Positions 1 to 64,000 of a stretch of 64,000 nt of DNA are shown piece by piece. The translations under genes were made by a program, and so were the position numbers. The stretch is from an uncultured Smithella sp. (lineage in GTDB: Bacteria > Desulfobacterota > Syntrophia > Syntrophales > Smithellaceae). Numbering within the stretch: position 1 is the first letter of the stretch; each line of letters opens with the position of its first letter. Location: contig CAYNWA010000001.1 in NCBI GenBank assembly GCA_964400795.1, forward strand, positions 69,313 through 133,312. Direction: 5' to 3'. Under the pieces are notes generated by a model. The model made no database searches and was not told where the DNA came from. It worked only from the letters and a program-made list of their open reading frames with translations.

Positions 1-1123
1 TTTGCGGATGATTGGCACACTCAAATTCTTCCACATGACTTTCAGGATAGTTGTCAATAATAACACGCAGGGGTCTGAGAACGCACATCGCTCTGGGGGC
101 ATCCTCATTTAAATTTTCACGGACGCAGTGCTCCAGCAGGGCTACGTCAATCAGGTTGTCGTTTTTGGCCACGCCGATCTGAGCGCAGAAATTACGAATT
201 GCCTCCGGAGCATAGCCGCGGCGACGCATTCCCGAAACCGTGGGCATACGTGGGTCATCCCATCCCCGAACGTATTTTTTTTCCACCAGTTCAATCAACC
301 GACGCTTGCTGAGTACGGTGTAACTCAGATTGAGACGGGCAAATTCAATCTGCCGCGGGCGCGGTCCGGTGATGAGCCGTTCCACTATCCAATCATACAA
401 CGGACGGTTGTTTTCGAACTCCAGCGTGCAGATGGAATACACGATTCCTTCCAGCGCGTCGGAGAGACCATGCGCGAAGTCATACATCGGATAAATAACC
501 CACTTTGTACCTGTACGGTAATGAGGCTCACGCTTGATACGGTACAGTACCGGATCACGCATGACAACGTTAGAAGACGCCATGTCAATCTTGGCGCGCA
601 GGGTATGGGCGCCGTCGGCAAACTCGCCGGCTCGCATCCTTTGAAACAAATCGAGATTTTCGTCCACCGAGCGATTGCGAAAAGGGCTGTCTTTTCCCGG
701 TTCGGTAAACGTTCCTCTTTGCTCCCGTACTTCATCAGGACTAAGGCTGCATACATAGGCATTGCCGGATTTAATCAGTTCAACTGCAAACTGATAAATT
801 TTCTCGAAATAGTCGGAGGCATAAAAAAGTCGATCGTCCCAGTCAAATCCCAGCCAGCGGATGTCGTTGATGATGGATTCCACATATTCCATGGACTCTC
901 CCGCCGGATCGGTATCATCAAATCTTAAATTACATGTTCCGTGATACTGTTCGGCAATACCAAAATTAAGACATACGGACTTTGCATGTCCGATATGTAT
1001 ATAGCCGTTCGGTTCCGGCGGGAAACGAGTAGCCACTCTTCCGTCATTTCTGTTCGTTTTCAGATCGTCATCAATGATATCACGGATAAAATTAGAAGGA
1101 TCCGATGTGGACGCCTGTGACAT
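1..1123 (-). CDS. glnS: glutamine--tRNA ligase (GlnRS), about 374 N-terminal codons; the 3' end lies beyond the window edge
   Basis: Absent from the ORF track because it runs off the edge. My reverse-strand translation from the ATG (cat at 1121-1123) reads [57 protein letters not shown]..., which carries the class I HIGH motif. Further on it reads [13 protein letters not shown], a KMSKS-type loop. The + ORF 128..928 is its antisense shadow. Confidence 0.9.
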
Positions 1124-1214
1124 ATGGTTTCAAACTCCTTGAACTCAATAAATTCGTACTGATACCTATAATATTTACGGAAATATATCAAGGGCACAGC
1201 GTCAATCAGCTCTG

Positions 1215-1246
1215 CAAAAAAAATCCCGCCGTGGATAAGCGGGATT
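1215..1246 (-). terminator. intrinsic terminator after the 1290..1898 gene
   Basis: On the minus strand the stem is aatcccgc / gcgggatt (8 bp, 1222-1229 pairing with 1239-1246). It is followed by a run of U (A-run 1216-1223 on +), about 45 nt after the stop codon. Confidence 0.6.
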
Positions 1247-1289
1247 AAATTATTATCCTTGACTGACTTCTTCCATAAGTTAAGCAAAA

Positions 1290-1898
1290 TCAATATTCAG
1301 CAGGCTCAACTTTTCCATCCGTCATGATCTTGGTTAGTACCCAGGCCATATTGTAAGCGGCGGACTGCATCCGTCCGCTGAAACTGGCGCCCCACGCGTG
1401 CGTAAAGGGATTACCGGAAAACGTGCTGACATTCACGACGCCCGAAAATAATTTCTGGCCGTCGGCAACATTGGTAAATGTTATTTTGCAAACATATTCA
1501 TCCGGTCTGCCCGTCCAGTAATTCCAGTTCAGATTAATTTTTGTCACCGCGACTTCTGCGACTATACCTGTGGCAGGTTTATCAGTGCCTTTTATCACGG
1601 TTACTTTTTTATTGGAATTGGATTCCTTTAACAAGATGGGAAAGGAATCGGCAAAGGCTTGAGGAACCTGGTTTTTATCGTTATCCCAATCTGCATTATT
1701 GGTATAGCCTAAATCTTTCGGATTAATCGCGCTGTAATCAATGGGCAGAACACTAAACTCCATACTGGCTTTAATTTGGGCGGAAACCGTCTGTGGCTGT
1801 TCCATTGTTTTATAGTACGCGCCGGCGTAGGCCAAAGACGTACAAAGTAAAATATAAATACCAATAACAACGGATATTATCTTTAAAGAACTTTTCAT
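1290..1898 (-). CDS. exported hypothetical protein (signal peptide, unknown function)
   Basis: Track ORF 1290..1928. The internal ATG at 1898 (MKSSLKIISVVIGIYILLCTSLAYA|GA) has an AGAGGGGG RBS just upstream and gives a typical Sec signal peptide. I recognise no catalytic motif. Confidence 0.6.
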   Translation of the reverse strand: MKSSLKIISVVIGIYILLCTSLAYAGAYYKTMEQPQTVSAQIKASMEFSVLPIDYSAINPKDLGYTNNADWDNDKNQVPQAFADSFPILLKESNSNKKVTVIKGTDKPATGIVAEVAVTKINLNWNYWTGRPDEYVCKITFTNVADGQKLFSGVVNVSTFSGNPFTHAWGASFSGRMQSAAYNMAWVLTKIMTDGKVEPAEY

Positions 1899-2206
1899 TT
1901 TATGCCCCCTCTTGTTTGACATTTTCATATTTTATTAATAGTTAACTTCTTTTTTTCAGTTTTTTATCAGTTATTCTCTAAATTTTCTATTTATTTTTTT
2001 ATGATACAATTACCAAAAAAAACTTGCTTAACATCTTCTTGACATAAGAATGTATTTCTTATAATTTTTCCATCGAAGAAAGTAAGTTCTTCGCTAATGA
2101 ATCCGGTTCTCTTAATTCAAAGCATTTTTTCCATTTTTAAGCGAATATTATAACATTGCATGCTAATATAAAAGCGAGGACAAGATATTAAAAAACATTT
2201 CCGGTA

Positions 2207-3913
2207 ATGCGTATGCAAGATCATATTTTAAAGGAAGCGGTAAAAGCTCTTTCGAACCAACCGGCGGAAGAAGCTAAAAAATTATTCACTTATATCCTTA
2301 CATCCAGCAAGAACCTTTCGTTGTATCCTGAAAATCACAGTATCTGCAGGGATTCCATTAATCAATTATACGAAAAGCTGGTAAATTATATCCGTAAAAA
2401 CGGGGATGTCACCATTGAAATAGAAAGAGACCGGGTACTTTGTCAGGGGGTAGAAGTCAGCACCGGATTATCGGAAGAAGGAACTTTTCCTCACATCCTA
2501 TTCCGGGACGGCATTGGGTGGCTGCAATTTACCGAAGGCATTGAACTGGAAGAACTCAGCCAGGTATTATCCATCATCCATCAATATGCGGCATCGGTCG
2601 CAGAACCTCAGGGAGATATCGTAACTGACTTCTGGGAGGCTCGTTTCGAACATGTGCAATATCAGGCCGACGATTTCTTTTCAGAAAAAGTACCGGACGA
2701 AGGTGAATATTTTCCCAAATCGGACAACACTCCTTCCGCGCCGGAAACGGAAACCACCCTCTCGTCACAGGACAAACCTTTTCTTTTCGGAGGTCTTGAG
2801 ATTGATTCGTCCGCTTTTGAGACCAGCCCCCGCGAGGAAGTCATCTTGCAGGAAATGGTTCTCAGAGAGGAAACGTCCTCAACCGGGGAACATCTGAATA
2901 TGCTTCTGGACATGCTTTTTCAGTATGAAGAAGAAACTGATTTCAATGTCCTTCTGGAAGTATTTGCTGAAGAATTCAAAGGTTCTTTTGACCGCCATGA
3001 TTTTGAAGCCATCCTGATTATTCTTGACGGGCTGCGTAAAGTTCTGGACAGTAAACGACTGGAAGCGCCCTGGGCAGGTGAACTTCTGGAAGCCTTTTAC
3101 AATGAAATCTGCTCTGATGCGGATTCGCTGAAACAACTGGAGAATATCTGGAACACCCTGGATGTTCGGCAGATGGAAACGCTCAGGAAAATATTTCATC
3201 ATTTGCATTCGCCGGTAGTCGGCGTTCTGGCCAATCTCCTGCTCGTTCAACAACCGGAGGCCCATGAACGGATTGTGGAGGATGCAATTTTCTCCCTGGT
3301 CGGTAAGGATCCTAAATGTCTGGAACAGCTGATCAATGATTCAGACGAAAAGGTCGTTGCGAAACTTTTTCCCGTCATATCCCGACTGGATCCGGATGAA
3401 TCTTTGAAACAATTGATGAAACTCACCAAGCATTTGTCAGTTTCAATTCGGCGTAAAGCCATCAGAGCGATTCTGGATATTGACAGCAATATCATATTAA
3501 AAATGTTTGATTTAATAGACGACAAAGATCCGTCCATTCGTCGGATGATTCTGACACAGATGGGCAAGTCCCGAAAAACAACATCGGAAAATTATCTGCT
3601 TGAATATCTTCAAAACAAAAAATTTGGCGACGGACAAAGCGAGCATATTATAGACTGCTTCAAAACGCTCGGGAAATGCGGTTCTTCAAAATCCGTCCCT
3701 TTTCTCAGTAAAACTCTGATGAATGTGGAATGGATGTCCGGATCGAAAACTGCCCTTTACCGTGAGGGCTCGGCCATCGCCCTGGCCGCACTGGATATAC
3801 CGGAAGCACAGCAAATTATTGATAAGGCGGGAAAAAGTTTACGCCCCGGTCTGCGCAAAATAGCGCGTGACGCCGAGAAGGGAATTCTCCATAACCGTAA
3901 AGGAGGCAAATGA
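2207..3913 (+). CDS. HEAT-repeat protein with an N-terminal module shared with the downstream HD-GYP protein
   Basis: 568-aa ORF. The C-terminal third has HEAT/PBS-lyase-like repeats (DEKVVAKLFPVISRL..., SVSIRRKAIRAILDI..., DKDPSIRRMILTQMGKS). The stop lies within a few nt of the next gene's start. Confidence 0.6.
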   Translation: MRMQDHILKEAVKALSNQPAEEAKKLFTYILTSSKNLSLYPENHSICRDSINQLYEKLVNYIRKNGDVTIEIERDRVLCQGVEVSTGLSEEGTFPHILFRDGIGWLQFTEGIELEELSQVLSIIHQYAASVAEPQGDIVTDFWEARFEHVQYQADDFFSEKVPDEGEYFPKSDNTPSAPETETTLSSQDKPFLFGGLEIDSSAFETSPREEVILQEMVLREETSSTGEHLNMLLDMLFQYEEETDFNVLLEVFAEEFKGSFDRHDFEAILIILDGLRKVLDSKRLEAPWAGELLEAFYNEICSDADSLKQLENIWNTLDVRQMETLRKIFHHLHSPVVGVLANLLLVQQPEAHERIVEDAIFSLVGKDPKCLEQLINDSDEKVVAKLFPVISRLDPDESLKQLMKLTKHLSVSIRRKAIRAILDIDSNIILKMFDLIDDKDPSIRRMILTQMGKSRKTTSENYLLEYLQNKKFGDGQSEHIIDCFKTLGKCGSSKSVPFLSKTLMNVEWMSGSKTALYREGSAIALAALDIPEAQQIIDKAGKSLRPGLRKIARDAEKGILHNRKGGK

Positions 3914-5358
3914 TCATGTCCGCTCGTCAACATATTTCGGAGGAACTGGGACATGATTTTCTCAATGCCTTTTATCATATGGTTACAACCGCCCGTAATT
4001 ATCAGGACAATAATCAACTGATCCGGAACAGTGTGCGTTCATTTAAATCTCTTCTTGATAAAATAATGACCGGTGGAGAAACCAGTCTTCTTCTCTGGAG
4101 AAGCCGTTTTTATCTTGGAGGAGAAAAACTTCCCTATCGCAGGGAAGCATCCAGTATTACGAACAGCATGATAGAGTATTTTGCAAGGCGAGGTATTGAA
4201 AGTTTCAATTTTCTGGAATCATCGCGTGATGCTTCACCGGAAGACATTCTTATTTTTACACGTCTGCTCAATGACGCCGTAAAATCTAAAGATTCACATT
4301 CGTGGCTGGCACAGAAACTGCTGGAGCACGATTTTTCCTGGGTGCAGGTATTCAAAAAACAGGAAGATGACGGGAAGGATTACAGTGAAAGCCAGGAAGA
4401 AAAGCGTTATCAGAAAGCCCGCAATACCTATTATCACGCCGTCGCAACGGTTAAAGACGTCGCCGCCAAAGCTGCAAAAGGCATGGTGGGAGTGCGCAGG
4501 AGCAGGCGCCTTGCGCAGAATATTGTTGAACTGATTCAGGAGGACGAGGCCTTGATGATCGGAATGACCACCATCAAGGAATTTGACGATTACACCTACG
4601 CCCATTCCGTCAATGTCGCCCTGCTGGCAACCTGTCTGGGAATGCACATCGGATTGTCGGATGTTTCACTGGAACACTTGTCCATTTGCGCCCTTTTCCA
4701 CGATTTGGGAAAGGTGGGTGTTTCCAAGGACATTCTGCTCAAAAAAGGACGGTTGACCGAAGGCGAATGGAATAAGATGAAAACCCATCCTTTGATCGGT
4801 GTCCGGAAAATTCTCATGCTGAATGCCTCATCGTCTTTGCGATCAAGGATCATCCTGGGTCCGTTTGAACACCATTTGAATCTGGACATGACCGGTTATC
4901 CGCGAACCCTGTTCGTGACACAGCTGAGCCTGATGGGAAAGATTCTGCACATAGCCGACGTTTACGAAGCATTGACGGCCGAAAGGAATTACCGGCCGAT
5001 GTCCTATACGCCGGATGAAGCGCTGAAAAAAATGTGGAGTGAGGCGGGAAAAAGTTTTGATACCATCCTGTTAAAACGTTTTATTAAAATGATGGGGGCC
5101 TATCCCATCGGCTCCGTTGTGGAACTTCATGACGGCAGTTTCGGTCTGGTGATGGATTATCCCGATCAATCAGAACGTCGGCTGCCCCTTATTTTACATC
5201 TGATCCCTGAAGGAAACGAGACATGGAAACGCGGAGACATGATTTATCTGGCCGATCAAACCGTCAGGAAGCCTTCGGAACAACTGACTATCGTCCGGAC
5301 GATTCCACCTTCCCAACTGCGCATCACTCCCGCAGATTTTTTCCTGCGTTTAAAATAA
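3910..5358 (+). CDS. HD-GYP domain protein (putative c-di-GMP phosphodiesterase)
   Basis: Motifs HSVNVALLA, ALFHDLGK, HHLNLDMTGYPR and IADVYEALTAERNYRP are characteristic of HD-GYP. AGGAGG lies at 3901-3906. The start is either ATG 3910 (ATGA overlap) or ATG 3916. Confidence 0.85.
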   Translation: MIMSARQHISEELGHDFLNAFYHMVTTARNYQDNNQLIRNSVRSFKSLLDKIMTGGETSLLLWRSRFYLGGEKLPYRREASSITNSMIEYFARRGIESFNFLESSRDASPEDILIFTRLLNDAVKSKDSHSWLAQKLLEHDFSWVQVFKKQEDDGKDYSESQEEKRYQKARNTYYHAVATVKDVAAKAAKGMVGVRRSRRLAQNIVELIQEDEALMIGMTTIKEFDDYTYAHSVNVALLATCLGMHIGLSDVSLEHLSICALFHDLGKVGVSKDILLKKGRLTEGEWNKMKTHPLIGVRKILMLNASSSLRSRIILGPFEHHLNLDMTGYPRTLFVTQLSLMGKILHIADVYEALTAERNYRPMSYTPDEALKKMWSEAGKSFDTILLKRFIKMMGAYPIGSVVELHDGSFGLVMDYPDQSERRLPLILHLIPEGNETWKRGDMIYLADQTVRKPSEQLTIVRTIPPSQLRITPADFFLRLK

Positions 5359-5406
5359 ATACAAATATTGAATTTCAAAAAGAGAAGTCGCCTGTATCCC
5401 TGTTTA

Positions 5407-6942
5407 CTAAAAAGGGAATTCTTCAGGGACAGCGTTCTTTTGCCGGCCAGGAGTATCCTGGGCAAACGTCTTTACCGCTTTTTTATGAACAGAATTCGGC
5501 CGCACAACAATGGATTTTGGATTGGTGGGACATGCTTTTGAACACGCGCCACAGCCGATGCAGTACCGGTTGTCGACGATGGGATAAAGGATGTTACCTT
5601 TATTAATAAATGTGATTGTTTTAGTCGGGCAGACTTCCACGCACGCGCCGCAATTCTGATGGTTGATGTAAACCACACATTTATCCTTCAAGAGATCAAC
5701 CTTCCCTATTTGAGTGATTTTTTTTCCCTCCATAGTAAGCGGCAATATGGCGCCTGTGGGACATACCTTGCCGCATACGTTGCATTCATATTCGCAAAAG
5801 CTATCCGGATAATTCATTTTCGGCTGCAGCAATCCGCCGATACCATATTCCAACAATGACGGCGCAAGGACTTTTGTCGGACAGGCGCTCACGCAGAGAT
5901 GGCAGGCGCTGCATGATTGCGTGAAATGTTCCAGACTGACCGAACCGGGCGGGGTAATCGGCGGGGCCGCAGAGGCATGAGCTGTACGTATAAGATGGCG
6001 GATACCGGAATAATACAGGGACAATATATAACCCGCGGCCACTAGGGAACCGATCATCACACCCCGTCGCGCCGGCGACCAGGTATCCCCTTTTTTCTTC
6101 CATACGAACGGACGATAGCATATAACCGATTGCGGGCAAGTGGATATGCAATTAAAACAACCGACGCACCGGCTCTGATCGATCACAGCCTTTTCCGTAT
6201 CAATGCAACCGGCCTTGCAGACACCGGCACAGCTTAAGCACGCATTGCATCCGGTTTTATCAATCGTAAACTTAAAAAATGATACACGCGAGATCAATCC
6301 CAACAGCGCTCCCACCGGACAAAGTGTATTGCAATAAAGACGGCCGTATCTTAACGACAGGATTACAATCAAAATAAAAAAAACGCCGTTGACCAGTAAA
6401 ACTGTAAAAATCAACGGAACCGTATCTTTAGAAAAATAATAAATATGAAAATATTTCATCAATCTTACCGCCGTATTATTCATCCATAAAAATAATGGCA
6501 GGATAAACTGTGTAATCATCCTTCCCAGAAGAGAATAAGGATCAAAAAGACTCAGCAGCGACATTGAACCCAGGGACGCGGTCACAATGACCGCGCCGAG
6601 CAGGAAATATCGCAGCAGATTACGCGGTTTTTGAAAAGTATGTTTTCTTCTCCAGCCGATCTTCCGGGAAAAAGCGATAAAAAAATCCTGCAGTGTTCCC
6701 AGCGGACAGAGAAATGAGCAATAAACCCTACCGAAAATCATTGTGACGATAATCACGAAAACAAATCCGGCCATGAAAATGACTTCCGGGTTTGTTAAGA
6801 TTCTGATGATCGCGGGAACAAACTGGAAAGGCAGTATTGTTGAGGACAAGACAGTAGATATTTTTTCCGGGCCGCAAAATAACAACAAAAACAATGAAAA
6901 AATGAAGAGAGAAAATGCAATGCGGATTCTGGCAAGATTCAA
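5407..6942 (-). CDS. membrane-bound polyferredoxin (NapH/MauN-like 4Fe-4S protein)
   Basis: 511 aa with several hydrophobic segments and multiple CxxCxxCxxxCP clusters (CNACLSCAGVC, CVGCFNCISTCP, CSACHLCVSACP, CNVCGKVCP, CGACVEVCP, CIGCGACSKACP). The apparent start is TTG, 6 nt after the upstream stop. Confidence 0.75.
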   Translation of the reverse strand: MNLARIRIAFSLFIFSLFLLLFCGPEKISTVLSSTILPFQFVPAIIRILTNPEVIFMAGFVFVIIVTMIFGRVYCSFLCPLGTLQDFFIAFSRKIGWRRKHTFQKPRNLLRYFLLGAVIVTASLGSMSLLSLFDPYSLLGRMITQFILPLFLWMNNTAVRLMKYFHIYYFSKDTVPLIFTVLLVNGVFFILIVILSLRYGRLYCNTLCPVGALLGLISRVSFFKFTIDKTGCNACLSCAGVCKAGCIDTEKAVIDQSRCVGCFNCISTCPQSVICYRPFVWKKKGDTWSPARRGVMIGSLVAAGYILSLYYSGIRHLIRTAHASAAPPITPPGSVSLEHFTQSCSACHLCVSACPTKVLAPSLLEYGIGGLLQPKMNYPDSFCEYECNVCGKVCPTGAILPLTMEGKKITQIGKVDLLKDKCVVYINHQNCGACVEVCPTKTITFINKGNILYPIVDNRYCIGCGACSKACPTNPKSIVVRPNSVHKKAVKTFAQDTPGRQKNAVPEEFPF

Positions 6943-6948
6943 CTTGTT

Positions 6949-7908
6949 TTACCTTGACATGGTATAGGTAACAATTTTCAGCTGGTTTAAGTTCATGTTG
7001 CCCGTTTTCTGCTGATGCCCTATCTTAATGTAGCCGATGTCTTCCGGATTCCTGCCGAAAATTTTTGTTGCCGCGGCATCTACCGCGACGATGTCTCTCG
7101 AAACCAGCAATGTTTTTTTCAATGCGACATCAGCCTCTCTGGCGTCGCGCGGCCCATCAGGGCCATCGCTCATCAGCACGCGATAAGCATCCACAATGTT
7201 GAGGTCTGGTTTTTTATACAGGCAGAAATCGGCAATGCACTGATCCAAGCCGCTGATATGATAGATCATGCGGTTTTTAACAATGCCCATCAGGTTTTTC
7301 ATGGCAATGGATAGATGCGCGGAACTGTGATGTTTTAATACCGGCACGTTGATCAAGACATCGGCATCAAGAACCAGACGGTGAACTTCCGCCGTCTTCA
7401 ACGTTTTTGCTCCCGCTATGGTTATCGCGCGATAACTGAAATCATCCGCCGGCACTATGATTCCGCCTGCCGCCCGAGCGGCATCTTCAATCCCGCTGAG
7501 CTGATAACAAGTCCGCGAATTGCCCGATGTCGGCATGACGACATTGTCGAAAACGTAAACCTTTTTCGCACCGGCCTGATAACAACTCTCAATGATGGTT
7601 TTAACAAGAAGCGGATTGGTCGTGGCGCCGACTTCCGGTTTTCTCGGAAAACCGATATTGGGTTTGACGACAACGGTCTGGCCGTTCCGGACGAACTGCC
7701 CCATACCGCCCATTAGCGCGATGGCTTTCTTAAACATGTCATCGGGTTCTCCGTTTTTGACGGCAACAAGATCGGGAATAGTTTTAATAGTTTCCTTGGC
7801 AGACAGAAAATCTGTTTTACCGAGAATGACGGCTCCCCCGGCGGCAAGACCGAGCGACAAACCTTTTTTCAGAAATTCCCGGCGATCCGTTTTCTGCATC
7901 TGAGTCAT
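6949..7908 (-). CDS. DUF362-like protein with a twin-arginine (Tat) signal
   Basis: Track ORF 6949..7980. The ATG at 7908 has an AGGA RBS and gives MTQMQKTDRREFLKKGLSLGLAAGGAV, which is a Tat motif. The body resembles DUF362 (VVVKPNIGFP..., NVPVLKHH...). Confidence 0.7.
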   Translation of the reverse strand: MTQMQKTDRREFLKKGLSLGLAAGGAVILGKTDFLSAKETIKTIPDLVAVKNGEPDDMFKKAIALMGGMGQFVRNGQTVVVKPNIGFPRKPEVGATTNPLLVKTIIESCYQAGAKKVYVFDNVVMPTSGNSRTCYQLSGIEDAARAAGGIIVPADDFSYRAITIAGAKTLKTAEVHRLVLDADVLINVPVLKHHSSAHLSIAMKNLMGIVKNRMIYHISGLDQCIADFCLYKKPDLNIVDAYRVLMSDGPDGPRDAREADVALKKTLLVSRDIVAVDAAATKIFGRNPEDIGYIKIGHQQKTGNMNLNQLKIVTYTMSR

Positions 7909-8075
7909 ATCATCCTGAAATTTTGCAAAAAATGGTGTTCTTAATGTTTGTAATATATGAAAAATGAATAGGGATGTCAATCGGATATAAACCTTCTATT
8001 TGACGGTGATTTCGATGATGAAGATTTGTCGGCAAAATTATGGTAATATACACATAAATTTGATTGGATGAAAGT

Positions 8076-8891
8076 ATGAACCGGATAATTTACAAATCGA
8101 ATAATCCTGGCAAAGGCGGCTTTTTGAACACCTCACCACAATTTGCGCCGGGAAAAAGTTTCCAAAGTTTGTTCGTCTGCTTGAAACCCTCATTTTTTAT
8201 CGCCATGAGTTGTTTGTCGTTGTTTACGCTGAATTGTCAGGCCGATGTTGAAAAGGATTATGCTTCTGCAAAAGAAAGAATGGTTGTCGAGCAGATTGAG
8301 GCCAGAGGGATTCAAGATTCAAAAATACTTCAGGCCATGAGAAAAGTGGAACGCCATTTATTTGTACCGGATTGGATTCGCGAAAGTTCTTACGAGGACC
8401 ACGCCCTGCCCATCGGAGAAGGACAGACCATTTCTCAACCCTATATTGTCGCTTTGATGACGGAAGTCATTAAACCCCGGCCCGATATGAAGGTGCTTGA
8501 AATCGGCACGGGTTCAGGCTATCAGGCCGCAATTCTGGCTGAAATTTGTAAGAGCGTTTACACGATAGAAATTATCAAAATACTGGGAAGACGCTCCGAA
8601 CAGATTCTCAAAAAGTTTTATAAAAACGTGCATGTCAGAATTGGAGACGGTTATCAGGGATGGCCGGAAGCCGCACCTTTTGACGCGATTCTCGTCACGT
8701 GCGCGCCGACAAAAGTTCCTCAACCTCTTGTGGATCAACTCAAAGAAGGGGGTAGAATGGTTATTCCCGTGGGGCAATCAAGCGTGCAGGAATTGTACGT
8801 GCTCACAAAGCAGAACGGACAACTCCAACAACAAACCATTATCCCTGTCCTATTTGTACCCATGGTGGACCGAAAAGGTAAAAAGTATTAA
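8076..8891 (+). CDS. pcm: protein-L-isoaspartate O-methyltransferase with a signal-peptide-like N-terminal extension
   Basis: Motifs QTISQPYIVALMTE, VLEIGTGSGYQAAILA, DGYQGWPEAAPFDAILVT and GGRMVIPVG match Pcm. The track start 8064 is TTG and the first in-frame ATG is 8076, so the start is uncertain. A hydrophobic stretch SFFIAMSCLSLFTLNCQA precedes the domain. Confidence 0.85.
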   Translation: MNRIIYKSNNPGKGGFLNTSPQFAPGKSFQSLFVCLKPSFFIAMSCLSLFTLNCQADVEKDYASAKERMVVEQIEARGIQDSKILQAMRKVERHLFVPDWIRESSYEDHALPIGEGQTISQPYIVALMTEVIKPRPDMKVLEIGTGSGYQAAILAEICKSVYTIEIIKILGRRSEQILKKFYKNVHVRIGDGYQGWPEAAPFDAILVTCAPTKVPQPLVDQLKEGGRMVIPVGQSSVQELYVLTKQNGQLQQQTIIPVLFVPMVDRKGKKY

Positions 8892-8950
8892 TAGATGAAT
8901 GTCGCAAAACATTTTTTGATTAAAATTTTTTTCAAGTGAACCTTATTAAC

Positions 8951-9370
8951 TCATTTAAATTTTTCTTCGTTAATTTGAGTCAGAATCCATAATGGCATGT
9001 CTTTCGCTTCCCTGCTAACGTTCTTTTGTTTCCATGAGATATAATTCTCAATTTTTTCTACTGCTGCTTTAGGCGTATTGAAGAATTCCACGCCGGCCTC
9101 ATAACATTTATCCTCAAAGACGATTTTGATCCACTTGACTTTGCCGAGAATGGTTATCTGTTTTTGCAGCGCCTTCAATGTGAGATCTATTTTGAGGAGA
9201 GTATCGACGGGGAAGAGAATATTCCCCCTAATTTTCGTACCAGACACAGAAATATCCTCGCTGTAAATATCGACTGTTTTCTCTTTAGGAAGATTCTTTC
9301 CTCCGGCAATGACCGATATGGTTATCTCGTTTAATTCCTCCAACCGCCGCCTTTCCCTTTTTTCTACCAT
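8951..9370 (-). CDS. PilZ domain protein (c-di-GMP receptor type)
   Basis: 139 aa. The N-terminal RERRR (RxxxR) and the downstream DISVSGTKI (D/NxSxxG) are the two PilZ signature motifs. Confidence 0.7.
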   Translation of the reverse strand: MVEKRERRRLEELNEITISVIAGGKNLPKEKTVDIYSEDISVSGTKIRGNILFPVDTLLKIDLTLKALQKQITILGKVKWIKIVFEDKCYEAGVEFFNTPKAAVEKIENYISWKQKNVSREAKDMPLWILTQINEEKFK

Positions 9371-9616
9371 GACAACTTTAATTCCTCCTTTTCAAATCCG
9401 GATTAGCCGTCTTTTACATTTCACGTTGGAACCTCTTTGTTTTTTTTAATTTAATTAATAAAATCCCTCGTGTCAAGAAAATATAAGCCATTGATATAAT
9501 TAGATAATGACAAACAAAAAGGTTATTAATTGCAATATTAATATATAATTTATATACTGAAAAAAATTAATTTTAAAATCGCATCATATTGTTTAACAAA
9601 TAAATAATTCTAAACA

Positions 9617-11362
9617 ATGGCCAACAAAAAAAGAAAACTGGGAGAGATATTAATAGAAAGCGGATTCGTTTCCGATGACCAGTTGATGAACGCGCTTGCC
9701 CTTCAAAAGAAAAGCGGAAAGATGATCGGCCAAACGCTTATTGAACTCGGTTATATTTCGGAGTCTCAACTCATGGAGGCTTTTCTAAAAAAATTCTCCA
9801 TCAATTATATCGACTGTTCCAATTTAACCGTTAAGGAAGAACACCTTAAACTGGTAAAAATGGACATGGCCGTGAAGAAAAAGATATTACCGACCAATGT
9901 GTCGGGGAATACGCTTTTCCTCGCCATGGTCAATCCTCTCGACTATTCAACGATTGACGAAGTCAAATTCCTCTCCGGACGCAATATTACACCCCTTCTT
10001 ACGACAGAATCATCCATGATGAAAGCCATTGAAAAAAACTACGGCTACTGCTCAATGGAAAAAATATGGAATCCATTGAACGAAATGCATCTGGATGGCG
10101 ATATGCAGTTCAACCTGGATAAAAATCTTGAGATCAGTCCGCCGGAAGAGAAAGAGGAGACCGACCTTAAGATCGACGAACTCTATAAGATAGGTGAAGA
10201 ACCCCCCATTGTAAAACTTGTCACGCTTATCCTCATTAATGCCGTGAAGTCAAGAGCGACAGACATCCATATAGAACCTCGTGAAAAATACGTTAATGTC
10301 CGCTACAGAATAGACGGTGATTTGACGACGGTTCTGAAAATATCAAAGAATCTTCAGGCGGCAGTCACCTCGAGGATCAAAATAATATCCACGATGAACA
10401 TCACCATACGCCGGCTGCCTCAGGATGGCAGAAGTACTGTAAAATATGAAGGCCGAATGATCGATCTTCGTGTTTCCACCATTCCCTCATCCCATGGAGA
10501 AACAATTGTCATACGAATACTCGACTCGGCCATGGGTCTCATTCCCTTAAGCAAGCTGGGAATGCCGGACAATATCATAAGAGATCTGCTGGAAATGCTG
10601 AATAAACCCCAGGGCATGCTTTTTGTTACCGGGCCGACAGGAAGCGGAAAGACCACCACACTCTATTCCCTGCTGACACAGCTTTCACTGGAATCGGAAA
10701 GCGTCGTAACCATTGAAGACCCGATCGAATATGAACTTGAGAACATCAAGCAGGTGCCGGTGAATGAAAAAATCGGGTTTACCTTTGCAGCGGCACTACG
10801 TTCCATACTCCGTCAGGACCCCGATGTTATCATGGTGGGAGAAGTCAGGGATTCCGACACCGCTCAAATTTCCACAAAAGCGGCTCTTACAGGCCACCTG
10901 GTTCTCAGTTCCGTCCACACCAACGACACCATTGCGACAATATCCCGGTTGAGGGATCTGGGCATAGAACCTTATCTTTTAAGTTCCGCCCTCAACGGCA
11001 TACTGGCGCAACGGCTCGTTAAGAAAATATGTGATAAGTGCCGTGTGGAATTTGAAATACCAGCATACCTTTATGATAATTATCCCTATCTCAAAAAGTT
11101 GAATATCGCCATCGCTTATAAAGGGAAAGGGTGTGAAGAATGCGGTTTTACGGGATATAGGGGACGAGTTGGTATTTTCGAATTCCTGCGCGTCGACAGC
11201 GATCTCAGAAAGGCTATCCCGAAATATAACTCCGACCAGGAACTCTGCAACCTTGCCCGGGAAAACGGAATGAAAACACTGATCGAAGATGCCTGCGAAA
11301 AAGTCGAAAACGGTACTACCACCCTAAAAGAAGTCCTTACAAAAATACACTATTATGAATAA
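9617..11362 (+). CDS. GspE/PilB-family secretion ATPase with an N-terminal MshEN (T2SSE_N) domain
   Basis: Walker A is GPTGSGKTT and Walker B/Asp box is DPDVIMVGEVRD; the His box is SSVHTND. A C-terminal tetracysteine is present (CDKC...CEEC). The N-terminus KLGEILIESGFVSDDQLMNALALQ fits the MshEN motif. Confidence 0.9.
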   Translation: MANKKRKLGEILIESGFVSDDQLMNALALQKKSGKMIGQTLIELGYISESQLMEAFLKKFSINYIDCSNLTVKEEHLKLVKMDMAVKKKILPTNVSGNTLFLAMVNPLDYSTIDEVKFLSGRNITPLLTTESSMMKAIEKNYGYCSMEKIWNPLNEMHLDGDMQFNLDKNLEISPPEEKEETDLKIDELYKIGEEPPIVKLVTLILINAVKSRATDIHIEPREKYVNVRYRIDGDLTTVLKISKNLQAAVTSRIKIISTMNITIRRLPQDGRSTVKYEGRMIDLRVSTIPSSHGETIVIRILDSAMGLIPLSKLGMPDNIIRDLLEMLNKPQGMLFVTGPTGSGKTTTLYSLLTQLSLESESVVTIEDPIEYELENIKQVPVNEKIGFTFAAALRSILRQDPDVIMVGEVRDSDTAQISTKAALTGHLVLSSVHTNDTIATISRLRDLGIEPYLLSSALNGILAQRLVKKICDKCRVEFEIPAYLYDNYPYLKKLNIAIAYKGKGCEECGFTGYRGRVGIFEFLRVDSDLRKAIPKYNSDQELCNLARENGMKTLIEDACEKVENGTTTLKEVLTKIHYYE

Positions 11363-11435
11363 ATTTTATAATACTCTTTGCAGAAAACCGGGATCGTTTC
11401 GGCTCTTGCTGGTACGCTCTGAATAAAGCCAGAGA

Positions 11436-12359
11436 TTATCTGCCCTCTTTTCTAAAGAGCTTAATTTGTTCCTGATAGCTTTTCATTTCTTCAGGTGTGA
11501 CTTTTTCCAAAATACATTCCTCAACCATATAACCTGTCACCTTGTCATCAAATTGCATTCTGGCAGTGGTGTGACCGGTTACCTCCTGAGCGATTTCGTC
11601 TTTTATATGTAAAAATGTTCTCCCCCCGGACCTTAATTGATGAATAACCATATTTTTTTTCGGCTCCGGCAAACCCATCCGGGCAGCGCGGCCTTCAAAG
11701 TCCCGTCGATCAATTTCCGTTTTAATTCCATCCACCAAAAACAATATCCCACCGAATGGCAGCATCGTTGCTGCACCGGCAACCGAGCCGGCCGTACCCA
11801 CGGCAATACTCGAATAGTCGGAAAATTTTCTGGAACGAAGTTCTGCAGCCGTCAATTTGCGAAATTTCAAAAGAATGCGATAGCCATAAAAATCCTTGAA
11901 GCTTTCCTGTAACTGATAATATTTCAGAGCGCGCACGATAAATTCCGAGACATGACCAAGATAAAGTTTTTCACTGGACGGTAATTTCACCGATTCCGGA
12001 TTAACATCACGCGATAGCTTCAGGCAGCTGAAAAGCGTATCCTGTTCTTCCGGTCCTGATGCGCAACCCGGTAGAAGAATCACATTAACTTCTCCTCTCG
12101 TGGCAAGCGCTTTGACCTCTTCGTCATAGGGATCGAATTTTCTATCAAGATAATTCTTGTAAAATGTGCCACACCCGGAAAAACTTAAAACTAGCAAAAC
12201 GTTGCTTAGCAGCATGATGATCCACCGGGCTGAATATTTTACCTGCTGAACATTGCCGGCTCCAAACCGGCTATCAGTATGGTTCTCTGTGTCACGAATA
12301 CCTTCATTTTTTTCTTTCATTTTGTTTATTGGTTTGGAAAATAATTTGTCAATAAGCAT
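11436..12359 (-). CDS. hypothetical protein, probable lipoprotein
   Basis: ORF with an internal lipobox-like segment MLLSNVLLVLSFSGC (ATG at 12215). The true start is uncertain (12359, 12320 or 12215). I recognise no domain. Confidence 0.45.
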   Translation of the reverse strand: MLIDKLFSKPINKMKEKNEGIRDTENHTDSRFGAGNVQQVKYSARWIIMLLSNVLLVLSFSGCGTFYKNYLDRKFDPYDEEVKALATRGEVNVILLPGCASGPEEQDTLFSCLKLSRDVNPESVKLPSSEKLYLGHVSEFIVRALKYYQLQESFKDFYGYRILLKFRKLTAAELRSRKFSDYSSIAVGTAGSVAGAATMLPFGGILFLVDGIKTEIDRRDFEGRAARMGLPEPKKNMVIHQLRSGGRTFLHIKDEIAQEVTGHTTARMQFDDKVTGYMVEECILEKVTPEEMKSYQEQIKLFRKEGR

Positions 12360-12485
12360 GATCGGATTTTAATTATTGGAGTTTATTACAGTCAGGAATA
12401 TATGAAGAAAATCTTTTTGTCAAAAGTTTAAACAAAACATTTCCTTTGATGCCTCACGGACACGCTTTAAAATAGTTTTTTATCC

Positions 12486-13700
12486 TTATTCAAAAGTGAC
12501 GACGGTTTTCATCGCCCGGTTGGTTTCTTTCTGAAGATTGACCTCTATCATTTCCCGGTATTTTTCCAGCGGGAATTTGTGGGTGAGCATGTCTTCCACC
12601 TGCACTTTTTTGGACGCGATCAGATCCAGAGCCATGGCAAAGGTGTGTTTCCGCGTGCCCGCGATCTCATTGTAACGGTAACCGTAACAGCCTTTTATCG
12701 TCTGCAACTTCAGCCATAATGTCGTAAGATCCAGTTTAACTTCCTTGCCGATACCGATGACAGAAAGCGCGCCATTGGTTGCCGTTACTCGCAGTGCCAG
12801 ATTCAGGGTTCTGGCATTCCCCACCGTATCATAAACTTTATCAAATCCACTCATGACCACGCGCTCACCCAGGACGGGTTTATACGCGCGCCCGCCGGCA
12901 ATTTCCACGGCCGCTTCAATGATTCCGCCTTTTATCGTCCGGTTGGCGCCCGATTTTTTTACATAGTCCGCAGCAAAGTTGGATGGTTCGACAACGGTTA
13001 TATCGCAGGCAATATCCAGCGCCCTGACACTCTTGACCACCATGGCGCCGATAACGCCGCCACCGATGACCAGCACCCTGTCCGTGTCCGCGGGTTTGTT
13101 GTCCAGCACAGCCTGCAAACCGACCGCCAGCGGTTCCGTCATGGTTGCCGCTTCCGGCGATACAGCGGCAGGGACAACATAGACATTACTTTGATGTACC
13201 ACAACATATTCGGCAAACCCGCCATTGATATCCTTGCAGATGCCAATGAACATCCCCGGCGCGAACGAGCCTTCGGCAAAGTTTTCGCAATTGGCCGTGG
13301 TGCCGGCAGCACAACTGCGGCAGACCGGTTTAATACCACGTGTTTCGCAGTTCAGTGCCGGCACAGCCGTGACCAGATCACCCTTCTTGACATTTTTAAC
13401 ATCTGCTCCGACTTCAACCACCCTCCCGCAGAATTCATGACCGGGCACGCAAGGGAAAGAAGTAAACGGCATGGCTGAAGGAGAATCTTTCATAAACATG
13501 AGATTGATATCGCTACCGCACACGCCACAGAGTTTGATTTTAATCTTCACCCATTCGGGCGAAGGCAAAGCAGGTTCCGGAATAGCCGCCAGCTTCACGG
13601 TGGAAAACGGACCACGATAGCAAAATTTATTACTCAGCGGTCGCAGCGCATGCAACGCCACGAAGCGCAACGGATCAAGATTAAGCAGTAGCGCTTTCAT
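12486..13700 (-). CDS. zinc-dependent alcohol dehydrogenase family (MDR) oxidoreductase
   Basis: Motifs CGVCGSDINL, PGHEFCGRVVEVG, the structural-Zn cysteines CETRGIKPVCRSCAAGTTANC, and the Rossmann motif VLVIGGGVIGAM. Confidence 0.85.
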   Translation of the reverse strand: MKALLLNLDPLRFVALHALRPLSNKFCYRGPFSTVKLAAIPEPALPSPEWVKIKIKLCGVCGSDINLMFMKDSPSAMPFTSFPCVPGHEFCGRVVEVGADVKNVKKGDLVTAVPALNCETRGIKPVCRSCAAGTTANCENFAEGSFAPGMFIGICKDINGGFAEYVVVHQSNVYVVPAAVSPEAATMTEPLAVGLQAVLDNKPADTDRVLVIGGGVIGAMVVKSVRALDIACDITVVEPSNFAADYVKKSGANRTIKGGIIEAAVEIAGGRAYKPVLGERVVMSGFDKVYDTVGNARTLNLALRVTATNGALSVIGIGKEVKLDLTTLWLKLQTIKGCYGYRYNEIAGTRKHTFAMALDLIASKKVQVEDMLTHKFPLEKYREMIEVNLQKETNRAMKTVVTFE

Positions 13701-13704
13701 TAAT

Positions 13705-15372
13705 TTATTCCATTTTTAGAGCCTGATAGAAAAGCGGCGTAGCCGGACTTGTCACCGTCGGATCGGTTATCACGTTCACGCATGCGGGCTTGCCCGAGGC
13801 AAACGCGCGTTCCAGCGCCGGAATAATTTCTTCATCTTTTGTAACAAACTCGCCGTGCCCCCCAAGACCCTCAACCATTTTCTCATAGTGCCGCGTGCCG
13901 AGTTCCGAACACTGGAGACGATCTTTGCCGATGGAAAGCTCCTGACTGTGCTTGATCATGCCCCAGGCGCAGTCGTTGACAATCACACATACCACCGGAA
14001 TATTATGGCGCACCATGGTATCGAACTCCATGGCGTTGAAGCCGAAGGAACCATCGCCGTTGAGAACCACCACTTTTTTATCAGGTCGGGCCAGTTTTGC
14101 CGCCATGCCAAAAGGGATGCCCGTGCCCAGGCATCCCAGAAGGCCCGCGGCTGAAGCAATAACGCCGGCCTTTTCCATTGAAGAAAAAGCAAGCCCGAAA
14201 TATTGGGTATCCCCGCCGTCGGCAACATAGATCGCGTCATTGCCCACAAACTTCTGTATTTGGGCAACCAGACGGATGGGATGGATCGGATCGGACGCGG
14301 TTTCACGCATCCTTAACTCATAATCGAGCACCGAACGTCCCGCGGATTTCAGGGTGTCCCGCCACTCGCTGTGGTAATTTTCATTGACCAGAGGTATGAG
14401 TTGCTCAAGAACCGAACCGATGTCGCCCACCAGTCCCACGTCAGCCTCAACATTCCGATTGATTTCCAGCGGATCAATATCTATTCGGATCATTTTCACT
14501 GTCGGTGGAATGAGTTGGCCATATTGAAGAAGCCAATTGAACCGAAGGCCTGCAGCAATGATTACATCGTTCTGGCTGATACTAAAAAACAAGCCCAGTT
14601 GTCCCATATCCATGACGGAGTTGGGATGATCATCAGGAAGCTCTCCTCTTCCGTTATTCAGAAGCATGAAGGGAATGCCCGTCTTTTCAACAAACTTCTG
14701 AAGCAAACCGGAACAACCGCTGAATCCCACACCGGAACCACCTAAAAATAAGGGTTTCTTCGCCTTGTTGATAATTTCTGCCGCAGCTTTAAGGTCGATG
14801 TCATCGGGATGAACGGTGTATTGAGGATTGGATTTTGAAGGCATGGGAGCAAGCGACTCATCAACCTTTACATTAAGAATATCAGGAGGCAATTCCAGCA
14901 TGACAGGCCCGGGTCTTCCCCCGGTGGCATTTCTGAAAGCGATGGACAGGTACTCGGGAATACGTTTCGTGTCATAACAGGTGGCCGCCCATTTTGTCAT
15001 AGGTCTCACTACTTCAATCTGATTCATTTCCTGGAGCGCTCCTTTCAGATCGTCGCGGATCGGGGCTCTGCCGCACAGTACCACGAGGGGAGCGTTGTCA
15101 AGGTGCGCATTGGCAATGCCCGTGATGCCGTTCGTGAAACCGGGACCCGCGGTGAGAAAACATACCCCAGGCTTACCAGAATAAATGGACCAGGCATGCG
15201 CCATCATGGCCGCAGCCTGCTCGTGCCGGACATCAATGGTTCGTATTTTATATTCCGTAAAGCTGTCCAGAATCGATTCCAGATGCCCCCCGGAAATCCC
15301 GAATACAATGTCCACTTTTTCTATTTCTTTAAGATATTTGCCAACCAGATGACCACCCATTATTGTTGCCAT
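13705..15372 (-). CDS. thiamine-diphosphate-dependent enzyme (acetolactate synthase / oxalyl-CoA decarboxylase / 2-hydroxyacyl-CoA lyase superfamily)
   Basis: 555 aa. The N-terminal PYR domain reads VRHEQAAAMMAHAW...TAGPGFTNGITGIANA. The TPP-binding motif is GDGSFGFNAMEFDT...VIVNDCAWG. An AGGAG RBS is present, and the gene ends 4 nt before the ADH start. Confidence 0.85.
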   Translation of the reverse strand: MATIMGGHLVGKYLKEIEKVDIVFGISGGHLESILDSFTEYKIRTIDVRHEQAAAMMAHAWSIYSGKPGVCFLTAGPGFTNGITGIANAHLDNAPLVVLCGRAPIRDDLKGALQEMNQIEVVRPMTKWAATCYDTKRIPEYLSIAFRNATGGRPGPVMLELPPDILNVKVDESLAPMPSKSNPQYTVHPDDIDLKAAAEIINKAKKPLFLGGSGVGFSGCSGLLQKFVEKTGIPFMLLNNGRGELPDDHPNSVMDMGQLGLFFSISQNDVIIAAGLRFNWLLQYGQLIPPTVKMIRIDIDPLEINRNVEADVGLVGDIGSVLEQLIPLVNENYHSEWRDTLKSAGRSVLDYELRMRETASDPIHPIRLVAQIQKFVGNDAIYVADGGDTQYFGLAFSSMEKAGVIASAAGLLGCLGTGIPFGMAAKLARPDKKVVVLNGDGSFGFNAMEFDTMVRHNIPVVCVIVNDCAWGMIKHSQELSIGKDRLQCSELGTRHYEKMVEGLGGHGEFVTKDEEIIPALERAFASGKPACVNVITDPTVTSPATPLFYQALKME

Positions 15373-15449
15373 TATTGATCTCCTTTCAATGATCAGTTGA
15401 TTACGAGACTTTGATATTTATTTACCCCCTCATGCTGGCTAATCTAAAA

Positions 15450-15560
15450 TTCCCCTCCCTTGAGGGCCATGGTGCCCTTTAGGGTAGAGGGGTTAGGGGA
15501 GGGTGTAATATTTATTTTCTCACCCCCACCTTTGTCCTCCCCCCTCAAGGGGGAGGACAA
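15450..15560. repeat. GC-rich palindromic intergenic element inside the SCP2/TPP operon
   Basis: A perfect 12-bp hairpin, ttgtcctccccc-ctcaa-gggggaggacaa, sits at 15532-15560. Upstream of it lie C-rich and G-rich blocks (tcccctcccttgaggg ... gaggggttaggggagggtg). The catggtgccctttagggta module resembles 44208-44226. Confidence 0.55.
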
Positions 15561-15564
15561 AAAT

Positions 15565-15924
15565 TTACATTACTAACTTCACGCCGTCATTAAACCACTG
15601 CGCGAAAAAAGCCATGCCGTCGAGCTTCATCTTGCCCGCGGCTGCGGCTTTGAACTGTTCTTCATCACTCTTTGATGCCATTACTCTGAAACCGGTAGCC
15701 GCGTCCGACCAGACAATAGCCACATCGTATGGATGATTGGCGCCAGACTTGGAGCTCACCGTCCCCTGATCGAAAATGAAAAGCCTTCCCCATTTTCCGT
15801 CCGCCGTCTTGATCATAATTCTTATCTGATGAATAGACCCGATGTAATTCCGATAGGCCGGTTTCATTTTCGCCGCCCACTTGAGAATTTGATACAAAAT
15901 GAACAGCAACGCTGAAAATCTCAT
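15565..15924 (-). CDS. SCP2 (sterol/lipid carrier)-like small protein
   Basis: 119 aa with a strong GGAGGAG RBS. The C-terminal pattern AAAAGKMKLDGMAFFAQWF resembles the SCP2 GKLKixGdmxxaxkl tail. Confidence 0.5.
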   Translation of the reverse strand: MRFSALLFILYQILKWAAKMKPAYRNYIGSIHQIRIMIKTADGKWGRLFIFDQGTVSSKSGANHPYDVAIVWSDAATGFRVMASKSDEEQFKAAAAGKMKLDGMAFFAQWFNDGVKLVM

Positions 15925-16010
15925 AGTGCCTCTCCTCCAATCAATAAATTATTCTATACGACTTTAATGCTTTCTATTTGTGTCGCAGTTTAGCCAAAAT
16001 CAATTTCATT

Positions 16011-16052
16011 TACAATGACAGGAAAAGACATTTATCTTGTCATTTGCGGCCA
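16011..16052. promoter_or_regulatory. 42-bp operator/promoter module, copy 1 (upstream of the SCP2-TPP-ADH operon)
   Basis: tACAATGACaggaaAAGACATTTATcTTGTCATTTgCGGCCA. It contains the inverted repeat AATGACA-N19-TGTCATT. I count 35 of 42 positions identical to copy 2. Its left edge is 87 nt from the start codon at 15924. Confidence 0.55.
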
Positions 16053-16084
16053 TAAATTTATGACATACATCTAAAATATACGAC

Positions 16085-16906
16085 TCATATCTCAATTATG
16101 TGAGACTTGACATCCGGATCGTGGCTGGCAATGGTTTCTATGCAATCCGGCCTCTGTGACATTTCCCGTACCCATTGCAGCGACTCCATTACTTGTTTTT
16201 TGTTCATCATTACGCCGGGGGGAATCATTTGCTCCCATGATTTTTTCGCATAAGCGCAATCGCTGGTTAAAAGAACGAATTTGCCGTTTCCTTGAATCAG
16301 CGTTGTCACCAGACCGGGCGTGTGTCCGGGCACATGTACAAAAACAACCGAGTCATCTCCAAACAGATCAAAGGATCGATGCCGAGGTCCATACTGTGAC
16401 GAAGCCAGACAAAATGTTTTTAAATTTACGCCTTCCCACATGTGATGAATATAATGTAATTTGTGCTTTTGAGCCGCCAGCAATTCGTCCTCACTGGTCA
16501 TAATGTTTCTGGCTTCACGGACCAACTTCACGCCGCTGGCGTGATCATCATGGAGATGACTTAGAATTACATAATCGAGGTCGCCGGGCTTGATTCCCAG
16601 TGCGCTCAGTTTATCGGTGACTGTTTCCCCTTCAGGAAGAATCGCTTTATTTATTTTATAATGAATCAGTCCGAGATATTTTATTTGATTGTCTCTCAAG
16701 TTGGTATGCCAGCCGGTATCAATCAGGATCAGGCCTTTCGGATGTTCGATAAGAAATACAGAAACCGGAAGGATAACCTGATGTTTCTTCGATCGGAACA
16801 GGCCCATAAAGGCAAACGGATTGATGGTCTCTTGCCGGAACGGCAGGCCGATATCCACCTGAACCTGACCACAGTGAATAACATGAAGTTTAATGGAATT
16901 GCTCAT
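16085..16906 (-). CDS. MBL-fold metallo-hydrolase, N-acyl-homoserine-lactonase-like family
   Basis: 273 aa with LSHLHDDHASG (HxHxDH), later HVPGHTPG, and a terminal aspartate/histidine. The size and motif order match AttM/AiiB-type lactonases. Confidence 0.75.
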   Translation of the reverse strand: MSNSIKLHVIHCGQVQVDIGLPFRQETINPFAFMGLFRSKKHQVILPVSVFLIEHPKGLILIDTGWHTNLRDNQIKYLGLIHYKINKAILPEGETVTDKLSALGIKPGDLDYVILSHLHDDHASGVKLVREARNIMTSEDELLAAQKHKLHYIHHMWEGVNLKTFCLASSQYGPRHRSFDLFGDDSVVFVHVPGHTPGLVTTLIQGNGKFVLLTSDCAYAKKSWEQMIPPGVMMNKKQVMESLQWVREMSQRPDCIETIASHDPDVKSHIIEI

Positions 16907-16993
16907 ATTTCACTTCCGTGAAAATCTTCTTTCGTCATCATTACATTATATCAACGAAATATTTTTTACAGTCTAATCAAAATTAAGTTCCTT

Positions 16994-17035
16994 GACAATG
17001 ACTTGGCAAGACATTTATATTGTCATTTACGGCCA
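16994..17035. promoter_or_regulatory. 42-bp operator/promoter module, copy 2 (between the MBL gene and the AraC gene)
   Basis: gACAATGACttggcAAGACATTTATaTTGTCATTTaCGGCCA. Its left edge is 88 nt from the MBL start codon (16906), and its right edge is 11 nt from the AraC ATG (17046). Confidence 0.55.
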
Positions 17036-17045
17036 GAGAAGAAAT

Positions 17046-18113
17046 ATGAATAAATTATCCAAAACCGATTCCATTCATTTGATATCGAGCGGCACCCTCC
17101 CGTATTTCCGCTCGGTCAACAGTCTGGCGATCATGGCCCGTTATGTGAAAAAGCAAGGGGTTGACATAAAATCCCTTCTTGCCGGAAGCGGCATATATTC
17201 AAACGACCTAGACAATCCCGATATTTTTATCACTCCGGAACAGGAACTGGCGGTGATGCGCAAGATCATCACGCTGGTGCCGGACCCGAAGATCGGGCTA
17301 ACCATCGGCCAGTTGTTTCACGTCGGCGTGCAGGGCAAACTGGGTACGGCAGCCATTTTCAGCGATACCGGTCTCGAAGCCATCACCATGTTTTTCAAGT
17401 ATATTGCCCTAACCATGACCTATTTCCAGTATGAGCTGACTGCAAAAGAAAACCTGGCCTTTGTAAGTGCCAGGGAACTGATCGACCTGAAAGAATTACG
17501 CGTCTTTGCCTCTGAAAGAGAATTTGTTTCCATCTACCGGATTGTCAGCGATATCCTCAATGCTCCCGTTCCGTTAAATGAAATACGATTTGCATATCCC
17601 AAACCTGCTTATGCTTCCGCGTATGAAGATGTCTTTCATTGCCCGGTCAGGTTCAATGCACCGGAACAGATGATCATTTTCGACAGTCGATTGCTTTCCA
17701 TCCCGCTGCCCATGTCCAATCCCATCGCCAAAAAAACGTACGAGCAGGAATGCAAGCAAATGTGCCGGCGCCTGAAAGTCAAGGAGACCACGACCGATCA
17801 GGTCCGCCAGGAAATTTTATTCAAGAAAGAAAGCTTTCCTTCCTTTTCTGAACTGTCCCGGCATTTGAATATTTCGCCAAGAACGCTCCGGCGGCGGCTT
17901 ACGGATGAAAAGACATCCTATAAATCGCTCACTGCGAATATCCGGAAAAAGAAGGCTATTGATCTGCTGAAGACGACCGATTATCCCGTTGAACAAATTG
18001 CTACAGAATTAGGTTACAGCGACTTATCAAACTTTTACCGCGCCTTTAGACGCTGGACAGGCAAGAATCCAGGCTTTTATCGAAAAGGAATCAGTGCAAG
18101 AAAAAACCAGTAA
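17046..18113 (+). CDS. AraC-family transcriptional regulator with an N-terminal ligand-binding-type domain
   Basis: The C-terminal double HTH reads LSRHLNISPRTLRRRLTDEKTSYKSL...IATELGYSDLSNFYRAFRRWTGKNP. The track start 16992 lies upstream; the first convincing ATG is 17046 (MNKLSK). Confidence 0.85.
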   Translation: MNKLSKTDSIHLISSGTLPYFRSVNSLAIMARYVKKQGVDIKSLLAGSGIYSNDLDNPDIFITPEQELAVMRKIITLVPDPKIGLTIGQLFHVGVQGKLGTAAIFSDTGLEAITMFFKYIALTMTYFQYELTAKENLAFVSARELIDLKELRVFASEREFVSIYRIVSDILNAPVPLNEIRFAYPKPAYASAYEDVFHCPVRFNAPEQMIIFDSRLLSIPLPMSNPIAKKTYEQECKQMCRRLKVKETTTDQVRQEILFKKESFPSFSELSRHLNISPRTLRRRLTDEKTSYKSLTANIRKKKAIDLLKTTDYPVEQIATELGYSDLSNFYRAFRRWTGKNPGFYRKGISARKNQ

Positions 18114-18333
18114 GTTTCCCCGGATTATTTCTAATCTGCTCTGGATATGCAGCGGTAACAATTAATTTCCGAGTTACTCTTTTTCTAATGAATTTGTATT
18201 ATAATAGCACTACTCATTATTTTAAAAAGATGAAAATCAGTCTTCTGACTGCTGACAGGAAGAAGTGCTTGCTGAGGTTACCTACAAAGGAACCTTTATG
18301 TTTATTAAAATGAACGGAGAAGCGACTGATGAA

Positions 18334-19134
18334 CTATAATGCATCAAAAAGTGAAAACGATCCACTCATAATCATGTAAAGAATAAACATCACCCCGATC
18401 ACGATGCGGTAGTATCCAAAGTATTTAAATCCATGGTTCTCAACAATCTGGAGAAACACCTTAACAGCAAGGTAAGCGAAAATAAAAGCAACCAAAAAGC
18501 CGATTGCCAACAGCATCAGTTCTTGCGAAGAAAAGTTGGCTTCGGTCTTCAGCAAATCGTAGCCAGTTGCCGCACACATGGTGGGCACAGCCAGCAGAAA
18601 AGAAAATTCAGTGGCCTGTTTCTTGTTCAATCCGTTAAAGACACCGCCAATAATGGTTGCCGCAGCACGCGATACGCCGGGAATCATGGAAACACACTGC
18701 ACCAATCCAATAAAGACGGAGTGCTTATAGGAGATATCCTCCAACTCAGCGTATTTTGTTTCGCGGGCTACCACGCGTTTGTCTATAATGATGAGAATAA
18801 TACCCCCTATAATGAGCGCCAGGGAAACTCCCAACGGATTGAATAAATATAACTTAATGGTTTTATAGGCCAGAAAGCCCACAATGGCAGTGGGTATAAA
18901 GGCAATTCCCAACTTAATGTATATCTTTATGCCATGAAGGAAACGTTTGTAATAAAGCATAACAATGGCCAAAATAGCTCCGATTTGAATGGCTATCTCA
19001 AAGCTTTTCACGAAAGAATTGTCGTGAATCTTCATTATGGACGAGGCTAAAATCATATGACCGGTTGAAGAAATCGGCAAAAACTCGGTAATACCTTCTA
19101 TAACAGCCAGAATAATTGTTTGGACAATATCCAT
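18334..19134 (-). CDS. uppP: undecaprenyl-diphosphate phosphatase
   Basis: MDIVQTIILAVIEGITEFLPISSTGHMIL and the later PGVSRAAATIIGG are the BacA/UppP signatures. The ATG at 19134 has a GGAGG RBS; the track ORF extends to 19173. Confidence 0.9.
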   Translation of the reverse strand: MDIVQTIILAVIEGITEFLPISSTGHMILASSIMKIHDNSFVKSFEIAIQIGAILAIVMLYYKRFLHGIKIYIKLGIAFIPTAIVGFLAYKTIKLYLFNPLGVSLALIIGGIILIIIDKRVVARETKYAELEDISYKHSVFIGLVQCVSMIPGVSRAAATIIGGVFNGLNKKQATEFSFLLAVPTMCAATGYDLLKTEANFSSQELMLLAIGFLVAFIFAYLAVKVFLQIVENHGFKYFGYYRIVIGVMFILYMIMSGSFSLFDAL

Positions 19135-19226
19135 CCTTCCCCTCCGCAAAAAGAATGTCTTATTTATTACCAATTGAAGTCTATTATTTTAGTCGATTGT
19201 AATCTTAACTTTTACGGTTCAAGACT

Positions 19227-20813
19227 CTATTTATTGGAACAGATAATATTTTTATCCTGATCATAAAGGGAAGTATTGATCTCCAACAAACCCAGGACCG
19301 TGTGAAAGAGATTGTTTTGAGTATATTCTTTAGTGATCCTGTTCTTCAGCATTTTTTTAGACTCATTAAAATCTTTTCCCAGCCAAAATATTACCGCAAT
19401 GTGCGTTTGATTGTCCGGCGCAATAAAATACGGAAGTCCATGGAGATACAAACCTTTTTCACCCAACGATTCACCATGATCGCTCATGTAAATCATGGCC
19501 GTTTCAAATCTTCCATCATTATGTTTGAGCAGTTTAATAACTTTATCAAGAAAATAATCCGTATACAAAATGGCATTGTCATAGGCATTACTTATTTCTT
19601 CATTGGAGCACTTATTTAACTCATTCGTCTGGCATGTTGGTTTGAATTTTTCAAACGACGGAGGATATCTCTTATAATAAGCCGGTCCATGATTGCCCAT
19701 CTGGTGCAGAACAATCAAAATATCCCCCTTGCTGCGGCTGTCGATGTAGTTCTGCAGTCCGACAAGCATGCCTTCGTCACGACACTCTTCATCGCAAATC
19801 GGATTTTTGTCGGATTTTCTGTAATCTTCATATTGCACACGTAAGGCAACCCCTTTGGAATCGGAATTATTTTCCCGCCATAAAATACTGACTTTGCCCG
19901 CATGATTTATTACATCGAGCAGATTTTCCGTCGATTTTCCTTTTTTCTCGTTGTAACTGCTTCTGTCATACATCGAAAACATGCATGGGACGGAAACATC
20001 CGTCGATGTTCCGCAGGAATGGACATTTCTCAAACTGACAACATCCTCTTTTTTAAGCAAAGGATTGGTCTCTCTCGTATAGTTATTAAGAGAAAATCGA
20101 TCCGCCCGGGCCGCTTCACCAATGACCAGAATGATCAATTCCCTGTCTGTGTCCGTTTCCGGAATTTTCGCATCTTCTCCAATACGTTTGAGTTCGGTAT
20201 TGCGATCTTTAAATTTGATGTTGAGATATTTTCCAAGGGAATAGAGGGAATATGTCGGATTGGTTCGATAACGTAACGGCTTATGTTCCCTCAGAAAAGA
20301 CGTATAGAACTTGCTGAAAATTAAAACACAAACGAATATAGCCGCCAGAGAAATCGTGATGATTTTCAAGCGGGAAATCAATTCAGCTTTCAGGGTGCCG
20401 TGTTCCAGCTCAACCCGATAAACAAATAAGGACGGCAATATCCCAAAAAAAAGAATGTACAATATCAGTTTAAAGCTGAACAATTCGGCGGCTTCTTTCA
20501 CATTAGTGGCAAAAATATTCTGGATCATGGTATGGTCAATGACCACGTTATAATTATTCATGAAATAGCCCGCTGTGGATGCGATGAGAAAAGTGAGAAT
20601 TAAAACAGGCTTGATCGTGTATTTTGAAGAAACAAGAGCTAACAACAATACAATGGCACACATCAAAACAATTGCCACCGATGCAAGAAATCCTATATTA
20701 ACCCAGGAAACAGGATAAACTTTTATTACATCTCTGAAAAAAGCGAAGTTGTCGAATAAAACCAGAAATAATGCCGATATGATAATGAGCGTTGCGGTTG
20801 TTATTTTTTTCAT
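19227..20813 (-). CDS. phosphoethanolamine transferase (EptA/PmrC-like; N-terminal 5-TM domain + sulfatase-fold domain)
   Basis: The protein has an N-terminal multi-TM region followed by LIILVIGEAARADRFSLNNY, HSCGTSTDVSVPCMF, VLHQMGNHGPAY and MIYMSDHGESLGE. The ATG at 20813 (MKKITTA) removes the overlap that the track ORF 19227..20882 has with the upstream gene. Confidence 0.8.
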   Translation of the reverse strand: MKKITTATLIIISALFLVLFDNFAFFRDVIKVYPVSWVNIGFLASVAIVLMCAIVLLLALVSSKYTIKPVLILTFLIASTAGYFMNNYNVVIDHTMIQNIFATNVKEAAELFSFKLILYILFFGILPSLFVYRVELEHGTLKAELISRLKIITISLAAIFVCVLIFSKFYTSFLREHKPLRYRTNPTYSLYSLGKYLNIKFKDRNTELKRIGEDAKIPETDTDRELIILVIGEAARADRFSLNNYTRETNPLLKKEDVVSLRNVHSCGTSTDVSVPCMFSMYDRSSYNEKKGKSTENLLDVINHAGKVSILWRENNSDSKGVALRVQYEDYRKSDKNPICDEECRDEGMLVGLQNYIDSRSKGDILIVLHQMGNHGPAYYKRYPPSFEKFKPTCQTNELNKCSNEEISNAYDNAILYTDYFLDKVIKLLKHNDGRFETAMIYMSDHGESLGEKGLYLHGLPYFIAPDNQTHIAVIFWLGKDFNESKKMLKNRITKEYTQNNLFHTVLGLLEINTSLYDQDKNIICSNK

Positions 20814-20847
20814 GCTTTCAGCAAGATTCTTATTATGTGTATAACCT

Positions 20848-22095
20848 CTATCGGCCACGGCTGGAAAGTATAACAGATACATTATATAAATACCGGCCCC
20901 AAACCGTAGCCAAATCCTGCAACGTCTGCCGAGAATCTTCTTGTGTACCTTTGATACTCTGTATGGCGGATCTATCCGGAGCAGACTGATCTCTCGATTT
21001 TTTCAGGATAAGCCGGTCTCCAACTGTTCCATCGGAACGAATCATGGTCACTTCACATCGATCGCCGGCAATGCGTACTTTGCAGAAGTGATGATTTTTA
21101 TCTATTTTTGCCAACCATTTTTCCATGGTTGCATTATATAAAGAAGCACCTCCACCGCCCGCCACAATGTACGTAACGCCTTTTATGCTTTTTGTGCGCT
21201 CATAGAGATGATCGTGACCGGCAAATACCAGCCTGACATCTCCTTTTTCAAATAAAGGGCTCAAAGCTCTGCGTTGATGGATATTGCTGCCGTGTTTTCC
21301 CGAACTGTAGAACGGTTCATGGATAAAAATGATTTTCCATTTGTAATGGGCTGATTGTTTTAAATCTTCGGCAAGCCACTTGTACTGAGATGAGCAGGAA
21401 TCAAAAGATAAATAACTGTTCAGTGAAATAAAATGAGCATCTCCGATATTGAATGAATAATACGCTTCACTATGATCGAAATTATTGACGGGCAGAGAAA
21501 AAAATTTAAAGTAAAGGCTGTCTTTCATATTTTCTTTTCTGTCATGGTTTCCTGTTGTGGAGTAAATGGGAATGGTTTCGCCGGTATTCGTTTTATCGCA
21601 AATAACCGAGAAATAATCATACCAGTTGGTTTCCGTTTCTTTTCGAACGAGATCCCTTGTATTAATAATAAGAAGAGGGTGTGTCTTCTGGATTTGTTTT
21701 AATATATTGACATGATTTTGATCATTGGGTTGGCCATCTCCACCATACACGACGAAAGAAAATTCTTCGCCGGCTCTGACTGCAGTGCGAAATTGATACG
21801 GATCTGTTTTTACTTGGGATGGAATTCGGTAGAAATATTCGTTGGAAGGCTTCAGCCCTGTAATTTTCATACTGTGAAAGCGCTTCTTTAAGGGATCTCT
21901 TATGGCCAATCCGCAAGCCGTCGTTTCACCATATTCAATGACGGACTCAACAGGGATTTCGGTATGCCAGCTGACAACAATGGAATTTTCCGTTACCTGT
22001 GACAGGTAAGGCCTCGAGGTCATACTATGATTTTTAGCATTACAAGAAATGATCAGTAAACAAACCAGCAAAAGAAGAATAACGTTCTTAAGCAT
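20848..22095 (-). CDS. lipoprotein metallophosphoesterase (purple-acid-phosphatase-like)
   Basis: Signal peptide plus lipobox MLKNVILLLLVCLLIISC. An Fn3-like N-terminal domain is present (ENSIVVSWHTE...IEYGETT). The phosphoesterase motifs are YGGDGQ, TTGNHD, FIHEP and AGHDHLYER. Confidence 0.75.
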   Translation of the reverse strand: MLKNVILLLLVCLLIISCNAKNHSMTSRPYLSQVTENSIVVSWHTEIPVESVIEYGETTACGLAIRDPLKKRFHSMKITGLKPSNEYFYRIPSQVKTDPYQFRTAVRAGEEFSFVVYGGDGQPNDQNHVNILKQIQKTHPLLIINTRDLVRKETETNWYDYFSVICDKTNTGETIPIYSTTGNHDRKENMKDSLYFKFFSLPVNNFDHSEAYYSFNIGDAHFISLNSYLSFDSCSSQYKWLAEDLKQSAHYKWKIIFIHEPFYSSGKHGSNIHQRRALSPLFEKGDVRLVFAGHDHLYERTKSIKGVTYIVAGGGGASLYNATMEKWLAKIDKNHHFCKVRIAGDRCEVTMIRSDGTVGDRLILKKSRDQSAPDRSAIQSIKGTQEDSRQTLQDLATVWGRYLYNVSVILSSRGR

Positions 22096-22945
22096 TTTTC
22101 TTTTCCATGACGAATAAAGGAAACTTACTCAAAGAACCAACCTGATGGACTTCAAAAAACTCCCGTGCAACTCTTAAAAAATAGTCCGTATTATATTGAG
22201 CAAATTGACCAGATGCTTTTGCTTTTTCCTTTTCGGTTCTCGGAAGATGATCTATTTCTAACCGTCCCGAAATGATCAGTCTATCAGTGCATATACGGGA
22301 CAGCCTCCGGAATATTTCATGATGGCTACCGTATGCGTCTGAACACAAACCGCTGCCCCAGAACAGATAGTGATATAAACCTATTAATAGAACGGTCTGA
22401 AATGGTCCACCATAAGCTTCAGGATTGCTTGATACCATGTCAAGGGAAGCCATATAAAAAAAAACTTTCTTCTGTCCCAGATATTCTCTGACTATATTCG
22501 GAATATGCACAAAAGGCTCGTAAACATCGACGCCAACGGATATATTACAATTGGGTTGATTTGCTGCATGCAGAGTATAAAAACCTCGGCAACATCCAAT
22601 GTCAATGAAACTCTTTAACGGTTTTGGATAAAGAGCTGTGACCGGCCTCAACCTTTCATAGAGTTTAAAGCTTGGCATAAGCTTTTTTTGAAAGATCATG
22701 TAATTATGGTTTCTTGGATAACCTTTTAAGTGCTGATTGATTTCTTTTTCTGTTTCACTCGGAAAAAACGAATTGAGATTATGTCCAATCTGAGTCGCAT
22801 AACTCAAGATATTTACCACTTTTGTTCTTGTTCGTTGAAGGACATCCAGGTTGAATATCGCGCCAATTCCATCTGGTCTTTCCTGACTTTCTGGGATAAG
22901 TTGATATGGATGTAATATGTCAGTATTTGTTGTTTTGCTGATCAT
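22088..22945 (-). CDS. class I SAM-dependent methyltransferase-like protein
   Basis: FIDIGCCRGFYT resembles the glycine-rich SAM motif I. The gene overlaps the downstream gene by 8 nt. Confidence 0.5.
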   Translation of the reverse strand: MISKTTNTDILHPYQLIPESQERPDGIGAIFNLDVLQRTRTKVVNILSYATQIGHNLNSFFPSETEKEINQHLKGYPRNHNYMIFQKKLMPSFKLYERLRPVTALYPKPLKSFIDIGCCRGFYTLHAANQPNCNISVGVDVYEPFVHIPNIVREYLGQKKVFFYMASLDMVSSNPEAYGGPFQTVLLIGLYHYLFWGSGLCSDAYGSHHEIFRRLSRICTDRLIISGRLEIDHLPRTEKEKAKASGQFAQYNTDYFLRVAREFFEVHQVGSLSKFPLFVMEKKNA

Positions 22946-23205
22946 TTTTCCGTTCCTCTGTTTTTCATTACCGTTGTCGAGACGGCTTTTATTGGCGGTT
23001 GTTTAACATATGAAGGTTACGAGAAGATTATGCGAAGATTATGATTTTGTAATGTATGAACCACTGAGAAAAATTAAACATGAAAAGGAAATCCGGCGAC
23101 AAGAATCTTTCACCTTGATGAATGGATTAAATACGTCGTGAAGCGCATATAAAATTTTACAAAATAGAAGGGCGGGAATAATAAGGAGATACAGCCGGGG
23201 ACAAG

Positions 23206-24606
23206 CTATCTCGGCAGGATCACCGTAAAGGTACTGCCTTTCCCACGCTGACTGGTTACGGTAATATCACCAAGATGAGCATGGGCAACCGCAAGGGACA
23301 AACTCAACCCTAGCCCGAAGCCTTGTTGCGAGCGGCTTTTGTCGCAACGGTATAATCTTTCGAATATGTGCGGCATATCGTCGTCCGAAATTCCGATTCC
23401 TGTATCCTGAAATATAATTCTAATTATGTCATCTTCAATATGTGCCAAAATGGTCACCATTCCTCCGGCGGGGGTATATTTAATGGCATTTTCCAATAAG
23501 TTGATAATCATTCTTTGAAGGCCGTGGAAATCTCCCCTGAGAGTCACATTGTCGGGAACGTGATTCAAGCATTGAATCTTTTTTTCTTCGGCGATAGGCG
23601 AAAATAGTTCGAAGGCGTCTTTAATGATCTGCGACAAATCAACCGGTCCCTTTACCGTTTCGGAAATGCCCGATTCCTCTTTGGATATCATCAGCATGGT
23701 GTTGATCATCTGAAGAAGGTCATCACATTCTTCTATGATATCCGCAGCAAGTTTTTGAACTTCCTCGGAACATCCCGCCTCATTTAGTTCTATCTCGGCT
23801 GCTACCCTCATTCTTGTTATCGGAGTCTTAAGATCATGGGCGATATTGTCCGTCACTTCACTCAAACCCTTCATCAGGCTTTGGATATGGTCCAGCATGC
23901 GATTGAAAGATTCAGCCAGCAGTTTCACTTCGTCACTCTTTGATTTTATATGAACCCTCCGGTCAAAAAGTCCTTTTGATATATCCGATGCAGCTTTCGT
24001 TACCTCTCCAACCCCTGATAATGCACGGCTTGCCATAAACCATCCGATTACCGCGGAGAACAGCACAAAAAAGAACATAATGGGTGTAATAGCAGCATAA
24101 ATTGTATTCAAAGAATTCTCTTTTTCTTCTAACGAAACGCCTATCTGCATAATTTTCGCTGAATCAATCTTTCCATATACGGTACGTATTTTATGTGGTC
24201 TCCCGGAAATGATCTGCGTATCAAACGTATAAGCGGCCCCACTGTTTATTCGATCCAAGGCATGCTTATTTATCTTAGCATTTTTCCAATATGTCATGTC
24301 CGATGTCGCCATCACATTGCCCATTCGATCCATCAGGCGCAGAAAAATTTTATCCTTGCCTTCCGATTCCGCCTCTATATTCATCGCTTTGGTGGTAGCA
24401 TCAGTGCCCATCAACGCCAACGTAGCAGAGACTTCATCCAAATCTTCCAAAAGACCCTCGTCGATATCCCTGTCTATGGAGTGTGAAACCATGATGTAAA
24501 ATACGCATAATGCCGCAAACAGAGAGACGGCGAAGATGAATGCATACCAGAGGGTAAGCCTGAACGCCAGTTTATGCCGGATTTTGTTAACGATCTTTAA
24601 GAACAT
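23206..24606 (-). CDS. sensor histidine kinase (2 TM, HAMP, HisKA, HATPase_c)
   Basis: H-box VTDNIAHDLKTPITRM, N-box INLLENAIKY, and G-boxes FQDTGIGI / GFGLGLSL. The ATG at 24606 overlaps the response-regulator stop by about 20 nt; the track start 24618 is GTG. Confidence 0.85.
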   Translation of the reverse strand: MFLKIVNKIRHKLAFRLTLWYAFIFAVSLFAALCVFYIMVSHSIDRDIDEGLLEDLDEVSATLALMGTDATTKAMNIEAESEGKDKIFLRLMDRMGNVMATSDMTYWKNAKINKHALDRINSGAAYTFDTQIISGRPHKIRTVYGKIDSAKIMQIGVSLEEKENSLNTIYAAITPIMFFFVLFSAVIGWFMASRALSGVGEVTKAASDISKGLFDRRVHIKSKSDEVKLLAESFNRMLDHIQSLMKGLSEVTDNIAHDLKTPITRMRVAAEIELNEAGCSEEVQKLAADIIEECDDLLQMINTMLMISKEESGISETVKGPVDLSQIIKDAFELFSPIAEEKKIQCLNHVPDNVTLRGDFHGLQRMIINLLENAIKYTPAGGMVTILAHIEDDIIRIIFQDTGIGISDDDMPHIFERLYRCDKSRSQQGFGLGLSLSLAVAHAHLGDITVTSQRGKGSTFTVILPR

Positions 24607-25261
24607 ATCCCGCTCCACGAACCGTATGTATTAGTTTATGTTCAACATCCTTATCGATCTTATCTCGTAATAAACATATTCGCGCTTCAACAACATTGGT
24701 CATGGGGACAAAATCATAATTCCAAACATGTTCCATGATCATGGTCTTTGAAACCACCCGGCCTGCGTTGCGCATAAGATATTCCAGAAGGGATAGCTCT
24801 TTAGGTTGTAGATCAATCCTCTTCCCCGCCCGGATAACCTCCTTTTTAATAAGATCCAGCGATAAATCGGCTACCTCGAGTCTTGTTGTTTCCTTCGCTC
24901 CGGTCGCACGTCGGACCAGCGCATATACCCTGGCTAAAAGTTCTGAAAATGCAAAGGGCTTGGTCAGATAATCATCGCTTCCGCTTTCGAGTCCTTTTAT
25001 TCGTTCTTCCACGGATACTTTAGCACTCAAAATAATCACAGGAGTATTGATTCGCCTTTGGCGCAAATTGCTTATGAGTGTAATACCATCCAATTTGGGC
25101 AACATACAGTCAATGATCGCCACATCATAGGATTCATGAATGGCCATATCCAGCCCGTATTCGCCATCCGCAGCATGATCCACAGCAAAGCCAGCATCCT
25201 TGAGACCACTAATAATAAATGAAGCGGTCTTTAAATCATCTTCAACCAAAAGCAATCGCAT
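24587..25261 (-). CDS. OmpR/PhoB-family response regulator
   Basis: The receiver domain reads MRLLLVEDD...DVAIIDCMLPKLDG...LSAK. The winged-helix C-terminus reads LQPKELSLLEYLMRNAGRVVSK...IHTVRGAGY. Confidence 0.9.
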   Translation of the reverse strand: MRLLLVEDDLKTASFIISGLKDAGFAVDHAADGEYGLDMAIHESYDVAIIDCMLPKLDGITLISNLRQRRINTPVIILSAKVSVEERIKGLESGSDDYLTKPFAFSELLARVYALVRRATGAKETTRLEVADLSLDLIKKEVIRAGKRIDLQPKELSLLEYLMRNAGRVVSKTMIMEHVWNYDFVPMTNVVEARICLLRDKIDKDVEHKLIHTVRGAGYVLKDR

Positions 25262-25739
25262 AAATCATGTTCCTATTCTCATATGTTACAATTAATTTTT
25301 TTTCTGAAAAATTGATTGTATGTTTTGGTATTCACATAAGCAATTTTTCTAATATTATTAAAATTTACTAGCAAATCACGCTTATTTCAAGATTTATATA
25401 ATTTACCAAGAAAATTTTTGTTAACTTATCAACGACCCTTCTGCATTTTTGTTTTAGTTCATTATTTATTTGTTACGGAAAGAATTTTCAGGGGCTTATT
25501 TTCTCAAAATACTCAAAATCATTTCAAGATTTCTCCAACATCAAGACGCCTTATCCGTCAAATGTAATCTTTAGGTTATATGCTTTTAAAACATAAATCT
25601 GACAACGTCTGAAAATCGGATTTCTGCCGGAATGACGGATACTTATACTTCCTGTTTATCAAAATGATTTTTTTATGCTAAATTATAAAAAAATATAATG
25701 CAGTCTTGAATGAATTAATTTGAATTAATATTGTGGATT

Positions 25740-26438
25740 ATGCAACGCCCGCTAAACATATTTGAATCCGAAGCGGAAGCAAATAAATTTGACAGAATCA
25801 TCAGTCTCGGCTGTAATTGCGAGGTCGCGCTGAATATTCGTGATTATTTCGGTGTTGAGCGTGCCTATCCGTTTGACTGGTGGATAACGCCCTTTCAGGC
25901 CTTATGGAAGCTGCTGGATGGCAGATTCGACAATCTTTTTAATATAAACAATCTGGAAATCTCTGAGGACCTGCTTACCGTAAGGGATAAATATTATAAT
26001 CTGCTGTACCACCATGATTTTAAACGGGCAGATGACGATAAAATAATTCCCGAAAATATAGAACAACAGTTGCCCCGGGTGAGACAGAAGTATGACATGC
26101 TCATTCATAGATTCTTTAACGACCTGCAGCATAAACGGGTTTTATTTATAAGAAACAGTGACGGCAATATTCCTCACCTCGACCGGGACGAAACGCCCAT
26201 GGATGAAAACACCTTTGTGCGGTTATATGACTTGCTGGGAAGATTGTTTCCCGATTCTGCGATAAGTTTACTGGTTACAAATTGTCCAATATTTCCCACC
26301 ATGCGGCGCGGAAACGGCTGTATCGTTTGGAACAAGGTTGGTCACAATTACGATGACTATGAATTCTTCATCGGTTCGCGTCAGGGATGGAAGGATATGT
26401 TTTCCAGAATCAACATTTTGCATGAGGGCGCTGAGTAA
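25740..26438 (+). CDS. hypothetical protein, DUF1796-like (putative papain-fold peptidase family)
   Basis: IISLGCNCEVALNIRDYFG...AYPFDWWITP resembles my recollection of the DUF1796 N-terminal signature. This is not verified by any search. Confidence 0.4.
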   Translation: MQRPLNIFESEAEANKFDRIISLGCNCEVALNIRDYFGVERAYPFDWWITPFQALWKLLDGRFDNLFNINNLEISEDLLTVRDKYYNLLYHHDFKRADDDKIIPENIEQQLPRVRQKYDMLIHRFFNDLQHKRVLFIRNSDGNIPHLDRDETPMDENTFVRLYDLLGRLFPDSAISLLVTNCPIFPTMRRGNGCIVWNKVGHNYDDYEFFIGSRQGWKDMFSRINILHEGAE

Positions 26439-26563
26439 TGGATTCAGTGGAGTAGAATTTACAGAGGGAATAAATGCCCATCTGGAAGATGACGCCGAAA
26501 GCAAAGATTTATGAAGCCTTGAGCAACGGCAATGAACTCCGAAATAACCTCCACAACGCCTTT

Positions 26564-27697
26564 TTATAATGCTTTATCCGCCATGCCCTTTTGAACGGCA
26601 ATACATTCCGCAACGGTCCGGTTGATCAACTCCGCCACGGTGGGAATATCGTGGATGATGCCCTGAATCTGACCGGAAAGATAAACGCCGTTTTCCAGGT
26701 CGCCGTCTTCGACCGCTCTTTTTACCGCCACATAACCCTGTGCCATATGCGCCAGATTCATCGCCGTCTGGTAACTATTGGACATTTTGCTCATGAACGA
26801 TTTCTTTTTTTTCTTTTCCGAACCGGTTTTCGGTGCGGGATCCTTCGGCCTTTCGGATTTTTCACCTTTGGAACCGCCCATATTAGCCGTGGCCATTGCC
26901 ATCCAAGACGAATTCAGCGTCTTGGCAATGTCGAATGTTGCCTTAAAACCTTTGATGACATTACGTCCTTCTTTGACCGCTTGTTCGGCGGCAGACGTTT
27001 TTAAAACCCTGCAGTAGAGGGCATCAAACCGGTTGGAATAAATCGTATCTTCAATTCCGCTCTCCAACTGTTTTTTCATGCAATTTTCGAGAACAGGACT
27101 CTCCTTCGTAATGGAAAGTCTCGTGCCCATCCCAACGCCTTCAGCGCCCAGAGCCAACGCGGCGGCCATGCCCCTTCCATCGGCGATTCCACCAATGGCG
27201 ACAACGGGAATTTTTACTTCATCAACGATTGCCGGAACAAGCACCATCGTCGGAACCTGACTGCCGTGGGCCGCGGCTTCATAACCGGTAACCTGAAGAG
27301 CGTCCGCTCCTGATTTCTGGGCTGCCAGCGCGTGGGCGACCGTGGTTACGGTTGTGATCACTTTGCCGTTGTAGTCGTGAACTTTTTTGATCAGGTCCCC
27401 TCCCTTGCCCAAGGAGATATTGAGCACAGGAACTTTCTCCTCGATGGCAACGAGGGCGTTTTCATATGCCTTCGGCATCAAAAGAGATACACCCACGCCG
27501 AAAGGTTTGTCCGTTAGCTCTCTTATTTTTCTGATGGCTGTTTTTGTTTTATCCGGGCTCAACGATCCGCTGGCCAGATAACCGATTCCCCCTGCGTTAC
27601 ACACGGCAGCCACCAATTCCGGTACGCTGATCCAGCTCATGCCGGGAAGGATAATGGGATATGTGATTCCAAACAATTCGGTGATTTTCGTTTTCAT
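26564..27697 (-). CDS. nitronate monooxygenase / FabK-like FMN oxidoreductase with a Lys-rich insertion
   Basis: TIM-barrel NMO pattern: ITYPIILPGMSWIS, GADALQVTGYEAAAHG, VVAIGGIADGRGMAAALALGAEGVGMGTR. It also carries an extra segment, GGSKGEKSERPKDPAPKTGSEKKKKKSFMSKMS. Confidence 0.75.
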   Translation of the reverse strand: MKTKITELFGITYPIILPGMSWISVPELVAAVCNAGGIGYLASGSLSPDKTKTAIRKIRELTDKPFGVGVSLLMPKAYENALVAIEEKVPVLNISLGKGGDLIKKVHDYNGKVITTVTTVAHALAAQKSGADALQVTGYEAAAHGSQVPTMVLVPAIVDEVKIPVVAIGGIADGRGMAAALALGAEGVGMGTRLSITKESPVLENCMKKQLESGIEDTIYSNRFDALYCRVLKTSAAEQAVKEGRNVIKGFKATFDIAKTLNSSWMAMATANMGGSKGEKSERPKDPAPKTGSEKKKKKSFMSKMSNSYQTAMNLAHMAQGYVAVKRAVEDGDLENGVYLSGQIQGIIHDIPTVAELINRTVAECIAVQKGMADKAL

Positions 27698-27814
27698 ATG
27701 AGAACCTTTCCTGTTTTATTATTATGAACGGTACCTCTAAATCCGTTTGATAGTATTTTTGAGTGGTAACAGCAACTTCTCTCCCTTCGTCAGGCCCCGA
27801 TCAGAAATCATTGA

Positions 27815-28264
27815 TTAACCTTTCCGCATCTGCCAGGTTCCCTGCACAAGACAGCACACAACACCGGCTTGATCCTTGATTTCAAGATTCATCTTCCAGT
27901 CTGCTTTTCCCTTTTCATCGGCCTCTTTCTGAATGGCATTAACCTCATCCGGGCTCAAGTTCGCCTCCACGGTCACATCAGTGATTGCGGGACGCTTAAA
28001 CTGGATATCGATTGCTTTGACGATGGGATAGAACCGGTTATAATCGAAAGAGGCAATGAAAATAGGACCGCCGATAAACTCGCCGGCAGTGAACAGCGAG
28101 CCCGCGTAGATTGTCCCAATATGGTTCACATTGGGCTTAAGCGGCAACAGGACTTTGGCATGACGATCCCACATCTCTACAATACGAATCTCCATGGCGC
28201 TCACAATCCTGACAATGCTCTCGAGCATGCCGGCAGTTTCCTGATACTTTTTATCAATCACCAC
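27815..28264 (-). CDS. hotdog-fold thioesterase-like protein (YiiD C-terminal / DUF4442 type)
   Basis: LLPLKPNVNHIGTIYAGSLFTAGEFIGG matches the PaaI/YiiD_C-type pattern. The start is GTG with a GGAGG RBS. Confidence 0.6.
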   Translation of the reverse strand: MVIDKKYQETAGMLESIVRIVSAMEIRIVEMWDRHAKVLLPLKPNVNHIGTIYAGSLFTAGEFIGGPIFIASFDYNRFYPIVKAIDIQFKRPAITDVTVEANLSPDEVNAIQKEADEKGKADWKMNLEIKDQAGVVCCLVQGTWQMRKG

Positions 28265-28695
28265 CTACCTCCTCAATGCACAACTCATATCAGTTTAATG
28301 CAGAATCTATATCAACCTATTGTGCTTTCCAGCTTATCTTAATATTTCTGTGATGATACACTTCCCCAAGGGTTCATGTCCCCTTTGGGAAAAGCAAAGA
28401 AGGTGCCAAGCGTTAAAATGCCTCTATCATAGGGTAAAATCCCGTTAAAAATTGAATAATACAGGGACAGGATAGAGAAATCATGGGACAAATATGTCCC
28501 ATTGGCATTTGTTAATAATCCTTCGAGAGAGAAGATTATTCGTTCTTTTTGAACAAAAAAATACCATATTGGAACAAAAACACTGAATTTTAATGATAAG
28601 TAACTCTGGTAGAGAGACAGGTATAAGTGTTGCATATCTTTGTTATAAGGGGACAATTTAATGTCCGCTCTGATCTTATGTTTACGGAGAATACC

Positions 28696-29691
28696 ATGTC
28701 CCAAATGGATGTTTATAAGGAGCTTGCAAAAAAATTAATCTTCGAAAATTCACCGGTCATGCTGAAAATCTGGCGCATGCTCTGTAATGAGAGGGAAGCC
28801 AATATCGTTAATTCATTGCCCGCAACTACGGAAGAGCTGGCAACGAAGTTCGGAACTACCGTGGAAGAAATGCAGGGAATCGTGGACAAGTTGTTTAAGC
28901 GCGGCGTGGTTATCGATTCAGTCAAGGGTAACGTAACGACCTACCGGATGCCCAAGCATCCTCTTCAGCTCCACGACTGGACGCTCTCCGGTCCTGACGT
29001 ATCCGAAGAACTTATGGAACTCTGGCGGGAATTTGGAGAAACCGACTACCCTGCCCTGCTGGATCTTCTCTATCAGATCAAATCGCCTGCATTCATGCGG
29101 GTTGTTCCCATTGACGAGTCGATCAGCACAAAAAGCCAGGTCGTTGCATCGGAAGATGCCGTCAAACTTTTACAGTCCGCGTCGACCATCGCCTTGACCG
29201 ACTGTGTCTGCCGTAAGCTCACGAAGAAATGCGACCGGCCTGTGGACGTCTGCCTCCAGCTCAACCGCGCGGCAGAGTTTGCCATCAAACGGGGCACAGG
29301 CAAAAAAATCAGCCTGCAGGAAGGCATAAAAGTTCTGAAACGCGCAAAAGATGCGGGGCTTGTGCACTTTACCGAAAACTCGGCCAACAGGGTGAATATG
29401 CTGTGCAATTGCTGTGACTGCTGCTGCGAACTGTTGAGGTTTGCCAAAGACGCAAAGAACAGGGCAATATTCAACCCGAGCCGTTACGAGGCTTCCGTGG
29501 ATGCGGAGACCTGTACCCTGTGCAACGTATGCGTGGACGCCTGCCCCATGGATGCTATTGAGGCCGATTCGGGAGATGTTGTTGTGGTAAATAAAAACAA
29601 CTGCATTGGTTGCGGAGTATGTGCTCATCTGTGTCCGGCCGACGCCATCTCTCTTGTGGAAGTGAGGTCCGCGGACTTCATCCCCGCGTAA
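28696..29691 (+). CDS. 4Fe-4S dicluster protein with an N-terminal winged-helix-like region and a Cys-rich middle
   Basis: The ATG at 28696 has a GGAGA RBS. The C-terminus reads CTLCNVCVDACP...CIGCGVCAHLCP. A CNCCDCCCE cluster lies upstream of it. Confidence 0.65.
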   Translation: MSQMDVYKELAKKLIFENSPVMLKIWRMLCNEREANIVNSLPATTEELATKFGTTVEEMQGIVDKLFKRGVVIDSVKGNVTTYRMPKHPLQLHDWTLSGPDVSEELMELWREFGETDYPALLDLLYQIKSPAFMRVVPIDESISTKSQVVASEDAVKLLQSASTIALTDCVCRKLTKKCDRPVDVCLQLNRAAEFAIKRGTGKKISLQEGIKVLKRAKDAGLVHFTENSANRVNMLCNCCDCCCELLRFAKDAKNRAIFNPSRYEASVDAETCTLCNVCVDACPMDAIEADSGDVVVVNKNNCIGCGVCAHLCPADAISLVEVRSADFIPA

Positions 29692-29779
29692 AACAGAAGC
29701 TGCACGGCAAGAAAAGATATTATAGCAGAATATATTTAAATTTTTCTAATTAAACCGCGTATTGGGGTTTTTCATTATA

Positions 29780-32700
29780 ATGGAAAAATTTGCAAATTAT
29801 ATTTTACGAGAAAAAATTCATGAAACCCAAAACTCCATTATTTATCGTGGACACAAAGAAAACGAAGCCCAGCAGTTTATCATCAAGCTGCTGAGAACCA
29901 GATATCCAACCCCTTCGGAGATCGCGCGATTCAGGCAGGAATATGATCTGATTAAAGGTCTTGACCTGGAAGGTGTCATCAAGACATTTGATATCATCAT
30001 CCACGGTGACGGATTTGCCCTGATCCTGGAAGATTTTGACGGCATTTCCATCAAAAGCCTCCTGGATAAACAAAAAAGATTTGATCTGAAATCATTGCTG
30101 AGAATATCGGTAAAGATCGCCGAAGCGTTGGGAAGTATTCACGAAAAAGAAATCGTTCACAAAGATATTAAGCCGCACAATATTCTGATCAATCCGACAA
30201 CCGAAATGGTCAAGATCACAGACTTTGGTATCTCTACTCTTCTAACACATGAAAACGATGAGGTATATAATCCCGATTTCATAACCGGCACGTTAGCGTA
30301 TATGTCGCCGGAACAGACCGGCAGGATGAACCGTACCGTCGATTATCGGACAGATCTTTATTCTTTGGGAATCACAATGTATGAAATGCTCACCGGTAAC
30401 CTTCCCTTCAAATCCCAGGACCACGACCCGATAGAGCTCATCCATTCCCATATCGCGGTCATGCCGGAACCTCCTGCCATCTTTGATCCCGGTATTCCAG
30501 AGGTGATTTCGGATATGATCATGAGGCTGCTGGCCAAAGCCCCTGAAGAGAGATATCAGAATGGTTTCGGTTTAATGGCGGATATCAACGAATGCATCAA
30601 ACAATTTGATGAAAAGCAAAATATTGAAATATTCGAGTTGGGAAGGTTCGACATATCCAACAGGTTTATCACACCGCCAAAGCTTTTCGGACGGGACAAA
30701 GAGATAGAGGAATTAATATCCGGTTTCGATGCCGTTGCAACCCAGAAAACGGGAGCTACTGTCATGGTTGTCTCAGGTGCTCCGGGCATCGGAAAATCAG
30801 CGATGGTGAATGAGATTCACAAGTCCATCGTCGCCAGGAAGGGATATTACATATCGGGAAAGTATGAGCAGTTCCGAAGGGACAAGCCGTACAGCGCCAT
30901 TATCCAGGCATTCCAGGTGCTTGCGAAACAGATATTATCGGAAAGCGAGGAACGAATCAGTGTTTGGAGAGATAATCTTTTAAAGGCGCTGGGCACCAAC
31001 GGTAAGGTTATCACCGATGTCATTCCGGAAGTCGAGCTGATCATCGGCAATCAACCGGATTTGCCGACGCTGGGTCCGGAGGAATCCAGGAACAGGTTTA
31101 ACTTTGTATTTGAGAAATTCATGGAAGTGTTTCCTCAAAAGGAACATCCATTAGTCGTCTTTCTTGATGATCTGCAATGGTCCGACCTGGCCAGCCTTCA
31201 ATTCCTGAAAAACATTCTGACCGGATCGGGAATGAATTATTTCTTTTTAATACTTTCCTACAGAGATAACGAAGTGGGTGAATTTCACCAGGTCATGGAT
31301 TTCCTGGGACATGTTGAAAAGAGCAAAGTAAAGGTCAACCGAATAACACTCGGGACTTTAACGGTCAGGAATATAACGGATCTTATCAAATACTTTCTAA
31401 GATGTTCCGAGGAGGAAGGAACGAAACTTGCCGAGCTCCTGGTGAAAAAAACGGGAGGCAATCCTTTTTTTGTAAATCATTGTCTTCAAACGCTGTACAA
31501 TGAAATGTTGATTGTTCATGAAGGTGTCCACGGCTGGCGATGGGATGTGGAAAAGATAAGCCGGATGCAGGTTACAGACAACCTCGTGGATCTAATGGCA
31601 GGAAAAATCGGAAAGCTGTCAAAAGGCACACAGGAGGTTTTAAAAATATGCGCCTGCATCGGAAACAGATTCGATCTGGAAACCCTAGCTGCCGTGCGGG
31701 GCACATCCGTAGATCTGGCCCTTGTAGATCTCACCGAAGCCATCAACGAGGGAATGGTCAGCCATGTCGGGGAAATGTACGTTTTTCATCATGACCGGAT
31801 TCAGGAGGCAGCCTATTCTCTGGTAACGGACGCCGAAAAATCAAATCTTCATTATAAAATAGGAAAGCTGACGCTTGATACAACCGATGACGCTGGGCTT
31901 CAGAAAAAATTATTCTACATTGTGGACCAGTTGAATTTGGGCGTCGATATGATACAAGGCGCGGAGGAGCGGGAGAAGCTCGCAACGTTTAACCTTGATG
32001 CGGGCAAGAAGGCGAAAGCCTCGGCAGCCTATGGTCCCGCGTTCGGTTACCTGCAAAAAGGCATCGGCCTTCTGGAAGATCATCCCTGGCAAAACCAGTA
32101 TGAACTGACCCTGTCCTTATATTCCGAATCCACGGAAGCCGCATACCTGATGGGCGATTTGGACAGAATGAATGAACTTGCCGAGATCACAATCATTAAC
32201 GCGCAAACAACCCTGGATAAGATTAGTATCTATTTGTCCAGGATCAACGCCTGCATGGCCCGGGAGGACTACCAGGGCGCGATCAATGTAGCCCTGCCGG
32301 TGCTTAATCTTTTAGGTTTAAGGCTGCCGCAAAATCCGACACAGCTTCATGTCGGCATGGAATTAATGAAGTTAAAAATCAGGCTCCTGGGAATGAAACC
32401 GGAAGACATCTTGAACCTGCCGAGAATGACCGATCCCGAACGACTTGCGGCGGAAAAAATTATCGTCAGCATCGGACATGCCGCTTTTTACATGAAACCG
32501 AATATGTTGGCCATGGTTATCCTGAGAGGAATAGGAGGATTCCGCTACGGTCTCGCACCCGATCATGCATTCGCAGTTGCCAGTTATGGGATTTTACTCG
32601 CGGCCGGGCTCTGCGACTTCAAAGGATCCATAGCATTCGGTCAATTAGGTTTAAAGCTGATCGACAAGATGGGAGCGCGGGATCAGGAATGCAGGACTAT

Positions 32701-34699
32701 TTTTGTGTATAATGCCATTGTGCGCCATTGGTCTTTCCCGATTCGGGATACCATCGACTCCCTAAGGGACGGTTACAGGATCGGGATGGAAACAGGCGAC
32801 ATCGGCTTTGCTTCATTTAATCTTTTTTTAAGCGATGTCCATGCCCTGTTTTCCTGCATGGAGCTTTCCGAACTCGACAGCATCATGTCCAGAAACAATC
32901 AAACCATTATGGGACTGAATCAGAACTATACCTTGACGCTGCATTCACTGACCTGGCAGTCGGTTTTCAATTTAAGGGGACAGTGCGATGACCCCTTGAA
33001 GGTATCAGGCAAGGCGATCGACGGGGAAACTCTGTTACCGGCATGGGAAAGCGCGAATAACCGCGCCGCTCTCGCCGTGTTCTGGTTTATAAAATTAATC
33101 ATGTGTACTGTCTATAATGATTTTGCCCTTGCGGTAAAAGCTTCCAATCAATTTAAAAAGTACAAAGATGCGATGCAAGGAATCGTTATTAATCTTTATG
33201 CCGTGATGTGCGATTCGATGGCCAGACTTTTCATGTATCAATCCGCAACCCCTGATGAAAAAATAAAATACAGAGTGCTGGTCACCATGAATCAGATTAA
33301 ATTGAAGAAATGGGCAGCCAGTTCCCCATCGAATGGTCTGCACATGTATTATCTGGTGGAAGCTTTACGTACCTGGCTTATAAGTGAAAACATGAAAAAA
33401 GTGGAAACACTTTTTGAACAAGCTATCCATCTATGTAAAAAACACGACGATATCATTATCGAAGGAATTGTCAGCGAGCACGCAATAAAATTTTTTCAAG
33501 CCGCAGGTAATGAAAAAAAGGCAAATGACTTTAAGGCTGCGGCTTATTCCTGCTATTCGCGATGGGGTGCGACCGGTCTTCTGAATAAACTAAACAAGAT
33601 ATATCCCGATATCGTTACGTCCGCCGGAAAAGTGTCTCAGGATACCGGAATGGACACAACAATAACAACAGGTAGTCATACTTTAGCCGCTACTCTTGAT
33701 CTTTCCTCCGCCATGAAAGTTTCCGAGGCCATTACCAGCGAAATCATGCTGGAGCGTCTGCTGCAGAAGATTATGCACATGTCTCTCACCAACGCCGGCG
33801 CTCAGCGCGGATATCTGATTCTGGATACAGACGGTGAATTGACCATTGAAGTCAGTGAAGATGCCGATAAAAAAGAATCCCTGGTGATGCAATCCATGGT
33901 TTTAAAAGACTGCGACGACATCTGCCATGCCATTGTCAACTATGTCCACCATAGCGGGAAGGACGTTGTCCTTGGCAATGCCCTTGATGAAGGTCCCTTT
34001 ACAGACGATCCCTATATCATGCGTACAAAGTGCAAATCGATCCTGTGTTCTCCCTTTATGCACAAGGGTAATCTCGCCGGTATCCTCTATATGGAAAACA
34101 ATCTGAGCACAGATGCCTTTACTCCGGAGCGGCTGAATATGCTCCGCATGTTTTCAGCTCAAGCCGCTATCTCCATTGAAAACGCCAGACTCTTCGAATT
34201 GGCCACGACCGATGGCATGACTAAACTCTATGTGCACCGTTACTTCCAACTTCTTTTGGACAAGGAAATAAAGCGTTCCGGTCGTCACAACAGAAAATTT
34301 TCGCTCATCATGATGGATATCGATAATTTTAAATCTTTCAACGACACCTACGGCCATCAACTGGGCGACGAAGTCCTGAAGGACGTTGCCCTTGTCGTCA
34401 AAAAAAATACACGCGCTGAAGATGTTTCGGCACGCTACGGAGGCGAAGAGTTCGTCGTGATCCTCCCTGAAACTGATGCCCAACAAGCCATGATCGCCGC
34501 AGAGAAGATACGCACGAGTGTCGCCGCGCTTGAAATCCCCTATGAAGATCAAAAATTGAAAGTAACGATCAGCTTGGGAGTATCTACATATCCGGAACAC
34601 GCTATAGAAAAGGACGTCCTTATTCATGCAGCCGACACAGCCCTTTATACGTCGAAACGCAGCGGCAAGAACTGTGTCAGCCTTTATGAAAAACGGTGA
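29780..34699 (+). CDS. multidomain signalling protein: Ser/Thr kinase - AAA/STAND NTPase - TPR-like - GAF - GGDEF
   Basis: Kinase motifs are FIIKLL, HKDIKPHNILI, ITDFGIS and YMSPEQ. The P-loop is VSGAPGIGKS and Walker B is VVFLDDLQW. The GAF-like region lies around EIMLERLLQKIMHMS...GILYMEN. The cyclase has RYGGEEF with RAED (RxxD I-site) 5 residues upstream. Confidence 0.85.
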   Translation: MEKFANYILREKIHETQNSIIYRGHKENEAQQFIIKLLRTRYPTPSEIARFRQEYDLIKGLDLEGVIKTFDIIIHGDGFALILEDFDGISIKSLLDKQKRFDLKSLLRISVKIAEALGSIHEKEIVHKDIKPHNILINPTTEMVKITDFGISTLLTHENDEVYNPDFITGTLAYMSPEQTGRMNRTVDYRTDLYSLGITMYEMLTGNLPFKSQDHDPIELIHSHIAVMPEPPAIFDPGIPEVISDMIMRLLAKAPEERYQNGFGLMADINECIKQFDEKQNIEIFELGRFDISNRFITPPKLFGRDKEIEELISGFDAVATQKTGATVMVVSGAPGIGKSAMVNEIHKSIVARKGYYISGKYEQFRRDKPYSAIIQAFQVLAKQILSESEERISVWRDNLLKALGTNGKVITDVIPEVELIIGNQPDLPTLGPEESRNRFNFVFEKFMEVFPQKEHPLVVFLDDLQWSDLASLQFLKNILTGSGMNYFFLILSYRDNEVGEFHQVMDFLGHVEKSKVKVNRITLGTLTVRNITDLIKYFLRCSEEEGTKLAELLVKKTGGNPFFVNHCLQTLYNEMLIVHEGVHGWRWDVEKISRMQVTDNLVDLMAGKIGKLSKGTQEVLKICACIGNRFDLETLAAVRGTSVDLALVDLTEAINEGMVSHVGEMYVFHHDRIQEAAYSLVTDAEKSNLHYKIGKLTLDTTDDAGLQKKLFYIVDQLNLGVDMIQGAEEREKLATFNLDAGKKAKASAAYGPAFGYLQKGIGLLEDHPWQNQYELTLSLYSESTEAAYLMGDLDRMNELAEITIINAQTTLDKISIYLSRINACMAREDYQGAINVALPVLNLLGLRLPQNPTQLHVGMELMKLKIRLLGMKPEDILNLPRMTDPERLAAEKIIVSIGHAAFYMKPNMLAMVILRGIGGFRYGLAPDHAFAVASYGILLAAGLCDFKGSIAFGQLGLKLIDKMGARDQECRTIFVYNAIVRHWSFPIRDTIDSLRDGYRIGMETGDIGFASFNLFLSDVHALFSCMELSELDSIMSRNNQTIMGLNQNYTLTLHSLTWQSVFNLRGQCDDPLKVSGKAIDGETLLPAWESANNRAALAVFWFIKLIMCTVYNDFALAVKASNQFKKYKDAMQGIVINLYAVMCDSMARLFMYQSATPDEKIKYRVLVTMNQIKLKKWAASSPSNGLHMYYLVEALRTWLISENMKKVETLFEQAIHLCKKHDDIIIEGIVSEHAIKFFQAAGNEKKANDFKAAAYSCYSRWGATGLLNKLNKIYPDIVTSAGKVSQDTGMDTTITTGSHTLAATLDLSSAMKVSEAITSEIMLERLLQKIMHMSLTNAGAQRGYLILDTDGELTIEVSEDADKKESLVMQSMVLKDCDDICHAIVNYVHHSGKDVVLGNALDEGPFTDDPYIMRTKCKSILCSPFMHKGNLAGILYMENNLSTDAFTPERLNMLRMFSAQAAISIENARLFELATTDGMTKLYVHRYFQLLLDKEIKRSGRHNRKFSLIMMDIDNFKSFNDTYGHQLGDEVLKDVALVVKKNTRAEDVSARYGGEEFVVILPETDAQQAMIAAEKIRTSVAALEIPYEDQKLKVTISLGVSTYPEHAIEKDVLIHAADTALYTSKRSGKNCVSLYEKR

Positions 34700-34763
34700 T
34701 TTCCCGGCGGAAAGGTCAAGGGGGTTGAACGTTTAATTCTACTTTTTCCCCGTTTCTTGTTTA

Positions 34764-36593
34764 TCAGGTAAATTTGGATATATAGTGTCTAAACTGTTTT
34801 TTTATGTCCGTGTTTTTTTCTGCGTTATAAAGTCTTTCAAATGTTCCCAGCAGCCACCGGGTGGAATAAGCAAGATCCGAGCACAAATCAACGTAGGTAC
34901 AGGAAGCCAGTTGAGATCCCAGACCGGATAAAGCGTCTATGACCCGTTCTTTATAGCTGAGAGAACCCTTTGTTGAAGGCGTATCCCAGGCCTTTCGAGC
35001 TATATAAAAACTAAATTTCAGAGCATTTAGCTTGGAGGATACTCTTTGAACCGTGTCGTACAGCATGTAAAAAACAACCAGCGGGCTGTTGAATAAAGAA
35101 TCAGGAATTTTCCGATTGGATTCAAACAAATCCGTAATGGACAGAGAGCAAAAGTAATCCATAGAACCGGGATCGCCGTAAGTTAATTCACCTTTGTTCA
35201 AACCATCATTAAAATCAAGTGATCCCGGCAAATTATTAAGACATGTGGGCTGTATGCCAATTTTGTTTTTTATACAAAACTCTGCAATTTTTCTCCCTGA
35301 ATGATCTTCGAATGAATTAAAATAATCGTATGGCAACCCCAGAATGAAAGCTCCATGAACGGAGATACCGTAATCTTGAATTTTTTTGATTCGGGACGAA
35401 TAATATTCCCCAACCGATTGTCCCGATTTTTTAATTTTTGAAGTAATATTTTTCCCGACTATTTCCAGGTTTCTTATATCAAGAGTTTCCAATCCGATAA
35501 AAAAATGCGCTGCACCGGACATTCTGAGTTTTTCAAGAAGTTTTTCATTATCGGCAATTTCAATGCTTACTTGTGCCGCGTAATTGATGGGCAACCGGTT
35601 CTCGATCATTTTATCCAGAATATCATCCAGTTTTTTTCCTCCGACCAGAAGATTGTCGGCTGTAAAAAAATAAAATCTGTTTCTAAAATTGGCGCCGTTC
35701 TTTTGTTTAGTAATAAGCTCATCTGTAAAATCCTCAGGCGAACGGGATGTTAAGCGTCTTTTATCCCTGGGAAACGATGATATTGAGCAGAAACTGCAAG
35801 AAAAAGGGCATCCCAAAAAAGGAGTGGAAACATTCAGTTCGGTCATCAGTGAAAGCAAGGAACCAATCATCGGCACTTTACCAAGAAAACGCGGTCTCAG
35901 TTTGGGAAGTTCGCTGACACGCGCATCTCCCCATATGCCATCTTCAATGGGCGTTTCCCCGACGTATTTAATTTTCAGTTCGGAATTAGCAATATCGGTT
36001 ACTATCTCTTTAAGGATTGTTGAATCCCCCGCTCCCAAAACCTGTGAAACAAGTTCGGGGTGAGGCACGTAGCTGCGGATATAAATGTCTATGTCAAAGG
36101 GGCTCGTCGATACATGGATTCCGCCTATGATAACGGGAATGCGCAACCTGTTTAAGACCAAAGTTGCCGCGCAGGCGGTCTGAAAATTTGAACTCATGGC
36201 GGTGATAAGAACGGCGGCGGGCATTTTCCCTTTCTCGGAGATAATCTGCCCGATCGTTCTACGTTTATCATCAGCAGCGATTATCACTTTCGCTTCTGAA
36301 TCAGCTTTACATAGCTGGTTGGCGATGTAATAAGAGCTGTACGATTCCAGTGACATTTGCTCAAGCATGCCTCTTCTGATCAATTTTTTGTTGAAGGTGA
36401 GGAATGCTGTGAAATTTTTCTCGTTACATTCTTCCAGTTTTTTCCCGGTTAAATATTCAACGGTATCAACAACGGAGAAATTATTCGCTCCGATTTTCTC
36501 CATGAGATTGAATGTCGATGGGGTGTACATAATGTAATATTTATCGGAATTTTTACTACTTTCAGAGACGATGGCAGAAAAACCTTTTGTCAT
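34764..36593 (-). CDS. B12-binding-domain radical SAM protein
   Basis: The radical SAM cluster motif is GCPFSCSFCS (CxxxCxxC). It is preceded by a Rossmann-like B12-binding-type region (AAVLITAMSS...IPVIIGGIHVS). Confidence 0.8.
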   Translation of the reverse strand: MTKGFSAIVSESSKNSDKYYIMYTPSTFNLMEKIGANNFSVVDTVEYLTGKKLEECNEKNFTAFLTFNKKLIRRGMLEQMSLESYSSYYIANQLCKADSEAKVIIAADDKRRTIGQIISEKGKMPAAVLITAMSSNFQTACAATLVLNRLRIPVIIGGIHVSTSPFDIDIYIRSYVPHPELVSQVLGAGDSTILKEIVTDIANSELKIKYVGETPIEDGIWGDARVSELPKLRPRFLGKVPMIGSLLSLMTELNVSTPFLGCPFSCSFCSISSFPRDKRRLTSRSPEDFTDELITKQKNGANFRNRFYFFTADNLLVGGKKLDDILDKMIENRLPINYAAQVSIEIADNEKLLEKLRMSGAAHFFIGLETLDIRNLEIVGKNITSKIKKSGQSVGEYYSSRIKKIQDYGISVHGAFILGLPYDYFNSFEDHSGRKIAEFCIKNKIGIQPTCLNNLPGSLDFNDGLNKGELTYGDPGSMDYFCSLSITDLFESNRKIPDSLFNSPLVVFYMLYDTVQRVSSKLNALKFSFYIARKAWDTPSTKGSLSYKERVIDALSGLGSQLASCTYVDLCSDLAYSTRWLLGTFERLYNAEKNTDIKKQFRHYISKFT

Positions 36594-37067
36594 TTTGACT
36601 ATTCCTCAATGGATTTAATGCACTGTTTAATGGAAACGTTTTCTTTACAATATTCGTTCCGAAAAGGTTAATCTTAAAGCAGGTACCGCCAAAAGAAATG
36701 GCGCTTGAAAAAAATGTAATTTTATAAATTATATTATAAAAATCCCCTTTTTTCATGACAAACATTTTTTCACAAGGCAAGGAGGTGTTCAGTCAAAAAA
36801 CATCGATTAAATTTAAGACTTCTTTCGTTTGTTAATGCCGGTTTGCTGTGGACGTCAGGATGAAGATTGGCGGAATTTTACCCACAAATCTTCAACGACA
36901 AGAGTTTGTCATCGTTGAGCATGAATTAATAAGAACAAGGTTTCATCCGTTGCTGCATGCGCATTTTAACTAAAGTTCTGATAGTAGCAAATATTAATTA
37001 TAGGATGAATAATTGAAAAAATTTCATGAATTGGGAATCATACTTGAAACAACCGTTAGTAGTTTTT

Positions 37068-37108
37068 TTACCACCTAGGGGTGAGGAGCATATACCCCTA
37101 GGTGGTAA
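37068..37108. other. perfect 14-bp hairpin (ttaccacctagggg / cccctaggtggtaa)
   Basis: The arms are 37068-37081 and 37095-37108, with a 13-nt loop. The T-run 37063-37069 lies on one side and attttctt on the other. The hairpin sits 19 nt beyond the stop of the 3D-domain gene. Confidence 0.6.
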
Positions 37109-37126
37109 TTTTCTTAAAGTTAATTA

Positions 37127-37549
37127 CTAATTTATAATGTAAACATACCTTTGTTTACCCTTTAGAAGATCCAGTTCCTCCTTATTTTGCACAAAAGCAT
37201 ATTGTTTTCTTCCAAATTGCAACGCTTTCTTGTACGAATACATAAATATATCTATATTACCATTGTTTTTGCGACTTGTCCTATCTTTGACTACAAAGGT
37301 TCCCATATCACTGATTTTAATTTTAGTTCCTAATTTAAGCCCTTTGCGCTCCAAGTCTCGTGAAACAGCGACCATTCCAGGTTTTACGAACTCACCGGAA
37401 GCTGTTTTCCCTTTATTATGGTAACACTCCTTCAATGTGTACGCCGTTACTGATATTTTGATTTCCTCCGCCCATACACTGCCGGAAAAAATATACACAC
37501 AGATTCCTAAAAGCACCGCTCTCGCTACTAATAGGTTTATTCTTGTCAT
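37127..37549 (-). CDS. 3D-domain (MltA/RlpA-like double-psi beta-barrel) exported protein
   Basis: The ATG at 37549 has a GGAGG RBS and gives the signal peptide MTRINLLVARAVLLGICVYIFSGSVWA. The 3D-domain pattern follows: VTAYT...GKTASG...GMVAVS...GTKIKISDMGTFVVKDR...IDIFM. Confidence 0.75.
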   Translation of the reverse strand: MTRINLLVARAVLLGICVYIFSGSVWAEEIKISVTAYTLKECYHNKGKTASGEFVKPGMVAVSRDLERKGLKLGTKIKISDMGTFVVKDRTSRKNNGNIDIFMYSYKKALQFGRKQYAFVQNKEELDLLKGKQRYVYIIN

Positions 37550-37853
37550 AATGACCTCCTTGTGTTGAAAAGAGCATAATCGCTCTTTTGCACAGATTGG
37601 GTTATGGCTACCTTTGCCTACCCGTAGCTCCTCTATATTAAACACTCTTATTAAAGAGTGGGATATGCTAACTCCTTATTATCATCTCATCAAATCTAGC
37701 TTGGGAAATTTAACAGAGGTATCATAAGAAATGGAGTTTTGATTATAAAGTTGATTTGCATTTAGCAAACTATATATAGTATGTCAAGAAGTATTTGCAT
37801 ACAATATATTGGGAAATATATCAATATTTATAGGAAAGAAAAATAAATTTGCT

Positions 37854-39053
37854 CTAAAAATCCCGGTTCAAATTGCATCGTATTGACTCATCCAAAGGTA
37901 AATACCCGAAACAATTATTACAATTATTACATGTAATTTTTTTGATATCGCCGTTGCGCCAGCTTTTGACAATCATCGGCTGACGTATGAAAGGACGGCA
38001 CAAAGAAACAAAATCAGCTTTTTGCACCCGTACAATTTTTTCCATAGAATTGTAGTTACGCAAACCGCCCACCAAAATCAATGGAGCATCTCCCATGAGG
38101 GGTTTAATATCATTGCATGCCCAGAGATTGTAATCCTCGTAAAAAACATATTGTTCTTCCGGAAATTCCCTTTTCAAAACCATTCGCGTGACAGGCTGAA
38201 TCGGTTTGATCATGACCTTCGCCAACGCCCGTACAGGAACATTACCGCGACATTGATTGAACAGAGAGAAAGAAACAGTGCCACAGGAAATCTCAATCGC
38301 GTCAATGCCAAGATGAACAAGTTTTTGAATATGTCCGGCGGTTTCTTCCAACGTTATACCGGGCTTCGGTGTATGATCTTCAACATTGATTTTCACCGTT
38401 ATCGGATATGCTGACCCGACGGCTTCACGCATTGATTCATATACCCTTTTTAAAAGATTAAATCTTTTTTCCGGGGTTCCACCCCATTCATCTGTGCGCC
38501 GGTTAAAATAGGGTGAAAGAAATTCGCTGATCAGATAACCATGGGCCGCGTGAATCTGAATTCCGTCGAAACCGGCCTTTTGCGCCCTTTTCGCCCCGAC
38601 TCCTAACGTTTTAATGGCGGATAGTATTTCCTGATTGTTCATCGCCCGCGGATAGACCCGGTAAGTTAAATCTGGCCGGCCGGCGGATGGCGCCGGAGGC
38701 CTCAATCCTAGAACCATGGTTTGTCTGCCTCCGTGACATAATTGCGCGAAAATCCTGGAACCGTTTTTGTGAACCATTTCGTTCATGGCGGCAAAACCCG
38801 GAATGGTTGCATCGGAATGAAGGCCGGCCTGGCGGTGGTAACTTTTTCCGTCATCGCTTGTATGGAGCATGCCCGTAATAATCAGGCCGATTTCGCCCTT
38901 GGAAAGCTTTTCGTAAATCTTGATATACTCTTCGCCGATGCTTCCGTCTTTATTGGCGGCGTTTTCAAATGTCGCAGAACGGACAAACCTGTTTTTGATT
39001 GTTACATTCCCTATGTTTTTAGATGTGAACAATATCCGAGTATCCTGATTCAT
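37854..39053 (-). CDS. NADH:flavin oxidoreductase, Old Yellow Enzyme family, with a C-terminal Cys motif
   Basis: Motifs RFVRSATFE, LCHGGRQ and IQIHAAHGYLISEFLSPYFNRRTDEWGG. The C-terminus reads ITCNNCNNCFGY. The ATG at 39053 has an AGGAGGG RBS. Confidence 0.85.
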   Translation of the reverse strand: MNQDTRILFTSKNIGNVTIKNRFVRSATFENAANKDGSIGEEYIKIYEKLSKGEIGLIITGMLHTSDDGKSYHRQAGLHSDATIPGFAAMNEMVHKNGSRIFAQLCHGGRQTMVLGLRPPAPSAGRPDLTYRVYPRAMNNQEILSAIKTLGVGAKRAQKAGFDGIQIHAAHGYLISEFLSPYFNRRTDEWGGTPEKRFNLLKRVYESMREAVGSAYPITVKINVEDHTPKPGITLEETAGHIQKLVHLGIDAIEISCGTVSFSLFNQCRGNVPVRALAKVMIKPIQPVTRMVLKREFPEEQYVFYEDYNLWACNDIKPLMGDAPLILVGGLRNYNSMEKIVRVQKADFVSLCRPFIRQPMIVKSWRNGDIKKITCNNCNNCFGYLPLDESIRCNLNRDF

Positions 39054-39097
39054 GGTTCCCTCCTGTTTCAACTCTGTTCAAATAGCCTTCATGAAAA

Positions 39098-39270
39098 AAT
39101 CACGGGTATTCACCTCAGGACAATTCCGATTGCTATCGGGACTGGACCCTAATTCCGCCTACAGGGGCGAGGTATTTTACCCTCCGCTTATGGCGGGATT
39201 GATCGACTTACAAATTTCACTACATTTCGTTTTTGAAATTTAAGTCTAACAATAATTTTAAAAGACTTGA
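39098..39270. repeat. interspersed structured repeat, copy A
   Basis: The core 39142-39219 (ctggaccctaattccgcc...cttacaaatttca) matches 44113-44189 with only a handful of differences. The flanks also align (aatcacggg on the left; aaatttaagtct..aataatttta on the right). Confidence 0.65.
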
Positions 39271-39365
39271 TGATGCTTAAAAAGCCAGCTCGAAAAATCT
39301 TTTGTTCTGATTTTCAAAACTGGCTTCTTAAGTTTAAATTACTATTTACTATCTATTTCACTTGA

Positions 39366-39944
39366 CTACCGGTATGGAACCGGGCCGGGTCTGTGACCAG
39401 AATCCGGTCCGTGACTTGGACGCGATCTTTTATCTTTATACCGGGGGGCTACACGCTTCTTGGCAGGATACCTTTTTTCAGGGAATTTCTGAATACCCCA
39501 ATTATGTTTCTCCCAGTGCCTGTTTCTTTCCCATCCACGCCAGTTTCTTTGAAGTTCTTTATGAGGCACTCTTTTATATTCCCATCGATGCCCTTTCCAT
39601 TCACGATTTCTGTAATTGTCTCTCCAGCCCGGAGGAACATTTCTGTGAAAAGATGGCACACCTTTGTAATGGGCCCATCCTCTGTTATGATAGCGGGACC
39701 GATACCATCGCCCCTGCCATGGACGCCACCACCAGCCTCTATAAAAGAATATATCTTCCCTGATATCGGGCACAACATAAACATTGGTTTCCGGTATGAT
39801 CACCGGTATCGGCGGCGCAGGGAATATAAGCGGCGGGGGCATCGGAATTGGAATAGACACATGGACGTCAACTCTTGCCATGGTTGTAGCCGGCACAAAA
39901 ACCATCACGGTTAATAACAATATTTTAAAAAATTGTTTTTTCAT
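39366..39944 (-). CDS. secreted Trp/Arg/Pro-rich low-complexity protein
   Basis: GGAGG RBS and signal peptide MKKQFFKILLLTVMVFVPATTMA. These are followed by a Pro-rich tract and many W/R/H repeats (RGWWWRPWQGRWYRSRYHNRGW...). Three other long ORFs overlap it in other frames. Confidence 0.55.
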   Translation of the reverse strand: MKKQFFKILLLTVMVFVPATTMARVDVHVSIPIPMPPPLIFPAPPIPVIIPETNVYVVPDIREDIFFYRGWWWRPWQGRWYRSRYHNRGWAHYKGVPSFHRNVPPGWRDNYRNREWKGHRWEYKRVPHKELQRNWRGWERNRHWEKHNWGIQKFPEKRYPAKKRVAPRYKDKRSRPSHGPDSGHRPGPVPYR

Positions 39945-40257
39945 CGTATTGCCTCCTTTGCAATATTTTATGAAAAAATTAATGGCAACTTATATGCCAT
40001 CCTCGAAAAAAAATTTAAAATGTTTTTGTTATTACGTGATTGATAGACATCTTTGCTGAAGAAGTCAATGTCTATTTCATAGACAACAAGGGGTTCGCTC
40101 TTCAGCTCTGGAGAATTATTCACTCGTTTTTTTAATGTCCCGGGCTTTTTGATTTGAAATATTGTAAACTGGTTTTATGATCGTGTTTCAAGAAATATCT
40201 AAAATGCCTCTTGCCTATGGTTTAATACTTATTATATTTTAACGAAAAGGAAAATTT

Positions 40258-41310
40258 ATGAAAAACAAGTATTCCCCCATATTAATAATCATCCTGGTAT
40301 TTGGATTTGTATGGGTGTTTTTACTTGCCAAAGTCTCTGAGCGAACACAAGGAGAAAAGATTATGGATAATAAGACGATGGTGGAAAATGCCAAGAAAAA
40401 GATGACTCCGCTTCAATGTGATGTAGCTTTCGGAAACGCCACAGAAGTTCCTTTCAAAAACGAATATTGGGACAACCATCAAGAAGGGATTTATGTGGAT
40501 ATCGTCTCCGGAGAAGCGCTTTTCAGTTCCTCAGACAAGTTTGACTCCGGTTCAGGATGGCCAAGTTTCACCAAACCCATTAAGAAAAAAGTTGTGTTGG
40601 AAAAAGAGGACAATAGTCTTTTTATGAAACGGGTAGAAGTAAGGAGTGCCCAATCGGATATACATCTGGGGCACGTGTTTGAAGACGGTCCGACCCCCAC
40701 CGGCCGCAGGTACTGCATCAATTCCGCGTCACTAAAATTTATCCCCAGAGAGAAAATGGAAGCAGAGGGTTATGGTGAATATTTAATTTTATTTGACGGA
40801 AAATCTGTCAAAACAACTGAAACAGCCATCTTTGCCGCCGGTTGTTTCTGGGGTGTGGAGGAATATTTCAGCCGGGTGAAAGGCGTCATAAAAAGCGAGT
40901 CTGGTTATACTGGCGGGATTAGGGCAAAACCTGCTTATGAAGAAGTCTGTACCGGGAAAACAGGCCATGCCGAAGCTGTTCGGGTAACCTTTAACCCCAA
41001 AGTCGTCAGTTACGATCGGTTGCTCAAACATTTCTGGGGAATACACGATCCCACCAGCCTCAATCAACAGGGCCATGATGTCGGAACTCAATACCGGTCG
41101 GCAATTTTTTACACGAATCCCCAACAGGAGAAAACGGCAAAGGAGTCTTTGGCAAACCTGGCAAAATCAGGCCATTATTCGAAAAAGATAGTCACGGAAA
41201 TTTTACCGGCGAAAGAATTTTATCTGGCGGAAGAATATCACCAGGATTATTTAAAGAAAAACTCCCGCGGCTACTGTCATATCGATCTGACAAAGGCAAC
41301 ACAGGAATAA
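40258..41310 (+). CDS. msrAB: bifunctional methionine sulfoxide reductase (MsrB domain then MsrA domain) with an N-terminal membrane anchor/signal
   Basis: The MsrB domain reads SGSGWPSF...[10 protein letters not shown]...RYCINS. The MsrA domain reads [13 protein letters not shown]...GYTGG...GHAEAVRV...DPT..N.QG.D.G.QYRS. Confidence 0.9.
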
Positions 41311-41398
41311 TCAGCGAAGATAAGTACAGACAGGGTTTATCTTTTATTTTGGGAAATATACTAAAAATAATTTGTCTCCACTTCTATGCCAAGGTCAA

Positions 41399-41965
41399 TC
41401 ACAAATCCTTCAGTTCGTACTTTAAATAAATATCATCATCGCCGGCGGTAAGACTCCTGACCATCGTGGCAGCCGACCTCTTACCGTAAACCTTAATAGC
41501 CTGTTTGTAGTACCCCATGAGAAGTTTCTCAAAAAAAACATGCTTGATGGGAAATCCTTTTATACTGACGTAAATAACGTCATTTTCCAACCGCGCAATA
41601 ACTTCACCGTCGTCATAATAAGTTGACCAGAGTTTCGGCAGACCGGTTTCGACAAACTGTTTTAGATTCCTGGTCAGCATTAACGAATGATAGGGGCCTC
41701 CCGGCGACAAGGCATATTTGGCGCCCACCATTCCAAACATCACATAGGATGCATTTTTGTCGCCATTGAAGCAGTCATCAATCAACTCGTCAAATAAAAC
41801 GATGATTTTATCCAACGGAACAAGGGTGACGGACATGATAATATTGTCTTTGAAATATTTGTCCTTTGCTGCCAGTCTGGCCATCAATGTGTTCCAACGT
41901 TCCTCGCCAAACGCTTCAATGACGGTGGCCTTTGTTGTTGAATAAACAGTTCCCTTTACATTCAT
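41399..41965 (-). CDS. hypothetical protein, DUF2378 / H-NOX-clan-like small ligand-binding domain (tentative)
   Basis: 188 aa with a GGGGAGA RBS. The N-terminal VKGTVY...FGEERW, a central His (PYHSLML), YVSIK and a beta-rich tail (DDDIYLKYELK) loosely parallel H-NOX/DUF2378 proteins. This is a recollection-based comparison only. Confidence 0.35.
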   Translation of the reverse strand: MNVKGTVYSTTKATVIEAFGEERWNTLMARLAAKDKYFKDNIIMSVTLVPLDKIIVLFDELIDDCFNGDKNASYVMFGMVGAKYALSPGGPYHSLMLTRNLKQFVETGLPKLWSTYYDDGEVIARLENDVIYVSIKGFPIKHVFFEKLLMGYYKQAIKVYGKRSAATMVRSLTAGDDDIYLKYELKDL

Positions 41966-42072
41966 AATGATTTCTCCCCGGCAAATTAAAATATATGAAA
42001 TATTTCAATCGTGCACAAATATCCAATTTATTTCTGGTCTCCTTACCACTTGTGGTAAAAAAACAAACGGCA

Positions 42073-42546
42073 TCACGATACCCGCTCCCAGATCAAATCC
42101 ATCACATTTCCGGCATCATCATGGGCGATAAGGGTGAGCGTATTTTCAGAAAAGACAAAATCCCGTTTCAGATCCGTTCCGATCCAGTCCGGGACCATGG
42201 CGGCTTTGACATGATGAACGACTGTGTTCCCGCGTATTTCATATGCTCCACAATATGACACAAATGAAGTCATTGCCTTTAAGTACTTTATACCTGCTTT
42301 AATATATTTCAGAGATCCAAAAAGCTTTTTCTTGCTGACGGCATCGCTCAGCTCCTCCGGGGGCATGCCGATCCGATCACGTCCCGCCTTCATCAGGATT
42401 GCGTGCATGAAGCCGTCCTGCGTATAGGATATATATCCAAGCAAATCATCTGAAAAAGGTTTACTGATGCGACCTTCGGATGATCGCTTCGTCATTGATT
42501 TCAGTGCCCACGTTCCCACAAACTGTTTATCACGTGTTGTATTCAT
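42073..42546 (-). CDS. lipocalin-like domain protein
   Basis: FVGTWALKSMTKRSSEG...LGYISYTQDGFM...CGAYEIRGNTVVHHV is typical of the bacterial lipocalin-like (GTWxL) family. The AAGGAG RBS favours the ATG at 42546; the track ORF extends to 42582. Confidence 0.6.
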   Translation of the reverse strand: MNTTRDKQFVGTWALKSMTKRSSEGRISKPFSDDLLGYISYTQDGFMHAILMKAGRDRIGMPPEELSDAVSKKKLFGSLKYIKAGIKYLKAMTSFVSYCGAYEIRGNTVVHHVKAAMVPDWIGTDLKRDFVFSENTLTLIAHDDAGNVMDLIWERVS

Positions 42547-42792
42547 ATTCATCTCCTTTGTTAACATATTCTGTATTGCCATCGTTGCTCTTAAATCTTA
42601 CCACATGTAATAAGAAAGCCTCCAAAAGGCGTTCTTATCCTTTGAAGGCTGATATTGATAACTTCAGGAAAATCCTTTTCACTGCGGACCTCATAATGTT
42701 TTCATTGGTTGATTAAAAATTGTTGTTTAGATACTGCTTAAGCAATACACTGTCAAGGAAGAACTCGCCGCTTTATACGCATCAGAGGGGTG

Positions 42793-42827
42793 AGGGAGTG
42801 AGAATTAAAAAATTCTCACTCCCTTTT
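42793..42827 (+). terminator. orphan terminator-like hairpin (14-bp stem, 4-nt loop, T-run)
   Basis: agggagtgagaatt-aaaa-aattctcactccct is followed by ttt (42824-42827). No annotated + strand gene lies upstream of it in the 636-bp spacer. Confidence 0.5.
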
Positions 42828-43110
42828 GGAGGGGTAATATAAAAATGTGCTAGTTTACACCAGTGAGTAAAGTGCTCTAGCGAGACCTAAATGTAATTTA
42901 GGTTGTGGGTTAATTATTTTTTTATCAAATCGGGAACAGGTTCTCTCTACCACCATTCTCAAATTTAAGATTTAATGCCTGTTCTTTTTCAACTACCGCC
43001 ATCTTTCGGCGTTATTGACTTCGCATTTTCGGTTCTGTATAGTTTCGCAACTTTTTGTCCTGGTCATGAATATCAAACATCAGTTGACTTTTGGACATGA
43101 GTATAATATA

Positions 43111-43167
43111 GAACAAGTGTTCATGAGTCAATAGTCAAAATTTCGCACTATTGTTCAATATTGAACA
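43111..43167. promoter_or_regulatory. candidate TetR operators built from GAACA/TGTTC half-sites
   Basis: The perfect 16-bp palindrome TGTTCAATATTGAACA lies at 43152-43167 and GAACAagTGTTC at 43111-43122. They sit 50-110 nt upstream of the TetR start codon. Confidence 0.45.
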
Positions 43168-43218
43168 CTTATTGATATTTTATACTGATTTTAAGGAATA
43201 TTTTACCGGGGAGATGCC

Positions 43219-43821
43219 ATGAGTAGAACGGTTGCGCGCAAAAAAACAGAGTACCGTAGTGCTTTACGATCCAGAAAATTGATCAAGCAGGCTTACGTGG
43301 AGCTGATCAAAGAAAAGGACATGGATAAAATCTCCGTGATAGATGTCGTCACGAGGGCGGATATCAACAGAGGAACTTTTTATGCTCACTATAAAAGTGT
43401 CATTGATGTCGCTGATCAAATCTCCGACGAAATCCTTTCCGCTTTATTAGAATTTCTTAATGAATTCGACAATACCAGATTGATTGAAAATCCTTTGCCA
43501 TTTCTCACGAATATTGCGCGCTTCCTGGAAAAAGATTTGGAATACTACCGTGTATTGATTAATTCGCAGCGTTCAACAGCTTTCTTTATTCAACTTAAAA
43601 CTCTTTTTATTGAGAAAATATTTAATGATGAAAAAAAGATGTCGGCTATAAAAAACAAAGACCAATTTATGATTTCTGTCGATTTGTTTGCCTCGGGATT
43701 TGTGGGTGTGTATCAGGATTGGTTCAATAACAAAATAAAAATATCCCTTAATGATTTAACATTGCATTCCAGCGAAATCATTAAAAACGGCTTCAAGCGT
43801 TTTCTCCCCGCAAAGAAATAA
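43219..43821 (+). CDS. TetR/AcrR-family transcriptional regulator
   Basis: The N-terminal HTH reads LIKQAYVELIKEKDMDKISVIDVVTRADINRGTFYAHYKSV. Confidence 0.85.
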   Translation: MSRTVARKKTEYRSALRSRKLIKQAYVELIKEKDMDKISVIDVVTRADINRGTFYAHYKSVIDVADQISDEILSALLEFLNEFDNTRLIENPLPFLTNIARFLEKDLEYYRVLINSQRSTAFFIQLKTLFIEKIFNDEKKMSAIKNKDQFMISVDLFASGFVGVYQDWFNNKIKISLNDLTLHSSEIIKNGFKRFLPAKK

Positions 43822-44082
43822 CGACAACGTGTAGTTGACCTTCTTTTCTGAAGGAGGGGAACCTTTCTCACCGCACAACTTCCGAAACAACTTTTATTTC
43901 TTTCTCGTAAAGAAGGGCCGGATTCTTTGCCATCTGATAGTTCAATGGTTTTTTCCATGTGCAAAGCCGTCATGCTGAAACGGGAAAGTTGCGAAAGCGT
44001 CAGCGTTCGTGTCTACTTATAGGGATGAAAAGAGGTGTCTGTGGCCGGGCCGAACAATCGCCAAAGGCATATTATCATTGAA

Positions 44083-44280
44083 GAATCACGGGCATGAACC
44101 CCAGGGCAAGCCCTGGACCCTAATTCCGCCCCAAGGGGCGGGCATTATACCCTCCGCTTATGGCGGGATTGTTCGACTTACAAATTTCAATACACCTATC
44201 GTACCCTCATGGCACCCTTCAGGGTAATTAGGATATTCATTTTAAAAATTTGAGTCTCTCAATAAAATAATTAAAGAATT
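44083..44280. repeat. interspersed structured repeat, copy B (with an extra internal module)
   Basis: It is homologous to 39098-39270 in the same orientation. It carries an additional segment, 44193-44240 (cctatcgtaccctcatggcacccttcagggtaatt), related to 15468-15486. Confidence 0.65.
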
Positions 44281-44412
44281 GTTTGTTAAAATATGCTAAA
44301 CGATTTTCACTCTACGGGCAGGTTATGGCATTTCTTTTATCTCACCCATAATATTTCCCCATAATATTCCCTTGGATGGCAAATAAAATATTTTAAATAA
44401 AAGGATATAACC

Positions 44413-45063
44413 ATGTCCATAAAAAAACAGGAATCTTTTAATTTCTATTCGCATTTGGCCGGCGCCATCGCGGCGGCGGTTGGAACTGTATTTTTAGTGT
44501 TGGTCGCGCGTTACTCGGCATCCGCTTTAGTTACCGCGTTAATCTACTCACTATCTGTGGTCTTTCTCTTTTTAGCGAGCACACTCTACCATGCCTTCAA
44601 AAAGAAAGAAAACGAACTGTCCTTCTGGAGAAGATTGGATCGCCTGGCAATTTTTTTCATGATTGCGGGAACCTTTACTCCGGTAAGTTATTTTTGCCTT
44701 GATGGCTCGCATAGATGGTTCATGATTGCCTTTCAGTGGAGCCTTGTGGGTATTGGTGTGATCTCTCAGATTTTTTTCCCCAAAGCACCCCGAACGCTAT
44801 ACGCGGTTATTTATCTATTTATGGGCTGGTCAGGTCTTTTTACCATCAAACAGATGCTGTCCAATATGTCTATATCCCAAAGTGTCCTTCTATTTACGGG
44901 CGCTGCCGCTTTTACGCTCGGAGGCATTATTTATGCCATAAAAAAACCAAAATTGATTCCTGGTCTTTTCAGTTTTCATGAACTCTTTCACATCACGGTA
45001 TTGATTGGAGGAGCTCTGCATTATGCCATGATTTACAAAGTTTATTCCCAGTTCGGCATCTAA
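44413..45063 (+). CDS. hemolysin III / PAQR-family membrane protein
   Basis: 7-TM protein with FNFYSHLAGAI, STLYHAF, RLDRLAIFFMIAGTFTP and FHELFHI motifs. Confidence 0.85.
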   Translation: MSIKKQESFNFYSHLAGAIAAAVGTVFLVLVARYSASALVTALIYSLSVVFLFLASTLYHAFKKKENELSFWRRLDRLAIFFMIAGTFTPVSYFCLDGSHRWFMIAFQWSLVGIGVISQIFFPKAPRTLYAVIYLFMGWSGLFTIKQMLSNMSISQSVLLFTGAAAFTLGGIIYAIKKPKLIPGLFSFHELFHITVLIGGALHYAMIYKVYSQFGI

Positions 45064-45067
45064 AACA

Positions 45068-45967
45068 ATGGCTACAGTTTCTGGTCTCACAAAACAAGGC
45101 AACTTGCTGGATATGCTTCTGGCATCCGAGTCGGATTTATTCATAAAAGAATATGAAAAACACTATACCACTGGGGAAAGCAAACCGCCGGACATCGGGA
45201 TGCCTTTTTTTTTACACGCACCCGGATCTGATACCGGCGTTCTCCTCATTCACGGCCTGATGGCCGCCCCGGAGGAAGTCAGAGAGTGGGCGCAGTTTCT
45301 GTATGCAAAAGGATTAACCGTTTATGCTCCCAGACTTTCCGGACACGGAACATCCTCAAAAGATCTCTCGACGCGTCGCTATGACGAATGGCTTGCTTCC
45401 GTTAATCGCGGTCACGCCATTCTGAAAACATGCTGTAAGAAAATTATCGTGGCCGGATTTTCCACCGGCGCCGGCCTTGCTCTGCAATCCGTTATATTGA
45501 AGCCCCATGACTTCGAGGCGGTCATTGCCGTAAGCGCTCCTTTGAGATTTAAAAAATTTTCATCACAGTTTGCCGAAATGTTGAATTCGTTTAATCATTT
45601 TTGCAATGCTTTGGGCATGAATAAATTTTCCATGGATTTTATGAAAAACGATGCGGATAATCCCCACATCAACTATCTTCTCTGTCCGGTCAGCGCGTTT
45701 GTGCAGGTTAAAAAACTGATGAAGAAAGTCCGCAAATCGCTTCCTGCAATCCATATTCCTGCACTGGTCATTCAGGCCCAAAATGACCCCAAGGTAGCGC
45801 CGAAAAGCGGTCCAGTGATATTCAGGCTGCTTGGCACCGATAACAAACGTTTCGCCTGGATTAATTACCATATGCATGGAATTGTACGGGGAAAAATCGC
45901 CAAAGATGTATTTAAAGAGGTTGAATTATTCCTGTCTTCATACAAGCTTCTCAATACTCATCCCTGA
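45068..45967 (+). CDS. alpha/beta hydrolase (carboxylesterase / monoacylglycerol-lipase-like)
   Basis: VLLIHGLMAAPEE is present, with the nucleophile elbow GFSTGAG and later D and H residues. The gene starts 4 nt after the hlyIII stop. Confidence 0.8.
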   Translation: MATVSGLTKQGNLLDMLLASESDLFIKEYEKHYTTGESKPPDIGMPFFLHAPGSDTGVLLIHGLMAAPEEVREWAQFLYAKGLTVYAPRLSGHGTSSKDLSTRRYDEWLASVNRGHAILKTCCKKIIVAGFSTGAGLALQSVILKPHDFEAVIAVSAPLRFKKFSSQFAEMLNSFNHFCNALGMNKFSMDFMKNDADNPHINYLLCPVSAFVQVKKLMKKVRKSLPAIHIPALVIQAQNDPKVAPKSGPVIFRLLGTDNKRFAWINYHMHGIVRGKIAKDVFKEVELFLSSYKLLNTHP

Positions 45968-46091
45968 TAATTTTTGTTGAATTTAAACTGTTTTTCAAAA
46001 AATAAACATTACAACATGCCGCTTTATATGACGAAGCCGGGCAAATCCGCTCAACATTGTTCTTATAACCCGTTATCGGTATAAATAAAGC

Positions 46092-46120
46092 TTGACTATT
46101 CTCCGCAATTGCCGTAGGGT
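46092..46120 (+). promoter_or_regulatory. possible sigma70-type promoter of the csp gene (would give a ~160-nt leader)
   Basis: TTGACT (46092-46097), a 17-nt spacer, then TAGGGT (46115-46120). The -10 element is weak. Confidence 0.3.
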
Positions 46121-46288
46121 CAGGCCAACTTCGGCTATTGAAAAAAAGATACGAAGGAAAGAGTTGAATTTAGACATTTTGAAGCACATAGGTTAGTCAC
46201 CGGGTACTTTAGAGTCTTGGTGGCTTTTTTTGGTTCTGTCATCGTGCTGATTCGACTTTTAAAAATTTATGAAAGGAGGATTAGAATT

Positions 46289-46489
46289 ATGTCAGAAGGC
46301 AAAGTGAAGTGGTTCAATGCCAACAAAGGTTTCGGCTTCATCGAGAATGAAGAGGGCGGCGATGTATTTGTACATTTCAGCTCAATTCAGGGCGAAGGCT
46401 TCAAAACATTAAATGAAGGCCAGCGCGTAAGTTTTGATATTGCTCAGGGCAAAAAAGGCCAGGAAGCAACAAACGTCAAAGCTATTTAA
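46289..46489 (+). CDS. cspA: cold-shock protein (CspA family)
   Basis: [49 protein letters not shown]... contains the RNP1 (KGFGFI) and RNP2 (VFVHF) motifs. AGGAGG lies at 46274-46279. Confidence 0.95.
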
Positions 46490-46513
46490 TGAGACTCGTT
46501 GATGAATCATTGG

Positions 46514-46554
46514 GCACTCCGTTCGTGAGATATCATGACGGAGTGCTCTTTTAT
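46514..46554 (+). terminator. intrinsic terminator of csp
   Basis: The stem is gcactccgt / acggagtgc (9 bp), followed by tcttttat. Confidence 0.7.
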
Positions 46555-46627
46555 GTTAGCCGAATTTGTAATACTAAATGCTGGTTTTCAATCATTATGA
46601 TATGCGTACTTCAAAAGTGGAGGCATT

Positions 46628-47143
46628 ATGCGCAAAATCATCATAACCGTCTTTCTGGTATTAACCTTTCTTTATTCGTGTTCAGGAAAAAACGAAACTG
46701 CTTTGGATTGGTTTAATAAAGCAACGGCATTAAATTATACCAATCCCCAAAAGGCCATTGAATATTTAAGCAAAGCTATTCAACTCGATCCGAATTATAC
46801 AGATGCCTACAACGAAAGGGGCATTGCTTACGCTCAGTTTGGTCAGTATCAAAACGCAATGGAGAATTTCAACGAAGCCCTCCGTTTAAAGCCGGACAAT
46901 GTCAACGCCCACAAAAACAAGGGAATTACTTATTTTAACCTCGGGCAGTATCAACGCGCCATAGAGACCTTTAATGAAGTGATTCGCTTACAGCCTGATA
47001 ATATAGACTGTTACAGCGACCGGGGAATTGCTTATTTTTCTCAAGGCAACAAAAAACTGGGCTGTATCGATGCACAAAAAGCCTGTAAATTGGGAAAATG
47101 CAATTTACTGGAAAAAGCCAAAGAGAAGGGATACTGTCGTTAG
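46628..47143 (+). CDS. TPR-repeat lipoprotein
   Basis: GGAGG RBS and lipobox LTFLYSC. Four TPR units carry the A..Y..A / P.N motif pattern (AIQLDPNYTDAYNERGIAY etc.). Confidence 0.8.
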   Translation: MRKIIITVFLVLTFLYSCSGKNETALDWFNKATALNYTNPQKAIEYLSKAIQLDPNYTDAYNERGIAYAQFGQYQNAMENFNEALRLKPDNVNAHKNKGITYFNLGQYQRAIETFNEVIRLQPDNIDCYSDRGIAYFSQGNKKLGCIDAQKACKLGKCNLLEKAKEKGYCR

Positions 47144-47183
47144 GCGAAGCGGGATCTCTAAAATTCATTCATCCATTTTAAAT

Positions 47184-47218
47184 AAGACCGCCTTTGTAAA
47201 TAATGAGCGGTCTTTTTA
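47184..47218 (+). terminator. intrinsic terminator after the TPR gene
   Basis: The stem is aagaccgc / gcggtctt (8 bp) with a 15-nt loop, followed by a T-run. Confidence 0.55.
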
Positions 47219-47398
47219 TGTGAGGCCCCATCTAATGCATAGGTTTCACAAGAGGTAATTTCCGCTGAATTATCTTTGACACTTCAGCCCTGATTAGAAC
47301 CCCTTTATCGCCATATAAACCTCTCTATCGCCGGATGGTTTACATGACATGATGTTTATGAGACTTTTACTTAAAACTCCTCCAGTCGTTATATCGTC

Positions 47399-47447
47399 GA
47401 AGGCCGGAACCCGGCGAATATTAAAAAAGTGCCGGATTCCGGCCTTC
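47399..47447. repeat. 17-bp inverted repeat (gaaggccggaacccggc / gccggattccggccttc)
   Basis: The arms are 47399-47415 and 47431-47447 with one mismatch and an A-rich 15-nt loop. A related fragment, ctgccggaatgacgg, lies near 25627-25641. Confidence 0.5.
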
Positions 47448-47620
47448 ATGAGTATGGCAGATCTGTCAGGTTTTATAGAGGTTCGCACGGATATTGTGTG
47501 CTTAAATTATTTTCAAACGGCTGGGGAAAAAGATGGATGACAGACGCAGCATTACAAAGTAATACGCGGATTTCAAATGTAGAGACAGTTGTATTGTAAC
47601 TATTGAACCCGGGAGAAAAC

Positions 47621-48277
47621 ATGTGGCAATCCATTATTCCCAAGGCGCCTAAAGACATCAGCGTTGATGATTTCTTCACCAAATTTGTTCCAGATCGATT
47701 CAATCAGCTAAAAAACTCGCTCAACGCTATAGACTTCTCTTTCTTGACCGGCAGGGATTTTAAGATGCAGTTTAACATAGGAGGCAAGGTTTATTCGGTA
47801 ACGTTCAGGAACGGGAAGGATCTGAAGGTAACCAGAGGTTCGATTGACGGGGCTAATTTTATTGTCACTCTTTCTGAAAAAGACTGGCGCGATGCCGCTT
47901 CAGGCAAATTCAACGAGCTGGCGGATGATTTCACTGGCAATCAGGCCTCGTTTATCGATGCAAATCATTACGAAACCTTGATGTCCATGAATGGCACGGT
48001 AAATATGAATCTCAGGAAGAAAGATGGCGTCAATTTTCCCCTGAGCTTAGTCTTTAATGGTGAAGAAAGTCCTTCCGTAACCGTTCACCTGGATATGCTG
48101 GACGCATTACAACTGATGAATCAGACGACAACCGGTCTTCGTCTGCTCATGAACGGAAAGCTCAAGTTCACGGGCAGTATTCTACTGCTAATGAAATTAC
48201 AAAACCTCATACAGGGGATAACCGGCCTGGGCAGTATTGCTCTCGATAAAAAAAAATTTTTATCAGAAACTTCTTAG
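47621..48277 (+). CDS. SCP2 sterol/lipid-carrier-like domain protein
   Basis: The ATG at 47621 has a GGGAGA RBS. The C-terminal LLMNGKLKFTGSILLLMKLQNL matches the SCP2 tail pattern. Confidence 0.55.
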   Translation: MWQSIIPKAPKDISVDDFFTKFVPDRFNQLKNSLNAIDFSFLTGRDFKMQFNIGGKVYSVTFRNGKDLKVTRGSIDGANFIVTLSEKDWRDAASGKFNELADDFTGNQASFIDANHYETLMSMNGTVNMNLRKKDGVNFPLSLVFNGEESPSVTVHLDMLDALQLMNQTTTGLRLLMNGKLKFTGSILLLMKLQNLIQGITGLGSIALDKKKFLSETS

Positions 48278-48307
48278 AAAAATAAAATTTTATCAGGAGG
48301 AGTTAGC

Positions 48308-48562
48308 ATGGATTATCAAACCATACGAAAAAAAATTATCGATATCATAGCGGAGATTGCCATTGATGAGGACATTTCGACCCTTGACGACAATATAAGG
48401 TTAAGAGAGCAGCTTGATTTGGATTCCATGGATTTTCTGGATATCGTCATGGAATTGAAAAAGCGATATAAAATTGAAGTTCCCACCGAAGATTATATGA
48501 AACTGGCAACATTGAAAGGGTGTATAGAATATCTGGGCCCCAAATTCTCCTTTAGTTCATAA
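48308..48562 (+). CDS. acyl carrier protein (stand-alone)
   Basis: 84 aa with an AGGAGG RBS. LDLDSMDFLDIVMELKKRY carries the phosphopantetheine-attachment DS(L/M)D motif at the start of helix II. Confidence 0.8.
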   Translation: MDYQTIRKKIIDIIAEIAIDEDISTLDDNIRLREQLDLDSMDFLDIVMELKKRYKIEVPTEDYMKLATLKGCIEYLGPKFSFSS

Positions 48563-48711
48563 TAACAAATTATGATAACGTCGAAACGGGCGCAGGCATT
48601 TCAGGAGCCGTGGCTGTTTTTTACCGGTACGGCTGATAGAAAAGAAAAAATCCTTCAGCAATCCGGAAATGATAATGATCATTAGAATGGTGAGTTCGTT
48701 GACGAGGCGGC

Positions 48712-49791
48712 ATGATTATGGAACAACAATACGAAACAGAATTTATTTTTAAATATTGGTTAAAATTTAAAAATATTCTAATGGATGGCATTATTATTGG
48801 CGCGGCCAATACAATGTTTGCCCTTGCTGCCACCGTCATCGGTCCCTTTAAGAACTTTCTGCCCAATTTCATCATGGCGCATTCGTTAGGCATTACGGTT
48901 TCTTTAGCCATCCTATTTTCGGTATTGATTTTCAGACCGCGTACATGGAAATTATTTTTGCTCATTGCCGGCATCGACATTTGTTTCGGATTATTTATCG
49001 GGTTGCAGATTAGCTTTATTATTTTGCGATATTTCTTTGATATTGTCCTAAGCTGGCAGACACAAAATCTCGGTCCACAGGCTATGCTTGCCGGTATTAT
49101 GGCCAGCGCTGTCATCCTATATTTTTTAACAACAAAAATCAGATTGAGATATCGCAATGAAATGATCGAACAGGAAAAAATTAAGCGTATGGCGGTTGAG
49201 AAAGAATCCCTGCTGGCAAATCTGAGAATGCTGCAAGCGCAGATAGAGCCTCATTTTCTGTTCAATACTCTTTCCAATATCCTGAGCCTTATTGACACCA
49301 AGCCGGATAAGGGCAAATCCATGCTTTTGGATTTGACAAAATATCTTCGTACCTCCTTATCTCGAACCTTACCGGAAAAAACCATGCTGTCCCAGGAAAT
49401 TACCATGATTAAAGCCTATCTTGATATCCAAAAAATCAGAATGGACGAGCGCCTGAATTATACGATTGACGTTCCGGATAATCTTTGGCAACATCCTTTT
49501 CCACCAATGCTCTTGCAGCCGCTGGTCGAAAATGCCCTTAAGCACGGATTGGAACCTAAAGTGGAAGGCGGAGAAATCGTCATCCGGGCAATCCGGGATA
49601 ACGGCCTTTTAAAAGTGGAAGTTTCGGATACCGGCCTGGGATTTTCCGATTTCGACACATCGCGCGTGGGCATTGCTAATGTGCGGGAACGCCTTGGTTT
49701 GCTCTTCGGTGAAAAAGGACGATTAATCATAGAAGAAAACAAACCTCACGGTGTCCGGGCCATCATAGAGGTGCCGATAAGTGAGCTATAA
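48712..49791 (+). CDS. LytS/YehU-type sensor histidine kinase
   Basis: An N-terminal multi-TM region is followed by LQAQIEPHFLFNTLSNI (His_kinase PF06580-type H-box) and an HATPase region (LVENALKHG, DTGLGF). Confidence 0.8.
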   Translation: MIMEQQYETEFIFKYWLKFKNILMDGIIIGAANTMFALAATVIGPFKNFLPNFIMAHSLGITVSLAILFSVLIFRPRTWKLFLLIAGIDICFGLFIGLQISFIILRYFFDIVLSWQTQNLGPQAMLAGIMASAVILYFLTTKIRLRYRNEMIEQEKIKRMAVEKESLLANLRMLQAQIEPHFLFNTLSNILSLIDTKPDKGKSMLLDLTKYLRTSLSRTLPEKTMLSQEITMIKAYLDIQKIRMDERLNYTIDVPDNLWQHPFPPMLLQPLVENALKHGLEPKVEGGEIVIRAIRDNGLLKVEVSDTGLGFSDFDTSRVGIANVRERLGLLFGEKGRLIIEENKPHGVRAIIEVPISEL

Positions 49792-50551
49792 AGCCATCAT
49801 TGCTGACGATGAGAAAGAACTGAGGACTTATCTCAAAAGAATGCTTGCGGAGACCTGGCCGCAACTGGAAATTTGCGGCGAAGCAATCAACGGCAAAGAA
49901 GCGCTGAAGATGGTCGATGCGTATGCTCCTCATGTTGCGTTTCTGGATATTAAAATGCCCGGGCTTTCCGGCCTGGATGTGGCCAGGAAAATCGCCGACA
50001 CCTGCCGGATTGTGTTTATCACCGCCTTTGATCAATACGCTGTCGAAGCATTTGAGCACGAAGCGGTGGATTACCTGGTCAAGCCGGTAACAAAAGAACG
50101 GTTACTTCAAACGATTAATCGCCTGAAAAAACAACTTCAATCATCTCCGGAACCGCCGGATGGTCTTGCCGCGATGATAACAAAGGTACTGACCAATCTG
50201 CAGAACAATGCCCCTGCGGGCTATCGTTATCTGCAATGGATTAAAACGCAACATAAAACAAACGTCCGGCTGATTTCCGTTGAAGAGGTTGATTATTTCC
50301 AGGCCGGAGACAAATATACACTGGTGATCACAGCGCAGGAAGAAGCGTTAATCAAAAAAAGCATCAAAGAATTAAGCCAGGAGCTTGATCCGCAAAAATT
50401 TTGGCAAATCCATCGCGGTACAATCGTTAACGTGTCCCGAATTGAAAACGTCGGACGCTCCCTGACCGGCCGTGGCACCCTGAAACTCAAGAACAGACCC
50501 GACACCCTTACCGTCAGCCGTCAATACCTGCATTTATTTAAACAAATGTAA
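49781..50551 (+). CDS. LytR/AlgR-family response regulator (receiver + LytTR DNA-binding domain)
   Basis: The receiver reads IIADDE...FLDIKMPGLSG...ITAF. The LytTR tail reads FWQIHRGTIVNV...LTVSRQY. The GTG start overlaps the kinase stop by 11 nt. Confidence 0.9.
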   Translation: MSYKAIIADDEKELRTYLKRMLAETWPQLEICGEAINGKEALKMVDAYAPHVAFLDIKMPGLSGLDVARKIADTCRIVFITAFDQYAVEAFEHEAVDYLVKPVTKERLLQTINRLKKQLQSSPEPPDGLAAMITKVLTNLQNNAPAGYRYLQWIKTQHKTNVRLISVEEVDYFQAGDKYTLVITAQEEALIKKSIKELSQELDPQKFWQIHRGTIVNVSRIENVGRSLTGRGTLKLKNRPDTLTVSRQYLHLFKQM

Positions 50552-50569
50552 TGAGCCAAAGTGAAAACA

Positions 50570-50800
50570 AGCGTAGCGAAGTTTGAGGCGTAAGGCGAAT
50601 TATCCCCTGAACGCAGTGAATGGGGATAATGAGCTCCTTTATATATCCGGTAGCGCCGCTCGAAGCGTTAGTGGAGCTATCCCAGGCGCAAAGCGCCGTG
50701 GGATAGCGAGCCAAGCTGAGAGCAAACATAGCGCAATCGTCTTACCACGGCACTCCGTGCCTGGTATAATTCGTCCAGCGAACCTCAGCGCACTGCGCTT
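50570..50800. repeat. array of palindromic hairpins between convergent genes
   Basis: Hairpin attatcccc(50599-50607)/ggggataat(50622-50630). Hairpin gctatcccaggcgc(50676-50689)/gcgccgtgggatagc(50693-50707). A bridging pair agctcc/ggagct is also present, plus weaker stems at about 50749-50761 and 50787-50799. Confidence 0.55.
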
Positions 50801-50801
50801 C

Positions 50802-52109
50802 TTAAACTCGGGTCTCATTATCAGCTTGCTCACTACCACCAACGGTTCGAGATTCTTTTAGAGGTTTCCTTGTCAGGAATTCTGACAGGAATAATGCCAG
50901 CAGGGTATAGGTCAGGAACAGGTAATACCCTGATTGAAGGGACGTACCATTCGTGTTTAAGAGCTCCAGCCCCGGGGCTGATGAACTTAGTGTGACGAAC
51001 TGGTTGTCAATAATCCCGTTAAATCCGATATAGGCCATAAAGATGGCAACCACCATGACGTCGGCCATGGACCATTTGCCGGAGTGTAAGACGAAAAACT
51101 TAATGACCGGGTTTTCCTTTGCATTGCGATAATTGAAATAATATCCCATAGTCGACGCTAATTTTAACAGCGGAAATATAATACTGAAGGTAATCAGCAG
51201 GACTCCGACAAACTTCATTTGGAAATCCTTATGCGTAATCATAATCCAGAATACGTCCAGAATACTTTTGCTCTGGAAATAAAATACCTGGTTTTCGAAA
51301 CTGACGGGATGTCCCATCAGCACAAAACTCATCTTTGAGATTTTTGCTTCCAGATCGATGGCGGGGGTGGTGACACCGGCTGTCAGCAGCAGGAAAAGCA
51401 ACCCAACGAGAAGCACATACCGCAAGGGGGTCAAAGGCTGCCTGCTGAAGCCGAAGAAGCCAAAAAGAATAACCGACAGAAGAACCAACGCGACAGACTC
51501 TTTAACAATCCGATCGTGCTTGAATGAAATTGCCTGATTGATTTTGATCCTCGCACTTTCGATATCCTTGGAATCCATCCGCTGAAGGATGCTGCTTACT
51601 TTCGATGTATCCAATTCATGAAAGGTTTTGCTGGAATATTGTTCGAGCTGTTTGTTGAGCAGGGTCTTTATCCGATCCCTGGTTTTTGATTTCGTCAGCT
51701 CATGAATGATGGCATCCGCATATTGAGGAATGCCTTTTTTAAGATCCTCCATATTGATAAACGTATTGATAAAGACTTGTTTAAAGCACCCTAACACAGA
51801 GTCTGAGTTCTCCTGCCTGATTCTCTTGTCGATGGCATTCATAAGTGTCGTCAACAAAATTTCAATCTGCTGCCGGAGCTCACGTTCATTCTTTATCGAC
51901 AAGGATAGCCGATTGATTTCCTCATCAAGAATGACGGTAATTTGCCGTTTCCATTCTTCAACATTGAGAAGACCGTATTTGATGTGGTTGAGTTCGGCAT
52001 AATCGTTTTTGTTCTGTTGGTTGGAAATGGAATTGGCAATGATTTGATGGCACAAAATAACCGATGCGATGATGATAATTATGGATAAGCACAATTTGAG
52101 AAGTTTCAT
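50802..52109 (-). CDS. membrane protein with a C-terminal PqiA-like (paraquat-inducible protein A) domain
   Basis: An N-terminal TM and a long helical soluble region are followed by TM segments and HSGKWSMADVMVVAIFMAYIGF, which resembles the PqiA WSMxDV signature. Confidence 0.5.
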   Translation of the reverse strand: MKLLKLCLSIIIIIASVILCHQIIANSISNQQNKNDYAELNHIKYGLLNVEEWKRQITVILDEEINRLSLSIKNERELRQQIEILLTTLMNAIDKRIRQENSDSVLGCFKQVFINTFINMEDLKKGIPQYADAIIHELTKSKTRDRIKTLLNKQLEQYSSKTFHELDTSKVSSILQRMDSKDIESARIKINQAISFKHDRIVKESVALVLLSVILFGFFGFSRQPLTPLRYVLLVGLLFLLLTAGVTTPAIDLEAKISKMSFVLMGHPVSFENQVFYFQSKSILDVFWIMITHKDFQMKFVGVLLITFSIIFPLLKLASTMGYYFNYRNAKENPVIKFFVLHSGKWSMADVMVVAIFMAYIGFNGIIDNQFVTLSSSAPGLELLNTNGTSLQSGYYLFLTYTLLALFLSEFLTRKPLKESRTVGGSEQADNETRV

Positions 52110-52377
52110 TATGTTGGCCTAAACGAAAAAGGAATTTCCCATCATTGCAGGCAAATCCAATCACAGCAGCTACCGGGAAATCCGCGTTTGATAAGACATC
52201 GCTTGTTCATGGTTGAACTATAAAAATTTCGGTGTTGTATGTCAAATAAATATTGATCCCTAATTGCAAGAAAGCCCACCCGTCATAATTTGCGTTTGCT
52301 TTACTGAAGGAAGCAAGCTAAAAGTATTTTTGGATTGAGATTTAAGTTATCTTTTAAGTTTTAAGAGCGCGGAGGCT

Positions 52378-53682
52378 TCACTTTTGCCCTTTGCCGACAA
52401 GGGATTCAATGGCCTTGCGCTTGATGCCGTCCTTCTTCTCGATGACATCGACGAATTCGATATTGATCGAGACCGAGTCATCGAGCAGACGGCGCAAGTC
52501 TGCCAGCAGTTCTTCGAGTTGTGCGCCGTCATACTGGCTTCCCTTGACGATTTTGATGACGATGAGATCTCTGCGTACCTGTATCACCTTGAATTCCTCC
52601 AGGAGATGGAGGTACTTCTTGATGTACATGGTGAAGGTGTTCAAAAGCTTCAGCGAGGAGACGAATTTTCCGCTCGGCAGGATGAAGCAATCGTCAGCCC
52701 TGCCCTCGAAGGACTGGAGTATTGGGAAACCGATCCCACAGGGACATGCGGCGTCGCTGTATGTCCCCATGTCGCCGATGCGGTAGCGGATGAAAGGCAT
52801 GGCGGGGCTTCGTGTCGTCGTCAGCACGATCTCCCCCATTTCCCCCGGACTGACTTCCTGACCTTTCGAGTCGATGAACTCCACCCACACGTTATCCGTA
52901 AAGATGTGGTAGTTGTGGTGTCGGCACTGGGAGGCAATCATCCAGGTCTCTTCCGTGGAGTATTCGTCGTAGACGGGGCAGTGGAAGGTTTCGGAGATGA
53001 AATTTCGCTGATCCTGGGTCGAGAGCTCCGAGTTGATCCCGATAAATTTGGGCCGGATGTATTTTAGATCATCGGGAGTGACGCGCCTCGCGATTTCGTA
53101 CACCAAAGAGGCGTAACCGACGATGAGATCAGCCCGGGCTTCCCTGAGCTGGGCGATCTGTTCCTCGACGGGAATGGTTGACTTGATATGGATAGTCTGG
53201 AAGAAAGGCCCTACGCGATAATAGGTCAACTTGGTGTATTTGATGTAAGCCATCCTGTGCCAGGGGCGGTATCCGATCATCGTGTACATGCGAAATCCCA
53301 GGGCGACATAGAAGGCATAGGTCGCCTTCGTGTAGATGAACGGCAGAGACCTGCCTGTGGAGCCGGTGGTGGCCGAATAAAAACACGCCTCCCTGTTTAT
53401 CCCGCGGGCGACGATTCCGTCGGGAAAATTCTCTCTGATCTCGTCTTTGGTGACAAAAGGGAGCCGCTTGATGTCTTCGGCGGACCGGATGGAATCGATA
53501 TCCACCCCCGCCTCATCATACTTCCGGCGATAGAAAGGGACATGTTTATAGGCATGCCGGATGGCACGGATCAGACGTCTTTCGCATCGTTTCCTCTGGA
53601 GTCGGGATGGTAAATAGGCGCTGATATGGACATCAAAACAGAACATGAAAAAATACGACAGTAATGTGATCATCTTTATCAT
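52378..53682 (-). CDS. phenylacetate-CoA ligase / coenzyme F390 synthetase-family adenylate-forming enzyme
   Basis: 434 aa with an AGGAGG RBS. YSATTGSTGRSLPF (the (S/T)(S/T)G(S/T)TG motif), YASLVYE, DEYSTEE, IRYRIGD and a small C-terminal ACT-like domain are typical of PaaK/CapK-type enzymes. Confidence 0.8.
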   Translation of the reverse strand: MIKMITLLSYFFMFCFDVHISAYLPSRLQRKRCERRLIRAIRHAYKHVPFYRRKYDEAGVDIDSIRSAEDIKRLPFVTKDEIRENFPDGIVARGINREACFYSATTGSTGRSLPFIYTKATYAFYVALGFRMYTMIGYRPWHRMAYIKYTKLTYYRVGPFFQTIHIKSTIPVEEQIAQLREARADLIVGYASLVYEIARRVTPDDLKYIRPKFIGINSELSTQDQRNFISETFHCPVYDEYSTEETWMIASQCRHHNYHIFTDNVWVEFIDSKGQEVSPGEMGEIVLTTTRSPAMPFIRYRIGDMGTYSDAACPCGIGFPILQSFEGRADDCFILPSGKFVSSLKLLNTFTMYIKKYLHLLEEFKVIQVRRDLIVIKIVKGSQYDGAQLEELLADLRRLLDDSVSINIEFVDVIEKKDGIKRKAIESLVGKGQK

Positions 53683-53737
53683 GACGGGTACCTCCTGTCA
53701 TCATTATTTTCCTTTTTTGTTTTTTCAAAAGACCCCA

Positions 53738-56700
53738 TCATTGAACAGCCCCCTTCCCCTTAACGAGATGGGCAATCTTCTCTTTCCAGTCGTCGAACAT
53801 ATCGTAGGCAGCGGGAACGACGGCCAAGGTAAGGAAAAGCGAAGTCAGAAGTCCCCCGATCAGCGTGATTCCCATCGGGGCGCGCAGATCAGCGCCTTCC
53901 CCGATGCCGAGCGCTACGGGCAGCATGCCGAATACCATGGCGAAGGTGGTCATCAGGATGGGGCGCAGCCGGATGGGCCCTGCCTGCAGAATGGCCTCAC
54001 GCCGGGACAGGCCCCGTTCACGCAGTGTGTTGGTATAGTCGACAAGGAGGATAGCGTTCTTTTTGACCAGGCCCATGAGGAGGACGAGACCGATGAAACT
54101 CACGATGCTCAGGGATTTTCCGAAGATCAGGAGCGCGACGAAAGCCCCGATGAACGAAAGCGGCATGGACAAAAGAATTGTAACGGGATCGATGAGGCTT
54201 TCAAACTGCGACGCCAGAACCATATACGCAAGCAGGATCCCCAGGAGAAGAGCAAACATGAGGTACCGGAAAGATTTTCCCATTTCTTCAGCCTCTCCCG
54301 TGTAGCCGGCGGTGTATCCGGGCGGCAGGATTCTTGCGGATATGGCATCGAGCTCCTCCATGGCCTCGCCCAACGGCTTGCCTTCCAGGTTGGCAAATAT
54401 CCAGATGGTACGCTGCCGGTCCTTCCGCGAAATACTGCTTGGGCCACCCCCCTCTTCAATGGTAATGATATTGTTTAGCTCTACGAGCTTTCCGTCCACA
54501 GCCCGGACATATAGCCGACTGATGTCGGAGGGGCTCATCCTGTCTTTCGGGTTCAGTCTCATCCTGACATCATATCGTCTTCCCTTTACCGTATCCTTGA
54601 ATTTCGTCACATCAACCTCGCCGGACATGAGGAGATTTACCGCTTCCGTAATGGAGGCTACGCTGACTCCCATATTCGTCGCCTTTTCCCGGTCAATGTA
54701 AACGCTTAACTCCGGTTTGCCTGCCTCGATGGATGTGTCGATATCCACGACACCTTTTACCTTGGAAAATTCAGTGACAATGGCCTTGACATATGTTCTG
54801 AGTTCATCGATGGAACCGCCCCGGATGGAATACTGAATGGGAACATTCCGGATTCCGCCTCCGAGAATGGCAACCTCTTCGATCGTGCTTTTCAGGCCCG
54901 GGATTGCGGCAAACGCCTTCCGAAGCTCCGCCATGATTTCCTGCTGAGATTTGTCTCTCTCGGATCTCGGTTTCAGGCTGGTCTGAATAAAGGCCTTGTT
55001 AATCTGTGACATTCTCCCCTGTCCCGCCCCCTGACCAAAGAAAACCGCCGTGACTTCGGGCATAGACCGGACAACCCGCTCTGCCCGACTAAACAGCGCC
55101 CCGGCGTGTTCCACGGAATAATCAATGGGCGCTTCCATCCGGATCATGAACTGGCTCTGGTCTTCGCTTGGTTTGAATTCTTTGCCGATGAACCGGGTAA
55201 TCCACAGGCTGAAGATAAAAAGGATGAGCGCGCCGATGAGGACACTCCGGCGATGGTCGAGACTGAACGTCAGAACGGGTCGATAGGCCTTTTCGATTTT
55301 TTTGTATCCGCGCTCCAGTTTTTCCCCGATCCGCGCCATGGACCCACCCCGGGTTGCGCCTTGAGGGGCGTCCTTTTTTCGGGGACGGAGCAAAATTGAC
55401 GAAAGCATGGGTGTCAAGGTAACCGACACGAGGAGCGAAACGAGGATGGAAAAGACGACGGTCAGGGAGAACTGCATGAAGAACCTCCCGATGATTCCCT
55501 TCATAAAGGCAACGGGCAGAAAAATGACCACTATGGCGAGGGTTGTCGCCATGACCGCGGGCCCGATCTCGCCGGTGGCGAAGGATGCGGCCTCTTTTGG
55601 TGACATTCCGTCTTCGATGTGGCGGTAGATATTCTCGATGACGATGATGGCATCGTCGATGAGAATACCGACAGACAGGGTCAGGGCCAGCATCGTCAGA
55701 TTGTTGAAGGTGAAATCGAACATCCTCATGACCGCGAAGGTGGAGACGATCGAAACAGGCAGGGCAACCGCGCTGATCAGGGTGGTGCGGAAGTTTCTCA
55801 GAAAGACGAAAACTGCGATGATCGCCAGGATCGATCCCAGGATCAGATGCTCTTTCACCTGATCCATTGACTGCTTGATAAATACCGACTGGTCGAAGGC
55901 GATCCGGATGTCTATGCCCGGCGGCAGGCTTTTCCTGATGCGCTCGACTTCTTCCTTAACCCGGTCGATGACCTGGACGGTATTGGTGCCGGTCTGCTTC
56001 TGGATGCCGATACCGACGGAAGAAACGCCGTTAAAACGTGCATACGAACGTCTTTCCTGCGTTCCGTCTTCGGCCCTGCCGATATCTCTCAACCGCACGG
56101 TAGCATCGGCATGAGAGATGATAATGAGATCATTAAAAGAGGAGATATCCTGCAGCGCCCCCTTGACCTTGATGGAGTATTCCTTCGTTAAGCTCTCGAT
56201 GCGTCCACCCGGCATTTCGATATTTTCCCGCTTCAAGGCTGCAGCAACATCGCCCGGCGCGACCCCGTAAGCCGCAAGTTTGTCTCTGTCGAGCCAGATC
56301 CGTATCTGCCGCTTCTGCATACCTGCCAGGCTCAGAGCGCCGACACCCTGGATTTTCTGCAACTGTTCCTTGAGGCTTTCATCCACATAGGTTGACAGAT
56401 CGCGTTGAGACTTTTCCCCTGTCAGGGCCAGCCACAAAACGGGTGTGGCATCGATGTTGACCTTCTGGATGACAGGTTCGATGATATCGTCCGGAAGCTG
56501 GGAACGGACGGCGGAAATCTGCTCCCGTACATCCTGGATGGCAAGATCGATGTCGCGTTCCAGTTCAAATTCCACGATCACGCTGGATACCCCGTCAATG
56601 CTCAGCGAGTTGATCGTTTTCACCCCGTTGATTGAACTGATCGCTTCCTCGATTTTATCCGTTACATCGACATCCATGATTTCGGGGCTTGCCCCGGCCA

Positions 56701-56851
56701 AACCGGTCGTGATGTTGACGAGGGGAAATTCCACTTTGGGAAAGAGATCAACGCCGATCGCCGGATAGCTTACCAGGCCCAGAACGACCAAGGCGAGAAT
56801 GAACATGGTGGCAAGAACGGGGCGTTTGATCGAAGTATCAGAAATCCACAT
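53738..56851 (-). CDS. RND efflux transporter permease (AcrB/HAE-type, 12 TM)
   Basis: MWISDTSIKRPVLATM opens the protein, and it has the two large periplasmic loops. Conserved TM4/TM10 regions are present (LSVGILIDDAIIVIENI, GLVKKNAILLVDY). The track start 56893 lies upstream of the canonical ATG at 56851. Confidence 0.9.
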   Translation of the reverse strand: MWISDTSIKRPVLATMFILALVVLGLVSYPAIGVDLFPKVEFPLVNITTGLAGASPEIMDVDVTDKIEEAISSINGVKTINSLSIDGVSSVIVEFELERDIDLAIQDVREQISAVRSQLPDDIIEPVIQKVNIDATPVLWLALTGEKSQRDLSTYVDESLKEQLQKIQGVGALSLAGMQKRQIRIWLDRDKLAAYGVAPGDVAAALKRENIEMPGGRIESLTKEYSIKVKGALQDISSFNDLIIISHADATVRLRDIGRAEDGTQERRSYARFNGVSSVGIGIQKQTGTNTVQVIDRVKEEVERIRKSLPPGIDIRIAFDQSVFIKQSMDQVKEHLILGSILAIIAVFVFLRNFRTTLISAVALPVSIVSTFAVMRMFDFTFNNLTMLALTLSVGILIDDAIIVIENIYRHIEDGMSPKEAASFATGEIGPAVMATTLAIVVIFLPVAFMKGIIGRFFMQFSLTVVFSILVSLLVSVTLTPMLSSILLRPRKKDAPQGATRGGSMARIGEKLERGYKKIEKAYRPVLTFSLDHRRSVLIGALILFIFSLWITRFIGKEFKPSEDQSQFMIRMEAPIDYSVEHAGALFSRAERVVRSMPEVTAVFFGQGAGQGRMSQINKAFIQTSLKPRSERDKSQQEIMAELRKAFAAIPGLKSTIEEVAILGGGIRNVPIQYSIRGGSIDELRTYVKAIVTEFSKVKGVVDIDTSIEAGKPELSVYIDREKATNMGVSVASITEAVNLLMSGEVDVTKFKDTVKGRRYDVRMRLNPKDRMSPSDISRLYVRAVDGKLVELNNIITIEEGGGPSSISRKDRQRTIWIFANLEGKPLGEAMEELDAISARILPPGYTAGYTGEAEEMGKSFRYLMFALLLGILLAYMVLASQFESLIDPVTILLSMPLSFIGAFVALLIFGKSLSIVSFIGLVLLMGLVKKNAILLVDYTNTLRERGLSRREAILQAGPIRLRPILMTTFAMVFGMLPVALGIGEGADLRAPMGITLIGGLLTSLFLTLAVVPAAYDMFDDWKEKIAHLVKGKGAVQ

Positions 56852-56861
56852 GATGACGTAA

Positions 56862-58058
56862 TTATCCTTTCTTGGCGTCTGTATTTGAGGCAATCAATCC
56901 CTGCTGGATATGCTCCATCAGCGTCTCCAGCCGTTCACGACTTGCCAGAACGTTCGGCATGGAGTAGATCAGCGTCATATCGTCATCGCCGTTGCACATG
57001 CCGATAAAGATGGGGGAGTATTCCTGACCGGGAGGAATGCCCCAGGTATATTTGCCTTCAAAACCACCGCCACTGTAAACCGGAATCCGTCCCATATTGG
57101 TAAGAACCCCGGAGTTGGGATAGCGTCCTGTGCGGTTCTTGGTGGCGATGTTGCTAACGATAAATTTTTTTAGCATCCAGAGGGGTAAAAAGCGGATCGG
57201 ACGGTCACCCCAATAGATCATGCCGTCATGCCGCGCTTCCAGCTGACGCTTGATGTCCTTACTCACATCAGCCGGCGTGGTGGACGGGCTGATTTCCGCA
57301 TAGATCAGGTTGGTCAGGTTGCCGGTCGAACGCAATCCCTCAACCCTGGCGCGCATATCCACTGGGATGGCCACGCGGAACTTGCCCTCTTGATATCGCC
57401 ATGCTTCCCTGGCAAGCAGAATGGCCACCTGTCCGATGACGTTGCTGTAACGTCCCGGATAGCGTCGTCGGCGCCAGATCACACCGGGCTGGTCGCCTTG
57501 CGGCATACCGGTCGGAGCGATGAATTCCGGAACGGGCCCCTTGCGGCCTTTTTTCTGAAAGGTCGCCGCAATCTCAAATTCGGTGATACGCGAATCCGAT
57601 CCGAGGGGATCTTCGCCGCGCAGACAGCGGAAAATGTCTTCCACCCAGGTTACGGTGCCCCGGCCATCCATGGTGGCGTGCATGGTACGGAAGACAACGC
57701 GTAGCGGGTTGCCGTGGATAAGGACAACTTCAGAGGTTGGTCCCTCAAAAGGATTCAGGGTTTCCCGCAGTCGCGCCGGTGCTCCTTCCGGACCCAGACC
57801 GTCCCAGGAGGAACCATCCACCTCGATCACCGGCGGGATTTTACCGGTATCGACGAGACGGGCAAGGGCCGTGATGCCCTTGACGACAACACGGCTCCCC
57901 GGATTGGCTTCGGATGCGATCTTGACAGCTTCCCGCCATTTAGGAAGGTCAAAGTATCCGGTCCCTTCCCAGAAGAGCTGGTTGAGAAACGGCGGACAGC
58001 ATTCGTTGTAAACCACATACGCTCGTTCGGTGGAACTCAATTGCCGTGAATAGACCAT
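56862..58058 (-). CDS. freestanding condensation-domain-type acyltransferase (MHxxxDG variant), paralog 2
   Basis: FRTMHATMDGRG lies at about residue 130 of a ~398-aa protein, which aligns end to end with the upstream paralog. The ATG at 58058 has a GGAGGA RBS; the track ORF extends to 58139. Confidence 0.7.
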   Translation of the reverse strand: MVYSRQLSSTERAYVVYNECCPPFLNQLFWEGTGYFDLPKWREAVKIASEANPGSRVVVKGITALARLVDTGKIPPVIEVDGSSWDGLGPEGAPARLRETLNPFEGPTSEVVLIHGNPLRVVFRTMHATMDGRGTVTWVEDIFRCLRGEDPLGSDSRITEFEIAATFQKKGRKGPVPEFIAPTGMPQGDQPGVIWRRRRYPGRYSNVIGQVAILLAREAWRYQEGKFRVAIPVDMRARVEGLRSTGNLTNLIYAEISPSTTPADVSKDIKRQLEARHDGMIYWGDRPIRFLPLWMLKKFIVSNIATKNRTGRYPNSGVLTNMGRIPVYSGGGFEGKYTWGIPPGQEYSPIFIGMCNGDDDMTLIYSMPNVLASRERLETLMEHIQQGLIASNTDAKKG

Positions 58059-58077
58059 CGACTGTATCCTCCTCTTA

Positions 58078-59265
58078 TCATTCTGCTCGTTCAAGCCCTC
58101 TGGCCATTCTCTGCAGAATATCTTCAATTCTGCCTTCACTGGCCAGAACTTTGGGCATGGATAGGGTTAGTTCTGAACCGCCTTCATAACCCGCCATCAC
58201 CAGAAAAAACGGATAGTATTCGGTCGCCGGCGGAATAATCCAGAATGCCCGTGCAGTAAACCCCGCACCACTGAATCTATTCAGATCGACCCGGCCCAGG
58301 TTGGAAAGGATACCGGAAAGGCTGTAGATGCCCCGCTCGTGACGGTTAAGAATAATTTTTTTTATCTTGTGCTGCATTAACCACAGCGGCATGTATTCCA
58401 GACGCTCGTCTCCCCTGGACAGTCTGCCTTCATCGCCCTGACTGATCTGCCGGGTAATGTCCCGGACGATTTCATCCGGAGTTGTTTTCTTGTTCACCTC
58501 TATATATAAGGCGAAAGAAAGATTTGCCGTACTGAACAGCCCCGGTTTGCGGGGCCTCATGTCTACGGGAATGCCGAAACGGACAACCCCCTCACCATAC
58601 CGCCAGGCCTCCTCAGCCGCCAAGCGGGCGCATCGTGCCAGCAGATTGGGTATCTTGCGCTTGATGGAGCGGCGTCTCCACGTCACGCCGGATTCATTCC
58701 CTTTCGGACGACCCGTGGGAGCGATATGCTCTGTGGGAAAAGGAGTGCGAAGTTGATTCTGAAAACTTCTGCACATTTCCACATCCGTCATGTTCGAATT
58801 GGAACCGATAACCGTTTCCCCGCGTAGGACCCGGAAGACTTCCTCGGCCCAGAATAAGGTGCCACGTCCATCGCACACGCCGTGATGAGCGCGAAACATC
58901 ACCCGCGGGATGGGACCCTGGATTAAAACAATCTCGCAGGTTGGACCTTCACGATAGGAAAGAGGTTCTTGAAACCACGGCGCACTCTCCGGGCCCATTC
59001 CATTCCAGTTGCTTCCGTCCACTTCACGCACGGGAGGGGAAATTCCCGAATCGACCCAGCGGCTCCAGCCCAGATGGCCTTTGAGAATCAGACGTGTACC
59101 CGGATTGGCTTCGGAGGCAACTTCGGCTGCCTTGCGCCATCGTTCAGGGTCGAGTGTTCCCTCGCCATCAAAGATAAACTGATTGACCGTGGGTGGGCAG
59201 ATCAGATTGAATGCCACAAATGCCCGTTCATTGAATGTCATCCTTCGCGTATAACGTTTCTTCAT
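58078..59265 (-). CDS. freestanding condensation-domain-type acyltransferase (HHxxxDG), paralog 1
   Basis: FRAHHGVCDGRG is the HHxxxDG motif of the NRPS condensation / PapA / WS-DGAT superfamily, at the expected distance from the N-terminus. The start shares an ATGA overlap with the upstream gene. Confidence 0.7.
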   Translation of the reverse strand: MKKRYTRRMTFNERAFVAFNLICPPTVNQFIFDGEGTLDPERWRKAAEVASEANPGTRLILKGHLGWSRWVDSGISPPVREVDGSNWNGMGPESAPWFQEPLSYREGPTCEIVLIQGPIPRVMFRAHHGVCDGRGTLFWAEEVFRVLRGETVIGSNSNMTDVEMCRSFQNQLRTPFPTEHIAPTGRPKGNESGVTWRRRSIKRKIPNLLARCARLAAEEAWRYGEGVVRFGIPVDMRPRKPGLFSTANLSFALYIEVNKKTTPDEIVRDITRQISQGDEGRLSRGDERLEYMPLWLMQHKIKKIILNRHERGIYSLSGILSNLGRVDLNRFSGAGFTARAFWIIPPATEYYPFFLVMAGYEGGSELTLSMPKVLASEGRIEDILQRMARGLERAE

Positions 59266-60206
59266 CGCGTCCGGCTCCCTGCCGATTTTTCATCTGCTTC
59301 AGGGTTTTTCTTCTTCCTGGAACCGAAGTCTGGTTCATCAAGATTCATCGTAGCACGCACTATGGCACTGACCAGCGCGGCGGTGGCCTCCAGTGTCTTG
59401 GGGGTTCGTGCTGAACGGGGTATCTCCATATGGAGTGCACGGTCCATTTGCCCGGTGGAGATGTAACCGATTTTCTTGTTGCAACCTGCCCCGAAGAAGA
59501 CCTTATCAATGGGTTCTACACGCAGCGCCAGTTCGGGGTAGGCCGGATATAACGCTTTGGCCTGCGAGAGAAAAGCAGGAAACTGCTCTTTCAATTGCCG
59601 GGCTTCTTCCATCGTGATTCCTGTGGTGGCGATTTCCAGCCGGTTCAGGAACGCGAGACTTGTGTGTCCGTGGATTTCGACATAAAGCCGCAGTGTCTTG
59701 CCATTACAACTTTTACCGACCAGACGGACATAATGGTCGTAGACACCCCTGGCCCGTTCGGTACGCCGTTCGTGTTCGCACGTGCGTCCCGCCCCTTCAG
59801 TAGGCCGGTTGACATTGACCCGTGATGCTCCCGAAGAAAAACCGCGGGCTACGATGTAACCTGCGCCGAGCACCCGCGCCACGTCTTTGGCCAGAACATC
59901 CGTGTGAATGTCATAAGTGCCATGCGGCGCCGCAATAATGATCCCCTGCTTCGCGGATTGGGTTTCAAAGTCGCCGAAGGCATGCTCAAAACGTTCACGG
60001 GCGACGGCGGATTGAAAACTCCATGCAATACCCAACATCACAACCGACAGGCGTAATGCCGAAAACCCTATCCGGTCACATCCCATGTCCCGTTTAGAGA
60101 AGGTGGTGACGGAATCAATGTTTTTCCGGTAAAACTTTTCATTGCAGGACATGCATCTATTACCGACTTTCCGTAAGAGGGAATATGGTGCGGGCCTGCT
60201 GATCAT
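59262..60206 (-). CDS. hypothetical exported/anchored protein, N-formylglutamate-amidohydrolase-like fold (tentative)
   Basis: The hydrophobic segment FSALRLSVVMLGIAWSFQSAVA is followed by IIAAPHGTYDIHTD...RVNVNRP...YVEIHGH. This resembles the FGase/zinc amidase His-Asp-His pattern. Alternative starts are 60152 and 60086. Confidence 0.35.
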   Translation of the reverse strand: MISRPAPYSLLRKVGNRCMSCNEKFYRKNIDSVTTFSKRDMGCDRIGFSALRLSVVMLGIAWSFQSAVARERFEHAFGDFETQSAKQGIIIAAPHGTYDIHTDVLAKDVARVLGAGYIVARGFSSGASRVNVNRPTEGAGRTCEHERRTERARGVYDHYVRLVGKSCNGKTLRLYVEIHGHTSLAFLNRLEIATTGITMEEARQLKEQFPAFLSQAKALYPAYPELALRVEPIDKVFFGAGCNKKIGYISTGQMDRALHMEIPRSARTPKTLEATAALVSAIVRATMNLDEPDFGSRKKKNPEADEKSAGSRTR

Positions 60207-60211
60207 TTTTT

Positions 60212-61240
60212 TTATATTTCCTGTTTGTTAATATCGACTTCTCCCGTGGGAAGACCCTTGATGTGTTTTGCAAAGGACAAACCAATCAGGTAGCGCAGCA
60301 CCAGGATGGAGGTTGTATAGGTAAGTCCAAAGGCCATGATATCCATGTTTGTCCCGTAATCCTTAAATAAAATAAGCATCGTTGCCTGTGCCGTGCCAAA
60401 GCCGCCCGGAGCGATGGGCAGACTGATGACGAGAAGGATAATCGGAACATACGCGATGAGAGCAATAAGCGGGATCTGCATGTTGAATGCCCTGACCGCG
60501 ACATAGAAGAAAACGATAAAGAAGGCGTAGTACATGATGCGCCAGAACAGGAGGATGCCATAGGTTCGCCAGGGCGCTTCGTGGAATACCTTAAGAAGGT
60601 TCAGGTTCTTGATTTTGAGCGCCAGACCGCGGGATGGCAGCCTTTTCAGGACGATAATGAACAGGAGATCCAGGATGGCAAAGCCGATAAAGAAGAACAG
60701 CAAATTTCGGAGCAATGCCGATGCCGGGGACAGAATAATCAGACCGATGATGGCCATGTAGACCAGAGCTTTTTGGGTAATGCCATTGAAGAATGTCATT
60801 AGCCCCGTCGACCGCATCACCGGAACACCGAGATGTTTTTTCAGATAGTAAATCAAGACCCCCATGCCCACGCTGTAATCGATCGTCATGATGAGATAAG
60901 TAACGCCGCGTAGGATGAAGGCGTTTTTCCAGGAAAGAGGATACTGAAAATGTCTAAGAGTCTCGGCAAGATTCTGTGTGTCCAGCAGGAAAGTGGCAAT
61001 GATCAGGATAAGCACGGAGGGAACATAGATCGTCATGTCCGCGTTCATCAGAGCGTTGAAACACTGGCGGATATCAATATACCAAAATAGATAAATGAGG
61101 ATCGCACAGGAAACCGCCATTGGCAGCAGCCGCTTCCAGGTTTTGAGATTCAAGAGAAAAGGGCGAACCTTTTCCTCATGCGCAAGGTGCATCTCCCCCA
61201 TTAAAGCTTGAGCATTTGATATTTTGCCTGTGTTTTCCAT
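60212..61240 (-). CDS. LPG_synthase_TM / UPF0104-family membrane protein (flippase-like half of MprF)
   Basis: About 8 TM segments and the C-terminal conserved PIAPGGFGTAQATM (the PxxPGGxGxxE-type motif). Confidence 0.6.
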   Translation of the reverse strand: MENTGKISNAQALMGEMHLAHEEKVRPFLLNLKTWKRLLPMAVSCAILIYLFWYIDIRQCFNALMNADMTIYVPSVLILIIATFLLDTQNLAETLRHFQYPLSWKNAFILRGVTYLIMTIDYSVGMGVLIYYLKKHLGVPVMRSTGLMTFFNGITQKALVYMAIIGLIILSPASALLRNLLFFFIGFAILDLLFIIVLKRLPSRGLALKIKNLNLLKVFHEAPWRTYGILLFWRIMYYAFFIVFFYVAVRAFNMQIPLIALIAYVPIILLVISLPIAPGGFGTAQATMLILFKDYGTNMDIMAFGLTYTTSILVLRYLIGLSFAKHIKGLPTGEVDINKQEI

Positions 61241-61341
61241 CTAATCCCATTGAGAAACTCTTATTCGGGGAACTTTTGCAATAGAACAAGGGGAACAGCT
61301 CTGCCGTTCCCCTTGTTCTCCGTCAGGATATCATAGATATA

Positions 61342-62712
61342 TTAATACTGCCAGGGAAAGGCGTCCGCAGAACCAGCCTGGAAGTTTTCATAAGCATAAT
61401 CGGCACAGTAGTTTGCAAAGTCCGTCAAATTAGCAGCAGTGATCTGTGTCGGGTTGTTCTGGAGAAAAGACAGGAACGACTCGGCATTGTCAATAATCGT
61501 ATCCTCGATCGGGAATGTCCATTGTTGAACCTTGGCCAGTTCGATCTTATTGATATAGTTGTCGTACATACCCCAGATGATATCCCCTTCGTTGGACGAA
61601 TAAATGAGATTGTTGTAGGTTTCCCTCTCGCTTATGGCCTGGTTGAGCAGACAGGAATCGTCGTAATCTCTCCAGGCGCCGTAAGCATAGGTATCCATCC
61701 GGGCCAGTTCCGACGTCCCCTTGGCGGCAGCAAAGAACGGGACGAAAACACCCACCGAAGGTTCCCCAAGGTTGACCCACATAGTGACCAAGCGCGGGTT
61801 GCCTCCGGATGCCGCACCTCTCACGACGATGGAACTGCGGGTGGCGTTGCGGCTGAGGCAGTAGGTTGTGCTGTAATTGGTCTCGCTCGAAAGATCTTCC
61901 TGAACCTGTTTACCGATAACGTCCTTGGCCACTTCGCGCATGACGGTCCGGTAGTTGATCCGCTTCTCCGTCGCCAGCTGGGTCAGAAGAGCTTCGGCTC
62001 TATACTTGCGATCCTGTCCCACGTTCCAGGGAATGTAGTAATTGTAATTGGTCAGGATGTGAAACCCGATGAAGTTGGTCTGTGCTGGTTTGAGCGTCCA
62101 GCCATACTGATTGGTGATCTTACCGGTGTTGGCATCGTTCTTTCTGAACTGCATCAGGTTGAAACCCCAGTTCAGGTGACCGGTGAAACATTCATACAGA
62201 GCCGCCCCGCCTTTGGCGTCGATGACCACGAAGTTAGCGCTGATAACGGTGCCCCAGTGATAGTAAGGCCATCTTTTGAGCAGTGATTCAAACTCCGCGA
62301 GCGTGGTACACGTCGCCAGGGCTTCCTCCATGAGAGCGGTATTGAGGTTTACCGGTTCAGCCAGGAGATTGTAATCCTGGTATACCGACGTAACGGCAAT
62401 GGCAAAGCCCGATTCATTGACACCGCCGGACGGCGTAACAGCCGAACCGGTCAGCAGTTTCATCCCGTCTTCAAAGCGGTAGACCATGGTATAGCCGCCT
62501 GGAGCGGACCTTTTGGCGGGAAAGTAGGCAACCTGCTGGTTCGCGCTCGACGAGTTGTCGAAGTTTTTCCAGATCAACGGTTTGCCGTCGGTGGTGACCT
62601 TGCCGGAGACAACGGCCACATCACAGGCCCATGCTTGCGTCGTGATCATAAAGGCCCAAAGGCATATGAAGACGCAAAAAATCTTCAAATAAACGTTCTG
62701 TAATTTACTCAT
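61342..62712 (-). CDS. exported N-terminal-nucleophile (Cys) hydrolase, peptidase C69-like
   Basis: AGGAGG RBS. The signal peptide ends in QAWA|C. The mature N-terminus CDVAVVSGKVTTDGKPLIWKNFD parallels the ACTTILVGK..S.DGS..I.RNED start of C69 dipeptidases. Confidence 0.5.
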   Translation of the reverse strand: MSKLQNVYLKIFCVFICLWAFMITTQAWACDVAVVSGKVTTDGKPLIWKNFDNSSSANQQVAYFPAKRSAPGGYTMVYRFEDGMKLLTGSAVTPSGGVNESGFAIAVTSVYQDYNLLAEPVNLNTALMEEALATCTTLAEFESLLKRWPYYHWGTVISANFVVIDAKGGAALYECFTGHLNWGFNLMQFRKNDANTGKITNQYGWTLKPAQTNFIGFHILTNYNYYIPWNVGQDRKYRAEALLTQLATEKRINYRTVMREVAKDVIGKQVQEDLSSETNYSTTYCLSRNATRSSIVVRGAASGGNPRLVTMWVNLGEPSVGVFVPFFAAAKGTSELARMDTYAYGAWRDYDDSCLLNQAISERETYNNLIYSSNEGDIIWGMYDNYINKIELAKVQQWTFPIEDTIIDNAESFLSFLQNNPTQITAANLTDFANYCADYAYENFQAGSADAFPWQY

Positions 62713-62799
62713 TTTATCCTCCTATTTAATCGTTGTTTTCAACGATAATTCGCGTTGCTCAAATCGTCCAACATAGCGTATTCTTCGGGTGGAAAATTT

Positions 62800-63753
62800 T
62801 CACCCTTGATCCACCGTTTTCACGGAAAACGTTTTTCCTGACAGATCAGGAATCCGTCCTTCAAGCGTAGACGGGATCAGTGGTCTTCTCCTGCTGAACA
62901 AACCAACGCCCCTGTTGGAAAAGTATTCCGTACCGAAGCATTTAATCATCAGTATGAAGGTGACCCATCGTACGATTTTCATGGGTATCATCAGCATAAA
63001 GGCAAAGGCATCACCCCTGACCATATGCTCGAAATCCGTCGGCATACTTGCCCGGACATGGGGCGAGAACTGATACTTCGGGTCGTTGGGATCGAAACTG
63101 TTTGAACCGGGAAACATGTTTTTCAGGCAGAAAGGATAGCGTTTATCCACGACTTCAATCGCGTATTTCCGGCAATACTCCTCCTTCAGCGCGATCAATT
63201 GGGGCGAAGGAGCGAAAGAAGAGTCGAACAGTCTCCGCAACCATGATTTATTGAAATACCGGTTGACCACCGCGGGATTGGCTGAGATGGATGTAAAGAT
63301 GAAATACTTCTTTTTCTTCATCGAAGCAATTTTTGTGAGGTGCCATTCAACGGTCATGATCACCAGCCTTTGAGCAAGGTCCCTTCCCCGGAATGCTTTA
63401 AGCACCATCGTTTCTTCATTGTTATACACACAATATGGACCGCTGTTGAGAATAGTCACAGCATCAAAAGCGACGATCCGGCCGTCCTTTTCTGCATAGC
63501 TCAGAACATCGCATTTCCGCAGATAAGTCGAAAACTCCTCCTGCGCCTTCCAGCAATCATTTTCCACGGCTTCACAACCCCGAATGATATTTCCGAGACT
63601 GCTCCATTTAACCGTATTTAAATCAATCAGGTAATAATTGAACCCCTTGTGACTCTGAATGTAGAAATCCCAGCCGTCTACCGGAACGGGTCCGGTTGTA
63701 TCATTTTGATGTAACCCCTGTTCTCCCTCCAACGAAACAAACATGCTCTTCAT
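62800..63753 (-). CDS. hypothetical protein, possibly a GNAT-fold acyltransferase
   Basis: 317 aa with a good RBS (AGAGGGGG). RIVAFDAV...MVLKAFRGRDLAQRLV loosely resembles the GNAT beta4-alphaA (R/Q)xxGxA motif. This is a weak call. Confidence 0.3.
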   Translation of the reverse strand: MKSMFVSLEGEQGLHQNDTTGPVPVDGWDFYIQSHKGFNYYLIDLNTVKWSSLGNIIRGCEAVENDCWKAQEEFSTYLRKCDVLSYAEKDGRIVAFDAVTILNSGPYCVYNNEETMVLKAFRGRDLAQRLVIMTVEWHLTKIASMKKKKYFIFTSISANPAVVNRYFNKSWLRRLFDSSFAPSPQLIALKEEYCRKYAIEVVDKRYPFCLKNMFPGSNSFDPNDPKYQFSPHVRASMPTDFEHMVRGDAFAFMLMIPMKIVRWVTFILMIKCFGTEYFSNRGVGLFSRRRPLIPSTLEGRIPDLSGKTFSVKTVDQG

Positions 63754-64000
63754 GTAAAATCCCCCTCTTAATAATGAAGTCCTAAAATACTATTGTCTTC
63801 TTGTGCTGAATTCGAGGATAGGCGATGTTTCTTGATAATGATGGAATTTATGCCCCGATATAAAAGCGCTTTCCCACGAAATTTGCACAACTTCATTTTT
63901 GGTCATTTCGGTGAAACACGAAATCCAATATCTGTTTGGATTACAAATAAATTGTTTGTTTATTGGCATAAGACTTAAACACATTTTATTCCGCCAATCT

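Follow-up and report, generated by a model that had tools for sequence, protein, structure and literature searches.

When a small PilZ gene lies back to back with the gene of a pilus-type motor ATPase that has a predicted c-di-GMP receptor domain of its own, do the two encode partners on one motor or are they simply neighbours, and which machine would that motor drive? The question is raised by a divergent gene pair in a stretch of 64,000 nucleotides from an uncultured Smithella sp. (hereafter the window, meaning the whole stretch that was analysed). Both proteins are of known kinds, and their pairing is modest rather than striking.

The ATPase and its tandem N-terminal motifs

The larger gene of the pair is made up as follows:

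9617..11362, plus strand: PilB/GspE-family ATPase gene, 581 aa (open reading frame; T2SSE 426 bits)
9635..9706, plus strand: MshEN motif I (K7-Q30), KLGEILIESGFVSDDQLMNALALQ, in agreement with the extended consensus
9722..9793, plus strand: MshEN motif II (M36-K59), MIGQTLIELGYISESQLMEAFLKK, a variant form fixed in the clade
9797..10045, plus strand: MshEN C-terminal subdomain, residues 61-143 (Pfam PF05157, 57.9 bits; cut-off 23.1 bits)
10199..11338, plus strand: T2SSE ATPase core, residues 195-574 (Pfam and motif scan)

The initial annotation had described a 581-aa GspE/PilB-type ATPase, and we find an open reading frame of exactly this extent with T2SSE and MshEN domains. In a motif scan Walker A (residues 339-347), the Asp box (363-371), Walker B (399-412), the His box (425-436) and the CxxC motifs at 472 and 506, which make up a tetracysteine zinc site, were all intact, and together with these elements the protein has the N1-N2-CTD architecture of the PilB class. 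It is also under purifying selection (dN/dS of 0.04-0.05 against relatives). The best NCBIfam matches were to PilB (557.5 bits) and GspE (549.3 bits), both under their equivalog cut-offs (675.65 bits for TIGR02538, the PilB type IVa pilus equivalog, and 630.25 bits for TIGR02533, the GspE equivalog), and no gsp genes lie nearby; the PilB model covers residues 7-575, whereas GspE models align only from residue 80. A PDB sequence search returned PilF, Geobacter PilB and Myxococcus PilB as top matches (E 4e-21 for Myxococcus PilB, and 2e-16 for MshE, entry 5HTL), and residues 61-143 align with the N1 domains of the first three. The best explanation of these sequence matches is that the 581-aa protein is a probable PilB-family assembly ATPase, belonging to the type IV pilus/MshE class of hexameric motors.

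Wang et al. 2016 described MshEN as two tandem 24-residue motifs with a 5-residue spacer, forming a 53-residue N-terminal unit, and the motif definition used in the initial annotation agrees with theirs; the extended consensus in the literature reads (R/K/L)LGxx(L/V/I)(L/V/I)xxG(L/V/I)(L/V/I)xxxxLxxxLxxQ. Residues 7-30 of the ATPase fit as had been claimed, with F17 (motif I position 11) permitted by the variant quoted there and by the V. cholerae motif form, and motif I is the one match of the extended pattern in the six-frame translation of the window. The 5-residue KKSGK spacer stands where it had been placed, and the second copy, residues 36-59, was accurately called more degenerate: it departs from the consensus at positions 1, 2, 11, 21 and 24, which carry M, I, Y, F and K in that order, and retains Gly 3, Gly 10 and Leu 17. 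The NCBIfam model of the MshE-related c-di-GMP motif (NF053729) matches residues 7-56 with 67.6 bits against a cut-off of 38. Across 37 Smithellaceae clusters every full-length ortholog shares this motif II form, the features fixed in the clade being M/I, F and K at positions 1, 21 and 24, and in the out-group motif II is mostly canonical. This uniformity, combined with the low dN/dS of the ATPase, indicates at the sequence level that motif II is under constraint.

Measurements on the GSPII domains of PilF bear on whether such a variant could bind the ligand. PilF GSPII-B has a KD of 6 nM for c-di-GMP with K and L at position 1 of motifs I and II, its reversion to Arg lowers the affinity, and a single motif II Gln-to-Glu change still leaves a KD of 460 nM. 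The non-binding GSPII-A deviates at the first and last motif II positions, and reversion, including that of the Arg at the last position to Gln, was needed to regain binding. By analogy, the GSPII-B data suggest that the motif II variant would be compatible with c-di-GMP binding, and K59, being a Lys, would still offer the phosphate a nearby H-bond donor and positive charge; given GSPII-A, however, a motif II that ends in K59 rather than Gln would count against binding. An earlier view drawn from GSPII-A, that Met at motif II position 1 abolishes binding, was revised in the light of GSPII-B, which has Lys/Leu there and higher affinity.

The PilZ gene and the divergent spacer

On the other side of the pair, and between the two genes, we find:

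8951..9370, minus strand: single-domain canonical PilZ gene, 139 aa (open reading frame; Pfam PF07238)
9344..9358, minus strand: RxxxR codons (R5-R9) of PilZ (family alignment)
9239..9256, minus strand: DxSxxG codons (D39-G44) of PilZ (family alignment)
9371..9616, no strand: divergent intergenic spacer, 246 bp
9471..9485, no strand: 15-nt block TGTCAAGAAAATATA, invariant in four diverged spacers (alignment)
9476-9448, minus strand: PilZ-side promoter-like site TTGACA-17-TAAATT (promoter scan)
9530..9558, plus strand: ATPase-side sigma-70-like promoter site TTGCAA-17-TATACT (promoter scan; a consensus match only)

The coordinates given for a 139-aa PilZ protein with RxxxR and DxSxxG proved exact, and its Pfam score of 31.2 bits lies above the gathering threshold of 22.5 bits. 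The five motif residues are near-invariant in the family alignment (R5 and R9 each in 116 of 121 members, D39, S41 and G44 each in 120), and the RxxxR...DxSxxG pattern has exactly one match in the six-frame translation of the window. The protein thus combines a Pfam match above threshold with RxxxR and D/NxSxxG, the marks of a canonical PilZ, and the best explanation of its sequence is a canonical PilZ that is predicted to bind c-di-GMP. The presence of both motifs places it outside the non-canonical PilB-binding PilZ type (PA2960/X. citri), and a PDB sequence search with PilZ, run to E values of 10, retrieved no chain, not even the X. citri PilZ entries. The ATG start at 9370 is supported by the family alignment; a gene caller's 130-aa version, which would delete RxxxR, is ruled out by this alignment and by an AAGGAGG upstream of the ATG. 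An AlphaFold2 model built with 46 family sequences was unusable (pLDDT 41.7). The gene has a dN/dS of 0.07-0.08 against relatives, and its protein evolves about 3.4 times faster than the ATPase.

Divergent transcription from a very AT-rich spacer, as initially described, is borne out: the 246 bp between the genes have 23.2% GC against 45.0% in the window. Alignment of four spacers (the window, L024, L013 and L026) and a promoter scan reveal two separate promoter-like sites, back to back, with the sequence between them not conserved. The invariant TGTCAAGAAAATATA block overlaps the -35 element (TTGACA, minus strand) of the PilZ-side site. Conservation of the ATPase-side site holds for the window clade, L013 having TATAAT, and does not extend to L026. 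No shared operator was evident in the spacer from the scan and the four-spacer alignment. A riboswitch was also considered, and no Rfam family reached its gathering score in the window and two related loci.

Genomic surroundings, retention and loss of the pair

None of the 49 larger open reading frames of the 64-kb window (46 compared with Pfam, and the last three, at 60212-63753, with NCBIfam only) belongs to the pilin, PilC/GspF, secretin or PilMNOPQ families, and no frame of the window contains a prepilin N-terminal signature. The window shows only 9.6 kb upstream of the ATPase, and related contigs extend the view: in five contexts (Smithellaceae groups A, B and C plus the nearest two homologs from the out-group) the 10-kb flanks of the ATPase orthologs hold no pilus or secretion genes. 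The reported lack of nearby pilin, platform, secretin and PilM-Q genes therefore extends from the 64 kb to the related contigs, where no pilus or secretion locus adjoins the ATPase, and there is no genomic association with PilC, PilM or pilins in the window or the ortholog flanks. Together with the NF053729 match, the five contexts support the view of a stand-alone ATPase with a c-di-GMP-type N-terminus. A T2SSG gene 10 kb from the L007 homolog was examined as a pilus gene and set aside on account of its lipoprotein signal and the lack of a prepilin N-terminus. Between lineages the ATPase gene has relocated by about 43 kb, with nucleotide identity like that of its flanks, and its nearest relatives form a clade of likewise stand-alone genes, some with an extra REC domain. 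A genome-collection scan for ATPase orthologs gave 4 loci, one of them in a named Smithella MAG. Smithella is reported to have type IV pilin genes, and Syntrophus to have scattered pil genes.

The divergent pair is retained in two separate ATPase clades of the tree, each with 100% bootstrap support, that differ by about 17-18% in the ATPase and 22% in PilZ and between which synonymous divergence is saturated. The gene on the far side of PilZ is PCMT in one clade and RsfS in the other, so the pair has survived a break in synteny. An earlier impression that the pair is limited to ATPases at least 93% identical was overturned by a metagenome scan and the tree, which place it in the 82-83% P0029 clade as well. 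In two ortholog groups, B (85% identity, more than 100 contigs) and C (83%), the ATPase is retained with no PilZ within 10 kb, and in one strain PilZ carries K46stop and G76V, the latter at an invariant glycine, while the ATPase is still under purifying selection. Among 80 PilZ-family loci from metagenomes, 3 (L024, L025 and L026) have an ATPase ortholog adjacent, and these are only the loci with at least 78% PilZ identity; an HD-GYP homolog is nearby in 17 of the 80, and close PilZ paralogs sit immediately downstream of PAS/REC-HD-GYP genes. Wherever context was available, no PilZ ortholog of at least 75% identity was seen away from the ATPase.

Upstream of the pair lie two further genes with a bearing on c-di-GMP:

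2207-3913, plus strand: HEAT-repeat gene (Pfam HEAT_2)
3910-5358, plus strand: HD-GYP phosphodiesterase gene (Pfam HD/HD_5; HD and GYP motifs present)

The two overlap, and their operon lies 3.6 kb upstream of the pair, possibly as part of the same c-di-GMP node. With a GGEEF gene at 29762-34699, the window contains all four gene types: HD-GYP, GGDEF (as GGEEF), PilZ and pilus-motor ATPase. A distant lineage (L097/L103) has a PilZ gene divergent from an MshEN-only gene, and this pair adjoins homologs of the HEAT-HD-GYP operon and a PilT/PilU ATPase; in L097 the HEAT and HD-GYP homologs are full-length and directly beside the pair, and GGDEF, HD-GYP, PilZ and PilT/PilU ATPase are encoded tightly clustered in a single locus. 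The proposal of a co-regulated PilZ adaptor fares unevenly against these data. Retention of the pair in two clades across a synteny break and the analogous L097/L103 locus speak for it, whereas groups B and C, the K46stop strain, the majority of PilZ relatives that have no ATPase as neighbour and the want of an evident shared operator speak against it; conservation of the divergent pair likewise holds in the two clades and fails in groups B and C.

Readings of the locus and comparison with known systems

How should the pairing be read? PilZ may be a mere neighbour, one of many small PilZ receptors, next to the ATPase through shared descent and working in an unrelated pathway, and we take this to be a serious contender, if not the one we favour. 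It would account for groups B and C, for the strain in which PilZ is broken and the ATPase intact, for the rarity of ATPase adjacency in the 80-locus set beside the more frequent HD-GYP homologs, for the PilZ paralogs behind PAS/REC-HD-GYP genes, for the separate promoter-like sites with unconserved sequence between them, and for the faster evolution of PilZ. However, the pair persists in two fully supported clades at saturated synonymous divergence despite the change from PCMT to RsfS, a distant lineage has independently placed PilZ divergent from an MshEN gene by HEAT-HD-GYP genes and a PilT-family ATPase, and the ortholog of at least 75% identity has been seen solely next to the ATPase where context is available. 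A closer partnership, which we consider tentative at best, would unite PilZ, the MshEN motor ATPase and the HEAT-HD-GYP pair in a local c-di-GMP node, in which the HD-GYP enzyme would set the local c-di-GMP level and PilZ would dock on MshEN/N1, giving two receptors of different affinity. Such a node might be modular, with MshEN fused to a PilB-like ATPase in the window or standing alone with a PilT-family ATPase in L097/L103. We know of no described case in which a canonical PilZ acts on a PilB that binds c-di-GMP.

Two further readings concern the ATPase itself. It might serve a T2SS-like or undescribed machine, or no dedicated envelope machine, rather than a type IV pilus, which we think unlikely. 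Its nearly equal scores below the PilB and GspE equivalog cut-offs, the five contexts in which a platform protein or pilins are never adjacent, and the similarly stand-alone relatives with an occasional REC domain would suit this reading, but the c-di-GMP subdomain-N1-N2-CTD architecture with its zinc site can be aligned over its full length with PilB, PilF and MshE, GspE models begin to align only at residue 80, and type IV pilin genes are reported for Smithella. Against it also counts that, as far as we are aware, all characterised proteins with this architecture power a pilus or a pseudopilus. Less probable still would be that the MshEN domain has lost c-di-GMP binding, its motif II being without the Arg/Gln contacts, and that the canonical PilZ senses the ligand in trans, the reverse of Xanthomonas, in which the N1 domain of PilB is bound by a non-binding PilZ. 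All full-length Smithellaceae orthologs do have M36, F56 and K59 instead of R, L and Q and the out-group motif is mostly canonical, PilF GSPII-A regained binding once the first and last motif II positions were reverted, and complexes of PilZ with the PilB N1 domain are known. Yet GSPII-B, the PilF domain of highest affinity, opens motif I with Lys and motif II with a hydrophobic residue and still binds at 460 nM with one Gln lost, Lys would keep its donor and charge near the phosphate, NF053729 scores well above its cut-off, and groups B and C share the motif II variant with no adjacent PilZ.

The reading we prefer, with a probability of roughly 0.55, is that of a vertically inherited stand-alone PilB-family ATPase with a c-di-GMP receptor domain, a pilus target elsewhere and PilZ as an optional accessory. 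The gene would have been passed down in Smithellaceae as a single-gene unit apart from the machine that it powers, for which a type IV pilus with genes at another place in the genome is the likeliest candidate; the scores below both equivalog cut-offs count against this reading. The MshE-type N-terminal domain is predicted to be a direct c-di-GMP receptor. The analogy with MshE, Myxococcus PilB and PilF suggests that c-di-GMP would bind across both 24-residue motifs of a four-helix N-terminal subdomain and stabilise or reposition the N1 domain, thereby promoting pilus extension. PilZ, with a promoter-like site of its own, would be an accessory in the same c-di-GMP node rather than an obligatory partner, one possibility being contact with the N1 domain of the ATPase as an adaptor, and PilZ and the HEAT-HD-GYP phosphodiesterase operon may help to tune the motor.

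Should the pairing prove functional, two different c-di-GMP receptor types would converge on one pilus motor in a compact genetic arrangement; if not, the locus is an ordinary stand-alone PilB-family gene beside one of many PilZ genes. Type IV pili in syntrophic Smithellaceae have been discussed as possible conduits of interspecies electron transfer, and a functional pairing would offer a handle on how these uncultured syntrophs switch pilus production. With its fixed motif II variant, the clade also puts the recently extended MshEN consensus to a natural test.

The window ATPase shares its architecture (the 53-residue motif pair, MshEN_C, N2 and a zinc-site-bearing ATPase core) with MshE of Vibrio cholerae, PilB of Myxococcus xanthus and Chloracidobacterium thermophilum and PilB2 of Clostridium perfringens; unlike MshE and the MshEN-bearing PilB proteins, it lies away from pilus genes, has a variant motif II and scores below the PilB equivalog cut-off. 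Like GSPII-B of Thermus thermophilus PilF, it starts motif I with Lys and motif II with a hydrophobic residue, which is Leu in GSPII-B and Met/Ile in the window clade. PilF differs in carrying three GSPII domains in tandem, with Gln closing both motifs, whereas the window ATPase has one domain and a motif II that ends in Lys.

In the PilZ-PilB(-FimX) system of Xanthomonas citri and Pseudomonas aeruginosa a small single-domain PilZ acts on the N1 domain of the extension ATPase, and this complex could serve as the mechanistic template for a PilZ adaptor. The PilB of that system is without an MshEN motif and the window ATPase has one; the PilZ proteins known to bind PilB are of the type without c-di-GMP binding, unlike the window PilZ with its RxxxR and DxSxxG, and by this analogy an adaptor role becomes less probable. 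The RpfG(HD-GYP)-GGDEF-PilZ (XC_2249)-PilT/PilU complex of Xanthomonas campestris provides a case in which a c-di-GMP-competent PilZ links an HD-GYP protein to motor ATPases. That complex targets retraction ATPases and its genes lie scattered, whereas the neighbour of PilZ in the window is an extension-type ATPase with its own predicted c-di-GMP domain, and the HD-GYP protein has a HEAT-repeat partner, unlike in the RpfG complex. The likeness lies in the parts, with an HD-GYP gene 3.6 kb from the pair in the window and, in L097, all of them in one locus.

The divergent pair and the identity of its products

The initial annotation described a PilZ protein and a GspE/PilB-type ATPase transcribed divergently from a short, very AT-rich spacer, and we found both open reading frames and the spacer exactly so:

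8951-9370, minus strand, PilZ gene, 139 aa; PilZ domain 31.2 bits against a cut-off of 22.5 (Pfam)
9371-9616, divergent spacer, 246 bp, 23% GC against 45% for the window
9617-11362, plus strand, ATPase gene, 581 aa; T2SSE core 426 bits (Pfam)
ATPase residues 7-30, c-di-GMP motif I
ATPase residues 36-59, c-di-GMP motif II
ATPase residues 61-143, MshEN domain (Pfam)

In a six-frame translation of the window, the RxxxR...DxSxxG-type PilZ pattern and the MshEN pattern each gave one match. The RxxxR and DxSxxG residues claimed for PilZ are present and near-invariant in an alignment of its family, in which R5, R9, D39, S41 and G44 are kept in 116-120 of 121 members, and the conservation of M1 supports the 139-aa start. 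Together with a dN/dS of 0.07-0.08, these features mark PilZ, by sequence, as a real, canonical receptor.

A motif scan found the Walker A, Asp box, Walker B, His box and both CxxC pairs of the zinc site intact in the ATPase. The PilB equivalog model spans residues 7-575 at 557.5 bits (cut-off 675.65) and the GspE model covers it from residue 80 only at 549.3 bits (cut-off 630.25), while the closest solved structures are Thermus PilF, Geobacter PilB and Myxococcus PilB. The N-terminal 150 residues match MshE 5HTL (E 2e-16) as well as the N1 domains of PilB and PilF. Because both models score below cut-off and the nearest solved relatives are PilF and PilB, we assign the ATPase to the PilB family as an MshE-like protein that is an equivalog of neither PilB nor GspE. 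Many of its nearest out-group homologs (P0050-P0118; ~690-745 aa, from Nitrospirota and others) add a response-regulator receiver domain to MshEN and T2SSE, which suggests that phosphorylation and c-di-GMP might both feed into one motor.

The MshEN motif had been quoted in the form published for V. cholerae MshE, and the five-residue spacer KKSGK does separate its two 24-residue copies. The curated NCBIfam model for the MshE-related c-di-GMP motif (NF053729) scores 67.6 bits on residues 7-56, against a cut-off of 38, and motif I agrees with the published extended consensus at all defined positions. Motif II is indeed the more degenerate copy, departing at positions 1 (M), 2 (I), 11 (Y), 21 (F) and 24 (K59). 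Since all full-length orthologs from Smithellaceae have motif II in this form and the out-group is mostly canonical (R/K-L-G...L-x-x-Q), it is a clade-specific fixed variant rather than decay. The literature on such deviations cuts both ways for ligand binding by the ATPase. GSPII-A, a non-binding domain of Thermus thermophilus PilF, deviates at motif II positions 1 and 24, as does the ATPase with M and K, and it regained binding only once its Ser (position 1) and Arg (position 24) were reverted. However, PilF GSPII-B, the tightest known binder (KD 6 nM), has Lys and Leu as its motif first positions, and their reversion to Arg cuts affinity 25-fold and 4-fold; with one motif II Gln-to-Glu change its KD is still 460 nM. 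In MshE itself hydrophobic residues weigh most, and the penalty for altering Arg9 or Gln32 stays below fivefold. On balance, c-di-GMP binding by the ATPase N-terminus is likely, and K59 is the residue that sets it apart from the variants studied so far.

Gene contexts of the ATPase

The ATPase had been called stand-alone, with no pilin, platform, secretin or PilM-Q genes nearby, and wider context bears this out. Scans of 49 larger window ORFs, 46 of them against Pfam and the last three against NCBIfam only, turned up no pilin, no platform protein, no secretin and nothing of PilMNOPQ, nor does any window frame hold a prepilin N-terminal signature, even by a loose pattern. ATPase orthologs form a tight set (82-100% identity; next homologs at most 53%) in the following contexts:

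Window clade: PCMT, PilZ (divergent from) ATPase, 295-307-aa lipoprotein-like gene, (ADH), TPP enzyme
Group B (ATPase 85%): efflux/LPG-synthase block, ~950 bp without genes, ATPase, PNPOx, UbiA
Group C (ATPase 83%): MutL, ATPase, GDSL lipase

The group B arrangement recurs on more than 100 contigs, one of them a named Smithella MAG. In none of these ortholog sets, nor in the nearest out-group homologs (52-53%), which are flanked by unrelated metabolic genes, does a pilus or secretion gene adjoin the ATPase. In group B genomes the efflux/LPG-synthase block immediately precedes the ATPase, whereas in the window ~43 kb separates the two. Because the block (L002:3-9051 against window 54702-63780, 9 kb) and the ATPase show 81% and 80% nucleotide identity, respectively, the ATPase was inherited vertically and moved ~43 kb as a single-gene unit. 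Specialists will not be surprised by a PilB-family gene that stands alone and encodes an MshEN domain, and both proteins belong to well-known families.

Several neighbouring features were also observed. The ~950-bp region 5' of the group B ATPase (L002:9052-10000; also L003, L004, L010, L011 and L016) contains ORFs of at most 71 aa, matches no Rfam family and does not resemble the window spacer. A 307-aa ORF convergent to the ATPase (11436-12359, minus strand) bears a signal of lipoprotein type (LSFSGC) and matches nothing in Pfam or NCBIfam; it is kept at 80-89% in all window-clade loci and is missing from groups B and C. In a related locus, a minus-strand gene (L007:21157-21552) is annotated with a T2SSG pseudopilin domain, yet carries a lipoprotein signal peptide in place of a prepilin leader.

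A possible, optional partnership with PilZ

The initial annotation read PilZ as a co-regulated adaptor of the ATPase and proposed that conservation of the pair be checked. We found the divergent pair in two separate ATPase clades (bootstrap 100% each), that of the window and P0029/P0009, in which the proteins are 82-85% (ATPase) and 76-78% (PilZ) identical to those of the window; the two deep nodes of the ATPase tree given values have bootstraps of 4-13%, which leaves the early order of branching poorly supported. The gene past PilZ is RsfS in the P0029/P0009 clade and PCMT in the window clade, so the pair outlasts a synteny break. Against a fixed association, no PilZ or remnant lies within 10 kb of the ATPase in groups B and C, and one strain (two independent assemblies) carries a PilZ nonsense allele, K46stop, together with G76V, a change at a position where the whole family has glycine, while its ATPase dN/dS is 0.05 and close relatives have an intact PilZ. 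Among 80 PilZ-family loci from metagenomes, an ATPase ortholog adjoins PilZ only where PilZ is at least 78% identical; 17 of the 80 have an HD-GYP homolog nearby instead, and two more distant members lie directly 3' of PAS/REC-HD-GYP genes. In favour of a link, a 15-nt element, TGTCAAGAAAATATA, is invariant in 4/4 spacers; its position overlaps the -35 on the PilZ side. The spacer has two separate promoter-like sites with unconserved sequence between them, so that co-regulation is only putative. The partnership thus looks optional rather than obligatory, and the initial observation is confirmed while its interpretation is partly supported.

A possible c-di-GMP node

Other c-di-GMP genes lie in the window:

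2207-3913, HEAT-repeat gene, 568 aa, overlapping the HD-GYP gene by 4 nt; no NCBIfam match
3910-5358, HD-GYP gene, 482 aa, HD and GYP signatures both present
29762-34699, plus strand, Ser/Thr kinase-AAA_16-GAF-GGDEF gene, 1645 aa, intact GGEEF and RxxD I-site, an active-looking diguanylate cyclase

In one window-clade relative the PilZ/ATPase pair is kept and only a 39-aa HD-GYP remnant (L013:11957-12073, 79% identical) is left, so the HEAT-HD-GYP operon was lost there. The most telling evidence for a link comes from a distant metagenomic lineage (L097:185-10583; also L103:1-3831, 91%), which has a compact c-di-GMP/pilus-motor gene set in the order GGDEF, HEAT, HD-GYP, a 213-aa MshE-type protein, PilZ, a Big_1 protein, a 140-aa ORF and a PilT/PilU-family ATPase that scores above its cut-off. 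The stand-alone 213-aa protein consists solely of MshE-type motifs, in four tandem 24-residue copies (NF053729 73.8 bits), and its gene is divergent from PilZ over 277 bp. Full-length alignments match its HEAT and HD-GYP proteins to their window counterparts (E 9e-63 and 1e-108; identity 26.6% and 36%). Two distant lineages therefore share a set of HEAT, HD-GYP, PilZ, MshEN domain and a motor ATPase of pilus type.

Going further than domain assignments, conservation and genomic context show, we infer a mechanism in which c-di-GMP would bind the four-helix N-terminal subdomain of the ATPase, and the ligand-bound ATPase would promote the building of a type IV pilus from structural genes located at another place in the genome; published accounts mention pilin genes in Smithella and dispersed pil genes in Syntrophus. 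PilZ would be an optional second receptor at the same node, possibly docking on the ATPase N1 domain, and the HEAT-HD-GYP enzyme would lower local c-di-GMP. A two-receptor node with HD-GYP is a reasonable, testable hypothesis. The recurring set is consistent with the scheme published for Xanthomonas, where PilT/PilU are the targets of an HD-GYP protein together with GGDEF proteins and a PilZ capable of binding c-di-GMP; it is also consistent with the PilZ-PilB N1 complexes, in which PilZ is a non-binder of c-di-GMP.
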